A DNA stretch of 64,000 nt from Psilocybe cubensis (lineage: Eukaryota). The DNA is taken from contig CM039007.1 in assembly GCA_017499595.2 (NCBI GenBank), forward strand, positions 2,790,001 through 2,854,000, read 5' to 3'. The translations under genes were made by a program, and so were the position numbers. Below are positions 1-64,000 of the stretch, one piece after another. Each line of letters begins with the position of its first letter. The first letter of the stretch is position 1. Below the pieces are notes generated by a model. The model made no database searches. It worked only from the letters and a program-made list of their open reading frames with translations, and had not been told where the DNA came from.

Positions 1-3000
1 CCACAACACCCTTGAAGTGGTTACGCGCCAGACAGAGTAATAGCGTTGATTCCGAGGGCCCGCCCTGGGTGAAAGCAGATGACGGCGTGTCACTGATAGA
101 AGGGGTGTTGATGTTTCTGTGCGACTTAGAGTCGGCTCTGAGGATGCGCTTCCTGGCAGAGCAGAGCATTGCCGGCCAGTCCTTCAAGTCATCTACAAGC
201 TACAATAATTGTTTGAAAATTAAGAATTAACATTGAGTGACTTCATGATCGCATACCTTGAACCGTGAAAATATTTCCTTAGTTCCTGTGCTGGCCTGTA
301 TTTCATTCAGGGGCACGGTCACCGGCAACAATGGTCCAAAGGCTGCTGGCCACAACGCTACGAGATCGAGTAGACGGTATGCTGCAAATAAGCTACCACT
401 AGTCCCTACCACTTTTTATGATAAAACAATAGCAAGTGTTAGCACACTCTTTTTATAACTGTTGATGGTTTTATCACAAAGCAAAATAATGAGAAGACTG
501 GTCTATTTCTCATAAGTTTACTTCGCTTTTTCAAAGCCTTTTTCATTAGATAATACCCTTCTTTCTCATTATCTTTAGGGCGCTTTTTCATTACCTTTTG
601 ATTAGATACTAGCCTGGTTATTTGATAAGATTGTTCTACATCAATATATCTTATCTTTGCTTGGTCATTTCTGATGCCATGCCATCAAATCAGGAACACT
701 GTGGGTACTTCTAGGCCATGTCTATCAATCCATCAAAGCTATTATTAAATAAACTTTTCTCTCCTCGGCCCCTTGGTCTATAAATAGTGCTCATCCTATG
801 CTACTTTTGTGCATTGCTGGCAATGGATTGGACGCTTTTGGGGGCATTTCTGGACCGTTTCCCTTGGTGTTTTTTGGTAGACCTATAGTTTTAAAGTGTC
901 CCAATCCGAATATGAAATCAGAATTGCAATATCTTTACTCATTATTGTGCAATTAAGCGTACGATGTTTTGATCAAAAAGCGCACCTTGAATAGCACCAT
1001 CCAGGGGCTGGTATGCACCCTTCTGACTATGCCATTATTTTGTATTTATATTAGACAGAGTACATGCCAAGTTTCAGCTTAATTGGGGCAGTGGAACCTA
1101 TTGAACTAGCATATGCATCCTACCTCTCCTCCTACCCCTTGTATGAATACCTTCCTGATCAGATATTTTCAAGCCCAACTGGGATAAAGTAGGCGCTTAT
1201 TATACCAATTTTTAAAGCCTAAAATATTGGTGAAACTTCAAGATTTAAGGGTACTACCCCCTACTCCCTCCAGAACTTGTGTATTTTATTATGGGATAGG
1301 ATGGGCTCTCAGACCATTAAAAGACATGTAGATCCACTACTAACAGTACATAGAGTCCAAAATTTACCCTTGAAAGCCCTCTTCAACAAGGGAACATACT
1401 GATTTAAGGGGGGGTATGAGGATAGGTATGGTAGGTTATTGATCAGGCCATATCTCTATAAATACATTGTCATAAATCATATTGTTGACGTCTACAGATA
1501 CCTATAGTTGCCCCCTAAATATCTTTCTTAGGCTGAAAAATGATCCGTCCATTAGCTGAGATGCTGCAGAGGGAATACCATTCTTCATCAAAATGCATAG
1601 TATTTTCGCATTTACCATATATAAATGATTATGATCAGGAAATATAAAAGCAGGATAGTATAGCCTCAGAATGCAGCTTTCCAGAACATCAAGGATGTTG
1701 TGCATCGGACCAGTGGTTGCTGAGATATGAAAAGAAAGGTGTTGAAGAACCCATCAGAGACCCGGATGGATATTGGCCTTTATTTATGCTTTGTTTGTGG
1801 TCACCTCTTTGGCCTTTCTCCGAGATACATTTTGACATATCTCAGCTCATACTCATCGGATTTCCATGAGTCTATATACCACAGATAGGTGTCATTTAGG
1901 GCTACACAGCCGTATAGTTTATGTATTTTATAAGTGTTATCTTTTACATCATATTTCGCTTTTCCTCCATTTTTGAACAACAATGCTTCTTCTTCTTGTA
2001 CCATCTTGTTAAGTGTTCTGGTCATTTGGCAGTATGAATATAATATGTAGAGGACCTTAGTAGCTATCTGTGAATGTAAGATATGTGCATTCTGGTGAAG
2101 TATAAGCGGTGATATGGTCATATTATGTTGTACATCCAATACCTTTTTATTAGGCTCATGACCAAGGTGTTCCCCTTCACTCTGAATGCTTCAAAGATAT
2201 GTATTGCGTCTGTGGTACTATATAGAGCAGATTTACATACCTATATGTGCTGGGAATGGCCATTCTACCCCATAATAAAATATACAAATTCTGGAGAGGA
2301 TGGGGGGTAGTACCCTTAAATCTTGGAGTTACACCAAGATTTTGGGCTCTAAAAATTGGTATAATGGGTGCCTACCCAGCCCTAGTTGGGCCTAAATTTA
2401 TCTAGTCAGAAAGGCATTTATACAAGGGGTAGGAGGAGAGGTAGGATGCATATGCTAGTTCAATAGGTTCCACTGCCCCAATTAAGCTGAAACTTGGCAT
2501 GTACTCTGTCTAATATAAATACAAAATAATGGCATAGTCAGAAGGGTGCATACCAGCCCCTGGATGGTGCTATTCAAGGTGCGCTTTTTGATCAAAACAT
2601 CGTACGCTTAATTGCACAATAATGAGTAAAGATATTGCAATTCTGATTTCATATTCGGATTGGGACACTTTAAAACTATAGGTCTACCAAAAAACACCAA
2701 GGGAAACGGTCCAGAAATGCCCCCAAAAGCGTCCAATCCATTGCCAGCAATGCACAAAAGTAGCATAGGATGAGCACTATTTATAGACCAAGGGGCCGAG
2801 GAGAGAAAAGTTTATTTAATAATAGCTTTGATGGATTGATAGACATGGCCTAGAAGTACCCACAGTGTTCCTGATTTGATGGTGGCATCAGAAATGACCA
2901 AGCAAAGATAAGATATATTGATGTAGAACAATCTTATCAAATAACCAGGCTAGTATCTAATCAAAAGGTAATGAAAAAGCGCCCTAAAGATAATGAGAAA

Positions 3001-3520
3001 GAAGGGTATTATCTAATGAAAAAGGCTTTGAAAAAGCGAAGTAAACTTATGAGAAATAGACCAGTCTTCTCATTATTTTGTTTTGTGATAAAACCATCAA
3101 CAGTTATAAAAAGAGTGTGCTAACACTTGCTATTGTTTTATCAAAAAGATGGTAGGTACCACTCAAGCTACCCGCCTGCTCCCATGTAGCCGAGGTTACG
3201 CAGGGTGTCTCTACGATGCTGTTCTGAAGGGCAGCCAAGCTTTGCCTATACTTGATGGCCGCTCGCATGCTCGATGATGAAACATCGTAATTCAAAAAGG
3301 TGAAGTCCTCATATCGTCGGAGGAAATCCACCATCCTCTACAGAAACTTGATATTAGTACCATAAATGGCAATCCAATTAAGACCTACGCGGAGTGGGTG
3401 CGACTCTGGCAACATGTTTTCCAGAGTCTGACGAACGACCTGCGTTTCGAAGGGAAACGCCAGAATTTCTTCAGCTTGGAGTCGGGCAACGGGGGAAATC
3501 TTCTGGGCTTGCACTACAAA
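1..3520 (-). pseudogene. Uncharacterised gene (partial, runs off window) interrupted by a foldback element
   Basis: Exon ...VARLQAEEILAFPFETQVVRQTLENMLPESHPLR splices (GTAGGT..TGTAG, about 3339-3388) to RMVDFLRRYEDF...EQAGSLSG. Removing 401-3163 restores an open frame into SLFAAYRLLDLVALWPAAFGP. 5' end not resolved. Confidence 0.6.
401..3156. mobile_element. Non-autonomous foldback / long-TIR element, 2.76 kb
   Basis: 405-1144 is a near-perfect reverse complement of 2420-3156, with weaker inverted similarity continuing inward (e.g. GCTGAGATATG near 1719 vs CATATCTCAGC near 1836). Flanked by direct repeat TACCACT (394-400, 3157-3163). No credible ORF. Confidence 0.9.
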
Positions 3521-3704
3521 ACTTCAACGTCTCACCCTGCATTCTATTTCTTTGGGTACTTACTTTTTTTTGTGTGTTTTTTTCTGGTGTCTCAAATTTT
3601 CAACTAGATGAATTTTAACTGAACGAAAACTATTATAGAGTGTCTAGAGTATTGTCTATGTCTATTTTATTAGAATGTATGTTAAATCTATGGGGAGGGG
3701 TACT

Positions 3705-3971
3705 ACGCTATGACGAACGGAAAGAAAAACAATCAAGTTGGAAACACGCTATTTCCGGAGCGATTCTTTAGGGTAGGTTTCCCGTCCTGAAGTCACGAGT
3801 TGGTTAAAAAAACGCCCCCTTACATCAGCCGCATCACGGTGATGCGGCTGATGTAAGGGGGCGTTTTTTTAACCAACTCGTGACTTCAGGACGGGAAACC
3901 TACCCTAAAGAATCGCTCCGGAAATAGCGTGTTTCTCACCATATGTTTTCTCTTTCCGTTCATCATAGCGT
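3705..3971. repeat. Palindrome: perfect 97-bp arms (3741-3837 / 3839-3935), 1-nt spacer, imperfect extension to 3705/3971
   Basis: Read directly: GAAACACGCTATTTCCGG...GCCGCATCAC-G-GTGATGCGGC...CCGGAAATAGCGTGTTTC. Lies between divergently oriented genes. Confidence 0.97.
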
Positions 3972-4176
3972 CTTATCATAGTAATAGGTTGTGTAGTATC
4001 TAAAAATAAATTATCACAAGTTAAGATGATAAATTAAGTGAGATGAACATCGATTAACAGTCTTTAAGACCCACAATGTCTAGTTATAAATGCAGACGAC
4101 TTGACAGCCTAGGCAACCGCACAGTGTGTACTAATCCAACCCTCCATCTAATCACTAACTTCAGGGAAATTTAATT

Positions 4177-6435
4177 ATGATCTCAAAAAATCAGGACATT
4201 AATCCCTTCATAGACATTGAAGCAGCGGTTTCCGATGATGATGAAAGTTCGGAAGAGCTTGATTATAAAGGGGGCCAACTACGTATGTTCCAATAATTTA
4301 CATATATTCTGCTCAATATGTACTGATGCTAATGGGTTCTGACATACAGTGAATGATAACGATGAATACTCTGAGGATGAGGAACGTGTTGCACACTCTC
4401 GGCTATATCATGCCATGCAAAATACAGATAACGCTGATGAATGGAGCGATTTGTTGCCCATGCTTCTGCCTTCACGCATGAAAATTCGTCCTGACAATGA
4501 TATAGAGCCATCTAGTTCACAAGAACTTATACAGAAATATGGCAATCCCCAACCAGGAGGACTTGGTGATAATAATTATATGCCTTCCGCGACTGATATC
4601 ATGTATGAAATAGGTTGCAAGGTACGCAAAAATAATATAAGTCTTCAGTCAGCATTTATTGATCACCTTACGAGTGATAGGTTGGACGCAAAGAGGCCGT
4701 CGCTTTCAAAATTATGCAGATGTCAACGAACCCTACATTTCCCATCATCCTTGCCCGGTCTGTCTTCGCTCAATCCTCAATTCCTGGGAGAATCTACGTC
4801 GAGGCGCCATCAATGCAACATGCGCATACGTTAGCCTGCCTCGTTAGAGAGCTTAATCCGACACATTTAGTTAGGCTATCCTCGGAGAGATGTATGGAGA
4901 TCCTATCTCATCCCCCACCCTCACGCCCTGAAGACCAATCGTGGGTCAAGGTTGCTGGAAAGCGTAAGGCTTGGACAACCTACGCAAATGCTACCGGCCT
5001 TGTGTTCACATTCCAGGGTCAGAAAAGTGTTGTTCTTATCCCCAGACCTCCGGACAACATCAAGAAATCGCACCTCGACAGGATATTCCAGGATGGATTT
5101 ATTATCACGGATTTCGACGCCATCGATCTCAAATATCTTTCCAATGTCCTCCCAACATCGTCCGAGTTGGAGCAATTTCGCGAGTGTCCATTTGTAACGA
5201 CGGAGACCTTAGCGCAAGCCTCGAAAGCCATCTCCATGACTCAACTGAAACGATATGATCAAGTCAAAATTATTGGTGGAGAATACTTAGGTCTTTTTGG
5301 AACGGTCAAGAGTGTTTCTGACGCTGAGGTGGAAGTGCACATCCCCTCCCAAGGTATAACACAAGCAGTTGCACTACACGATCTACGTGCAGCTTTCCAG
5401 ATAGGCGATAGTGTTGAAGTCGTTGAAGGGGATCACAAAGATCTCCATGGATGGGTGTCAGACTTTGATGGAAGATCTGTTTGTATTATCGCCCCAGAGC
5501 ACGAACGCGAAGTAGGTGAACTGTCATTCTCTTTGTCTCAGTAGTGTTCAACACATTTTTCAGGTCATTGTGCCCATCCACACAGTCATATTCTACGTCC
5601 CCCCTGCCCATGCTACTCTTCGCCCGCGAAAGCGTCATTCGTCAAAGCTTGGAGAAAGAGACCACAACGACGTCTATATAGGTTTGAGTGTCATCGTTGT
5701 CGGGAATAATACATTCAAGGGGTACTATGGCATCGTTAAAAGCACTACCCCCGACGGCTTTGCAGACGTTGAGCTGGAAGCTCGTAACCAGAGGGTGGAA
5801 CGTATTAAAATATCACATTTAATTATACAGTATGTGGTTTCACTTGATTCGTTGACTGTCAGGTGCTTACTGACATTGTTTCAAGCAACCAAGAACATAT
5901 AAATTCCGCTCAAGACCCCGGGCCTTCTGGTGGAGCAACTCCAATGCCGTCCACAGTAGCAAGTTTTCTGTCTCCTGCATGGAATCCGTATTCAGCAATA
6001 CCTGTATACTCGGCGGTGGAAATCGCAGAACTACCCTCAACCGTCGCTCACTGGCTAGATACGAAATACGATAAGCTGAAAGGATTACGATTAAAAGTCG
6101 TAGACAAATCCAAGGGCGACCATCAAGTGGCGATGGAACTTCTCAGCCTTACCGACGATACTGCCCACCTAGCATTACTGGGATGTACACTGACATTACC
6201 GAAATCAGTGTTGTTTCCAATTCATCCTGTAAAAAAGGACGACTTCGTTACACCGCTTGAGGGCGATTCAATGGGGATTATATTCAGGATACGATCAATA
6301 GACAAGGATATTTGCGTTGTATATAAATATCCCGTTACTCGTATGAAACGCGGTGATACATTCCCAACTTTTCCGACAACATCTTTGATTCAAATCTTCC
6401 CCCCGTCCCGTGGTGTCAAAGTTGTAAATATGTAG
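4177..6435 (+). CDS. Divergent Spt5-like protein (acidic N-terminus, NGN domain, several KOW motifs), about 674 aa
   Basis: Exons 4177-4282, 4350-4621, 4681-5511, 5564-5829 and 5886-6435 join in frame with GT-AG introns. Motifs: NPFIDIEAAVSDDDE (Spt5 N-term), YEIGCKVGREEAVAF...SSIPGRIYVEA (NGN), YDQVKIIGGEYLGLFGTV, IGDSVEVVEGDHKDLHGWV and IGLSVIVVGNNTFKGYYGIV (KOW), plus GGATP..SPAWNP (C-terminal-repeat-like remnant). Confidence 0.8.
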
Positions 6436-6602
6436 GGTGCAGCATTACTTGTATCTCGAACACGGACTTGTAGACATATACGGGTTTTATGTCATTCTAT
6501 TTAAGTGTATTTCGGCAATCAACAGTGCTAATGGTTCGTAATGTGTTGATCGTCTTGAACTTAAGCCACCACCACCACACCAAATTGTTGCCTATCTTTA
6601 TC

Positions 6603-6958
6603 ATGAACCATTCCAATAGCAACAACGCTTCGCAACCTCAAAGTCGCCGCCTCCCTAGCATACCCGAAGAGGCAGAGTTCTTCGTTTTAGGTCTATTTTC
6701 ATGTTTTAATCCACCTTCCTCTAGAATCAAGGCATAGAGGCCGTTAAAAAGGCTCTTGACCAATTTCAACTCACTGAACAGAGGTGTCTAGAAGTTCAGG
6801 CAGAGCTACGTTGTTATATGGACGACATTATGCGAGCATATAAATCCAATGAAGATCTTCTGTTTGAAACCCAGCTCGAAATCGCCCGTCTACGGGTATC
6901 CCTCATTAGTCGGGGAATACCTATTCTAATGCACCCTCAGGATAATCCGCGATCATGA
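6603..6958 (+). CDS. Small putative coiled-coil protein (about 105 aa), element cargo
   Basis: MNHSNSNNASQPQSRRLPSIPEEAEFFVL, short intron about 6691-6731, then GIEAVKKALDQFQLTEQRCLEVQAELR...LEIARLRVSLISRGIPILMHPQDNPRS*. Confidence 0.5.
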
Positions 6959-7229
6959 TAGGTGCAGTCTTTTCCCCTCTGAGATGTAACTTTACTTAAC
7001 TCTAAGTAGGACATGGAATCTGACTATAATGTATATGTGATATATTGTAGTAGATAGGGGTACTATTTCAGTACCTGTAATTTCTATATGGCACGATATA
7101 TTTTTGACTGATGTCCGTCGCCTTAAATTTTGAAAAGAGGCTAATTTCGCATACCTCCGGATCGTAGCTTGACATAATTCACCACCCCTTGTCTCTATTT
7201 CTGCATTACAACCGTCAAACCAGCCCAAT

Positions 7230-9971
7230 ATGCCACCTAAAGGATCCAAAAAGAAAAAGGCGGTTGTCAATGCCACGGTTGAAGGTATCATCTATATATC
7301 CTCATTACATCCGCATACTTAATGTTTTATCCATCTAGGACAAGAGGTTGAACAGGGTCCGAGCTCCGTGGCAGAAAACGAGCCACCTCAGGCTCCTGAA
7401 GCAGGTCTGTACTAGCATTTTCTTTGTTGAGATTCACTGAACTCCTTATTAAAAAGACCCCAATGGCCGTCCTATCCGAAGCACCCGTGGTCTTGGTGGA
7501 GTAAATGCTCGGCAGGAGAAAACATCTAACATCATTTTTATTGACTTTGAGAAGGCTGGGAAGAGGAAGTCAAGGGCCGCCAATGTGGATACTAGCGCCA
7601 TGCCTGAAAATGAGATGGCGCCTCCCTTGAAGAAACCTCGCAATGGGGTGAGTCTACTGTTCTAATCTTAAATTTGCTATCTTCCAAGCACGTCTAGGTT
7701 ACCGTTGTGTTGCATGTAGGTCCCCCTATTCAAATGCAACCAAGGCCAACGCCTTCAGTTGCTCCTTGGGATGTCCAACAAGTCCAACCAAGCCCACGAC
7801 AATCTCAGGGTGCCCCCCCTCCTGTCCAGATCCAACGTGCAGCTCAGAGAAATCAGGAGCACTCAGAGCTTGATCATGCTGTCCAAAGACCCACTGCCCC
7901 CATCCAGCGCCCCGCTGCTCCGGTACAACAGCCAGCACATCCTGTCCCGCGCCCCGTACAACATGCAGCACATCCTGTCCCGCGCCCTGTACAACACGCA
8001 GCAAATCCTGTTCAGCGTTACGCTGCCCCTGCGGCAGAGAATTCTGTCCAATACTACGATGCCCCCGTACAACAACCAGTGCATCCTGTAACACAACATG
8101 CCCCCGTACAACAGCCAGTGCATCCAGCAGCCTATAACGCCCACCAAGAGGCTAGCATCAGCCATCAAGACGAGGAGGAGCAACAAGATTACGAAGGCAT
8201 AGAGCAGGAGGAAGATGAGGAGGAGGAAGAGGGGGATAGTGACGGTGAAAGGCGATCTGAGGAAGCATCAGGGGACAAATGCATGCAAGGAATTGATGAA
8301 GAGAATATTGGGGATGAAGAAGCTCTCCAATATGTCGACGGTGATGAAGGTTACGACGACGCGGGTCAAGATGATGAAGAGCCTGCTGCCCAGCGTTGGT
8401 TTAACTCCACCTTTATGTCGTGTTTGCTTACCACCTATGTTTGACAGTGGTTGATGAAGTTTCCGATGATGAAGAGGAGAGGAGAGCAAGGGCATTGCTC
8501 CGCCAGCCTTCTCCCCATGTAATCATTTCTCTGCTGTATTTAATGTCTAGCTAATGTATTATTGATATAGATTGTGGAAGTAGAGGATGTTCTTCAAGAA
8601 CACCGTTGTCGTAATCGGGCGAACAAGCCACCTCGCCCTGAGGCATTGCGCAAGGCGGCTGTTTCGCAAGGAGCCGTATCCCAAGGTTTGACAAGGGAGA
8701 ACAACGAAGCATCTGACGATGATGAGGTGCTTGGTGAGGCACACATCGCTCATAAGAAGTCCAGTACTTCTTCTGCTAGGGAAGTATCCAAGCATTCAGT
8801 TGCATCCTTTACTGGTTACTGGAAAGATGTGCTCAAAATTGCACGCAAACTGATGTGCCTGTATGTAGTAGAGGAGGTCCCCTTTCCCACTCGGGAAAAT
8901 CACTTATTAGTCGCCGATGGATGTGTGAAGATGGCAGTAACCGTGTTTGAAAGAATGAACACGGATAAAGTGTTGCCTGATAGTAAGTTCTGTCTTCTGT
9001 GATTTTAGTTAATTGGTTTACATAACTTTGCAGAGAAAAAAACGCTCCTAGACAGGAATACCGCCGTAACGGTATATTTTTAGTGTGTTCTTTTAAGGAT
9101 ATCGTACTAACGTGTCTGTTCTCATTAGGCATTTGTCTACGCGTCAACCTTCCGGGGAAGACTGAAGACGATGATCAGACCCCTGGTCAAAAATGCGTAT
9201 GGCCTCGAAGTCCCGTCGGAGGTCATCGCCGCGAACCCCAATATGTTTGAAAATCAGATGGGGGAGATCGAATACATCAAGGACAGGGTAGCATATTGGC
9301 TACTCAATGGTAAATACCACCGGGGTGTTGCCAAAACCCGAGTGAGTTCGCCGTCCATTTTACCTGGCTTACCACTCATTGATTTGTTTCCAGTATCACG
9401 ATGTCCCATTTGGACATCCTTTTGTGAAGAAGATCTGTCTGGACTTCTTCTACCATCCTACAAAAGGGGTTGCAGTCCCCATCAAAGGTCTGGAGACAAA
9501 GACGGATTTCTTCAAGACATTGCTTCCCCACAAAGCATTTGCGCTTGTGGCCAGTTGTGTAGTTCTGATTTCTCTCCTGCTATTGGCACTGCCTTGCTAA
9601 CAAGCATTTTGCTGTAGATCCACAACTGTCTTGAGGAGTGGAGGGATGAGATTGACCCTGCAAGAGGTGGTCCGTGTTCGGGTATTGAATTCAAGGGAGA
9701 GGAGTACTCCCTGAGGTATGATGCCTGCATGTTGGTTGCAGCAGAGGCAGAGAAGGATACCTTGAACCAAGGTCCTTGCTTGGCTCGCTTATGTAGGGAA
9801 GTGGCTGAGGAAGGATGGTGTGTATCTTTTTTTATTCATTTCTTTCTTTGCATCATTTAGATCTCCATAATCAGTGCTATTATGAGGCCTACGAAGAACC
9901 CCCCCAACCCTTATAGGATGACTCTCCATTCTATCCCACAGGAGGAACTAGATTACGGTCCAGAAGGGTAG
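7230..9971 (+). CDS. Multi-exon protein with long P/Q-rich and acidic disordered N-terminus and C-terminal DUF6532-like domain
   Basis: Starts MPPKGSKKKK. C-terminal exons give YHDVPFGHPFVKKICLDFFY..LPHKAFALVASC..IHNCLEEW..IEFKGEEYSLRY, resembling agaricomycete DUF6532 proteins (recognised from memory). Many short GT-AG introns. Confidence 0.65.
7933..8012 (+). repeat. 33-bp coding tandem repeat (AHPVPRPVQHA), about 2.4 copies
   Basis: CAGCACATCCTGTCCCGCGCCCCGTACAACATG followed by a near-identical unit and a partial third. Confidence 0.8.
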
Positions 9972-10239
9972 TTGGGTGAATGAGCGGGGCAGCTGCCGGG
10001 TGTGGATTAGAAGATACCATATTTAGATCGTCACGTATTAATAGTTATGCATCTACTAATAGAAACATGTTTGGTCCGATCCAAACATAGATTATCTATT
10101 TTTAAAATTGCCCATTTTAGTCAAAAATGGTTCGGTTTTCAGTGTGATATTGGCACTTGCAGGAATAGCCACACAACACTATACAAATGAAAGTGGATAC
10201 TATATATGCCTTTGTACCTATTTGCAGTGTGTTATGATG

Positions 10240-10311
10240 TGCTACAAATCTGTGGTAGCATGCTACAAATCTGTGGTAGCATGCTACAAATCTGTGGTAG
10301 TATGCTACAAT
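10240..10311. repeat. 21-bp tandem repeat (TGCTACAAATCTGTGGTAGCA), about 3.4 copies, subterminal to the large element
   Basis: Read directly; each unit is partly self-complementary (TGCTAC...GTAGCA). Confidence 0.9.
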
Positions 10312-10585
10312 TTGTATGTCAGTTGTATACAGAGGGGTATGGACCATGGTAAGCATGCTACACGCCGCTACACAGCACTCGCGTTACAATACAGATCACT
10401 ACAGAGTACCATGTCACGTTGGTACCAAGCTACAGGTACATCAGTGTGTGTTACCCAAATGGGACCGTTACTATGGGCACTACAGAATTACGTATCACTA
10501 CGGATCATTACCTACTTGGCCCCGGTATTGCTGATGTGTTTGTGTCATTTACAGAAAATGTGTATGTTTTACTAACACCGGACAA

Positions 10586-10796
10586 CACTGCCGGCGACAA
10601 CTACTGTAAGTTAAACAAACAGCTATTGTTTTACATGTTTTATGTAAGTTCAGCTGTAAGTTCGACATACATTATGACTTACACTCAAATAATTTCCATA
10701 AAAGGAGATTATTTGAGTGTAAGTAGGCTGTATGTTGAAATTACAGCTGAACTTACATAAAACATGTAAAACAATGGCTGTTTGTTCAACTTACAG
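10586..10796. mobile_element. Internally deleted, inverted, truncated copy of the 456-bp CACTG element, inserted in the TIR
   Basis: Starts CACTGCCGGCGAC. 10586-10693 is the reverse complement of 11205-11312, and 10694-10796 is the reverse complement of about 10875-10978. Confidence 0.7.
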
Positions 10797-10856
10797 GCCG
10801 ACCAAACACAATATGTCTTTGCCGAGTGTTTGTTTTTCATACAGGTGTGCTGTATG

Positions 10857-11312
10857 CACTGTGGGCGATGACTGCTGTAAGCTGAACAAACAGCCATTGT
10901 TTTACATGTTTTATGTAAGTTCAGCTGTAAGTTCAACATACAGTCTACTTACACTCAAATAATCACCTTTTATGGAAACTAGCAGTGCCCCCGTGCTTTG
11001 CACGGAAAGTTGGGCTGCAATTCATCATGCTATTTCCCCAGTGTTTTTGCACGGAAAGACGGGAGGTAATTTATCACGTTATTTCCCCCGTGTTACCATG
11101 TTTTCAGGCCCGATTACAGTGTTTTTCAGCCTCAATTACAACGTTTTCAGGCATATTTCGAATTTTTGGGTGATCAAAAAAGCAATGTTGGTTTGATTAT
11201 ATTGATTATTTGAGTGTAAGTCATGATGTATGTCAAACTTACAGCTGAACATACATAAAACATGTAAAACAATGGATGTTTGTTTAACTTACAGTAGTCG
11301 TCGCCGGCAGTG
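10857..11312. mobile_element. 456-bp CACTG MITE (second family) with 3-bp TSD ATG, inserted in the TIR of the large element
   Basis: Ends CACTGTGGGCGATG / CGTCGCCGGCAGTG with about 107-bp imperfect TIRs. ATG at 10854-10856 and 11313-11315. The empty site GCTGT-ATG-TTGAAC is seen at about 22446-22459. Confidence 0.85.
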
Positions 11313-11545
11313 ATGTTGAACTTACAGCGAAACTTACATAAGACATGTAAGTTTTCTGCTGTATGTTTAACTTACAGCGGTCGGCGCCCGCAGTGTGTCG
11401 AGAGCAAGTTTGAATCAATGTGGTGCTTCAGGGGTGACAGACAATGCAGAAGCCATTCATGGGAATCAATGTCATCCATTAACAGTAATTTGTAGAATAG
11501 TATTTAAACTGTGGTCGTTGAGGTCTAGGGAATTTGAACCTGTTT

Positions 11546-11623
11546 ACGCGTGGGAACTCACCAAATGTCACGGGAAGCAGCAGAGCGCGCTCTTTCTCTT
11601 CCCCCACAATTCAGGTTACGCGT
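11546..11623. promoter_or_regulatory. Two MCB-like (ACGCGT) elements upstream of the Rtt106-like gene
   Basis: ACGCGT at 11546-11551 and 11618-11623, about 185-260 bp before the ATG. Function inferred from yeast G1/S promoters. Confidence 0.35.
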
Positions 11624-11806
11624 AAACTCATAGGCAACTTGTAACCTGACGGATTATTGGCACATCTGGAGCCTTAAACTCGCACCAGCTTAGTTGTTGT
11701 GAGTGTTTCTCAAAAATCAAAGTCTAGGTGTTGTACAATATGTGCTGCATGAACAATATATTCTAATCCACTTAATATCATCTCCAGACCTTAACCCCTT
11801 TTTTGA

Positions 11807-13639
11807 ATGACCATGACGACCACGACGACCGATACACCCTCGCTCTTCCTGCGCACCCTCATACCAACGCTCCCAACTGGACTTTCGAGAAAAATCCGCA
11901 CACTGTGCACAGCATCCCCTGCGAACGAGCATTCACTCGAGAATCTCCTACGCTTTGTTCTTGGAGCCGAATGCCAATATGAGAATGAGATTTTAAGTAC
12001 GAACGGGGGCAATGAGAAGGATGGTGAGTTGAAGGATGAACAAAACGAACAGTGGAAGGAGAAACAGGGTAAGGCCAGGGAGGTGGTCGCGATGCTCATT
12101 CCCCCAGCCGTCCCCACTGTGCCGAACTCATTAACACCAATGGATATAAAGAAACGCCCCCGATCAGACAAAGAGGAGGAGGAGGAGGAGGAGACTCAGA
12201 AGAGTAAGAAACAGCGCCTATCAGGTTCTTCGCCGGTATCCACACCACTCGATCCCGGCGCTCCCATTTTCGCGCTGCATGCCCTCAGCACCACCTCCCC
12301 GCTGCGCAAGAAGCTGGATATTACAATCCATACACACGGAATTGTGCTCACTCACCCAACCACACGTGTCGTCGAAACATGTATCCCATTTACAACAGTC
12401 AAGCGGGCATTCGTGCTGCCAACGAGGGGGAAGCAGAAACCGCACTGGACGGTGGTCGTCATGGGGTGTGATGCACCGGTGGGGAAAGGAAAGGGCAAAG
12501 AGAAAGAGAAGGACTCTGACCAGCAGCTCATCTTTGGCCTCGACGCGTTGACTGCGAACGCCACTGCGTTTTCGTTCTCGACTTACTCCTCCTCCTCAAC
12601 GCCAGCAACAACTGTGCTCCCGAAATCGACCCCAACACTCCCCACACTCCTGCAGTTCCTCACGCACCTCCCTGCCCATGCGACCCTCATCCGGCCGTCC
12701 ACGGACGTATTCAAGAGCGCGTGTCCTGGAATGGGTCACGCCGCATCTACCTCTTCAGTCACTGCGGATGCAAGCATAAATGATGATGACAGCAAAACAG
12801 GCCGCGGCGCTAGAACCAAAGCCACTGATGGGGGCGCAGCAGGCGTACCAGGCATCGAAGCCCACCGTAGCGTCAAACCAGGCACGCTGTGGTTTGCGCG
12901 CGAGGGTATCTTGTGGGGCGAGAGTCGGCCGTGTGAATTTTGGGCTGTCGAGGATCTGTGTCCTATGGGTGGACCTGGTGAGGGTGTAAAAATTGTAGGT
13001 GCTGGAAGGACGTGCAGTGTCATCCTCAGCCGGTGGAGTACGAGTGGGGAAGAAGAGGAAGTGGACGAAACAGAGTTCAGTATGGTTGACGCCAAAGAGC
13101 GCGAGGGTATCAGCGCGTGGGTACGCACGCACCGGCATCTCTTTGGCGGTTCCAAGGATAACACTACTGGCGCAGATGTCAGTCCGAATGGTCAGGTCAA
13201 AAAAATTAAATCAAAGAGCGTCCCAACAGGGCCCATCACCATCAGGACGATGGACGAGGACTCTGATTCCGACGACGAGAGCTTTGCGGAGAGCGGGGCA
13301 TCGGACTTGGACGGCTCAGAGAGTGACAGCGACAGCAACTCTTCATCATCTGATGAAGACAAAGGTGAGGATGAGCAAGGGGAAGAAGAGGAGGAATCCG
13401 ACAACGAAAACAAAGGTTCAGGGGCCTCCCGCAGGGAGGAAGAGGAAGAAGATTCTGAAATTGAGGAACTTGACCCCGTACATCACCCCCTCCTTCGTCC
13501 CGGTGCGATGCCAAAAAGGATCTCTAAAGCGGCGCTGGACATGGTGGTTGGAATTGTAGAAGGTGAGTTTACTGGCCAAGGAGAAGAGGAAGATGAATTG
13601 GACGAAGACGGCGAGGAAGAAGACGAACTGAACGAGTGA
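11807..13639 (+). CDS. Histone chaperone Rtt106-like (double PH domain, acidic tail)
   Basis: Intronless 610-aa ORF with LSTTSPLRKKLDI, VPGIEAHRSVKPGTLWF..GILWGESRPCEFW, ETEFSMVD and a long acidic C-terminus. Confidence 0.75.
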   Translation: MTMTTTTTDTPSLFLRTLIPTLPTGLSRKIRTLCTASPANEHSLENLLRFVLGAECQYENEILSTNGGNEKDGELKDEQNEQWKEKQGKAREVVAMLIPPAVPTVPNSLTPMDIKKRPRSDKEEEEEEETQKSKKQRLSGSSPVSTPLDPGAPIFALHALSTTSPLRKKLDITIHTHGIVLTHPTTRVVETCIPFTTVKRAFVLPTRGKQKPHWTVVVMGCDAPVGKGKGKEKEKDSDQQLIFGLDALTANATAFSFSTYSSSSTPATTVLPKSTPTLPTLLQFLTHLPAHATLIRPSTDVFKSACPGMGHAASTSSVTADASINDDDSKTGRGARTKATDGGAAGVPGIEAHRSVKPGTLWFAREGILWGESRPCEFWAVEDLCPMGGPGEGVKIVGAGRTCSVILSRWSTSGEEEEVDETEFSMVDAKEREGISAWVRTHRHLFGGSKDNTTGADVSPNGQVKKIKSKSVPTGPITIRTMDEDSDSDDESFAESGASDLDGSESDSDSNSSSSDEDKGEDEQGEEEEESDNENKGSGASRREEEEEDSEIEELDPVHHPLLRPGAMPKRISKAALDMVVGIVEGEFTGQGEEEDELDEDGEEEDELNE

Positions 13640-13794
13640 AAGGTCTGACATTTTATTGAACTGTAATTTGTATTATACTTTTGTAGATTCAAAAGGATTT
13701 TTTAGAGATGGAGAACAAACATAAACGTAAATGTGTGTGATGACTTTAAAAATCCAATGCCTTCACGTTTTGTGGGCATAAATTTTGCTTGAGC

Positions 13795-13968
13795 TTCCAG
13801 GCATTCCCAACAAATTATAAAAGAAAACCCTGCTCAAATCTAAACAAAGTAATTTGTATCAATATCTTCGAGGAATGACAATTGCTCTGGCTAATGTGTT
13901 CGCATTTCTAGACCTTGATTTACCAAACAGATATTTTCCATCAAGTTATGACAGCACTGAAGTTGTGA
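13795..13968 (+). pseudogene. Deleted fragment of the DUF6533 gene 3' region
   Basis: Reverse-complement match, with deletions, to about 24225-24485 (e.g. TCTTCGAGGAATGACA..CTGGCTAATGTGTTCGCATTTCTA and AAGTTATGACAGCACTGAAGTTGT). Confidence 0.7.
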
Positions 13969-14046
13969 AGATCCTTCAATGAACCGTTTGCTTATTGTTT
14001 ATTGACAAAATATATGAGAAACTATATTACTGTCACGGATTCTCTC

Positions 14047-14520
14047 TTAAACTGCCTTGTTGCAACTGAATGATTCGACGTTGTTGTAAAGCGATGGGTC
14101 AGGAAGCGACATGATGGTTCCAGAGAGGGTCGTTCCAGGGCCTTCACATCCTTGGAATCTGAAAAAAGACGTCTATCCAATGTCCAGTTAAAGTGGTGAA
14201 TGTACATACTCGAAGAATGTGCAAGTGAATCCTGATGCAATCTCAACACTCTCTGCCCTGTCAAGCCAGTCGCCTGGCAGTGTGCTGCAGACAGACTGAA
14301 CGAGGCCGTCGGGGGAGTATGCTGAGCCTCTCAGATTGGTGTCATCAAAAAATACCACAGACAACGCTGCGAGGTCGTTCTAACAGAACGGTGGTTAGTG
14401 CAAACCCTTTGATATATCGCAGTAGTATCAACTTACACGAGCAATGACGCTCGAGCGTGCAACAGCGGCCGTAGACGCGATGGCCACAAGGAAGCTGGTG
14501 AATTTGGTGGTGAACTGCAT
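14047..14520 (-). CDS. Small secreted beta/gamma-crystallin-like protein, copy 1 (121 aa, 4 Cys, 3 exons)
   Basis: Signal-peptide-like MQFTTKFTSFLVAIASTAAVA. Two Greek-key-like repeats: FFDDTNLRG..WLDRAESV and FFEFQGCEG..LYNNVESFSC. Confidence 0.75.
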
Positions 14521-15494
14521 GTCGAGTTGGCTGAGTCGTTGACTTGCTGAACCAGTAAAGAGACGAAACACCCTTCTTATACTTTTCAATTAGCACAAAA
14601 ATTCAGTAGTAGACGTGAGGTCAGCATGCACAAGGTACACTCGGGAGAAGAGACTGAGCGTACTTTGCAATGTAATTCAAAGGATGAATAATGGCGAATC
14701 CATGGACGCCTGTTAGAACTTGCAACTCTCAGTAATGGTCCCTGTAGCACACAATGCTCGAGCTAAGTATGTAAACAATTTTAAACAATTTAATCAGATT
14801 CTGAGGCAAATGAGTGAAGAAGCAGTGGTACGGATAAAAGCGTCAGTGAATATAACAGTTTTATCTTTTCTTGTTGATCGACAACTCAAGGGAATCTCCT
14901 ATTTCCTATCTGCTGAGTTTTATTATGACACATTGAATAGGCCAAATTGTACTTTATATAATTTTGGACGTGCTATTTTCAAACGATTGAGCATAAAGCG
15001 AGAGCGCAGAGTCAATAAGCATCAGTCGAGTTCTTCTCCCGATACATATGTCTTCTACCCGAAGCTATATAATTCCTCCGAATCCCTGACACAGCGGAGA
15101 TCAGATGGCTGGTTCATGTTCAGAGTCATCTGCTTTGTAATTTGAATGGAAAATCAATGATTGTGTTTGAAAATGGCCCTATTCAATGACTGTAGTTGTT
15201 ACTGTAACAATTCGACGAATTACCATGCCATGGATGCTATTGTCGGCCTGACATAACATTTTAAACAGGAGTCCATGTCGCTTGTCTAAACATAGTCCAT
15301 TCGGAAGAGACAGACGCTCATTTTGATTACACCCGAATATCCTGGTACCATCTCCAGACACTTGTGAGCTGGAGGGGTCTGCTGGAATCATCACGAACTC
15401 ACCAGCTGCTTGAAGTTTGTCTAAATCTTGCGAGCCGCCTACTACAATGTCAATATTTTTTACAATTAAAATCTGCTCCTGGTCATCACGAGAA

Positions 15495-16722
15495 TGACCT
15501 GCAGCGACACAAGCCTCTAGCTCTAGTGGTCAAGCTTTCGAATAACTTATTCAGAAGGTAGAATCAATTTTAACGACTTATTTATTGACGATACAGATCC
15601 CACAGCTAACCATTACATGTTCACGTCACAGTGGAAAGCAACATCAGATAGCCTTGTTGCAGCTGAACGATTCAATATTATCATACAACTCTGGGTCCGG
15701 GAGCGTCTCTACGATTCCAGACAGCGTGATCCCAGTGCCATCGCATCCTTGGAATCTAAAACATTGTTCAACCATGGGTATAATTAAGAGATATGTCTCT
15801 ACATGAGATTACGCACTGGAAGAAGGTGCAACTGAATCCAGTGGCGATATCCACGCTCTCGGCTCTGTCGAGCCAATCGGGTGGCAGCGTGGTGCATACA
15901 GATTGGAGGAGGCCGTCGGGGGCGTAGGCAGAGCCTGTCAGGCCAACATCGTCGAAGAAGATAATGGACAGTGCGGCGAGTTCATTCTGCATATCCACAG
16001 TTAGTACAATTTATACACGCAATTACGACGTTGGACCTTACACGGGCGATGACGCTTCCGTGGGTGGCGATTACAGCCGAGGCAATGGCGACGAGGAGGG
16101 TGGACAGTTTGGTGGTGAATTGCATTGCGCTGTAGCTTGCTAACTTGTTGGTTTGACTTGCTGAGGAGGTATCTGCGCAGATGCACCCTCTTTATACCAC
16201 TTCATGAATGGACTAGTTTCATAAAGATAATAGAGAATCTGACAGTGCATGAGGCTCATCAAGTAGAGAATCTTACAAAGGTCAGCAATACGGTAGGCCG
16301 AGTGAGCCACGGAGAAACTATGAAGGTTATGATCCTGATTCAAAACATGGATTTGAGCAAGAAGGTGCTCCAATTTAATTGCATACAATAGTAAAGAACG
16401 TAATTGTTCACAAAGTATACATCCTAGGAACAATGGATAAGCAAACATGTTTTGGATGCAGGCTGTAAAAAAGAAAATATCACAGCTTCTGTTCTTCGTA
16501 CTATTCGTCCCATTTTGTGAAGCTTGTTGGTGGTCCATAATCGTGAATAACGCGTTTGAAATTGGATCAGAATATCAAGAGCTTATTTTGAGGTGCTACA
16601 CGAGCTGAAGACGAGCCATGAGTGCGCAAACCTCGTCCACTAAAATAGGCTGTGATGTTAGGTGATGTTGTCAAGCATCAGTCGATCATGAAACGACCAC
16701 TTCTTCTCCCGATACATATGTC
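15495..16722. repeat. Segmental duplicate, direct repeat of about 57973-59224
   Basis: High identity over more than 1.1 kb (offset about 42.5 kb), including gene and promoter. Confidence 0.9.
15644..16125 (-). CDS. Small secreted beta/gamma-crystallin-like protein, copy 2
   Basis: MQFTTKLSTLLVAIASAVIATHGSVIAR / NELAALSIIFFDDVGLTG..WLDRAESVDIATGFSCTFFQ / FQGCDGTG..LYDNIESFSCNKAI*. Confidence 0.75.
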
Positions 16723-16838
16723 TGGATGCAAGCTTTAAAAAAGGAAATATCACAGCTTCTGTTCTTCGTACTATTCGTTCCATTTTGTGAAGTTTGTTGG
16801 TGGTCCATAATCGTAAATAACCCGTTTAAATTTGCATC
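16453..16838. repeat. Local direct repeat of about 115 bp (16453-16568 and 16723-16838)
   Basis: TGGATGCA..GAAATATCACAGCTTCTGTTCTTCGTACTATTCGT..TGGTCCATAATCGT occurs twice. Confidence 0.85.
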
Positions 16839-17008
16839 GTATGAGGGCGCAAAGCTTTGTGGACTAAGACGGGCTATGATGTTAGCCGTCTGTATTGGGT
16901 TTCTCTTTTTTTCGGCCGAGTGGTTGTTCTCCCGAAGTGTCATGGTGCAGAGATCAGGATCAAGAGGCTTGCTAAGGAGCATTGTTTATCTGGCGCCTCC
17001 GCTCGTTC

Positions 17009-18345
17009 TCACTGACCCCCACTTGTATCCACCCTGGTACCATACCTAGAGTCATATTCACTCACAGCATGCACAACCTCATCTGCCGTCGGTTTTCGCG
17101 CCATCACATGCACCCTGAGACCAAGCGTGTCCCTCAAAAAGTCGTGGGTCGTTGGGCCTATCGCGGCGACTTTGGCTTTGAGTTTGGGTTTGATAAGTTG
17201 GTGGACTGAGGGGGATGCTTCATCTTGTTTTGGATTTAAGATTGCAGAAGAAGACGATGAGGAAGAAGAGGACGACGCGTCGAAGAAGAAATGTTGCTGC
17301 AGAATGGGTGTCGCATGTGCTGCTGCCGACGGCGCGAAATATACAACCCACCAGGTGTCAGTGTCAATGTTGGCGACCCCAGCATTCCATTCCCTAAGAA
17401 CGCCCTCCAATGCATTTGCAAATCCGTCTGCACCCTCCGTCCGATACACTTGCACTTCCTCTATCCTTACCTTACCTTTTCCTTCACTTTCAGCATCACC
17501 GGCCTCCAAAATGCGCACGAGCGTATCCCGGTTTTTGTCCCCTGTGAGATACAATAGCTTCCCGCGCGGGCGATGTGGTGTATCTGCCAGGATGAACGGT
17601 GCGAGCACAGCAGCGGAACCAGAGGATGCGCCACGGATGTCTGGGATAAGGGCGGGGGTAGATGAGCCAGATGAAGATGAAGGGTGGATAGATGCATCGC
17701 CGAGCACGTCCGCGTAGTCCCTGAACACCTCACGCAGCGCGTCGGCCGTTGCCTCGCCAACGACGTAGAACGGCACACGCGCCCATCCCGCGTTCGTTGG
17801 TGCTGGTGCTGATCGTCCTGGGATCCATATGCATATGCAATGAACAACGCAACAGAAAAAAAAACTCTTGAGAAATTGCACACCGCAGGCGGAGAAGAGA
17901 GAAAGAGGGTATAGGTGTAGAGGGGGGGAGCGTACTGACCTCGTTCGTTTTCCCTCTCAGCGCGCAACACGGCCACCGCGTCTGTCCACGCTTCACACGA
18001 CCGCCGACTTGTCACTATCACCCCACCATATCCATCCTCCGCCGCCCCTTCTACTTCTCGAGCATCATCTGTTCTATATCCTCTTGGTCCCGCACGCACG
18101 ATACTTATCAACCTTTGCACACTCTCCTGCGGCGCGCTCGCGGTGCGCAATACGCCCAGGGAGTGCGGCGTGTATCCCGCGTTTGTAAACGCTGTTTCGT
18201 ATTTATCTGTGCGAGAAAGTAGTTTTTGAGTGGATGCAGGTGAAGAGGTGGATATAGATTTCGAGGGTGTGGGATCGCGTAGGAGGAGTACGGGCCCGCC
18301 GGTATTGGGCCTCTGAATGTGTGACGTGCTCATGTGTTCGCTCAT
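17009..18345 (-). CDS. HEM4: Uroporphyrinogen-III synthase
   Basis: VLLLRDP, YGGVIVTSRRSCEAW, PFYVVGEATA, LLYLTGDKNRDTL, VYFAPSAA, AAIGPTT; one intron about 17820-17938. Start could be 18333. Confidence 0.88.
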
Positions 18346-18955
18346 TAAGTATCGAGAGAGTGGGTGCAAGCGTTACGTCGTCTGTAAGAGTGTTTAAGAT
18401 TCGAAATTCAAGAAATAGGATGCCGGAAATGTGTGAGGAGAATGGGTGGTGGGTGGCGAGAGCCAAGCGATAAGATTACGATTGTGATCATTGTAGATCT
18501 CCCGCCCGCCGGCATGGGACATATCTGATTGGCTGGGACAAGCCGCCGACATTGATGCACCAAAAAGTCAGAAACTATCAAACTCAGAGGTTGCAGCCGT
18601 ACTACGCACTTTCGCCACCATGATTGAAGAGCAGGGCATTATTAGGGTACAATGATGAGATAAGTGAGCATTGATTCTGGATTTGAGCACGGAAAAGAAA
18701 GGGTTTTAGACCACGTCCTGCTGGTCTTAGGTCAACATTTGAATCACATCGCCTCAACTTCTGTGTATACGAATAGGAGTAGTATTAGCAATCTTAGATC
18801 GACGTGAGATAAAGCTGGAAGCAACACTGAGTATTGTACAATGCATGGCTTTTCTTCCTAGGCGCAACATCGACAGCTGTGCAACAACTTGTCCGTGAAT
18901 CTGCATCCTGACTTCGAACTTATCGTGGTTGTCATCTACTATCCAGTCTCTACGT

Positions 18956-21168
18956 CTACGGCTCCCGTCCTCCGATAATTTTGATAATGTTCTCGTAGAC
19001 CGTGAACACGATCCCACCACTCAGCTGTCAACAGTGAATCAGTCAAACAATCCACAATATAATTGGTCATGAAGGATCACAAAAAAGGGAAGACAGGAGA
19101 AAAATAGGGAGTTAAGTGAAGCACAAAAAGAAGGTTATAATTGAAGGGACAAAGAAAAGTTAAAAGCAAAGCCAATAGTAAGATCAGAGGAAGTTGTGAT
19201 TAAAAAAATGAAAATAAGAAGGGCACATACCACCAGCCTTGTCAACCGCGGCGTGGTGCCGGTCCAAAATCGCAACAGGCCCTCCTCGGTGAATATCCGG
19301 TACGCGCAGTGGAACGAGTTGCGGTACTGTGAGCGAGCCTCGAGAGACTGCATTCGTGTCTTCACCACACTACACATCCACAACAGAAATTAGCGATCAG
19401 CAAACAGCAAAGGGCAACGGGGACACGGTTTTTTTGTTTTAAGAAAAATACGCACTCAAGCGGCATAGTAGTATACACCGTCACTAGCCCCGCGATACCT
19501 CCAATCCCAAAAGTGATCGCACTCGGCAGCGGCTGTCCAGGGCGCGCTGGCACTGTGCCCTGCACGAACTGCTTCAATGTGGAGTACGTCGTAAACCGGA
19601 CAGCCGAGTTCGCCCCTTGCCGCATCATCTGTGTGGAGTGAATGATAGGTTAGATGAGTGAATTACAAGGGTGTGGGGGTGTTGGGTAGATAAAACATCG
19701 AGCAAGGTAAATTGTAGACACGCACAACTGGGAATAGCCCTCTGTATATCCCAGAGATCCCTTCCTGACGCACGATGGATACCGTACCGTGTACCAGGCC
19801 GCGGTACTGTGGATTCGGTCGCTTCGCGTCGTCGATGAGCTTCGTTCTGTTGAATTCATGGAAAAGGTAGGTAGATTTTGAATGAGATGTCAGAGATTGT
19901 TTATATGGCGACGGTGAGTGGGAAAGGAAAGATTCAAAATATGAGAATGAAGTGGGGGGGGGGAGACAAACGACGCACTTTATCGTCTCGGACGGCGTCA
20001 CCGCAAATATAGCCTCCATCATACCTGCTCCCAACCCAGCAACAAGACTCCTCGGCGCACTCACCTTGCCCTAACAATTGCACAACCGAGACCAAAAGCG
20101 TGACAGTCAGCGAACGCTTCAATCCACGCGCGAACTATTCGCAACCAACGAACACACCTCGGAATCAGCGAGCATCCCTTTGAAGTGGTCGTAGCTCACG
20201 AAGCGCACGCCGGCCTTGACAGAGTTGCCCACCACGAGCGCCGTGCACCCCGAGTAGAGCCCTGTTACACCCTTTGTCCGAATGGTCTCTTTGATGATAG
20301 CAATTGGGGATTCGCGCTGTAATAAGTGCAACGAACTGGTTAGTTCGAAAATCTTGGGTGTTATAGCAATGAAATCATAGATGGGAATGTTCAGGGTGTG
20401 ATCAGGGGTTCCTGGACCGCTCTGCAGGCAGTGGGACAGCAAACCAGCAACAGCATTTTGATAGCCTCCCCATCGTGCGGGTTCCGTCAGTTCGACTCCA
20501 ACTAATACCACATTCCATCGCCTTCACCCTATCTGTCTCGCAAAACACAGGCGCCGTCCAACCAATGCTATATGCGCTTGTCCCGCTGCTCCCGGACACC
20601 ACACGCAAAACAAACGAAAAAGGAGAGATTGAGAGATTGAGGTTCGATAATTGGATTGCCGGTCGGTTGGGTGGGGCTGCACGCGAGCGATACAATCGCA
20701 ATCTCCTCTCGTTATTCCGGGTCTCAACTTGCATGTCACCTGTTGTCACCACCCCAGAGCCTCAGGGAGTCATACAGGCATTGTTCTCCCACCGCGCACA
20801 TGTTGTAACCAATTCTGTTCGAGATGCACCCATACACCACAAGACAAGGACGAAAAAAGGAACGAAAATGAAAAAAAACCAAAAACGAACCTTGCCCCCA
20901 AACTGCGACCGCGTTTTGACAAACTCTGTCGGATACGTCACGAACCTGTATCACGTCAACGCGCACCGCACATACTGGTATTCGTTGAGCCTGAACACGA
21001 ACGCGACCCGCGGAAAGAGGTACTTACGCTTCGATCGCGCCTGCTGTTGCACCTGCAAATCTGTAATATTTGAGTTTGACACAAATATCGCGTTTAGTCT
21101 AAGGTTTGCGCAATTTATAAAAACACGTACAATGCATGGCTGGGCTTTTCTTTTTTCTGCGGCGCCAT
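18956..21168 (-). CDS. CTP1: Mitochondrial citrate/tricarboxylate carrier
   Basis: Mitochondrial carrier repeats: GNSVKAGVRFVSYD, FAVTPSETIKTKLIDD, MRQGANSAVRFTTY, TMPLDVVKTRMQ, FWTGTTPRL; many short exons. Confidence 0.88.
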
Positions 21169-21579
21169 GAAGTTGGCTAAGGGAAGATGATCAAAATGGT
21201 GGAAGGGGAAGGAGGTGAATGAGTCCTTCGGAGTTTGTCGGCCATTTTTCTGCTAACGGCAATGACAAATATTAACAAATACATATTGCCAAACAGTGAG
21301 TTTAACTTCAAAACCAAACTATTTCAAATCGGTTCTACTTTTCAAGAGACGATGCTTACAACCTCGAGAACTATCGGTTGATAACGTTGGAAGTTATGCA
21401 CTTAAAAACTCCAAAGAATGCCCCGTGATGGCGGGGAGCAGAATTAAATAGTATTAATAGAAATTCAGTCGAAGAAATGATTCCCGGAGCTTACTACGAA
21501 AAACATCAAAGAAAGAATTGAGAAAGAAAACTGGATTGCTCATAATGCCATCGTTAAATACCACAAATCTACAGGCGCA

Positions 21580-21632
21580 TCGGCTGCCAAGACAATCAGG
21601 CCTGGGCGCTGAGCGCCTGTCTCTTCTTAGTG
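21580..21632 (+). pseudogene. Short remnant similar to the 3' end of the Cys-rich secreted protein gene at 60481-60893
   Basis: GCCAAGACAATCAGG..GAGCGCCTGTCTCTT, shared in reverse complement with 59480-59530 and 60484-60530. Confidence 0.4.
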
Positions 21633-21680
21633 GACTATTTTTATAGCGCGGCATGAGGCAAACGATTTTATCGACAGTCA

Positions 21681-22735
21681 CACGGCGGGATATTCAGAAA
21701 ATAGAAATTCCACAAAGTAGGTAATCAAATGTTACAACATACTTGAAATATATTGGTCCATCCGTCTTTCACATTCATTTGAAACATAATGCTGCCAAAT
21801 ATACTAAGTTTCTTACCACATACAAAGGTGCTTTATATTTCAAATTGAAAGGAACATCATATCAGTAAACACTGCGGGCGCCGACTGCTGTAGGTTAAAC
21901 ATACAGCAGTAAACTTACATGTCTTATGTAAGTTTAGGTGTATGTTCAACTTACAGCATATGTGTCGGGAAAACAAAAATTTAACAAAGACATATTGTGT
22001 TTGGTGGGCATACAGCCACCAAACACAATTGCTGTAAGTAGCCTGTAAATAGAATAAACACCTAAATTACACAAATTGTGTTTGTCCGGTGTTAGTAAAC
22101 CATACACATTTTCTGTAAGTAATACAAACAGCACTTACTGTAAGTAAAAATTACACACAAAGAAAACAATTTGTGTATGTTATACTTACACAAGTTTTTC
22201 AATTCATTTAATGGTGCAAGTCTGACATACACAAATAGTGTTCTTTGTGTGTAAATTTTACTTACAGAAAGTGCTGTTTGTGTCATTTACAGAAAATGTG
22301 TATGTTTTACTAACACCGGACAAACACAATTTGTGTAATTTAGGTGTTTATTCTATTTACAGTCTACTTACAGCAATTGTGTTTGGTCGGCATACAGCCA
22401 CCAAACACAATATGTCTGTCGAGTGTTTGTTTTTCATACACGTGTGCTGTATGTTGAACTTACAGCGAAACTTACATAAGACATGTAAGTTTTCTGCTGT
22501 ATGTTTAACTTACAGCGGTCGGCGCCCGCAGTGAAAATGGCAGGTATTTACTGATATGAGGTTCCTTTCGATTCAAAATATAAAGCACCTTTGTATGTGG
22601 TAAAAAACTTGATATATTTGATAGCATTTTATTCCAAATGAATGTGAACACGGACGGCCCCAATATATTTCCTGTATGTTGCAACGTTTGATTACCTACT
22701 TCGTGGGAACTCTATTTTCTGAATATCCCGACGTG
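21681..22735. mobile_element. CAC..GTG-terminated palindromic MITE (about 190-bp diverged arms) with 3-bp TSD TCA; hosts the 664-bp MITE at its centre
   Basis: 21681-21869 is an imperfect reverse complement of 22547-22735. TCA at 21678-21680 and 22736-22738. Confidence 0.8.
21870..22533. mobile_element. 664-bp CACTG MITE, copy 1, TSD AAA
   Basis: CACTGCGGGCGCCGAC termini, about 300-bp imperfect TIRs rich in ACTTACA/TGTAAG motifs. AAA at 21867-21869 and 22534-22536. Confidence 0.92.
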
Positions 22736-23449
22736 TCAGGACTGGGGACTTCTAGTTTGAATTGATCTAGGATATCACATCAAAATTTTAACAGTAATTT
22801 AGTTGAATTATTATACCGATGAATGGTATTATTTTTAAACACAAGCACTGAATGCTATCCTAGATGTTCCTGAACTCGAACCAACCATCTGCTTCCCGCT
22901 GTATCAGGGACTCGGAAGAATTATCTAGCTTTGGGGAGAAGGCACGTGTATCGGGAGAAGAACTGTTAGCTTTATGATTGACTGATTATTATTGACTCAG
23001 CGCTCTTGCTTTATGCTCAATCTGTTTGAAAATAGCCCGTCCCAAATTATCTAAAATACAATTTGCCTTGTTCAATGTGTAATAATAGAACCCAGAAGAT
23101 TGCAGATAGGAAATAGGAGAGTCCCGATGCAATTTTTATATTCACTGACGCTTTTATCCGTACTATTGCTTCTTCACTCATTTTCCCCAGGTATTGACTG
23201 AACTGTTTGTATATTGAGATCGAGAAGACAGGGTCCCATTACTGAGAGTTGCAAGTTCAACAGTCCATGGATTCGCCATTATTCATCCTTTGAATTACAT
23301 TGCAAAGTACGCTCAGTCTCTTCTCCCGAGTGTACCTTGTGCATGCTGACCTCACGTCTACTACTGAATTTTTGTGCTAATTGAAAAGTATAAGAAGGGT
23401 GTTTTGTCTCTTTACTGGTTCAGCAAGTCAACGACTCTGCCAACTCGAC

Positions 23450-23923
23450 ATGCAGTTCACCACCAAATTCACCAGCTTCCTTGTGGCCATCGCGTCTACG
23501 GCCGCTGTTGCACGCTCGAGCGTCATTGCTCGTGTAAGTTGATACTACTGCGATATATCAAAGGGTTTGCACTAACCATCGTTCTTTTAGAACGACCTCG
23601 CAGCGTTGTCTGTGGTATTTTTTGATGACACCAATCTGAGAGGCTCAGCATACTCCCCCGACGGCCTCGTTCAGTCTGTCTGCAGCACACTTCCCGGCGA
23701 CTGGCTTGACAGGGCAGAGAGTGTTGAGATTGCATCAGGATTCACTTGCACATTCTTCGAGTATGTACATTCACCACTTTAACTGGACATTGGATAGACG
23801 TCTTTTTTCAGATTCCAAGGATGTGAAGGCCCTGGAACGACCCTCTCTGGAACCATCATGTCCCTTCCTGACCCATCGCTCTACAACAACGTCGAATCTT
23901 TCAGTTGCAACAAGGCAGTTTAA
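23450..23923 (+). CDS. Small secreted beta/gamma-crystallin-like protein, copy 3 (near-identical to copy 1)
   Basis: Exons 23450-23533, 23591-23760 and 23812-23923 give 121 aa in frame. Confidence 0.8.
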
Positions 23924-24056
23924 GAGAGAATCCATGACAGTAATATATTTGTTCATATGTATTGTCAATAAACAATAAGCAAATGGTTCATTGAAGAATC
24001 TGCCACGCTTAAGGCAACGTGGTTAAAGAGAATCGATCTCTACATAGCGTTAAAAT

Positions 24057-25843
24057 CTACATCAATTGAAATCTATAATTCCTGACAATCAGGCGTTTCA
24101 TACCTTTACCCTTTGAATTATCCGCGGCTTCCACCGCTGAGTATTCGTCTTGCGGAGAACATCCTGCGTCAGATATCTGAGTAAGCTGGCACTCTATATC
24201 GGACTGGAAGACAAGTCGAGAGACAACTTCAGTGCTGTCATAACTTGGTGGTAAATATCTGTTTTGTAAACTAGGGTCCCTTAAATTGAGCATCAACCTG
24301 GAGATCATCGAGGACGAAAGTCTGTTAAAAAGTGGCATCAGATTGCTTTCTAACCAGAAGCCGTCTAATAGAAATGCGAACACATTAGCCAGTGTGGCTG
24401 TCATTCCTCGAAGATATGGCTACAAATTCCTTCGTTTAGATTTGAGCATGGTTTTCTTTTATGACGTACTGGGAATGCCTGGAATGAAATTAATCAGATA
24501 ATATTTGACCGTTGTGCGACGTTCTTTGGACATACATGAAAGGATAGAATCACAGAAATGGCCATCAAGACCATGACCCTGATCCACGCGTCATTAAATT
24601 AACGATATTGTGTAAAAAAGGTTATAATACCCGAAGTACATAGCGCCTGAGGATATGGACGATTACCAGGTTGAGACCATGAAGATACGTAAAATGATGG
24701 TCAGTGACTCACCATCGCGAATTAGAATATCAAGTATAGAAAAGCCATTACGTCGTATCCTGAGGGACTGGTATAGAGTTAAGAAAAATACGAGAGCATC
24801 GAAGACTACGTGTCCAGTCCAGGCTTCTGTCACTCCTATTTGCGAAAAAATTGCCCAGAATGAGTAACCGTTTGGACCATGACCAAGGCGCCTACCCTTC
24901 GTGCTGGTTTGTAAATGGCAATAATTAATAAATTCAATACATTTGATGGTAAAGAGATGACTATATTACATACCTGTCATCTGGAAGAGGAAGAAGACAC
25001 CCCACAGGTAGCAATTGAGACACCAAATGCGGGTCCCGGGTTTTAACCATAAACAATGACACCTAAAGACTTGAATTCAAGATATATAACAAGGAAATGA
25101 CGAGCTCAAGACCTACCACTCCATATACCGTAACAGATAGAGCGACGATACATAGAAGCGCCAGGATGCGCCGACTTTTTCCATACAACGCATATGTTCT
25201 GATTATCGATACCCCTATCAAGAAGGACACTTTGGTATTGAGCGCAGAGAAATGGGAAATATATACCTCCGACAATTAATTGCAATGTGACAATTAAATA
25301 TTCATTGTAGTAGTTGATGTTCAAGCACCTGCGGTGGCTCTTAATATCAGCGTTGAAGCAAGGGTAGAAAAACTCTCACGTCTATGCATCAAATGCCATA
25401 TAATGTCACAACTTCGAAGAACCACCCAGTACTTGCAGAACTTACCTGTAGGCGATCTGAAATTCCAGGCCAGTTCCAAAAGTACAAAAATATGATTGGA
25501 ATGTGTCCAAGAACGGCCGTGTATCGATTAACGAAAAAGAGAATGAAGGCTGGGGTGTATTTGGACTGAGGTTGCCAGTAAAGATCGACTTCATTTGGCA
25601 AGGTGAGAATGTAATCATAGTAGAGAATGACTATGTAAAGTAAAAGATTAAACATCCTAACTCATGGGATTTTAACTGAAAGAGAAGGCTGCTCGCTGAC
25701 CAAATGAAGCACATAAAAGACAGTTGTAAGTAAAACTGCGAACACAGAATGAAATATTTATATTAGCAGATAAGGGGATTGAGAAGAACGACTTACAGTT
25801 GTCCTTGGAGTAATATATTTTGGTTTATCGAAGCCTCAGACAT
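24057..25843 (-). CDS. DUF6533-domain multi-pass membrane protein
   Basis: ILYYDYILTLPNEVDLYW..FILFFVNRY, IIRTYALYGKS, ILIRDGAMYF and MISRLMLNLR, typical of the agaricomycete family. Confidence 0.8.
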
Positions 25844-27266
25844 GGCAATGAATACGAAACCTGCTCGCGTGGATGGGTCAAAGCAAGTCAAGCTCAGACG
25901 TGGTAGAAGGGATGATGGCTGTCTGAAAGCATGTTAACAACTTGCAGATATATCGGATTCTCACACCGTTTAAATTGTATCCTGCTCCATCTGAATCTGT
26001 GGCCAACTGCGCAACTGCCACATTGTCGAGAAATAGTTGGACATATTTTCTTAATGGAGCAGTATTAGAATGTAGATGTCAAGAAGCGATGTTGTGAGGT
26101 GGGAAGATATAGTAGCTTCAAAGTAGCCATGGAATAGGAGTGCATTGATATGTCCTCTTGAGTTTCAAGGTACGAAAATAATACTGACAGGCAAAGTTAC
26201 GGCCTCGGTGAAAATCAGCGCCCATCCATAGACGTGGCAGTGACAAGCAGTGATGAACACAAAACTGCCCAATTTCTAACCGCCACTTTATGGGGTAGTA
26301 TTTTGGATGTTATACTCGAAGGACGCCTGGGAGCGAGATCACAATTCATAAATCTCTTTTGATCAACTCGATGTTCTTCGGTCAATCCTCTTCTTTCGGA
26401 GTCGCTTCCGAGAGATGCAAAGTTTTGTGCACCTCATGCAAACATTCGTTCTTTGGCAATACGTCGGCCATGGCCCATGGGGTACAAGGCTGAGACTTGT
26501 CACCATTGAAGGATATTCTGCGACGTATGGATTAACAATCGTAGTGGCCTCGTATTTAGCAAAGTATTCCGGGGATAAAGAAATATGGGAAATATGAATA
26601 CTCTGCTTATATACGGTGTATTTCCTATGATTGGATAAAGCCTTGAGATATACTGTACAACCTTTCAAGGAGCAGATTAATTATAATGCCGATTTATGGG
26701 AGGCTTATCCTTCATTTTTTGCCATTTTCTTATCAGTTCATTTGTCACTTTTAGTTTTCTGACCAATATACCATGTAGCTGAAATACTTTACTAGCTGAA
26801 CGTCTCATTCGAGGAGTAGAAGAATACAAAATTATGGCCAACGATATCGGGAAATCATTGTCATTAGAACCGTGGGAAAGTGACCTTTGCGTGTACGCAA
26901 TTTCCGTGGTTAACAAGCTGCACTGCTTATCAACCTGCTCTACATCCTTAACTCCAGAGGCTAGTATACCTGTCACGTTATGGTTGCATTGGCATTGTTT
27001 TTGACTGATTGATTTCGTCATCTCACTTGATTATATTCGACGTCAATGAACATTTAAACCTTTACCGTCAATGCATACTATGATTTCGTATTTTTAAATT
27101 CAAACACTGATAGAATTCAAATTGTGATACACAAAATTTGAAACGTCAAGAGTCCCGAAATCGTGTATAGTACATTGAATCCTCACTCTCAACATTTAAT
27201 CACGAAAAAACAAAAACTAAAAAGCAGAATTGAAGCGAAAAGACGAAATTTCAAGAATGTCCCTGC

Positions 27267-29045
27267 TCAACCACAAATATTGGGATATTTGTAGTCGGTA
27301 GGGTCCTGAGGAATCCAGCCGTTCTCAAGCCCAGCCTTGTACGACCACTCATCTGCATTCTCCATCTTCCAGGTCCACATAACCCATCCCTCACCACCCT
27401 TCTCGTACGACTGGGTCTGGGCCTCCCAGTACCTGCGCATAAATTCTTTGTAGTCCTCGCTGAAGGTTGACGCCTTTCCGGTCCTTCCAATGCAACTGCC
27501 GACACGGTTGGTTCCGGGAAGGGTACCGTCATACCGTTGGCCGACGAATCTCCCAAGGAGATGAGGACCACAGTCATTGTTAGTGGCCGTCCACTCGCCA
27601 ATGATGGTCATCATGGGTGACTTTGACATGATGGTTGCGTTCGTGCAGGCGCGTTGGATGTGCTCGTCGTAGGTCATGTGGGCGTCCTAAAAGTGGCGCA
27701 CAAATATATGAGCTTTGAAGATGATGTGAATGATGTTGTCTCACATGGTCGTTAAACATCTGATAGATGTGGGTATCCATGATGACTCCCTCGTAGGTGT
27801 TGTTGGGCATGAAATTGTTCCAGTAGCTCAAGTGTTGGAAAGCGTCGTGGATCATGACGACCAAGTTGCTCTTTTTCTTTCCGCCAAGAGGGTTGCTAAT
27901 GATAATTAAATGATTAGTTTGAGGTAGAACAAAGTCTCGAGAAAGACATACCGAATGGCATCATAGCTATCATAGTAGTACTGGAAAGGAACAGGCAATG
28001 TTTAATAAAAGTAAATCAAGAAACAGGTATGAGAAAGCGTGCCTTCTTGAGGACTTCCAAAAGTTCGGGGTTCAGGATAGCTTTACGGAACCCGGCAGCT
28101 CTGAAAAAACGATATCTAAAAACTTAGTCCAAGAATAATGAAGCAGTAACCTACTCGTTCATGACTTGAATGATGGAAACCACATCTGTCTGGTCTTCAA
28201 ACATCGCCGTCAATGTCTTCATTACGTTGACGGTACGGTCAACGTTTGTCTGGTTTTTATGCCAGTATCTACGGGCTCTTCGGGTAAATAATGATAAGAA
28301 TATTGAAGAATTAGTCTTACGCAGCGTCACGGAAATGACCAGAATTGATGAATCTGGAATTTATGCTTAGTTGGTGTTGAAGCGCAAAAAATACGAAACC
28401 AACCCATTTTGACTACTAGGAGCACCTATAAGGAGAAGGTTAATGAGCGAGAGCGCGAGTTTAAAGACAGAAAATATCTTACCGTACAAAGCCACAATAA
28501 TGTGTATGTTGTACTTTCTTGCCCATTCCACGGCTTTGAGAAGATATGGTAGTTGTCCTTGATAGTATGGATCATCTGGTCCACGCTCAAACATCCAATG
28601 TCCTATCGGGATTCGAACGTGATTAAGACTGATTAAAAGAGGAAGGATTAATAAAGAAATAGGGACATTGATGTGGCTGACACTGACCCAGCAGCAGCGA
28701 TTTCTTCAAAGTCTTTCTCGGTTATAAAGGTATCCCAGTGCTCTTTGAGAAGCTCTTCTGCACGAAGCTTCGGCATATATTGTCCAAAGGTGTATTCATC
28801 AACAACGCGAGCGTCTCCGGTTCGATCAAAAAGCGAAGGTGTCGTGAATGACTGTGTGTAAGGAATCAGACAGAGTTCATGAGCTGGAAATTCGATCCCA
28901 CCTCTAAGACAAGCCAGCCACCCAAGTTTACGCCCCTTATTTTTTCCTCTCCGTATGGAAACCCATATTGGAGAGCACCGAGAATGGTCGGGACTAACGC
29001 CAAGCAAGCGAGTAGAGATACTAAAAGACGAGAAATAGAACTCAT
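27267..29045 (-). CDS. Secreted GH5 exo-beta-1,3-glucanase (Exg1-like)
   Basis: Signal peptide, KIRGVNLGGWLVLE, HWDTFITEKDF, LNHVRIPIGHW, GAPSSQNG, MDTHIYQMF and IIGEWT. Confidence 0.9.
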
Positions 29046-30252
29046 TGAAAGGGTATATAGAGTGTGAATGCCAATTAAGGGTAGAGAAGAAGCGAAAAAA
29101 GAGAACGAGGTAGTTCGTTGTATTGTATGATGGATAGATATTCCATTTTATAAGGTTTGGATTCGTGAATTGACCAGTTACATACCGAGCCCAGGACGGA
29201 ATCTGTTTAGCTGATAGGAGGATTCCAATCATAAGAACACAAAAAACTCGGGGCGGCCAAGTTGGATTTCAAATAATACTTAGTTTGCTGGAGGTACGCC
29301 GCTTGAAGGCTTTTAATAAAATCCTGAGCCACGAAAAATTGTGCGGATACTGGTGGATAACTCAATAAGCGCTCCTTGCTGAATCGACGGGCTTCCACAT
29401 TCGTTGGCAATCAGTAATCCCTTCCTTACCCCTTCCATTTATATGGGTAGGTGTCCCAACAGGATGTGTAATTGAGCTACAACCTGAGGATGGCATATAC
29501 GAGTCCCAAAGCTTCTTATTTCCATTTAGTCAATCTGCAGTGATTCCTCGTACTTCAGGGCTCAACGTTTTGGGTTTATTTGATGGGATTCCCGGCGATC
29601 ACTCGGCATACCTGTCGGACAGTATCTGCCTCATATTTATGCACCTCAAGCTTCCCGCTCTCCATACGTGTAACACTACGAATTGTGATATATCTCAAGT
29701 ATATTGATTATCTATTCTAAATGTCGCGTGGAATGTAACGGAATGCCTGCGTAAAATAAGGCGGTATTCGGAGTTCGAATATATTGCCGCCAAGCACACT
29801 CGTGCCGACAACTAGGGCCGGCACCTGATAAGAGAGGAGCACGGCCGTGGTGGCATGGCCAGCCTACCTTCGGCATTTCGGCCGACTGTTCATGCATGCT
29901 TTTTATAACAACTTTCATTTCGACCCACCAGAACCCTAGCCAAGTCAGTGACTTTCAACGACACCGCACTTTTGGTCACAACCAGTAAAAGTCGGCACCT
30001 AATAACGAGAGATGTAGAAAATGTTTTACTTAGAAAACTTTCTATGGATAAAAATTGCTATGATAATTCAATTTGACATACTCAATAAGAGTATTTATAG
30101 CCTGGGAATGAGTATGATAGCCCTATTCATGACAGAGAGCAATGGTGGTTGTTAAAACTGTCAAGGCATGAGCGTAAGACGTGGTAACCACCTCTTATTA
30201 ACCCCCCATTGCTCGTCAATTTCCAAGTAAAACCCTACCCAGCTTTACTATC

Positions 30253-31926
30253 ATGCACTGTGCACTATGCGAGGATCATGAAACCTTGATTGGAAGCGAG
30301 GTATACGGGGCCTGCAAACTCTTAGATGGGTCTCCGTGTCATCCATGCCAGCAACACATCGACCTGGAATTGGAAATTCGAGCGGCAAAGCAAACCCTCG
30401 ACAAACTTCTCGCTCGTCGACAAAATATTCGAACTGGGATCAACCACCGACATGACCCAATTATTAGCAAACTTCCGCAGGAGCTAACAGCAAAAATATT
30501 TGAGGCATATCTCCAGTTCAACGTGGATGATCAGGATTGGGAGATTCATGAAACTCCTTCTCCTTTGTTGCTCGGTGCTGTTTGCAGCCCCTGGCGCCAA
30601 ATTGCGTGGACGTCTCCCCAGTTATGGAGTCACATCCGGATATCCATACCAACGCCGGAGAAGTGGAATGTCAGGCCTATCGATGTAGCTCGAGCGTGGC
30701 TGGACAGATCCGGAAATTTACCACTATCCATTTACGTTTACCTTCCCTGTCACGAATCCTGGCCAGCCAAAGACCCCAAGGGGCAATATTTCCAGTTCAT
30801 TGACATGATAAACAGCCATTCACACCGCTTTCAGGATCTACGCCTTCACTGCTCACCGACTGTTCTACACATGTTCCATGGAAATTCTCAGGGTTCCCCT
30901 CAGTTGCGAAAGCTGTGCCTGTCCGTGTTTGATGTGGAGGTGGGACCGGAAGAAGAATTCTCAATCGCTACTGCGAGCACTGGTGCCAAAGCGTGTCCTT
31001 CTGATATTCAGATATCCAATATTCATTTTAGGTGGCTCAGCCTGGATTGGAAAAATTTGGATCGCGTAACGTTCTACCGAAATACCATTTATTTGGACGA
31101 CTGTGTCGTACTTCTTAGAGAGGCTCCGGCTCTCAGGAACCTTGTACTTGTTGATGTTAGTGACCCAGAGGATACAGAAGATTGGCGCGAGGACGCTTGG
31201 CCTCAGTACCCAATTATACACCATGGACTTGAACGATTTAGATTTCAGGGGTATAAGGGTCACGAGCTTGGGAGGTTTTTCAACAGCTTTGCGTTTCCTG
31301 GTCTCAAAAATCTCGAACTCTACAATATCACAGATCCCTCGTTGACGACCTACTTAATATCGCTCTTCAAAAGATCACCCATGCCCCATTTCACAAATTT
31401 GAAAGTCTTGCCACCTGCTAACGATGACTATACAACACTGGTCGAACTGTTGAAAGCAGTTCCGTTTCTCGAGCATTTCGATATTCCAAACTCTCTTTCA
31501 ATTGAAAACGTCATGAAAATCCTTGAAGTTCTTGCCCACTCAGCCGTCATAGTCGATAACGATGACGATGAAATTGAACCATTTGACTCCTTCCTCCCAA
31601 ATCTTCAAAGTATTTCTTACAGTGAATCCATGTTTGGAGAATCAATTCTCGACCACCCTTTATTCTGGCTTATCATATCCCATATAAATGGTCCTCCCGA
31701 AGAGATTATTCATTGGACTCCCAATGCAACTGGCAGACGTCCTCTCAAACACATATCAATTTCTTGCTTTAGGAGCTCCCTAACCGAGGATTCTGCAATA
31801 TGCACTGACGTATTTATTGTTAAACACTTGATTGACCTAATTGCAGCTGGGGTAAGGTTCGAAATTGAAGATGGTACGGTAGATGTCATCAAAGCATCGA
31901 TGTCCTTTCATGGTTTAGCTTCATAG
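30253..31926 (+). CDS. F-box domain protein (fungal F-box/LRR-like)
   Basis: Intronless 557 aa; ISKLPQELTAKIF..PLLLGAVCSPWRQIAWTSPQLWS, WLDRSGNLPLSI. Confidence 0.85.
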   Translation: MHCALCEDHETLIGSEVYGACKLLDGSPCHPCQQHIDLELEIRAAKQTLDKLLARRQNIRTGINHRHDPIISKLPQELTAKIFEAYLQFNVDDQDWEIHETPSPLLLGAVCSPWRQIAWTSPQLWSHIRISIPTPEKWNVRPIDVARAWLDRSGNLPLSIYVYLPCHESWPAKDPKGQYFQFIDMINSHSHRFQDLRLHCSPTVLHMFHGNSQGSPQLRKLCLSVFDVEVGPEEEFSIATASTGAKACPSDIQISNIHFRWLSLDWKNLDRVTFYRNTIYLDDCVVLLREAPALRNLVLVDVSDPEDTEDWREDAWPQYPIIHHGLERFRFQGYKGHELGRFFNSFAFPGLKNLELYNITDPSLTTYLISLFKRSPMPHFTNLKVLPPANDDYTTLVELLKAVPFLEHFDIPNSLSIENVMKILEVLAHSAVIVDNDDDEIEPFDSFLPNLQSISYSESMFGESILDHPLFWLIISHINGPPEEIIHWTPNATGRRPLKHISISCFRSSLTEDSAICTDVFIVKHLIDLIAAGVRFEIEDGTVDVIKASMSFHGLAS

Positions 31927-32097
31927 TGAAATTTGTAGCGATGCCTCATACAATGCATTTCGTGAAATTCACTTCAGGCCTACGGAAAATGGTATATAGA
32001 AGTTGTCCATCAGCGCAGTGAACTCTTACTGCAAGCGAATGTTTATCTTGTAGGTACTTGAAGATACAATACACGTACCTAAATAATAAAAAAAACC

Positions 32098-33337
32098 TTA
32101 AATTGTACGCTGATTGCGCAACGTCAGATCACTGTATAATGTCCTGAGCAACTTGCTTACCTTTACTGCGGTCCAACGAACCATGACATCCTTTATCTTG
32201 TCCTCAAGCAACTTTGTGCATTGGGTACAAGTGAGATGCTCAAGAAGTGGATTTAAAGCGTTGCCGAGTATGTGGGTGGATATATCTTGTTCAAGCGACT
32301 CAGTAAAGCCAGATATTAATGAAAGACAGTACTCTACCAGGCTTGGCGTCCCACACGAGATATGCAGACACGAGGGCCCACGCACGGGTAACCTTTCTCT
32401 GTTCTTCAAAGCTACAAGTGTCCGTCTCCGGGTGTGGCTCAGGCGCGTGAAGAAGAATATCTTTGAGCGCTGTAAAACGCCCCGAATGCAGCAGTAGCAG
32501 TCGTTTCAAGTACACAGGTCCGATACGCTCAGCCATTTCGTCGGACACCGTCGACATATCATGCGAGAGCAGATGAGATGACACGGTCGATGCGAGCGGT
32601 GCCAGGTGGTGGTGTGCAGCCAATGCATACGAGTCAAGCGGATACAGGGGTGCATGTGCAAGTAGTAGCTGGTACAGAGGGGTATGAGGTGTAATGAGAT
32701 GCTCCGCGGATAATCCATAGGATGGCATACGGTCGATAGCGCGCACGAGCATCTCGAACGATGGTGCATTGTCGGCTGGGGACGTCTTGTAGAGTGCATG
32801 AAGAATAATATTGAGTTCTCCACTTGGCAGATTAAGGACAATCACTGTGGTACGGTAATAAGGATCAGAAAGCGGTGCAATTAAGCACGGCCTGAATGCG
32901 TCGGGAAGAGCCTTGAGAATGTTCTGGTAAATGGTATAAAAGTAGACATTGTCATTTGACGCAAATATAGTATTTGGAGCCGGGTCGGTGTTTGGTGGGA
33001 AGGAGGTTGAAATGGATATGACGTCGCTTCGATACTCTGAAGTTGGGTAAGTATGCTGTTCGGATTCTTCGCCAATTGACCATCCACTAGATGACTGTTC
33101 TGTCCCCCAGGAGAAGTACTGTTGTTGTTGCTGCTGTTCTATCATCGACATCTGCTCCTGCGATGTACCCGGCTCGATAGGGGTGGGCAAAGGTTTCTAG
33201 ACTCTTCAACAGTGCGTAAAAGCAGTAAAGTTGACAGATATACTCACCAAAACAACTGGCGTACCTGGGTATTGCATGTCATTTCCGTCCGTTGGCGCGG
33301 CCATTGAGGTGTACGCATAGTTTTCGTCATTATACAT
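32098..33337 (-). CDS. Agaricomycete BTB/POZ-like hypothetical protein
   Basis: IFASNDNVYFY, LNIILHALY, YALAAHHHL..LSHDMSTVSDEMAERIGPVYLKRL, RAWALVSAYLVWDAKP, HLTCTQC. Confidence 0.7.
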
Positions 33338-34720
33338 CCTTCAAAATCTTTTGCAATAGACAATGAGGGAGTTGGGCACTTGCACTGCTCTGAAGGTGGA
33401 TGTGGAGTTGAAAGATACTTTTCTCAATACCGACGGAATATGACTTATGACGCACATATAGATATTTACTAAATGCGAAGATCGGAAGATCATTCAAAGT
33501 TGGAAGGTGTGGGGCGCGATATCATAGCCGGTCCAAACGATGGGAAACTTGAGGAAGCACGTTTCTCTGTTCGATGATCTCCATAATATGATCCATAGTA
33601 GTATCTGCAGAAACGGCCAAAACTAAACAATGAAAGTCAGCGTACAGAGTACCACCAGGTGCGTCGATGCCCAACCTTAGCCCCTGGCGTCGTAATGACG
33701 GACCTTTCGATTATGCCTCCCCGTAGTAGTGGTTCAAGTACAGCTTACAGTTCGGTTATCGAACATCGCGTAAGTCCAAGGGCCGCGTGACTATGACGTC
33801 TCCATGGAATGTAATAGAATATATCGTCATCGTCGTTCTTGCGGCATCAAAGGGGTTATTTGGTATAATTATAGCGCCACTATCAGTACTCTCTGGAGTC
33901 TAAGAACGATTAATTTGCTATGCCAGTAGTACCTGGCATGCTCTAGGTAGAATCTTACCGCATCACAAACGTCGGCAGGTCTCGCTGGTAAGTTCGCACG
34001 GGGTGCCATTTTCGCACGGGGTGACGATCAAAACACTTGTGGAACACGTGTGCTTAAGCATTTTGGGTCCCCACCAGTACAAAGGGGAGGAAGCTCCTTG
34101 CAAGCTCCCCAACAAGAAAATGTTTTCTAAAATCAGACTCACAAAAACTCCTAATTATACTACCACCTGCAGTTTATTGAAGCATTGTGAACTCAAAGGA
34201 TGACAGAAAAAGAACATAAAAACAACGAGTGAATGACATAGATAGAAAGATTAAAAGTTTCAGTGAGGAGTTAGATGATGGGCACAGTTTAATGGAAGTC
34301 AAGTCTTTAGGAACATCAAAATTCTCAATAGCCAAAGATGGTCAAAAGTATCATTTTGAGAATTCTTTTACTGACCCACAAAACTACGTATGTAGGTGTA
34401 TTGCGGTTTACACCATCTGATTAAATTGTAGGAACTAGAAGTACACGTCCCACCCTTCCAACCTTTCATTAATTCCTACAGTTGATAAGAAAGTGCTCCA
34501 AATAAACGTTGATAATCAGCCCCAGAGTCCAGCGCCCAAATATATATAAGACGGACCAATCAGAAACTGGCACCATCAGCCTCATGTCACTTTTACAAAT
34601 ACCACCGACGCTGTCGCCACACGCCATGTCAAGCGATGTGCATGTTAGCTTTCTCATACCATGAGCATCCACTGAGCCCCGCGTCGTCGTACATGAGCTT
34701 CATTCACATCTGCATCGACG

Positions 34721-37700
34721 ATGGAACTACACCCCAAGGCCCGTGAAAATGGCATCCACAAGAATCGGACGAGGAAGCTATCGCCTCTAGTGCGGTTTGC
34801 AAACTTTGTCACAGAGGAAACTAGTTTCTTTCGCGCCCACCTCGCTGCTTTCACCTTTATACCACTCATATTCTCAGGAATCTTCTACGCTTCGAACGGC
34901 CGGTACCGTGTCAGCTTTTTAGACTCAATGTTTCTCTGCTATTCCGCCATGACAGTCACTGGTCTGTCCACAGTCAATCTTTCTACGCTAACAACGTGGC
35001 AGCAGGTTATACTATATTTCCTAATGACTATCGTATGTCCTTTGCGTTCAGGATCACAAAGTCATTCTAATGTAGACACAGGGAGACATTACGGTTGTTT
35101 CATGGATCATGGTATTGATCAGAAAGTAGGTACCATTCTATGTCGAAGAATTATATCTCACTTGCTCTACAGGCGGTTCTTCACCACTCACTGTGAATAT
35201 GTCGCTGCAAAGGAGAAAGCCAAACCAAGATCAATACGCACAATGCGCTCAAAGTCGTCTTTCATGCGATCAATATCTGCCCCAACGAATTATTACAAAC
35301 AAAGACAACCTGTTCAAGGTCAAGAAAACCGGACAGAGGCTCCAGTTCCTTCAAATGGACCTCACATACACTTCCAAGGACCGACACCTGGAAATACGTT
35401 GGGAAATATCCCCGAGCAGGTCGTACAATCCCCCATCGACATATACAACGAGCCAAATCACATATCTACGATGACTGACGCACCCATGGTATCCTCATCT
35501 CCAAAATCGCACGCCACCTTCCTATCTCCTGTCTCTGACCGAGCGCCGCGATCGCCACCAGTAGTCGGATTTGCTGAATCTACTGGCTTTCAGGCAAGAA
35601 CGGGCCATTATACACGAGGTTTGCTCGATTCTTCCTCATCCTTTAACGACACGCTCACCGTGTCCAACTCTGTAGAGGGCAAGACAATACCACGTAAACG
35701 ATCTACAGTGCTTGCTCGAAAACCATCCAACATCCCCGGTGTCCCACCAGAGAAGCAGAACGCATCAAAGTACCAAGGACTCGGCGGTTTCCCCGGGCCC
35801 ATCCACCTCGCCAATCAGGCACTGAAACTCGTCATTCCGCAAACGTACCATAAGATGGAACGCACAATGACGATGACGACAGTCACAACGCTGCAGTCCA
35901 CGGCTACACCATGGCTCAATTTCAACGGACTCGTCGTGGGGAGGAATTCGGATTTTCGAACGGACTCGTTGACAGATTCGGAACTGGAGGATTTGGGAGG
36001 GGCAGAATACCGTGCGCTCAAGTTGTTGAGCTGGCTCGTACCTACGGTAAGTTGCTGTGTTTTCATTAGTTTGCGTTACGTCAACTCGTGTGGTTTTGTT
36101 GCAGTATTTTGTGGGTTGTCAGCTTCTGGCCGTTCTATTATTTTTGCCATGGCTTTCTGCCACGAAGTCGTATGATGCAGTTTTTGAGAATCAACCCCGC
36201 TTGGTGTCTAAGCCATGGTAGGTCAACGAACACGACTACTCCAAATAAACTAAGTTTCTCTCCGTCAGGTTTGCTTTCTTTCAGGTCATGGGAGCATATA
36301 CCGGCGGAGGACTGTCACTTGTTGACGCGTAGGTCGCTTTTGAATTTGGCCAATTCTTGACACTAATTTGTCGATCTGGTAAGCGGAATGGTTCCGTTTT
36401 CCAACGCCTACTTGATGATAAGTGAATAACATTCATGACATGACTGGATCAATTTGATTTATGACTCATTGGATTTTCCCAACAGTTGCTCTCGTGTTCG
36501 TTATTCTTGCTGGAAATCATGCTTTAGTAGGTCATCAATATGCAACTCGCTTCCACGGCTCTCATATTTTAATTTTCTAGCCTATATTGTGCGTAAACTC
36601 GCTAATTTATATGAACGAACTATTTCTGAAGGTGGTGAAGCCTGCGTCTAATTCTGTGAGCCACATCAAAGCCCTTGATATAACTTCAAACCCCTCATAG
36701 TTCATAGATGGACATCGTCGAATCTACTAGACGAGGACTCACCGGCACAAGATGCTTTATCGTTTCTCCTTGAACATCCTCGACGGTTTGTTTTAACACA
36801 TGAAAATATACACATTGTTCTCATTGCACTTCTTTATCAGATGCTTCCTATATCTGTTTGTTCTTTACTGACCTTTTCACCAATACCACCTAACCATTGC
36901 GTCAGCTTTCCTAGTCACCAAACATGGTTTCTTGTCATTTGTCTGGTATTGTTCAGGTAAGCTGTATTGTTTTCTTCAGATTGCCAATCTCTTAATTGCA
37001 CGCTGATCAGTGCAACGGAATGGGTCTCCTTCGAGGTGTTGAGTGAGTGGTACTCCTTTGATATATCTGACTTATCGACGTGGCCTTGTATTCCTAATAA
37101 AACCCTTCCTTAAACAGATCTGGGTCTGCCGGCCTACGAAGCAATACCAAAGGGACCTCGTATACTTGCCGGGCTGTTCCAGGGTCTTGCAGCTCGAGCC
37201 TCGGGGTTCTCCATCGCACCTCTAGCGAGCCTCGCTCCTGCACTGCTGTGAGTCTCTATTCCCACTGGTCGAATGCAGGACCGTAAATCAAATGTGGATC
37301 TGGATTTCGTAGCTTCCTATATGTCGTCATGATGTATATTGCTGTGCGTCTTACGCCCAACTCCTTGGAACTGGCTGTACTAATGAACACTTTACTCTCG
37401 AATCCCAGATTTACCCAGTAAGTTCAACCTTTATCTTGCTTATAATCCTTACATCTGACATATAAAGGTGGCGTTGAGCATCAGGTCAACTAATGTGTAT
37501 GACAATTGTCTGTTCGGTCTGTAAATTTACCAAAATCTAATATTGTAACCGTGTAGATATGAGGAGCGTTCTTTGGGTATATTCGAAGCACCTCCGGACG
37601 ACGAAAATGATGAGCCCGCGGACCTGAATCAAATACCTGAAGGCACTGAACGTGTTGGACGCTACCTCGGCTGGCACATGAGAAGGCAGCTATCCATAGG

Positions 37701-38280
37701 TACTTTCATCACAAGTCTCCCCCTCATGAAGGTCACTGAATCCCTTTCGTTCCAGATATATGGTGGCTCGTCTGGGCAGTATTTCTCGTAGCCATTATTG
37801 AGCGCGGAAACATCATGGATGAGTCCAAAAAGTGGTTCGATCTATTCCGAGTCCTCTTTGAACTTGTCTCTGCTTTTGGAGGTATTGGCCTCAGTTTGGG
37901 ATTTCCTGATGTATGTCCCAGCAGAAATTTCTTGATACCATGATCTTACCGAGTAATTTCTCTAGGACAATTTTTCATTCGTTGGAGCCATGTCTCCTCT
38001 ATCAAAGCTTGTTGTGATTGTAATTATGTGCGTCCATTTTCTAATCACTGTTGGTGTACGGACTAAGTCAGGATTGTTCGTCGCCAGGGTTCGAGGACGA
38101 CACAGAGGACTCCCGGTTGCAGTTGACCGCGCTGTTCTACTGCCGAGAGAGATGCAGGTCAATCAAGATCCCAAAGGTACCAAAGTGGAAATCGGTGCAG
38201 CCGACCACGAAAAGGGAATACTAGATGATGGCAGCCCTATCCCACCACCGGAGTCCTCAGAGTTATTTGGCGTTCGGTGA
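34721..38280 (+). CDS. Trk-family potassium transporter
   Basis: FLDSMFLCYSAMTVTGLSTVNL, LGGAEYRALKLL, FLLEHPRRCF, LFELVSAFGGIGLSLG, RGRHRGLPVAVDRAVLLP; many introns. Confidence 0.9.
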
Positions 38281-38502
38281 GAACCGCCACTACTCTATTG
38301 TTCTTTTTCTTTCCTTTCTTTTCTGTGGGTTTTGGTTTGGATTATACACGGAGTACATTGTTTGAATCATAATATTAGAAAAACAGCACAGTCACTATCA
38401 TTCACATATTGCTAAGTACATATACACTATATAGCCACACACTATTTATATTTTAAGGATGCAAAGGTTGTCGCAATTATTTGACCAAGAAAGGCTATTG
38501 GT

Positions 38503-40177
38503 CTACTCCCAATTTGACATGTATTCTTTGTATTCGGGCTCCTTTGACAGCTCCTTTATCATATAATTATTGATATTATCTTGAGACGGAAGGAACGGTG
38601 TGATTTGATTCTCTGTGCCACATAATGATTTATGATTCTTCCAATCTGCGGTTTGGCATTCTTTGGAACAGTATGGGGTCTGCACATATGAACTCATTGA
38701 GCCTTAAGCAACGACAAAAAAGGTGTACAGAGAACTTACAATGTGGCACCTGGAGCATTTTAGCATCTTTTGAACGTCCCTGAACTCCAGCTTGCCACAT
38801 TCGGGACCTTCACATTCCCTAACAAGAGGACCTCCCCACTGACCTATCTTGGCCGCTCTTTCGATCTCAAACACTGGACGCGAATCCACTCCGGACGCGA
38901 TGTATTCGTCGACGGTTCTATTCCAATTAACCTGCTGTCCAGTTTTCCAATTTCGAACCCCGGCGTTTCTATTGGACGGACTATTTATTTGAGGTGTATA
39001 TCGTTGGTCAATGAGCACTTAGAGGCAGTGGTGGACGTAAAGCTTACAGTGGGAACCTATACTTTGACATCGCATATGCAAACGCTGGGTCGACTAAATT
39101 CAACTTAATCATCTCCTGCCTGAACATCTCCAACGTAACGTTATCCAGAGCAGCGAAAGGCACGTCTGGAAAGCTGTCAAGATCCCGCAGTGTACCGTCA
39201 GGGCGGTACTTAAATTTGCCAAAGTACAGTGACTGCATCGCGCGGCCCAGCTTTTGATAGCTTGCGGGCTTATCGGCCGTTGTCAGACTGTAAGGTACGA
39301 GGTGAGTTCCTTCCCAGTATTCGAACACCGGAGTCTTTCGTGCGCAACAGCTCTCATGCGACTTCTTTGAGCCACAGACGCACAGGAATGAAAGAGGGTA
39401 GGGATGACGCCCTTGAATGCCATGGCACTCTGGGAGAACTTTGCCAGACCAACATGGGCAAACGCGGGCAGGGCGTTCTTGTCCTTCCGTCAGAGACTTT
39501 GTCGAAACCAGTTCCATAAACTTCTTTCGGTGTTTGTCGGTCGAAAAATATGTTTTCGTCGCGAAATTCTTTATCGCACCGTGCTCTAGCAGCAAAGAGA
39601 TCGTTTCCCAGTCGCGTGCTTTACATGCAAGAATCAAAGGCGTTACACCATCGTGAGATTGGTTAACATCGATGTGTTGTTCGATGAGAAGCCGTGCGAC
39701 CCTGGTATACCGCGCCAGACGATTGACCTTTTCTTGAGGCGCCATGACATTGTCAGGTGTAGTATGTACTTTGACAGCAGCCTGTAGCGCGAACCAAATG
39801 GGAGTCCTGCCATGCAAGTCCTTGATGTCGGGGTCGAGTCCGAGACGGAGATACTCGTACGCTAGCAAGACATCGCCTAGTTCGGCTACAATGTGCAGCA
39901 GAAAATGACGCTCGCGACGCCACTTGTCAGCGCGGGGTGAGTTGGGGAAGAGGTAATCCGCTCCGATCTTATTTACACTCGAGTGCGTCCCGAGAGGGGG
40001 GTTGCGCACAGCGTGACGCGCGTGGTTAAAGGCATTCGTCGAGAAGGCTAGGTCAGTAGAGAAGCGAGGGTCATCCATTACCTCTTGGACTATGTGTTCC
40101 GGTACCATTATGTGGGATTTTCGATACGAAAGGTTATTCGAAGTTGAGGCAGATTCGATCGAGGCGTCAGTAGGCAT
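38503..40177 (-). CDS. Ankyrin + two SEC-C-like motifs + MYND zinc-finger protein
   Basis: DLHGRTPIWFA and GVTPLILAC..LLLEHGA (ANK); CPCWSGKVLPECH and CVCGSKKSHESCC (SEC-C-like); CEGPEC..KCSRC..YCSKECQTADWKNHKSLC (MYND). Confidence 0.8.
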
Positions 40178-42332
40178 TGTCGTCAGTGCGATCAGAGGGA
40201 AAGAGGTTTGTGGGGGTTAAAAGCGCCTCAAACTAGGCGTAATCGTTCTTATATGTGCAGATTTGAGTCCCTTTCCTACCGCATTGTGTTCATTGGGTGA
40301 ATAGAAACTCGCATAACCTGGGAAACCATAGGAAACAATGGTGGTCCTTGTTGGACTTCGTGGACACGGCGCATGATGCTGTGATCTTGCACCAAAAATA
40401 GCAGTACAATTGGACTACATCGGACCAATATGCTTTTTTTTGATAAAATTTTAAGGGTTTCATTGCGTGAATAGATCGGATACTCTGACGATGCTGTCCG
40501 GGAAATAATGGAACGAGTGAAAGGTGGCAAAGATAGAATAAAAAGTGTAGACCAGACGAGGAGATACCCGAAGAAGTATCTAGTACAGAGTGTGCCCACA
40601 TAGATTTCAAAGACGTATGAGAACGATTGAAACGACGTATTGTGTTTTCAATACTTGCACATTCCATTTCAAATACAAATTGTGGCTAAATAGGCATTGA
40701 ATCAATCATATGGATATGGCGGCATTATACCAACATGACAAAAGATCGACTGAAAGTACTTTGAGTTATACGGGACTAGATTTCTTCGACATCCTGAAAG
40801 GTAGTCCTGCGATGGAGTGCGTCATCCTCGGAGACAGACTCTGCCAATTCGTCTGTCTTCGTGATTCTAGTCGGGGCCGTAGTGGAAGACTTGCTTTCCC
40901 GCTCCTCACGTTTCATATCGTCTCGGCTGAGATACTGTCTACCCTTAATATCAAGGGCATTTCCCTCAGTCTAATAGAAAGTATGAGCGGCAACATCTTT
41001 GAATAAGTAAAAAGATGGATTCGTACGTGATTGGAAGGTGGCTTGCGGAAGTATTCGTCGTTGATGTCGTGATCTGTCGTGGCAGGGCGTCCAACCACTT
41101 GCTCATTCTTCTTAAAAATGCTGTCTGTGTTGGTGGGTCGCGGCATTGTGCAGGATAATGTAATGAATAAGAATGGTGATGTGGTAAATAAGTGGCTTGT
41201 GTTTGCAGAGTATGTGGTTTATTACACACGAAGACCACTGCGATGGGTCTTATGTGGGTTGGTGGGGTGAGCGAAAGAAAAAGTGATGTAAGACCTTACA
41301 GCAAAAGGTCTTGCACCGATGATGTCAGGCCGAGGACGCCCCATCAAGGCAGGGGTCACTCGTCTGATGTGGAGATAAACACTGCAGCGGGAAAAACATG
41401 TCTCGCTGAGCTTAGCGTAAAAACATTTGACTAAGTTTCAAACGGTGCTAGTGTCTCCCAAGGCGAACATAGCCCTAGAGTTTTAAAGTCATAGGTGCAG
41501 ACCTAGTGCGGCTCGCTATGAATCCATTCCAAGTAGCACGTTCGCGTTGATCCTATTCCGGCGCCAATGGGGGATCTATGATTACGATCGACACTGGTGC
41601 CATAGAATCCGGGAAGCAAAAGTAGATTCCTCGGTGTGCATGCAGAAGACGATTTTGGATGTAGTTAAGATACGACCGGAGCATGCAGATAGTCCAAAGT
41701 AGGAAAAACGTCGGTATTTTGACTGATAGCGCCAGAAAAATTGCCAACCTGACATTTCCCGTTGCGAAAAGGGTTTGGAGAGGTTTCTGTGCGCAACGAA
41801 ATTAATAGTAATAATAAAACTCGACGAGAATGTTTCTAGCCATACCTTCGTGAGATCTACTGCGACATGCCTCTTATCCTGAAGCGAGCCAGTCGTATCA
41901 CTCGAATTAAATACTTTCGCCAAGGAGATATGTTTTTTGCCAAGGATGTCAAAACCTGGGGAAATAATCTAATCGATCTTATCTCTTTCCGGATTCAGAC
42001 ACAAAACGCGGGGAATTTGTCATGTGTGCTTTCCGTCATCAACTGAACGGCAGTTTGGCTGTTGGCTGACAAGTGCAAAAGTCAACTAACACATCGCCCT
42101 ATCAGGCCACATCAACTGTTCCTTTGATCCTTGCTGCTGGCACGATTTTGAAACGAAGCACTCACTATATAAAGAGTCGGTCGATTTCTTTACGCTCTCC
42201 ACCGTCTGTCAACGATATCAACAACGCACACCTGCCCCACAGCAGAGGTCTCACTCACCTTTGCCACTCTACAGGTCGATTGCAGCCAGCATCGAAACCA
42301 GCCAGAGATTGGAGCCCTAAATTCCCTTCGTT

Positions 42333-43503
42333 ATGGTAAGTTTGGCTGTTGTTAGTCATCCTGCAGAGCATCTTTCGCCTACTCTAGCGGAGCATCTTCG
42401 AGATCACTCCTAGATCTGGCATTAAATACCTCTGTCCCACGCCCTTGGTGCCCCACTTCCTAGAGCTCTGCGGATGTCGTTTGTTCGAACGAATTTGACT
42501 GATTCTATCCGATGTATAGCCGATTCAGGTTCAAAGACGCCCGTCAGAACCCCTCCCATTGAAGCCAGCTCCTGGTGAGCCAGGCGACCAGCTGGCAACC
42601 GCAAAAGCCCATCAGCAGCAACAGCAGCAGCATAGAGAAGCGTTGCGACTAGCTTTGGGCAGCATCCTAACCCCCGTAAGTACCGCCTTTGCTGCTTGAA
42701 GGAGGAAAGGATGGTCACTCAGTACTGCTGCTTTCAATTTGGTGTTCCCCACCGGCAAGAAACGTCCTCCCATCGTCCCCCCTTCGCGACCGTCATCCGG
42801 CACAGCGACGCCGGCACACCCTAGTCCATGGTTATCTGGTTCTGTTTCTGGAGCACAAACGCCCGCGGGAACCCCGCCGATACAGTCGCCGTACATAGCA
42901 GCTGGCCATGGCCCAAATTCCTCCGAGCATCTCCTTCACCCGCACTACGCGTTCCCGCATCACGGCCACTCGCTGCCGCCCTCCAAATTGGGTCGTTCAG
43001 TCAGTCTCCTTAATTTATTGCGGACTTGAGATCGGAGGGGAATGCTCACTTGCGTTACTTTGATTGAACAGTCTTCGAGTTCGAATTCTCCTGTTGAGAG
43101 TGTGACAACTTCAACGCACAATTCTGGACATCCATCACCACATGCTGGCGCTGGTGCTCTTGCCCCGCATACAATATTGTCGCCCGTTCCGGACGTGGAG
43201 CCTCTTCCACCGTCGATGATGGCGGAGCCCCAAGTAGGCAACAACACCCAAACTGAAGGTGCGACTTCAAACATTGTTGAGGTGAAACCTGTCCGCCCTT
43301 CGATTACACCACTTCATCCAAGCAAAGAGGGGAACGCAGCGACTGGGGCAGACGGTGCTGGGTCTACAGACAGCATGAATGGCCATATCATGCAAACCGA
43401 GCCAGGGTCGCCGTCTGGGAGAGGTACACCACGCGCCAAGTTCCTACAGACGCTGCAGTCGAAAAGTGCCTGGGACGCCCTCATTCACGGGTCATTCTCT
43501 TGA
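42333..43503 (+). CDS. Hypothetical Pro/Ser-rich protein
   Basis: ATG-only first exon, then PIQVQRRPSEP..EALRLALGSILTP / KRPPIVPPSRPSSGTATP / ..KFLQTLQSKSAWDALIHGSFS*; canonical introns. Confidence 0.65.
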
Positions 43504-44174
43504 GGTGACGGAAGCGTTTACTTCTTTTAACGGATATTGCTGGTGTTTCTTTGTGTACGAGTAGAGATAGGTCATCTTGACCGATAGTAAGCAGGTAAGT
43601 GGAACGCCTATATCTTTGGCGCATTGTCTATATGGATTTGACTGCTTTATTTGTCTTGTAATTTTGATTTGGGTCCTTGTTGAATGTGATGTTCACGTTC
43701 TCCAGTTTTATTTTTTTTGACTGTATATTCAGAGGAGCGTAAACAACGTTATGGTAGCCAACATGTTGTAAACATACCTTCAGTTCTATTCCTAATCCAA
43801 TATTTGCTTGTTATTTTACCCTCCGTTCCATCTTGATATGTCAAATTAGGTTTGTAATTGCAAAAGTATAATGCTACGCGCCTCCACAGGAATGCTTTCT
43901 TGAACGTTTGCCAGTACTTTTTTGGTCGGGCACATCCGTCCGATAAACCGTCACCGCACGCACACGTGATTTATGCTCTACGGGAGCCGGCTTCACGGCA
44001 CCCCAGAAACGACCCGATTAGATTATCGTCCAAAAATTGTTCCTCGCTTCTTTGTCGTCGAAACCACTCATTGGTATGTGTCTTGTCCACACAAAGCAAC
44101 CATATGCTGACAAAAGATGTAATTTGGCATAGATATACTTTAAATTTGGAGTTGACATAAGAGAGACAGCCAAA

Positions 44175-46188
44175 ATGGAGGCCTTCGAGACATACCAAAC
44201 TCCACTCTCGAGGTGCGTATAGCTAGGACCATTTCTGCTATCAATCGTCGTTGGAATTGTGTTCTGAATAGATTTTTTATGACAGCCGATATGCGAGCAA
44301 GGAGATGGCAAATCTGTTTTCTCCTGCTGTAAGTTAACAATTCTAGGAATCGTCAATTAGAATGACTGACGTCGCATTCATGAACGGTTACGATTAGAAA
44401 CGCTTCTACACCTGGAGGACTCTGTGGTTGAACCTTGCTATTGCGGAGAAGCAACTCGGACTTCCCATTTCCGATGAAGCGATTGAGCAGATGAAGGCCA
44501 ACTTGGTATGTGAAGTCGTTCAATCAGGGTTTGAACACGATCTAACCTGTCTCGACATGGCAGGATCTAACTCCCGAACAATTCGAAATCGCGGCCGCAG
44601 AGGAGAAAAAACGGAGACACGATGTTATGGCGCATGTCCACACCTTTGGCCAGGTTGCCCCAGCTGCCGCTGGAATCATCCATCTAGGAGCTACTTCTTG
44701 CTACGTCACTGAGTACGTACTTCATGACCAACATCATATGTAGAGTTTAACACAATCAAACTTCTTCAGCAATGCGGACCTGATCTTCCTTCGCGAAGGA
44801 CTCGGATATCTTATTCGCGGTCTCGCGGTTCTCATCTCGCGCCTCTCAGCATTCGCAGCACAGTATCGTGATCTTCCGACACTTGGTTTCACCCACTTCC
44901 AACCTGCGCAGTTGACCACTGTCGGCAAACGAGCTACCCTTTGGATCCAAGAGCTTCTGTGGGATTTGAGGAACCTCAAGCGCGTGCGAGACGATATTGG
45001 CTTCCGTGGTGTCAAAGGTACTACCGGCACACAAGCCAGCTTTTTGGCGTTGTTCGATGGGGATCATCAAAAAGTGTGTTTTACATGTTTTATAAGGTGA
45101 AAATTGACTAATTTATGTCATAGGTTGAAGAGCTGGATGAGCTTGTCACTAAGTTGTCTGGGTTTGAGTATGCTTACCCAGTGACTTCGCAAACCTACTC
45201 TCGCAAGATCGATGCAGACGTTTTGGCTCCTCTTGCCTCCCTCGGCGCCACAGCTCACAAGATCGCCACTGACATCCGGCTCCTGGCCAACTTGAAGGTC
45301 AGCTCCATCATATACGCCTCTAAATTTACATCTACTGACCATTTCATAGGAAATCGAGGAGCCTTTCGAGTCGACTCAAATAGGCTCGTCTGCCATGGCG
45401 TACAAGCGCAACCCCATGCGCTCCGAGCGTGTTTGCAGTTTGTCCAGGCATTTGATGGTCCTCCACCAAAACGCCCTCATGACCTCCAGCGTACAATGGT
45501 TCGAAAGGACTCTGGACGATAGGTACATTTCTGAGATTCATCCTGGAACTTTGACAAGTTAACATCCCTTTTCTCAGCGCCAACCGTCGTATTACTCTCC
45601 CCGAGGCATTCCTGACCGCAGATATCGTCCTATCGACGCTGCAGAACGTCTCCGAGGGATTGGTTGTCTACCCCAAAGTCATCGCCCGCCGCATCTCGCA
45701 GGAGCTGCCCTTCATGGCCACTGAGAATGTCATCATGGCTCTTGTTAAGAAAGGAGGTGACCGTCAGGAAGCTCACGAAAAGATTCGCGTGAGTATCTGT
45801 TTGCTTGAAACTGCGCTCCAGCTCCAGCTCCAGCTCCACTTTCTTTCCATTTTCCATTCTCCTGTCTCTTTTCGTTGCTATCGCTGTATATCAATCACAA
45901 CCGCTTACATTTGTGGCTCCAACCAATATATAGGTCCTATCCCACGAAGCTGGTCACCAAGTCAAGCAGCTAGGTTTGGAGAACGACCTAATCGAGCGCA
46001 TCCGCGCAGACCCATACTTTGACCCCATCAAAGACGATCTTGACTCTCTTCTGGACCCATCGAGCTTCATCGGTCGCGCTCCTCAGCAGGTCGACTCTTT
46101 CCTTGAGAAGTGGGTCAAACCTGCGTTGGAAGACCCCGAGATCAAAGCTGCCATTTCAAACAGCAAGAAGGTTGATTTGAACGTTTAA
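44175..46188 (+). CDS. ADE13: Adenylosuccinate lyase
   Basis: [48 protein letters not shown] signature, ELPFMATEN. Confidence 0.96.
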
Positions 46189-47259
46189 ACTTTGGTGGGG
46201 CTGTTACCTCTCTCTGTTTCGGTGAGAGGTTTTTTCCAGTGCAAATTCTGGGTAATAGAAACGAGAGCTGCTCGTATGGAGTTCGTGAGAAGACAATCAC
46301 AAGGAGACAAGTGGGTGGTGTATGTATGGTATGTATGTATCAAAGCAGCAAATGCACCCACATTCTATTTTGTTACCTTTTCTTATATCGTCCGCGTCTT
46401 GCAATTCGCCGCTGCAATTTATGTTGACATTGAAAATGATAGTCGATGACTCGTGCGTGCCTTCTACTCAGGGTCGCGAGTGCTGATCGTCGTCCCCTGT
46501 AAAATTTTTTTGGCGTCGTGACCGAATTCTGCTACTATTTCACGCTGTTCGCCGATCAACGTATATAGTTGCATATTGGACCCTGGAATCCTTGTGACGA
46601 GAATACCCTCAAACTAAATTTACGTGGTGCGATCTTTCTGGAATATCCAGCTAAACATAGTCAAGAAATTTTGAATGCTAGCAGGTAAATTTATTACTCC
46701 GACGACTTCAGCACCACAACCTACTAATGCTCAACTCTTCCGTCACAGTGCCGGTTGACAGTGGCCTCAGGGATTTTGATTAGCGCTGACTTCAACCCTG
46801 CAGACCGGGGAGGTCATCCATTTTCTATTTCCCATGTCTTACGACTATCACGTTTTACGTTAAGAATCGACCGACGGCACGGTTTCTCATGATCAGTTGA
46901 TAGCCGTCATCTATTATTGGGCTTTATTGAATGAAGCCTAGCCGCGGTTCTAACACGAAAAGGCTCCATCGTTGTGAAGTGCTCGCTGGAGCTTCCTGAA
47001 GTTCCCCCTTCAAGGCTTCATTCCAGACTCTTCAACGCCAGCACCAACGTTCTGCCTCTCTGACTTGCTTTCGATTAACTCTATTCATTCTTTTTTTTCT
47101 TCATTGGGATTACTTTTGATTTTGTTGGACGTTTTTTCAACGTCGTTCGCGCCACTGACGTATCGACACTTTCAACGTTACTTTTTTAGCCCCTAAGTGA
47201 ACTTCCGCAGTGACTTGGAAGGCCTGCCCGCAAAGACAACGTCCTTCAAGTGAACGACC

Positions 47260-50197
47260 ATGGTACGTCGCTACATTTCCAACTGGCTCTACACTCTCTG
47301 ACAGTCAACATGGCCCATGATGGCCAAATTCGCATTCAAAAAGGATTCGATGTCCACCAAGGTGCGTGCACGTTGCAGCGGAAACGCGACTGCTCTTTTT
47401 TCAAAAGTTTCTGAAATGCTTCCTGTGCAGTTTTATTTGGGGCCGTCCCCGAAGGCGTGGGGTATGCCTGTCGACATGCAAGCCAGCGAACCAGACGACG
47501 TACTTCATAATCCGGACCCAGTTCGGGACCTCAAGGTCGATAGGGGTGGTCGAATACTGACGGCGCGTGGATTGGAAAATCTGGGATGCTTGTTTATTCT
47601 ATGCGCTGGAATGTTAACGTTGTTGTACGTTTCTCCCTCTCGGCTCTTCATCGCGTTGTCCTCACGAATATCGAACACACTTTGCCATGGCCAATCAGCG
47701 CGGGTAAGTGCATGACCATATTGTTTCCTTATTTTAGTCTACAAGGCAAAGATTTGAACGCGCGAATAGGATATCCCATCATCATGCATTTCAAAGGGAC
47801 GATACAAACCACCCAGGGCGGGTTCAACCTCGGTGGTACGAACGCGTCTGGTCAAGTACCCATCATGTCCGGCAACTACCAGCTCATCGACCGCGACACC
47901 CCCAAGGACGCGTATACCCGCAAATCTTTTGATTCAGGAGAGGAATGGGCCCTCGTGTTCTCTGACGAATTTAACACGGATGGTAGAACGTTTTATCCGG
48001 GAGACGATCCGTGGTGGGAGGCTGTTGACTTGCATTATTGGGGAACGGTAAGCATCTGTTCGTTCGATTTAATTTTCTTAATGGGGGTTTTGATGTTTGT
48101 CCATGTACCGCATTTAGAACGATCTGGAGTGGTATGATCCTGCCCAAGGCAAATCGTTTTTGTGGACTTTTCTATCTTTCTTGAGCTGACGATAACACAG
48201 TGACGACTCAAAACGGCGCATTGCGAATTAAGATAGACAGGGTTGACCCCATCAACAATCATAATCTTACCTATCGGTCTGGAATGGTAAGCGTAACCAT
48301 AACCATATTTTTTTGGTTCTTTAATTGATTAAAAATTTATGTAGCTCCAGTCATGGTGTGTATATAATCCTATCTGCGCAATCTCGACTTATTTTGGTCT
48401 TAGGAACAAGTTTTGCTTCACAGGTGGTCTAATTGAAAGTAAGTCTAGGGAGATTTCTTTTGAAGATGAACGTTCTCTGAGGTCTAATCGTCGCTGCTGT
48501 AGCTGCTGTTACTCTTCCTGGATCAAACTCCGTTAGGTGTGTCTCGGATCTTCGTCATTTATTCTCGTGCTTACCAGACACATAGTGGGCTATGGCCAGC
48601 TGTGTAAGTCATAGTAAAGCGCTAAGCTTGGTTTAAGCAATGATGCTAATTTGCTATAGGTGGACGATGGGGAATCTGGGTTTGACAGATCGTCAAGTGT
48701 ACAACAACTGATACTGATATCATTCTTTCTATAGGGCGTGCTGGATACGGTGCGAGTTTAGACGGCATGGTGCGTACCATTAAAGAACGTTTTGTATACC
48801 TGAGTTGACTTTTCGGCTTCGCAGTGGCCATACTCGTATGACTCCTGCGACGTCGGAACCCTACCGAATCAGACATACCCCGGCACACGAACTCCAGCAG
48901 CTGCTGTACAGAACGGAGATCCTACCCAGAATGGTGTATTGGTAAGGCGCTTCCTCGACAAATCCTGCTATAAATAGACTCCTTATTGTCATACATGCTT
49001 CAGTCATTTTTGCCTGGGCAACGTCTTTGTGAGAAGCGAGAGATATTCTAGCTAGTCTGGATTCTCTGACGTTTAATCTTTCTCAGCTGCGTGTACTTGT
49101 CCTGGGGAATCACATCCGGGTCCTATGAGAACGGATGGAAGCTATGTAGGGAGATCGGCGCCCGAAATTGATATACTTGAAGCGACGGTAGACGCTGAAG
49201 GAGGGAAGGTATGCAATATATCACTGCAGCGTTTCCTAGTAAACTCCGCTGACATCCGCATGTCAGGTTTCGTTATCAGCGCAATGGGCACCTTATAATG
49301 TAATTTCTTCCAGTGCCGCACTATACAACTGAATAAGTGTCGGAGTTACTGATCTCATTCTATTCGCTAGGCGGCCTACAATTGGAAGAACACAAGTGAT
49401 AATTTACAGATTTATGACCCCACAAAAACTGTTCTCAACTCATACAAGGGCGGTGCGTAACACTGGGCTATCAAATTTTGATCATACTAATCAGAGGAGA
49501 TAAATCGCTCAGGGGTCTATCAACAAACGACTAGTGGCCTCGCACTCGCAAATCAAGATTGTTATGAATTGCAAACACAATGCTTCTCTGTTTATGGCTT
49601 CGAGTACAAGCCTGGGTAAGTCGAACTGCGCACTCTGAGACACCTCTCTGGAACACACTTGTATTCTTATAGCTTTGACCATTCATACATAACCTGGATC
49701 AATGACGGGAAACCAGCGTGGACGCTTCGAGCAGCCGGGATGAGCGCAGATGCTCAAACAGAGATTAATGCTAGACCAGTTCCACAGGAACCCATGGTTC
49801 GTTCGAACCTTCTATTCCACCGACGTTCACAGCTAATCATATTTTAGTACATCATTGCGAACCTCGGTTTTTCTACCAACTTTGCTCACCTGGATCTTGA
49901 CCTGCTAGCGTTCCCGGCGACTATGAGCATTGACTATGTTCGTGTGTACCAGCCAAAGGACTCATTAAACATCGGTTGCGATCCACCAGACTTTCCGACT
50001 GCTCAGTACATAAGCACGTATGTTCCTGTCCCTCGTGTCGCTATGTCATTTATAAATAACACTGCGTCATTTATTTTTAAACACTGTGGTTTATTTATAG
50101 GTACACTGATGTATATGCCAACTGGAACCTATCCACATGGTCGAGTGCAGGCCAGCCATGGCCTAAAAACCGCCAAATGAAAGGAGGATCCTGCTAA
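47260..50197 (+). CDS. KRE6/SKN1-family beta-glucan synthesis protein (GH16)
   Basis: EPDDVLHNPDP, LVFSDEFNTDGRTFYPGDDPWWEAVDLHYWGT, GRSAPEIDILEA, RPVPQEPMYIIANLG, MSIDYVRVYQ. Confidence 0.92.
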
Positions 50198-50607
50198 TAC
50201 TTACAACATTTCATGTTTTCTTTTAATGTCACCCTTCTACCTATCTCAGTACGGCATGGATACACCATCGACAGTTTCATTCTTAGTAGTCGGTATGCAT
50301 CCATGCTTCGTAATTCACTTACTTCTTTGACCAAGAATAGATTTGAATGGGCATGTATTACTACTTCTCGCATCATTTAACACATCCATCTCAATTATAT
50401 ATAACCTTTCACACTCACGGTTCGGGTTCCATGTTCATTGGGAATTTTCTGACAGCGGTGACTGGTAACCGAAAATGTCCCTCATTTTCTGCCTATAAAA
50501 TCAAGTAAAGTTAGAGAGTAGCCCCCCAAGATTTACTCTTCACTTAATCCCCAAACACTCAAAAAACCTCAGACCTCAGTCTCAACGTATCTACTTAGAA
50601 TCCCAAA

Positions 50608-51124
50608 ATGCGTGCCTTCTCACTTGCTCTTGTCTTCTCCATGACCGCTCTCGCCCTTGCGCAAGGAAGTTCATCCTCTTCTGCCGCAACCCAGAGCCCC
50701 AGCGTCTCTATTCAAAGCCATATCACACCCAGTGGTGTACCAAAGTAGGCGTTGGTCGTCTCCCTTTGTGTGCAAGGTGATTGACAACATTGTATAATCT
50801 AGGACCGCGTCGACCACCTCCAGCGCTCCCGCAAGCAGCTCGACCCCCGTTTCTGGCTCTGGTTCATCGTCGACGCCAGCAAGCACATCTGGAGGAAAGA
50901 GCTCCTCAGCTCCTGGCTCTGCATCAGGAACTGGATCTGGCAGTGCACCGGCGTCTACCCCCACCGCTCCATCTGGATCTGGCAACAGCACCGCGCCAGC
51001 CTCAACCTCTGGATCGAATTCCACTGCCGCACCCTCGGCCCCGGCCAGCGGTGCTTCCAGCTCATTCAACGTGGCAGGCGCAGCGTTGGTCGCGGTCCCA
51101 CTCGTTTTCCTTGGTATGCTCTGA
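50608..51124 (+). CDS. Small Ser/Thr-rich, probably GPI-anchored cell-surface protein
   Basis: Signal peptide MRAFSLALVFSMTALALA, S/T/A/P-rich body, hydrophobic tail SGASSSFNVAGAALVAVPLVFLGML*; one intron. Confidence 0.75.
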
Positions 51125-51715
51125 GGGGGTTTCGCTGCTTGTTTTTCTTTGACGTGGGTTTGATTGATCGGGTAAGTCGTTTGTCTCGTGTCAGTGTATA
51201 GACCGCTCTTGTGTCTAACCCCTCATTGACAGTATACCCCTGGAGTAGGTTGATAGACAGTTATGCTAGGTTCCATGCAGACTGTCGAATTCATTGTTCT
51301 GGATTCCAACCTACCTCAACCCGTTTTCGTAGCATATCCCTTGGACTCTCAGAGATTTACTCGTTAATTAGTAATAATATGGCTTTTGTCATCTATTGGA
51401 TCATTTCCCTGTGATACAAGGGTGTCTTCGTGGACAGTGAGCACTTGTCAGAATCACATCGTAAGGTTTATGTAGGTGCACAGGTTTAGATATAAAACAA
51501 AGTACGAAAAAAGCACAGAAACACAACAATATGTACAAAGAATAAGGCAAGTGTATATGGGACAGATGATTAATAGTACAATTCCATAAGGAACAAGAAA
51601 ATTATAATCCAGTTAAACTCCAAGGAAGATGATATGTGCAAACACAGCGGCGGTGAGCAATGTTCACGGAAGATATGCACCGTGTGGGACATTAATCATA
51701 ATATTAGTTGTCGTC

Positions 51716-54700
51716 TCATCTCCCGTTTTGGTCTTTCATGCCAAACAGCTAGAAAGGATAGGCTTTAGATGCCCGTGTCTAAATTCGTGCTGAGAGGCAG
51801 CGTTGAGACGTACGTATTTGATATCCTTGACACTCAATGCATGTAGTTTGATGCCAGACCCTTCCCCTAGAGCAGCTTCTGCCAGACCTATGTTGAAAAA
51901 AAGCAGAAAATATCAGTTTTTTCCGATAATATGAAACAAATGAGCTTGGGTACACACCTGTTTTAACCTCTTGAAGGCGTAACATACTGTGGGACGTCAA
52001 AACACGAGGACACATGCCAAAGGTCTAGAAAGAGAGGAGCGTACCGCTCTTCTATAGTATCTTCCACCACCAATCGCTTCACAAACACTTCTTTCTCTTG
52101 ACCAATACGGTGACAACGATCGTAAGCCTGGGCCTCAGAGGCATAATTCCAAGAAAGATCCATGCTGAATAGAAAGCAGTATGATTAGTAGATGAAGGCA
52201 GTGTCCAGTGGAATCGACGCACTTGATGATACGGTTGGCAGATACAAGATTCAATCTATCATACCATGATAAATGTCAGAAATCGTGGATCGTGAATAGT
52301 GGCAACGGACGTACCCGACGCTACCACATTTTGTGCTGTCATTTTTGCAAAGAAGAAAGGTTCAGCATAATTTAGTTACACAGATGATTTGATTTAACTG
52401 CGAACCTGATCAACATGACCTTGGGGCCGCCAGCCTGCTTAAACTTGGCAAGAACATTATCTCTAGACGCCCTGTCCATCCTTCCATCGAAACGCAGGCT
52501 TCTGATGCCATGTCGCGCAAACAGCGTCTCAATGAGATCAAGCATCGAGGTCCCTATGATCACCCAACATCAATCACAGCAACACGGCACAGCAAACCAG
52601 CGGTGTTTGAAAGGAGTGGGGACAACTCACACTGCGAATAGCAAATCGTTTTATCGCCACTATGCTCCCACTCTTTCAGATATTCAATCATCTTCAACAT
52701 CTTTGCACTAGGCTCAAGATCATCGTCACCACGTCTCCATGTTGCCACAACGGCGTCGGAAGGAATGTCATTCTTCCCACCCGTATTAGAGGCGCGGGCC
52801 TTGCCTTTACCTTTCTTATTACTGTTTTCAGGTGCTGGTGAGGATTTGGTGCAGTCCCCAAAACGGTTCTTGTGCCGCTTTCCTGGCGAGCTGCCCTCTT
52901 CTTTTACGTCAATATCCGAATCGTCGCTCTTTCTCTTCAACGACGAGGTGGAAGGTTTGCGATCAAGCATCTCGATATCATCCTGCGATATTATCAATCA
53001 TCAAGATGCACAAAAAGAAAAGAAAAAGAACGTGAACGTGAAAACGATTACATACATCAGATTCTGGCTCCTTCTTAGCCTTCCCTTTCTTCCAGTTGGA
53101 TTTGAGGATATCCCCGACCTCGGGAAGATCGTCAGAATCTGAGTCTGAAAGAACGTCAGGGATGTTATATCTCGTCAGCGGCTCGCGCTTCTTTTTCTTC
53201 TGCATCCTCTTGTCCTTTTCCTGTCTTTTATGTTCCGCGATATCGTCCTCGGTTGGTTCGAACGCAGCAGACTTGAAAACTTTGTCGGCGGACGTTAGGT
53301 CGACCATCTTCCGACACGTCGGGCCTGTGAGGTAGAATTTAGAAATGCAAAGGTTGGTACAATGTATTTGAGCATAGCGACTCACAAGGACGGTAGCCTT
53401 TCGCAACGGCAGCCTCGTATTCCTTCTCAGCAGCAATATTTTCTTTCTCGTCGCCTTGTCCACTGTATGACAGTCAGTTCATCTGCATCTTATAACTTCT
53501 TCAAAAGTCGGTCGTACAAAATTCCGTTGTGCCCAATGGCAGAATTGCTGAGGTCGAGAGTGCAGTCTGTAACACAGCCTGTAAGATCACTTGCACACGG
53601 ATATTTGCCAGTCTCATTTACCAAAACAAATCTCATGTCCACAAGTCAAGACGCGACCACTGTCCCCAAGAAGCACTGTGCACGACGACTGGCATCAACA
53701 CTCATTCACCGTGTACGAGAAGGGTGTCGACACTCACTGTCACTGCAGTTGGGGCAAATGGCTTCGCCTTCCTCGCCTTCATCCTCAACTTCAAGTTTCG
53801 CGGCTGATATGGCGCGGAGCAAAAATCTATGAACACAACGATCAGAGAAAACGCTATACCATACTACACGAGTGGAGATGATAATCTTACTTCTTTTTGA
53901 TCTACAGTGCAGAGAAAGATTGGAAATAGGGATAAGTAATCAGTTGGCTTGTACCCGAAGATAGACAATGAAAGGGACAGTGCTTACTTCGTTAACCCAA
54001 GCGACGCCCATAATCTTCTTCGCACGGCTGAGCTCCTTCTCGGCCTGGGTGCCCACCATGACTGTAGGGTCTTCAAACTCATCCGATAAGGACTGTACAC
54101 ACGTTATATCATTAAGGTCACCAATTGATACACAAAGATACACACCAGCACGAGATGCGGATGGCAGCATATTTGGCGTAATCGGAGAATAAGAACCTGG
54201 TGATTTCAGTATAAGCGTTGGTCGGCGAGAAAAGTATTGAGCTGTAATCGTACCAACACGAACGCATGACTAGTATGAACAGGTTAGAAAAAAATGACAT
54301 ATGATTTCCAGGTAAGACCCACTTCTTCATGAGCGTTCCCCTCTCGATGAATTTGTTCACTTGTACCTTCGTCCGCGATTCGAATGCATTGTAAACCTTA
54401 GGTAGAATAAGTTAATTGTTCAGATCTAAAGCGCAAATTCGGACCTGTCTCTCATCAAGGGAGAATTGCAATCGAACAATTTCAATATGTTTGTTGGGGA
54501 GCTGAAGGAGCGGTTGGCCTTCCAGCTTCGAGTCCTTGGTACGCCGAAGCAATATCGGCTTAAGAATTGCCTGGGCTCTCGAACCTGTGATTTACGTTGA
54601 TTGAGCGAGCAACCTTCGGGGATGAATGAAAACGATCACCTGCCAAGAGCGCGTCCGTATATTGAACCCTGGCCTGAAATACCTGGGTTTGGGATGGAGA

Positions 54701-56202
54701 ATGCTAAAGGGAGGCAGGGGCGGACATACCACATGTTCATTGAAGTCGTTCCAGTCGTTCCAGGGGCGGAAGCGTCCAAAGCGAAGCAAACCATAGATAT
54801 CCGCCCTGAACCTGCATGAATGATACCGGAAACTTTGAAAAGTGAAATACTTACAGAGTGTTAGTAACTGGAGTTCCGGTGAGCAACCACCGGTATTTGG
54901 CTCTGACATGGGCTAAACTGATGCTCGAGCGCGTCGCCCGATTCCTGATAAATTGAGCTTCATCTGCGATGACGCGGTAAAACTTGACTTTCGAAAGTAA
55001 GCCTCTAAAAAGGGGTCAGCATAGATCACTGAAAATTATGAGCGACCTACCCTTTCTGCTGCAGCCATTCTTCCTCTTCTTCGGGGGGCGTGCCTTTTGG
55101 AATATTAAAATCCCCACAAAGGGTCTGGTAGGACGTGACGACGACGCTCTTGGACTTGAGCTGAGCCAGCGTCTTGAGTTTATCCTTGCCATGGTGCACG
55201 TGCACCTCAAAGATCCCGTTGGTTTTACTGTCAATTTCGTCCTTCCATTGTTGCAGCAGCGCAGCGGGTACAACGATCAGCGTCGTCTTGACGTCTTCGT
55301 TGTACGCCGGCATGTTGATAGTCATTGTCGCTATCATCTGCACAGTCTTCCCTGATGAACAAAGCTCAAAACATGGAATGGATAGCTCAAAAATTACACT
55401 TGCCGAGGCCCATGTCGTCGCTGTGACCAATTTGGTCAGTCGGACCCGAAAGAGGAGAGTGATGGGACTCACGCGAGAATTCCGCCTTTGTTTGTCCCAC
55501 GTTCCTGTTCAAGCATCCTGCACACAATGAGATACCAGATAATTGGAACAATGGGTAAATAACTTACCACGCCACTCCTATCGCCTGATGACCGAGGAGG
55601 CGAACCTCGAGACCAGGAATTAAATCGCGCTTGCTGCATAGATGGTCAGCGTATTCACTAGATCAGCATGTAGCCACGCACTCTTTGAGACCAAGCTTCT
55701 TCATCGCATCTTTCACTGTGACATTGCTGGTGTTCTCGATGGCCTTGGTCACGAATTCTGCGATTCTGCAAAAGACTTAGCATCAGCGTATTTCGTCAAA
55801 GGATGGTCTTACTTTTGCTGCTGGTCAGGTCCTCCAACGTCGATAGGTCGTATCGGCGTCTCTTGATCGTAATTAAGATGAAAAGTGCTACGACTGGCCC
55901 CTGCCCGAGCTGGAGAAGAAAGGGCACTCGCAAGGAAGCTTGTATGGTTATCTGACCAGAGTTACGATATTGTCGCGGTTAGATGAATCTTTTCTCGTAC
56001 CTGCATTCGTTTTGGTGACTTTCTGCTCTTTTTGGGCGTTCCTTAACGCATCGAGCGCTGCCGCTTTCGAACTTCCTTCTTCAAATTTGGGTGTCTGCAA
56101 AAGGTTTCTCTGGAAAGAAGAAGGCACTCCATCAGATTCCATCAAAGTCCTGTCGAGAGCCTCTAGTAGTCGCGACTTCTTCTTTGGCGTATGTGGATTC
56201 AT
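51716..56202 (-). CDS. SNF2-family helicase with RING finger (Rad5/Rad16/Uls1-like)
   Basis: DDMGLGKTVQMI, TLIVVPAALLQQW, VIADEAQFIRNR, C-x2-C..CGH..C RING-like segment, MDLSWNYASEAQAYDRCHRIGQ. Confidence 0.9.
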
Positions 56203-56301
56203 AGTCAAGAAAATATGACTGTAAATGGTTGAAAGTAAACCACCAGGCAAAGCGCGGCTCATTTAATTAAAATATCGTGGGAATAACATATTATGTAATT
56301 G

Positions 56302-56307
56302 ACGCGT
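56302..56307. promoter_or_regulatory. MCB-like ACGCGT upstream of the SNF2-RING gene
   Basis: About 100 bp upstream of the ATG at 56202; function inferred. Confidence 0.3.
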
Positions 56308-56341
56308 GACCGCGATGCAATTGACGCCTTCAGGGGGTTAA

Positions 56342-57005
56342 CACTGCGGGCGCCGACCGCTGTAAGTTAAACATACAGCAGAAAACTTACATGTCTTATG
56401 TAAGTTTCGCTGTAAGTTCAACATACAGCACACGTGTATGAAAAACAAACACTCGACAGACATATTGTGTTTGGTGGCTGTATGCCGACCAAACACAATT
56501 GCTGTAAGTAGACTGTAAATAGAATAAACACCTAAATTACACAAATTGTGTTTGTCCGGTGTTAGTAAAACATACACATTTTCTGTAAATGACACAAACA
56601 GCACTTTCTGTAAGTAAAATTTACACACAAAGAACACTATTTGTGTATGTCAGACTTGCACCATTAAATGAATTGAAAAACTTGTGTAAGTATAACATAC
56701 ACAAATTGTTTTCTTTGTGTGTAATTTTTACTTACAGTAAGTGCTGTTTGTATTACTTACAGAAAATGTGTATGGTTTACTAACACCGGACAAACACAAT
56801 TTGTGTAATTTAGGTGTTTATTCTATTTACAGGCTACTTACAGCAATTGTGTTTGGTGGCTGTATGCCCACCAAACACAATATGTCTTTGTTAAATTTTT
56901 GTTTTCCCGACACATATGCTGTAAGTTGAACATACACCTAAACTTACATAAGACATGTAAGTTTACTGCTGTATGTTTAACCTACAGCAGTCGGCGCCCG
57001 CAGTG
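56342..57005. mobile_element. 664-bp CACTG MITE, copy 2 (opposite orientation to copy 1), TSD TAA
   Basis: Same length and apparently same sequence as the reverse complement of 21870-22533. TAA at 56339-56341 and 57006-57008. Confidence 0.93.
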
Positions 57006-57396
57006 TAAGGGTAGTCTCTCCTAGACAGACTTCGATATGATGTGACATATTCACGATCAGGTTAAGGGTGTCTCTGGGAGACTGATTTATCAAACTTCAA
57101 ATCGAATGTTAAACGGAGCTGATTTACGATACTTCAGTATATTCTGAGATGAGATAGAGAATAAGATAAAGGGTGTATCTAAAGAGTTCGGTGTTTTCAT
57201 CAATTAATATAAAAGGGCCTAGTAACGCGTTTGGGCTACCCTGCGCTTTAGCAATTTGAAAGAACCTGAAACTTTCATTTCCATAATAATTCTCGACTGT
57301 CTTTATTAGGGACCAATCAGAGCAACTTCCCTAATTATTGACCATACAACTATGATTGTATTTGATTTAAAATATATAACTATCATAACCATTTTC

Positions 57397-57840
57397 TTAG
57401 ACGGTTTTATTGCAGCTGAAGGAGTCGACATCAATATAGAGCGAGGGGTTAGGAAGGGATATAATGTCTCCAGACCGGGGGTATCCAGGATCTTTACAAC
57501 CTTGGAATCTGAGAATAAGATTATTATCCAATGTCCAGTTAAAGGGGTGAATGTACGTGAAGAAGTGCAAACTGAATCCTGATACAATCTCAACACTCTC
57601 GGCTCTCTCAAGCCAGTATCCAGGACTGAGTGTGCTGCAGACTGACTAAACAAGGCCGTCGGGGTAATATTCTGAACGTCTCTTAACACGCTGCGAGGTT
57701 GTTCTAAAAGAATGACTTTTAATGAAAACCCTTTGAAGATCGTGGTATCAACATACACGAGCAATGTCGGTCGAGCGTACAACAGCGACCGTTGAATCGA
57801 TGACCAAAAAGAGGCTGGTATATTTGGCGGCCAAATGCAT
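57397..57840 (-). pseudogene. Beta/gamma-crystallin-like secreted protein, copy 4, pseudogene
   Basis: Same exon layout, but exon 2 has a deletion giving NNLAAC* and a further TAG in the canonical frame (PDGLV*). Confidence 0.75.
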
Positions 57841-58142
57841 TGTAACTTGACTTGTCGAGTTAGCTGAATTGCTAACTTGCTCAACCATTATAATTATGTC
57901 GAGGTTTGCTTCGAATCAAACTATAGTGTATTCTGCTCCTCGTGATTATGTATCCTTGACGTTAGTGAGCAAATGACCTGCAGCGACACAAGCCTCTAGA
58001 TCTAGGCCTAGAGCTTGCGCATAACTTTTTCCGAAGGTAGAATCAATTTGAATCATTTGGTTATTGAATGTACAGGTTCCACCACTACGCTACTGGCTGT
58101 CATCCATCCCATTACATGTTCGCTTCATAATAGGAAGCAACA

Positions 58143-58624
58143 TCAGATAGCCTTGTTGCAGCTGAACGACTCAACATTGTTATACAACTCTGGGTCGGGC
58201 AGCGTATCTACGATGCCAGACAGCGTGATCCCAGTGCCATCGCATCCTTGGAATCTAAAACATTGCTCAACCATGGGTATAATTAAGAGATATGTCTCTA
58301 CAGGAGATTACGCACTGGAAGAAGGTGCAGCTGAATCCAGTGGCGATATCCACGCTCTCGGCTCTGTCGAGCCAATCGGGTGGCAACGTGGTGCATACAG
58401 ATTGGAGGAGGCCGTCGGGGGCGTAGGCGGAGCCTGTCAGGCCAACATCGTCGAAGAAGATAATGGACAGTGCAGCGAGTTCATTCTGCATATCCACAGT
58501 TAGTACAATTTATACACGCAATTACGCCGTTGGACCTTACACGGGCGATGACGCTTCCGTGGGTGGCGATTACAGCCGAGGCAACGGCGACGAGGAGGGT
58601 GGAGAGTTTGGTGGTGAATTGCAT
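58143..58624 (-). CDS. Small secreted beta/gamma-crystallin-like protein, copy 5 (near-identical to copy 2)
   Basis: Same length and exons as 15644-16125; exon 2 peptide identical. Confidence 0.78.
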
Positions 58625-59479
58625 TGCGCTGTAGCTTGCTAACTTGTTGGTTTGACTTGCTGAGGAGGTATCTAAGCAGATGCACCCTCTTTATATCACT
58701 TCATGAATGGGCTAATTTCATAAAGTTAATAGAGAATCTGACAGTGCATGAAGCTCATCAAGTAGAAAATCTTACAAAGGTCAGCAATGCGGTAGGCCGA
58801 GTGAGCCACGGAGAAACTATGAAGGGTATGATCATGATTCAAAACATGGATCTGAGCAAGAAGGTGCCCCAATTCAATTGCATACAATAGTAAAGAACGC
58901 AATTGTCCACAAAGTATACATCTTAGGAACAATGGATAAGCAAGCATCGTTTTGGATGCAGGCTGTAAAAAAGAAAATATCACAGCTTCTGTTCTTCGTA
59001 CTATTCGTCCCATTTTGTGAAGCTTGTTGGTGGTCCATAATCGTGAATAACGCGTTTAAAATTGGATCTGAATATCAAGAGCTTATTTTGAGGTGGTACA
59101 CGAGCTGAAAATGAGCCACGAGTGCACAAACCCTCGTCCACTAAGATAGGCTGTGATGTTAGGTGATGTTGTCAAGCATCAGTCGATCATGAAACGACCA
59201 CTTCTTCTCCCGATACATATGTCTTCCGCACAAACCTATATAATTCCTCCGACACTCCCTGATACCGCGGGGATCAAATGGTTCGCTCGAGTTTAGGGAC
59301 GTCTACTACCTTGGAGGTTGAATGAATCGTATTCAGTGCCTGTGTTTAAAATAATACCATTCATCGGTATAATAATTCAACCTAAATTGGTGTTAAGTAT
59401 ATTTATGTGAGGTCGTAGGTCAATTCAAACTAGAGGTCCCAAGTCACTTGCCCCATGTTGTGCTTTAAAAATAGTCCAC

Positions 59480-59560
59480 AAAGAAGAGACAGGCGCTCAG
59501 CGTCAGGCCTGATTGCCTTGACACCCAAGCCATGATGAACAATTCGACGATGTACAACAT
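59480..59560 (-). pseudogene. Remnant of a Cys-rich secreted protein gene 3' end
   Basis: GGCTTGGGTGTCAAGGCAATCAGG..GAGCGCCTGTCTCTT vs GGCCTGGGTGCCAAGTCATTTAGG..GAGCGCCTGTCTCTT in the intact gene. Confidence 0.45.
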
Positions 59561-60480
59561 TTGCACGGGAGGCCAGTTTCATAATAATTAGCAACAGAAT
59601 ACAATGAATGAACGGTGAGGAGTCCTTAGGAAGGTAGGATATAACGAACACATTATGTCAGTCCGCTAATCTAGGACCTTCTGTTAAAGCTAAGTAAGCT
59701 GGATACAGATCTTTGAATTCAAAAAGAGTCAATGACCAAGCCATAAAGCGTTACAATACAAATGTCAGTCGGCATCCCTGTTTGCTGATTCATGGAGTGC
59801 AGGATTCTCTACTTCAGATACATTGATGTATCGATGCTCCTGCATATCGAGTTATTTTTAGTTAGGGCTATCTTAGGATAGATGATATATTTGGCCCTTA
59901 GTGTGAGGACAGAGGATCACTCGATCATCAAGCCAGAATTAACGCCCTTCTTCCATAGGACTTCTCCCGAGTGACAAGCTGACGAATCGAAGATCAAACA
60001 GTTTTCGCGCATTTGAGGAAAAATTCGTAACTTCTTACGAATAGTAGTAATTTGAGGACAGTTCTTGGTCAAAAGAGGCTGGGTGGTAGTTGGCTCGTAG
60101 TATTATTACATCTAGATATGCGCGAAAAGATGCAAATGTTTTCACTTTCCGGCTGAAAAGCCATGGTTGTATACCACAACGAAAACATCGTTCCGAATTT
60201 GCTGACATGCGAATGGGACCTTGGAACATCCTAGGTCCTCCTGACCAAGATCAGATGTCTGACTGTGGCTTGTTAGAGCTTGAAGCTTGAAGGGTCTACT
60301 ATTGACCAGAACTCAGTAGTACTAGCAAGAGTAATGTTCGAATTATGTTCAAACAATAACGCCATTAAGTTGTTACAACAACACGATGACAATAACTCAT
60401 TCCTGGCTAATTAACTGATAACATAAATTAAAGTTCCCCATGAACGACGATAAAAAATCATACCATACTGTATAAAATCA

Positions 60481-60893
60481 TTAAAAGAGACAGGCGCTCG
60501 TTGGATCACACCTAAATGACTTGGCACCCAGGCCAACCGCGACTTTTCTGCACTCGTTGGGACCGCTTAGCGTTGCTGCGATATACGACGTGCAGCCGTC
60601 TCCTTTGAAGTATCTGATGCAGTGGGTTCCCGGGCTCCCAGTCTGTCATAGTGCGTGGCAGTGGCATTAATAATAGGAAGTTAAAAAGTATTACTGCTGG
60701 AAGTGCTCACCAGAGTGGACTGCCTGCCGGTAAATTGATGACAACTGGAGTCACAGTTCACGATTGCGCCCATGTTACCATCGCAGTTTGGGCCGCTGAA
60801 AGCAGCAATTGCATTGCCTTTTAGAAGAGCCTGAGAAGGGAGACTCAAAGACAGGGCGAGGATGAGCGAGGACACGATTTTTGACGACATCAT
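60481..60893 (-). CDS. Small secreted Cys-rich protein (8 Cys, 2 exons)
   Basis: MMSSKIVSSLILALSLSLPSQA..AFSGPNCDG..NCDSSCHQF, intron, ..THCIRYFKGDGC..NECRKVAVGLGAKSFRCDPTSACLF*. Confidence 0.75.
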
Positions 60894-61633
60894 GGTGGGC
60901 AGAAGAATTTTAGTTTAGTGGGCAGTAGCCTTGGGAGGCCTAAACACAATGGGGCGTTTATAAAACCTGCAAGTAGCTGAAACTTTTTGCTTGAATGACT
61001 CGCGTAGCAGTTTCGCGTAGCACACGGCCGGGTTTCGAAGTGGGTTGGCGTTATAAGCCGACTCCTTGACGCCCGGAAGGATCCACAGTTCGGAGGCGCA
61101 TCCCTAGTAACTGTTTGCGATCAAATTTGGATCGCCATCGAAATGCGCCTTTTTGGCGGATCAGCGCAGTGGTTTCAATGCATGCGCCACTCTTCTGTCC
61201 TTGAATGTATTAGTTAGATGCTATCCCCACGCATTATTGACAAGCAAAAACACGTAAATAGGAATTTCTAGCCTGTAGACGAAAATTTGCTGACATAGGC
61301 TGACACTAAATGCAGAACTAGTCGGATGATCATGTTTATATTAATTTATATCGTGTTCCGGTGCAAGTATATAGTACCACTTATATAAGTGAAAAAGAGC
61401 TTTATCACAAGGAGGGATATCATAAATCTAATTGAAATAAAGGTATACTGTATGCAGGAATTACATCATGGTTGTAAGCTAATGAGTCGTTTCGTGATGC
61501 TGCGACAACGGCTTTGCAAAGATTGTTGTCGAGTACAATGAGTGTGAGATGATGGGTCGTAATACAATGGAAAAGTGATTCGTAAAGAGCAAAAAGAAAC
61601 AGTCTAAGGAGTATCGGACAAAGTAACAATTGC

Positions 61634-63330
61634 TCACTTCGAATAAGGAGGAAGTGATGAAGTCGACGAAGAATGGTGGAGTGACTTCTCTGAATCGTCC
61701 TTCTTGCGCCCTAGGTGGGCCTTTGCAAGCGGTCCCTTTTCAGACGAAGGGACAGGGGTTGGCTCAACGGTTGCCTGGGGTCGGTTGTGTGCCATGTGTG
61801 CTCTGATGAGATGGCCTGCAGCGAGAGCGCCGAGAAGAGAGAGTTCGCCAGCCATGACAGCAGCCGCGATGAGACGCGCGAGTCCTTGAGCGTTCTGCCC
61901 TGGGCTGGTGGGATGGGCACCTTTCAAGCCGAGCATCTCCAGGACGCTCTTTTGCGGCCCGAGAACTGTACCTCCACCAACGGTACCGACTTCAATGCAT
62001 GGCATGCTGACAGTCATAAGCAGATCCTCGCCGTCGTTGACACTGTTCATCATCCGCAAGAATTAGTCATGTGTTAAACTTGATGCAAAGAGAAGACACA
62101 TACGCTTCCATGAGAGTCATGCACATAGAGGATTCGACATTCTGCGCGGGATCCTGTCCAGTGGCCAAGAATATGGCAGTGAGAATGTTGGCTGCGTGAG
62201 CATTGAAACCTCCAATGGAACCGGCCATAGCACTTCCGATGAGGTTTTTCTTGGTGTTAAGGTTGACCAATGCCGAGACGGTGGTCTTCAAAACCGAGGT
62301 AACGACCTTGCCTGGAATGACAGCCTCAGCGACGACGCTCTTCCCTCGTCCTTCAATCCAGTTGATAGCGGCGGGCTTCTTATCCGTGCAATAGTTTCCG
62401 GAAAGTGCGAGGACGACCATGGTGGGGTAACGCTCTTGCATAACTTCCAAAGCCTTCTCGGTGCCCTTGGAGATCATGTTCATCCCCATCGCATCTCCGG
62501 TGGAAGTGGCGAACCGAACATAAAGTGTCCTTCCAGCCATTGCGGTCTTTAAGCTCTTCAATTTGGCGAAGCGGGATGTGCTCTCGAAGGCCTTCTTGAG
62601 TGTCGCATGACCCTCTTGAGAATCTATCCAGATTTTGGCGTCTGCCGCGTCGACGATGCTCGGGAAATCAATAGCGGGTCCACGGGTCATGCCGTCTTGA
62701 GTGAGAACAGTAGTAACCCCTCCTCCGGCATTGAGGGCTTTGCAGCCCCGCGAGGCAGATGCAACGAGGGTACCCTCGGCAGTGGCCATTGGAATAGGAT
62801 ACAGAGTACCGTCGATGTACAGAGGTCCTGCGATACCGAGTGGCAGAGGAATATATCCGACAACATTCTCGCAGCATGCACCGAGAACCTTGGAATAGTC
62901 GTAGTTCGACAACGGGATATCAGATGCCTCCAGGGTCTGCGTCGAAGAAGCACGAGCTATTGCAGCAATCACATCACAGAGTGAGATCACAAATCTAGCG
63001 AAATTAAAAGGAACAGAACTCACAGATCAACGCTCGCCTAATCCTGACTGCCCTCTCCAATTCATTCATACCCAGGACCTTCTCCAACGAGTAGGCAGCA
63101 ATCTTGCCACATTGTGCCAACATGATGACTTCTTCATCGTTCAATAGCGCCAATGATTCACTGACAGGGCGAGGTCCATTCTCGAAGATGTCAATGCACT
63201 GAGAAAGTGAGCGAACTTCATCAGTGACCGACTTGAGGTTTTCATTGCTATCCGCCGAGTACGATGTATCTGAGGAGTTGGAAGAGAAAGGAGGAGTAGA
63301 GAGGCGGAGAGTTCTAAGGCTGGAAAGCAT
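61634..63330 (-). CDS. HMG-CoA reductase (class I) catalytic region; N-terminal membrane domain not evident
   Basis: [54 protein letters not shown]; 3 exons, about 530 aa from the ATG at 63330. Confidence 0.9.
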
Positions 63331-64000
63331 ATTAACGATGGATATATATGGAGTTGGTGTTACTCTGAAATGTAGGCTGAGGCGGAAGTACGAATGGACG
63401 ACGATAGAAAGGTGGCTCGAAAGTTGGATTTATGAAATGCGCTGAAGAAAGATGTGTGTGGGTACTCTAGGAAGATACCAGGCTTGAATGGAAGGGGGGA
63501 GCGGTGTCGACATTTCAATCTAATGTTCTCGTTTTATTCAAACCAGAAACCCACTGTAAACCTCAAAACATATCGAGAGGACCCCAGAACCGATTTCCAA
63601 ACGGGGAGTTCAACGCCGGGACCCGGACAACACTCCTCCCATTTCTGTACCAGGGGCTCGGTTAGGCGTTCGGGGGAGGGGAGAAAGCCTCACAGAGGGC
63701 TTGTGTGGGCCATTCTTCAGTCTCTCACCGCAGTCTTCTATCAATATCTATATGTGCCCGAATTTTGCATTGCCCATCTTTAATTCCATCTGGTGGAGCA
63801 CCTGTTTGTCGTCTCAACAACATGGAAAGGTTTTCGTTTTAAATTCATCGTGGACTCGGAGTCCTTCAAATAGTGATAGAGTTATAGATAAAGCCGGATA
63901 TAAACATGAGTTCTGGAAAATATATTCAGATATTTCAACTGAGGCATAAAATACAACTAGAGAAAGTGTCGCCGTCGATCTCAGGTTGATACAATCACCG

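Follow-up and report, generated by a model that had tools for sequence, protein, structure and literature searches.

The question raised by this locus is whether a divergent Spt5-like reading frame is an intact gene, what kind of Spt5 protein it encodes, and whether it is carried by a transposon. The frame was found on the forward strand of a 64,000-nucleotide stretch of Psilocybe cubensis DNA (contig CM039007.1, positions 2,790,001 to 2,854,000). This whole stretch is referred to below as the window, and all positions are given within it. To our knowledge, no RNA polymerase factor other than Spt5 is conserved in all domains of life.

Gene model and reading frame

In the first-pass annotation, five exons at 4177–6435 (+) were spliced over four GT..AG introns (67, 59, 52, and 56 nt), giving a coding sequence of 2025 nt (674 codons and the stop). 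The splice sites and the frame were reproduced, whereas the start was corrected: adding a 5' exon at 4076–4123, joined to position 4195 by a 71-nt intron, gave a protein of 684 aa, and this six-exon model was better supported than the 674-aa version. The added exon recovers the basic K-x-R-R-L motif that lies directly ahead of the acidic motif in relatives. The 684-aa model was also collinear, with no gaps, with P0001, a Psilocybe cubensis protein from locus JR316_0004106 annotated at 329 aa (10 of 329 residues differ). The features of the gene are as follows.

4076..4123, + strand: probable first coding exon, 16 codons, Met followed by basic K-C-R-R-L; absent from the first-pass model
4124..4194, + strand: intron, 71 nt, GTGTGT..CAG
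4177..4282, + strand: acidic N-terminal exon; the ATG of the five-exon model is at 4177, and the six-exon model starts this exon at 4195
4350..4621, + strand: exon 2, acidic/helical N-terminal region, with the first NGN strand from about 4601
4681..5511, + strand: exon 3, 277 aa, the remainder of NGN to about 4866, then KOW1, KOW2, and KOW3
about 4942–5241, + strand: KOW1 with linker helices, in exon 3
about 5257–5391, + strand: KOW2, in exon 3
about 5404–5505, + strand: KOW3, in exon 3
5564..5829, + strand: exon 4, a linker, then a KOW5-type domain at about 5711–5797
5886..6435, + strand: exon 5, a single CTR-like remnant at about 5938–5988 (T-P-M-P ... S-P-A-W-N-P), then the C-terminal region
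about 6049–6432, + strand: C-terminal region of exon 5, counterpart of two small beta-barrels in the relative P0007
6433–6435, + strand: stop codon TAG, end of exon 5

All 684 codons of the six-exon model were open, and its five introns were all GT..AG and frame-keeping, so the earlier description of the reading frame as intact was upheld. Stop-to-stop frames of at least 277 codons were few (9 of 5698 in the window), and the GC content of the exons (0.461) was above that of the introns (0.357); both argue for a gene rather than a chance frame. The locus is an intact gene encoding a shortened, highly diverged Spt5 copy.

Domain order and predicted fold

The protein had been described as carrying an acidic Spt5 N-terminal motif, an NGN-like domain, at least three KOW motifs, and a single CTR remnant, within a length well below that of canonical Spt5. 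The profile searches proposed along with that description returned NGN and KOW matches, and the other elements were recovered as well. The exon at 4177..4282 encodes N-P-F-I-D-I-E-A-A-V followed by a run of D/E. In the alignment, the F-x-D-x-E-A motif was common to family members and canonical Spt5, and residues 1–110 contained 26 D/E and 11 K/R. Exon 3 alone matched Pfam KOW2_Spt5 (2.9e-13, 49.9 bits, cutoff 28.9), KOW (6.9e-8), and KOW5_SPT5 (1.1e-7). Its Spt5-NGN match (4.9e-4, 20.4 bits) was slightly below the cutoff of 22.4 because an intron splits the NGN domain; P0001, which is 97% identical and has the complete domain, scored above it (31.5 bits). Exon 4 matched KOW5_SPT5 (9.3e-7, 28.7 bits, cutoff 27), and exons 2 and 5, each searched alone, matched no Pfam family. 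Among PDB sequences, a phmmer search with exon 3 matched the Spt5 chain 5xon_W (7.8e-10).

A profile built from 17 canonical Spt5 proteins aligned to the window protein in three collinear pieces (59.8, 82.7, and 21.5 bits): residues 16–227, covering Spt5_N, NGN, and the start of KOW1; residues 270–420; and residues 443–536, corresponding to canonical KOW5 and the first CTR repeats. Canonical positions of about 480–655, which hold KOWx and KOW4, were skipped, and the same skip was seen in all three relatives tested (P0007, P0020, and P0090). KOWx had no Pfam match in the window protein, and the sole KOW4_SPT5 match was weak (22.8 bits, cutoff 27) and fell over the third KOW. By motif count, the 684-aa protein has one TPM motif (residue 520), one SPAWN motif (residue 531), and no CTR repeat array; Pfam CTD (PF12815) was not matched in exon 5.

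In the AlphaFold2 model of exon 3 (mean pLDDT 89.8), the NGN part was followed by three small barrels, and the best Foldseek matches of the model were the Spt5 chains 7xn7_W and 9wms_W at 3.7e-14. The full-length relative P0007 was modeled with a pLDDT of 80.3; its best match (9.6e-28) was the Spt5 chain of a Pol II elongation complex, and its model superposed on Spt4-Spt5NGN (2exu) with an rmsd of 2.9 over 94 columns. The KOW1-linker structure 4ytk was a further Foldseek match (TM 0.67). Sequence identity in the structural alignments to canonical Spt5 was about 20% or less. The P0007 model also has C-terminal beta-barrels at residues 602–640 and 649–698, to which exon 5 of the window gene was matched by sequence collinearity only; the exon was collinear with the C-termini of P0006, P0007, P0020, P0022, and P0012 (tblastn 1e-8 to 1e-20).

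The window protein is a true Spt5 homologue. From the N-terminus onward it has the acidic motif, NGN, KOW1-linker, KOW2, KOW3, a domain of KOW5 type, and a single CTR-like motif, all in the canonical order, and then a C-terminal region specific to the family. The best matches of the predicted structures are Spt5 chains of Pol II elongation complexes. Canonical Spt5, the large subunit of DSIF, is about 1000 aa or more in length and carries KOWx-KOW4 and a CTR repeat array, whereas the window protein is about 684 aa long and has neither.

The gene could also be read as a decaying relic, that is, a neutrally evolving remnant of a past expansion of the family whose frame is open by happenstance. 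At 15 of the 78 columns conserved in the family, its residue differs from the consensus; among these changes, G, D, and A of the KOW1 Y-x-G-D-x-A motif are all altered, the first NGN strand has Tyr in place of Trp, and two KOW glycines are replaced. Compared with P0007 and P0006, the KOW1 insert also carries a deletion. The annotation of P0001, the closest relative, stops inside a region that is read through in the window, so its gene may be broken or mis-modeled. Many library matches are fragments by length, although these may often be single-exon gene calls. This reading is quite unlikely, however, given the frame kept open over six exons, the exon GC content, the confidently predicted fold of exon 3, and the retention of 63 of the 78 conserved columns (81%), which lies inside the family range of 56–96%.

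Family and genomic surroundings

The protein collection search gave a family of 333 representatives at E<=1e-3, and 81 at E<=1e-10. In the ESM Atlas, Basidiomycota was the commonest taxon in nine of the ten rows listed, with 50–168 members each. Only one relative in the protein collection, P0001, exceeded about 44% identity, and it was on one contig. The search for homologues of exon 3 returned, among proteins of similar length, P0001 alone, and none among longer proteins. A search with the family alignment was dominated by canonical Spt5 (11 proteins passed, namely P0007 and 10 of canonical type). The phylogeny against canonical SPT5 suggested in the first-pass annotation was run with 41 rows: the nine Pfam-canonical Spt5 proteins fell on one side of a branch (SH-aLRT 93), and the window protein was placed apart from them, clustering with the non-canonical P0006, P0007, P0022, P0030, and P0058. 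Together with the Pfam and profile matches, this bears out the assignment to a highly diverged Spt5/NusG-family paralogue. Judged by sequence comparison, the protein belongs to a large, fast-diverging, non-canonical Spt5 family, mostly from Basidiomycota where taxa are recorded and separate from canonical Spt5. Literature searches on Spt5 turned up no description of the family, with an earlier mention possible in the 2014 work on TET/JBP-linked transposons.

Two relatives had additional matches. The extra C-terminus of P0022 showed a weak RTC4-like match (1.4e-4, below the cutoff), and P0098 showed WD40-type matches; either may be a merged gene model.

That the gene is the genome's own canonical SPT5, poorly conserved, is highly improbable. 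In its favor, P0007, from Agrocybe chaxingu, bears the UniRef name 'Chromatin elongation factor SPT5'. However, the window protein has no KOWx, no KOW4, and no CTR array, was placed apart from the canonical branch in the tree, and was matched by canonical Spt5 proteins at about 1e-8 to 1e-7, which is weak. Canonical Spt5 is also, as a rule, a single essential gene and conserved, whereas the window protein has many divergent family members.

The gene had further been described as transposon-borne, and this part was not sustained. Pfam families of transposases, reverse transcriptases, and integrases were matched by none of the 143 frames of at least 90 aa in the whole window, by none of the 50 shorter frames scanned (45–89 aa, from a total of 78 of that size in 1–11800), and by none of 52 scanned relatives from a list of 150. 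No inverted repeat bracketing the gene or the three-gene block was found in the window, in a comparison blind to elements that lack inverted repeats (Kyakuja, Helitron) or pass the left end of the window. The CACTG-type motif at the ends of the local MITEs had no partner left of the gene, and the 64-kb window held one copy of the gene. Nothing in the window places this copy inside a transposon.

A role as transposon cargo (of Kyakuja/KDZ, Plavaka, or Helitron elements) was weighed in the light of these results. As cargo, the protein would aid Pol II transcription of the element or counter its silencing, as a eukaryotic analogue of the NusG paralogues that bacterial mobile DNA carries. In favor of this, the family has many clusters, evolves fast, and is restricted to certain lineages. 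The block of some 11 kb that holds the gene is rich in repeats and contains a foldback element, a 267-bp palindrome, and nested MITEs, and two more lineage-specific genes share the strand of the gene. The sole transposon link was P0006 (2041 aa), in which an Spt5-like part is joined to a Tet_JBP match (residues 1026–1110, E 6e-7). TET/JBP genes of Agaricomycetes are reported to be carried by DNA transposons, Kyakuja and Zisupton among them, and Kyakuja elements to have no terminal inverted repeats (PMC12730594), so that their ends would be invisible here. The Tet_JBP match is sub-threshold, however (29.3 vs the Pfam cutoff of 34.9), and the gene model of P0006 may be a merged one; against PDB sequences P0006 gave Spt5 and chance-level matches only, and no TET structure. 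That paper on TET transposons (Kojima 2025, PMC12730594) does not mention Spt5, KOW, or NusG. With transposon-protein families absent from the frames and relatives scanned, no bracketing inverted repeat, one copy in the window, and one close relative on one contig, the cargo reading is unlikely.

The neighboring DUF6532 gene was considered as another transposon link and rejected as too weak: in the one paper found to name it, the domain is listed beside KDZ, Plavaka, and CxC2 in two Ganoderma genomes. In the ESM Atlas, this neighbor fell into Basidiomycota clusters with no transposon domain.

Known Spt5 paralogues and a proposed role

Extra Spt5 copies in plants and ciliates, and RfaH in bacteria, redirect polymerase to special loci, often in conflict with mobile DNA. 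Plant SPT5L acts through a GW/WG AGO-hook region, its defining feature, and we know of no Pol V in fungi. In its 684 aa the window protein has one GW, no WG, and no AGO-hook, so the plant mechanism is not simply transferable. What the two share is being a lineage-specific Spt5 paralogue beside canonical Spt5, SPT5L/KTF1 being a Pol V partner in RNA-directed DNA methylation and tied to transposon silencing (excerpts of PMC3111484 and PMC10229537). Paramecium Spt5m, a meiosis-specific paralogue used for non-coding transcription that feeds genome defense, is a precedent for a second, specialized Spt5 (excerpts of PMC5416832 and PMC8934623). Spt5m stands alone as a developmental paralogue and has an Spt4 partner of its own, whereas the window protein belongs to a large divergent family. 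Bacterial RfaH-type NusG paralogues compete with the general factor for the polymerase clamp and redirect elongation at particular, often horizontally acquired loci (excerpts of PMC7593976 and 10.1101/324400). RfaH is of the same superfamily, and any likeness in role would be by analogy only: it consists of NGN and one fold-switching KOW and is recruited by the ops DNA element, whereas the window protein has several KOW domains.

A bolder version of this analogy would make the family eukaryotic RfaH-type counterparts that travel with or beside the TET/JBP-carrying DNA transposons of mushrooms. Taking the place of host Spt5 on Pol II, such proteins would allow transcription of the element through chromatin that is methylated or silenced, and the present copy would be stranded or domesticated. 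We regard this as unlikely.

The reading preferred here, with a probability of roughly 55%, is that the locus is an intact six-exon 'mini-Spt5' gene encoding a specialized Pol II-binding paralogue from the large non-canonical, mostly Basidiomycota family. In structures of canonical Spt5, NGN and the KOW1-linker sit on the Pol II clamp and upstream DNA; carrying this placement over to the window protein, which keeps both parts, mini-Spt5 would most likely occupy the Spt5 site on elongating Pol II, replacing canonical Spt5. Because the repeat array and the KOWx-KOW4 module are missing, the polymerase would be uncoupled from CTR-dependent partners. The outcome would be a specialized elongation complex on a subset of loci, most plausibly in repeat- or transposon-derived transcription, and such locus-specific action would parallel that of the Spt5 paralogues of plants and ciliates.

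A family of shortened Spt5 proteins from mushroom-forming fungi that spans several hundred divergent clusters would add a new case to the paralogue theme. Its members retain the half that binds the polymerase and have lost both the KOWx-KOW4 module and the platform of phospho-repeats. Tractable species, Coprinopsis and Psilocybe among them, make a genetic test feasible, and the family would offer a handle on how mushrooms transcribe or silence very large transposon loads.

Gene model and homology to Spt5

The Spt5-like gene was described by the following exons.

4177–4282, 4350–4621, 4681–5511, 5564–5829 and 5886–6435, + strand: exons 1–5 of the first-pass annotation, with GT..AG introns of 67, 59, 52 and 56 nt
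4076–4123, + strand: extra 5′ exon coding for 16 residues that match the start of P0001

The five exons had been proposed to hold an intact frame of about 674 aa, and their splicing yielded exactly 674 codons and a stop. Nine of the 5698 stop-to-stop frames across the window were as long as exon 3 or longer, and G+C was higher in exons (0.461) than in introns (0.357). P0001 ('hypothetical protein JR316_0004106 [Psilocybe cubensis]', 329 aa; 'NGN domain-containing protein' in UniRef) was nearest to the encoded protein in the public collection, at 97% identity, and sits on one contig of 4.19 Mb. The extra exon is linked to position 4195 by a 71-nt GTGTGT..CAG intron. The resulting six-exon model (684 aa) ran collinear with P0001, free of gaps and with 10 of 329 residues different. 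It also regained, directly N-terminal to the acidic motif, a basic K-x-R-R-L motif that many relatives share. Judged from sequence, the six-exon model was taken as the better one; the ATG at 4177 is a possible start.

The 684-aa protein is a Spt5 homologue. Its NGN-like domain and at least three KOW motifs, proposed at first pass, were recovered with Pfam: exon 3 alone matched KOW2_Spt5 (2.9e-13), KOW (6.9e-8), KOW5_SPT5 (1.1e-7) and Spt5-NGN (4.9e-4), and exon 4 alone matched KOW5_SPT5 (9.3e-7). Exons 2 and 5, scanned singly, matched no Pfam family. Because the NGN domain is interrupted by an intron, exon 3 scored 20.4 bits for it, slightly short of the cutoff (22.4); P0001, which carries the whole domain, cleared the cutoff at 31.5 bits. 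Among PDB sequences, exon 3 matched Komagataella Spt5 (5xon_W, 7.8e-10) from the KOW1-linker to KOW3. A canonical profile of 17 Spt5 proteins (P0106, P0110, P0122, P0129, P0132, P0141, P0149, P0150, P0151–P0153 and P0155–P0160) was run on the spliced 684-aa protein and aligned in three collinear pieces.

Pieces of the canonical Spt5 profile on the 684-aa protein
Residues 16–227: Spt5_N, NGN and start of KOW1, 59.8 bits
Residues 270–420: linker, KOW2 and KOW3, 82.7 bits
Residues 443–536: KOW5 and first CTR repeats, 21.5 bits

The KOWx/KOW4 stretch of canonical Spt5 (about 480–655 of P0110) is lost and was skipped by the profile, and the identical skip was found in the relatives P0007, P0020 and P0090. 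The repeat array is lost as well: the C-terminal repeat region (CTR) is cut down to one T-P-M-P ... S-P-A-W-N-P stretch, in agreement with the single GGATP/SPAWNP-type remnant read earlier. Its Trp, Pro and Ser/Thr positions rank among the family-conserved columns, and it is presumably similar to the CTR repeats of fission yeast. The AGO-hook, the GW/WG region of plant SPT5L/KTF1, was absent from the 684-aa protein (one GW, no WG).

Exon 3 was modelled by AlphaFold2 with a 61-row family alignment (mean pLDDT 89.8). The model had 46 structural matches at E ≤ 1e-3, the best being Spt5 chains of Pol II elongation complexes (7xn7_W and 9wms_W, 3.7e-14). The predicted fold of P0007, a full-length relative from Agrocybe chaxingu (703 aa; aligned to exon 3 at 30% identity; pLDDT 80.3), ran from a disordered acidic N-terminus through NGN, KOW1 with an insert and linker helices, and three more KOW barrels to a second disordered segment, with two barrels at the C-terminus. 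Its match to Spt5 chains spanned about 650 columns (9.6e-28), and it also resembled the isolated KOW1-linker 4ytk (TM 0.67) and Spt4-Spt5NGN 2exu. Exon 5 aligned to the region of the C-terminal barrels (tblastn 1e-11). From their position in the model, these barrels may be KOW6-7-like; the match to the KOW6-7 structure 5ohq did not discriminate, because 5ohq matched the KOW2-3 pair too.

The paralogue family

When 1.84 billion representatives were searched in full by HMMER, exon 3 had 333 matches (E ≤ 1e-3), of which 81 reached E ≤ 1e-10 and 9 reached E ≤ 1e-30; among the 150 matches listed, identities below P0001 were at most 44%. Full-length members had about 650–800 aa, and many matches of about 300–350 aa started within the NGN domain and look, from their sequences, like single-exon gene calls. 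Pfam was run on 52 of the 150 listed matches. Nine showed the complete canonical set (KOW1_SPT5, KOWx, KOW4, Spt5_N or CTD), and all nine were among the weaker matches; the remaining relatives had NGN and KOW matches only, and none of the 52 matched a transposase family. In the ESM Atlas, exon 3 adjoined ten clusters labelled KOW1_SPT5, KOW and NGN. Basidiomycota was the commonest taxon in nine of them (50–168 members each, with taxa recorded for few members), and the tenth, chordate, was canonical Spt5.

A quick IQ-TREE tree was built from 41 rows, the window protein and the 40 listed matches of at least 560 aa (110 shorter ones were left out; P0006 and P0022 were trimmed to their Spt5-like part). 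The nine canonical proteins fell on one side of a branch with SH-aLRT 93 and the window protein outside it, which bore out the first-pass reading as a divergent paralogue; that the gene is canonical SPT5 itself was considered extremely unlikely. The window protein was placed among the non-canonical P0006, P0007, P0022, P0030 and P0058, the inner placements being unsure because the end branches are long (median 0.86).

Among 28 full-length members, 78 columns were at least 70% conserved, and the window protein retained 63 of these (family range 56–96%). It deviated, among other places, in the Y-x-G-D-x-A motif of KOW1 and at the Trp in the first strand of NGN, and its KOW1 insert was shorter than those of P0007 and P0006. 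Such deviations are compatible with a decaying relic, and the retained columns and unbroken frame with a maintained gene; a relic was judged improbable.

Surroundings and possible transposon carriage

The gene lies within the left-end 11.8 kb of the window, which is repeat-rich and without housekeeping genes. Such genes follow from 11.8 kb on (Rtt106-like histone chaperone, HemD, mitochondrial carrier, adenylosuccinate lyase, KRE6/SKN1, SNF2 and HMG-CoA reductase). The window, which is nuclear DNA of a mushroom, also holds domains typical of Agaricomycetes, DUF6532 and DUF6533.

About 402–3159: foldback structure, arms of about 900 nt
3705–3971: near-perfect palindrome, 267 nt, upstream of the Spt5-like gene and about 100 nt from its start codon
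About 6604–6957, + strand: small open frame between the Spt5-like and DUF6532 genes, heptad-like sequence
About 7230–9950, + strand: multi-exon DUF6532 gene, directly downstream of the Spt5-like gene on the same strand
10240–10310: 21-nt tandem repeat
10586–11395: nested MITEs with CACTG termini
21870–22533 and 56342–57005: MITEs of the same family, about 665 bp, CACTG...CAGTG termini
13969–16838, 22740–24484 and 57370–59526: dispersed repeat, about 1.2 kb long, with at least three copies

The outer foldback arms (415–679 and 2883–3147) were 99% and the inner arms (682–1349 and 2215–2882) 92% complementary around a centre of 865 nt, with CACTGTGGG-like motifs inside the arms at 697 and 2867. 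The palindrome has 133-nt arms (93% complementary, 1 nt between), and its centre resembles a strong hairpin with A and T runs on its flanks. The small frame apparently has one intron, and the sequence of its second part suggests a coiled coil. The frames of the foldback, the small frame and those of the dispersed repeat had no Pfam match; repeat copies were 92.7% (57972–59224 vs 15493–16723) and 89% (22870–24001 vs 15123–13969) identical. The DUF6532 gene combines a basic N-terminus with a P/Q-rich 39-nt repeat (7894–8136) and an acidic tract; its DUF6532 match (7.2e-5, 23.2 bits) was slightly below the cutoff of 24, and its relatives formed several clusters with Basidiomycota as the only recorded phylum. 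Subterminal GCTGTAAGTT repeats occur in the MITEs. Two copies, at 21.9 and 56.3 kb and in opposite orientation, were 100% identical over 665 nt and therefore suggest very recent mobilisation, putatively by a CACTA/EnSpm-like transposase encoded elsewhere.

The gene had been called transposon-borne, and this found no support within the 64-kb window. Transposase, reverse transcriptase and integrase families were matched by none of the 143 frames that reach 90 aa in the whole window and by none of the 50 frames of 45–89 aa scanned in 1–11800 (of 78 such frames). No inverted repeat bracketing the gene or the three-gene block was found in the window, the MITE terminal motif had no partner left of the gene, and the 3.9–10.5 kb sequence did not recur. 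One copy of the gene was found by tblastn in the window, and in the 90%-clustered protein collection its sole close relative was on one contig.

The sole link to mobile DNA is the relative P0006 (2041 aa), whose full Spt5-like part runs on into a Tet_JBP match (residues 1026–1110, E 6e-7; 29.3 bits, below the cutoff of 34.9) and about 900 further residues without a family match. The gene predictor may have joined adjacent genes in P0006, or P0006 may be a true fusion. PMC12730594 reports that TET/JBP genes of Agaricomycetes travel as cargo in DNA transposons, Kyakuja and Zisupton among them, and that Kyakuja elements are without inverted repeats; it mentions neither Spt5, KOW nor NusG. Transposon carriage thus lacks proof at the family level and support for the window copy, and the gene being transposon cargo was considered rather unlikely, though less so than its being a relic.

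Proposed role

In canonical Spt5, NGN and the KOW1-linker sit on the Pol II clamp above upstream DNA, KOWx-4 and KOW5 lie beside RNA exit and the stalk, and the phosphorylated CTR recruits further factors. From its domain make-up, a protein of the window type would rival canonical Spt5 for its place on the clamp, and the resulting elongation complex, lacking the CTR platform, would be a specialised rather than a general one.

The literature search found no paper on a fungal Spt5 paralogue family or on transposon-linked Spt5 (an earlier mention is possible) and nothing relevant on DUF6532; the database labels of family members are automatic only. Spt5 paralogues for non-coding or transposon-linked transcription are described for Paramecium (Spt5m; PMC5416832, PMC8934623) and for plants (SPT5L/KTF1; PMC3111484, PMC10229537). 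The Spt5-like family would belong with such specialised Spt5/NusG paralogues. Because of these paralogues, the size of the fungal family and the speed of its divergence, the field of action would most likely be the conflict between genome and repeats, in which the protein may serve either side.
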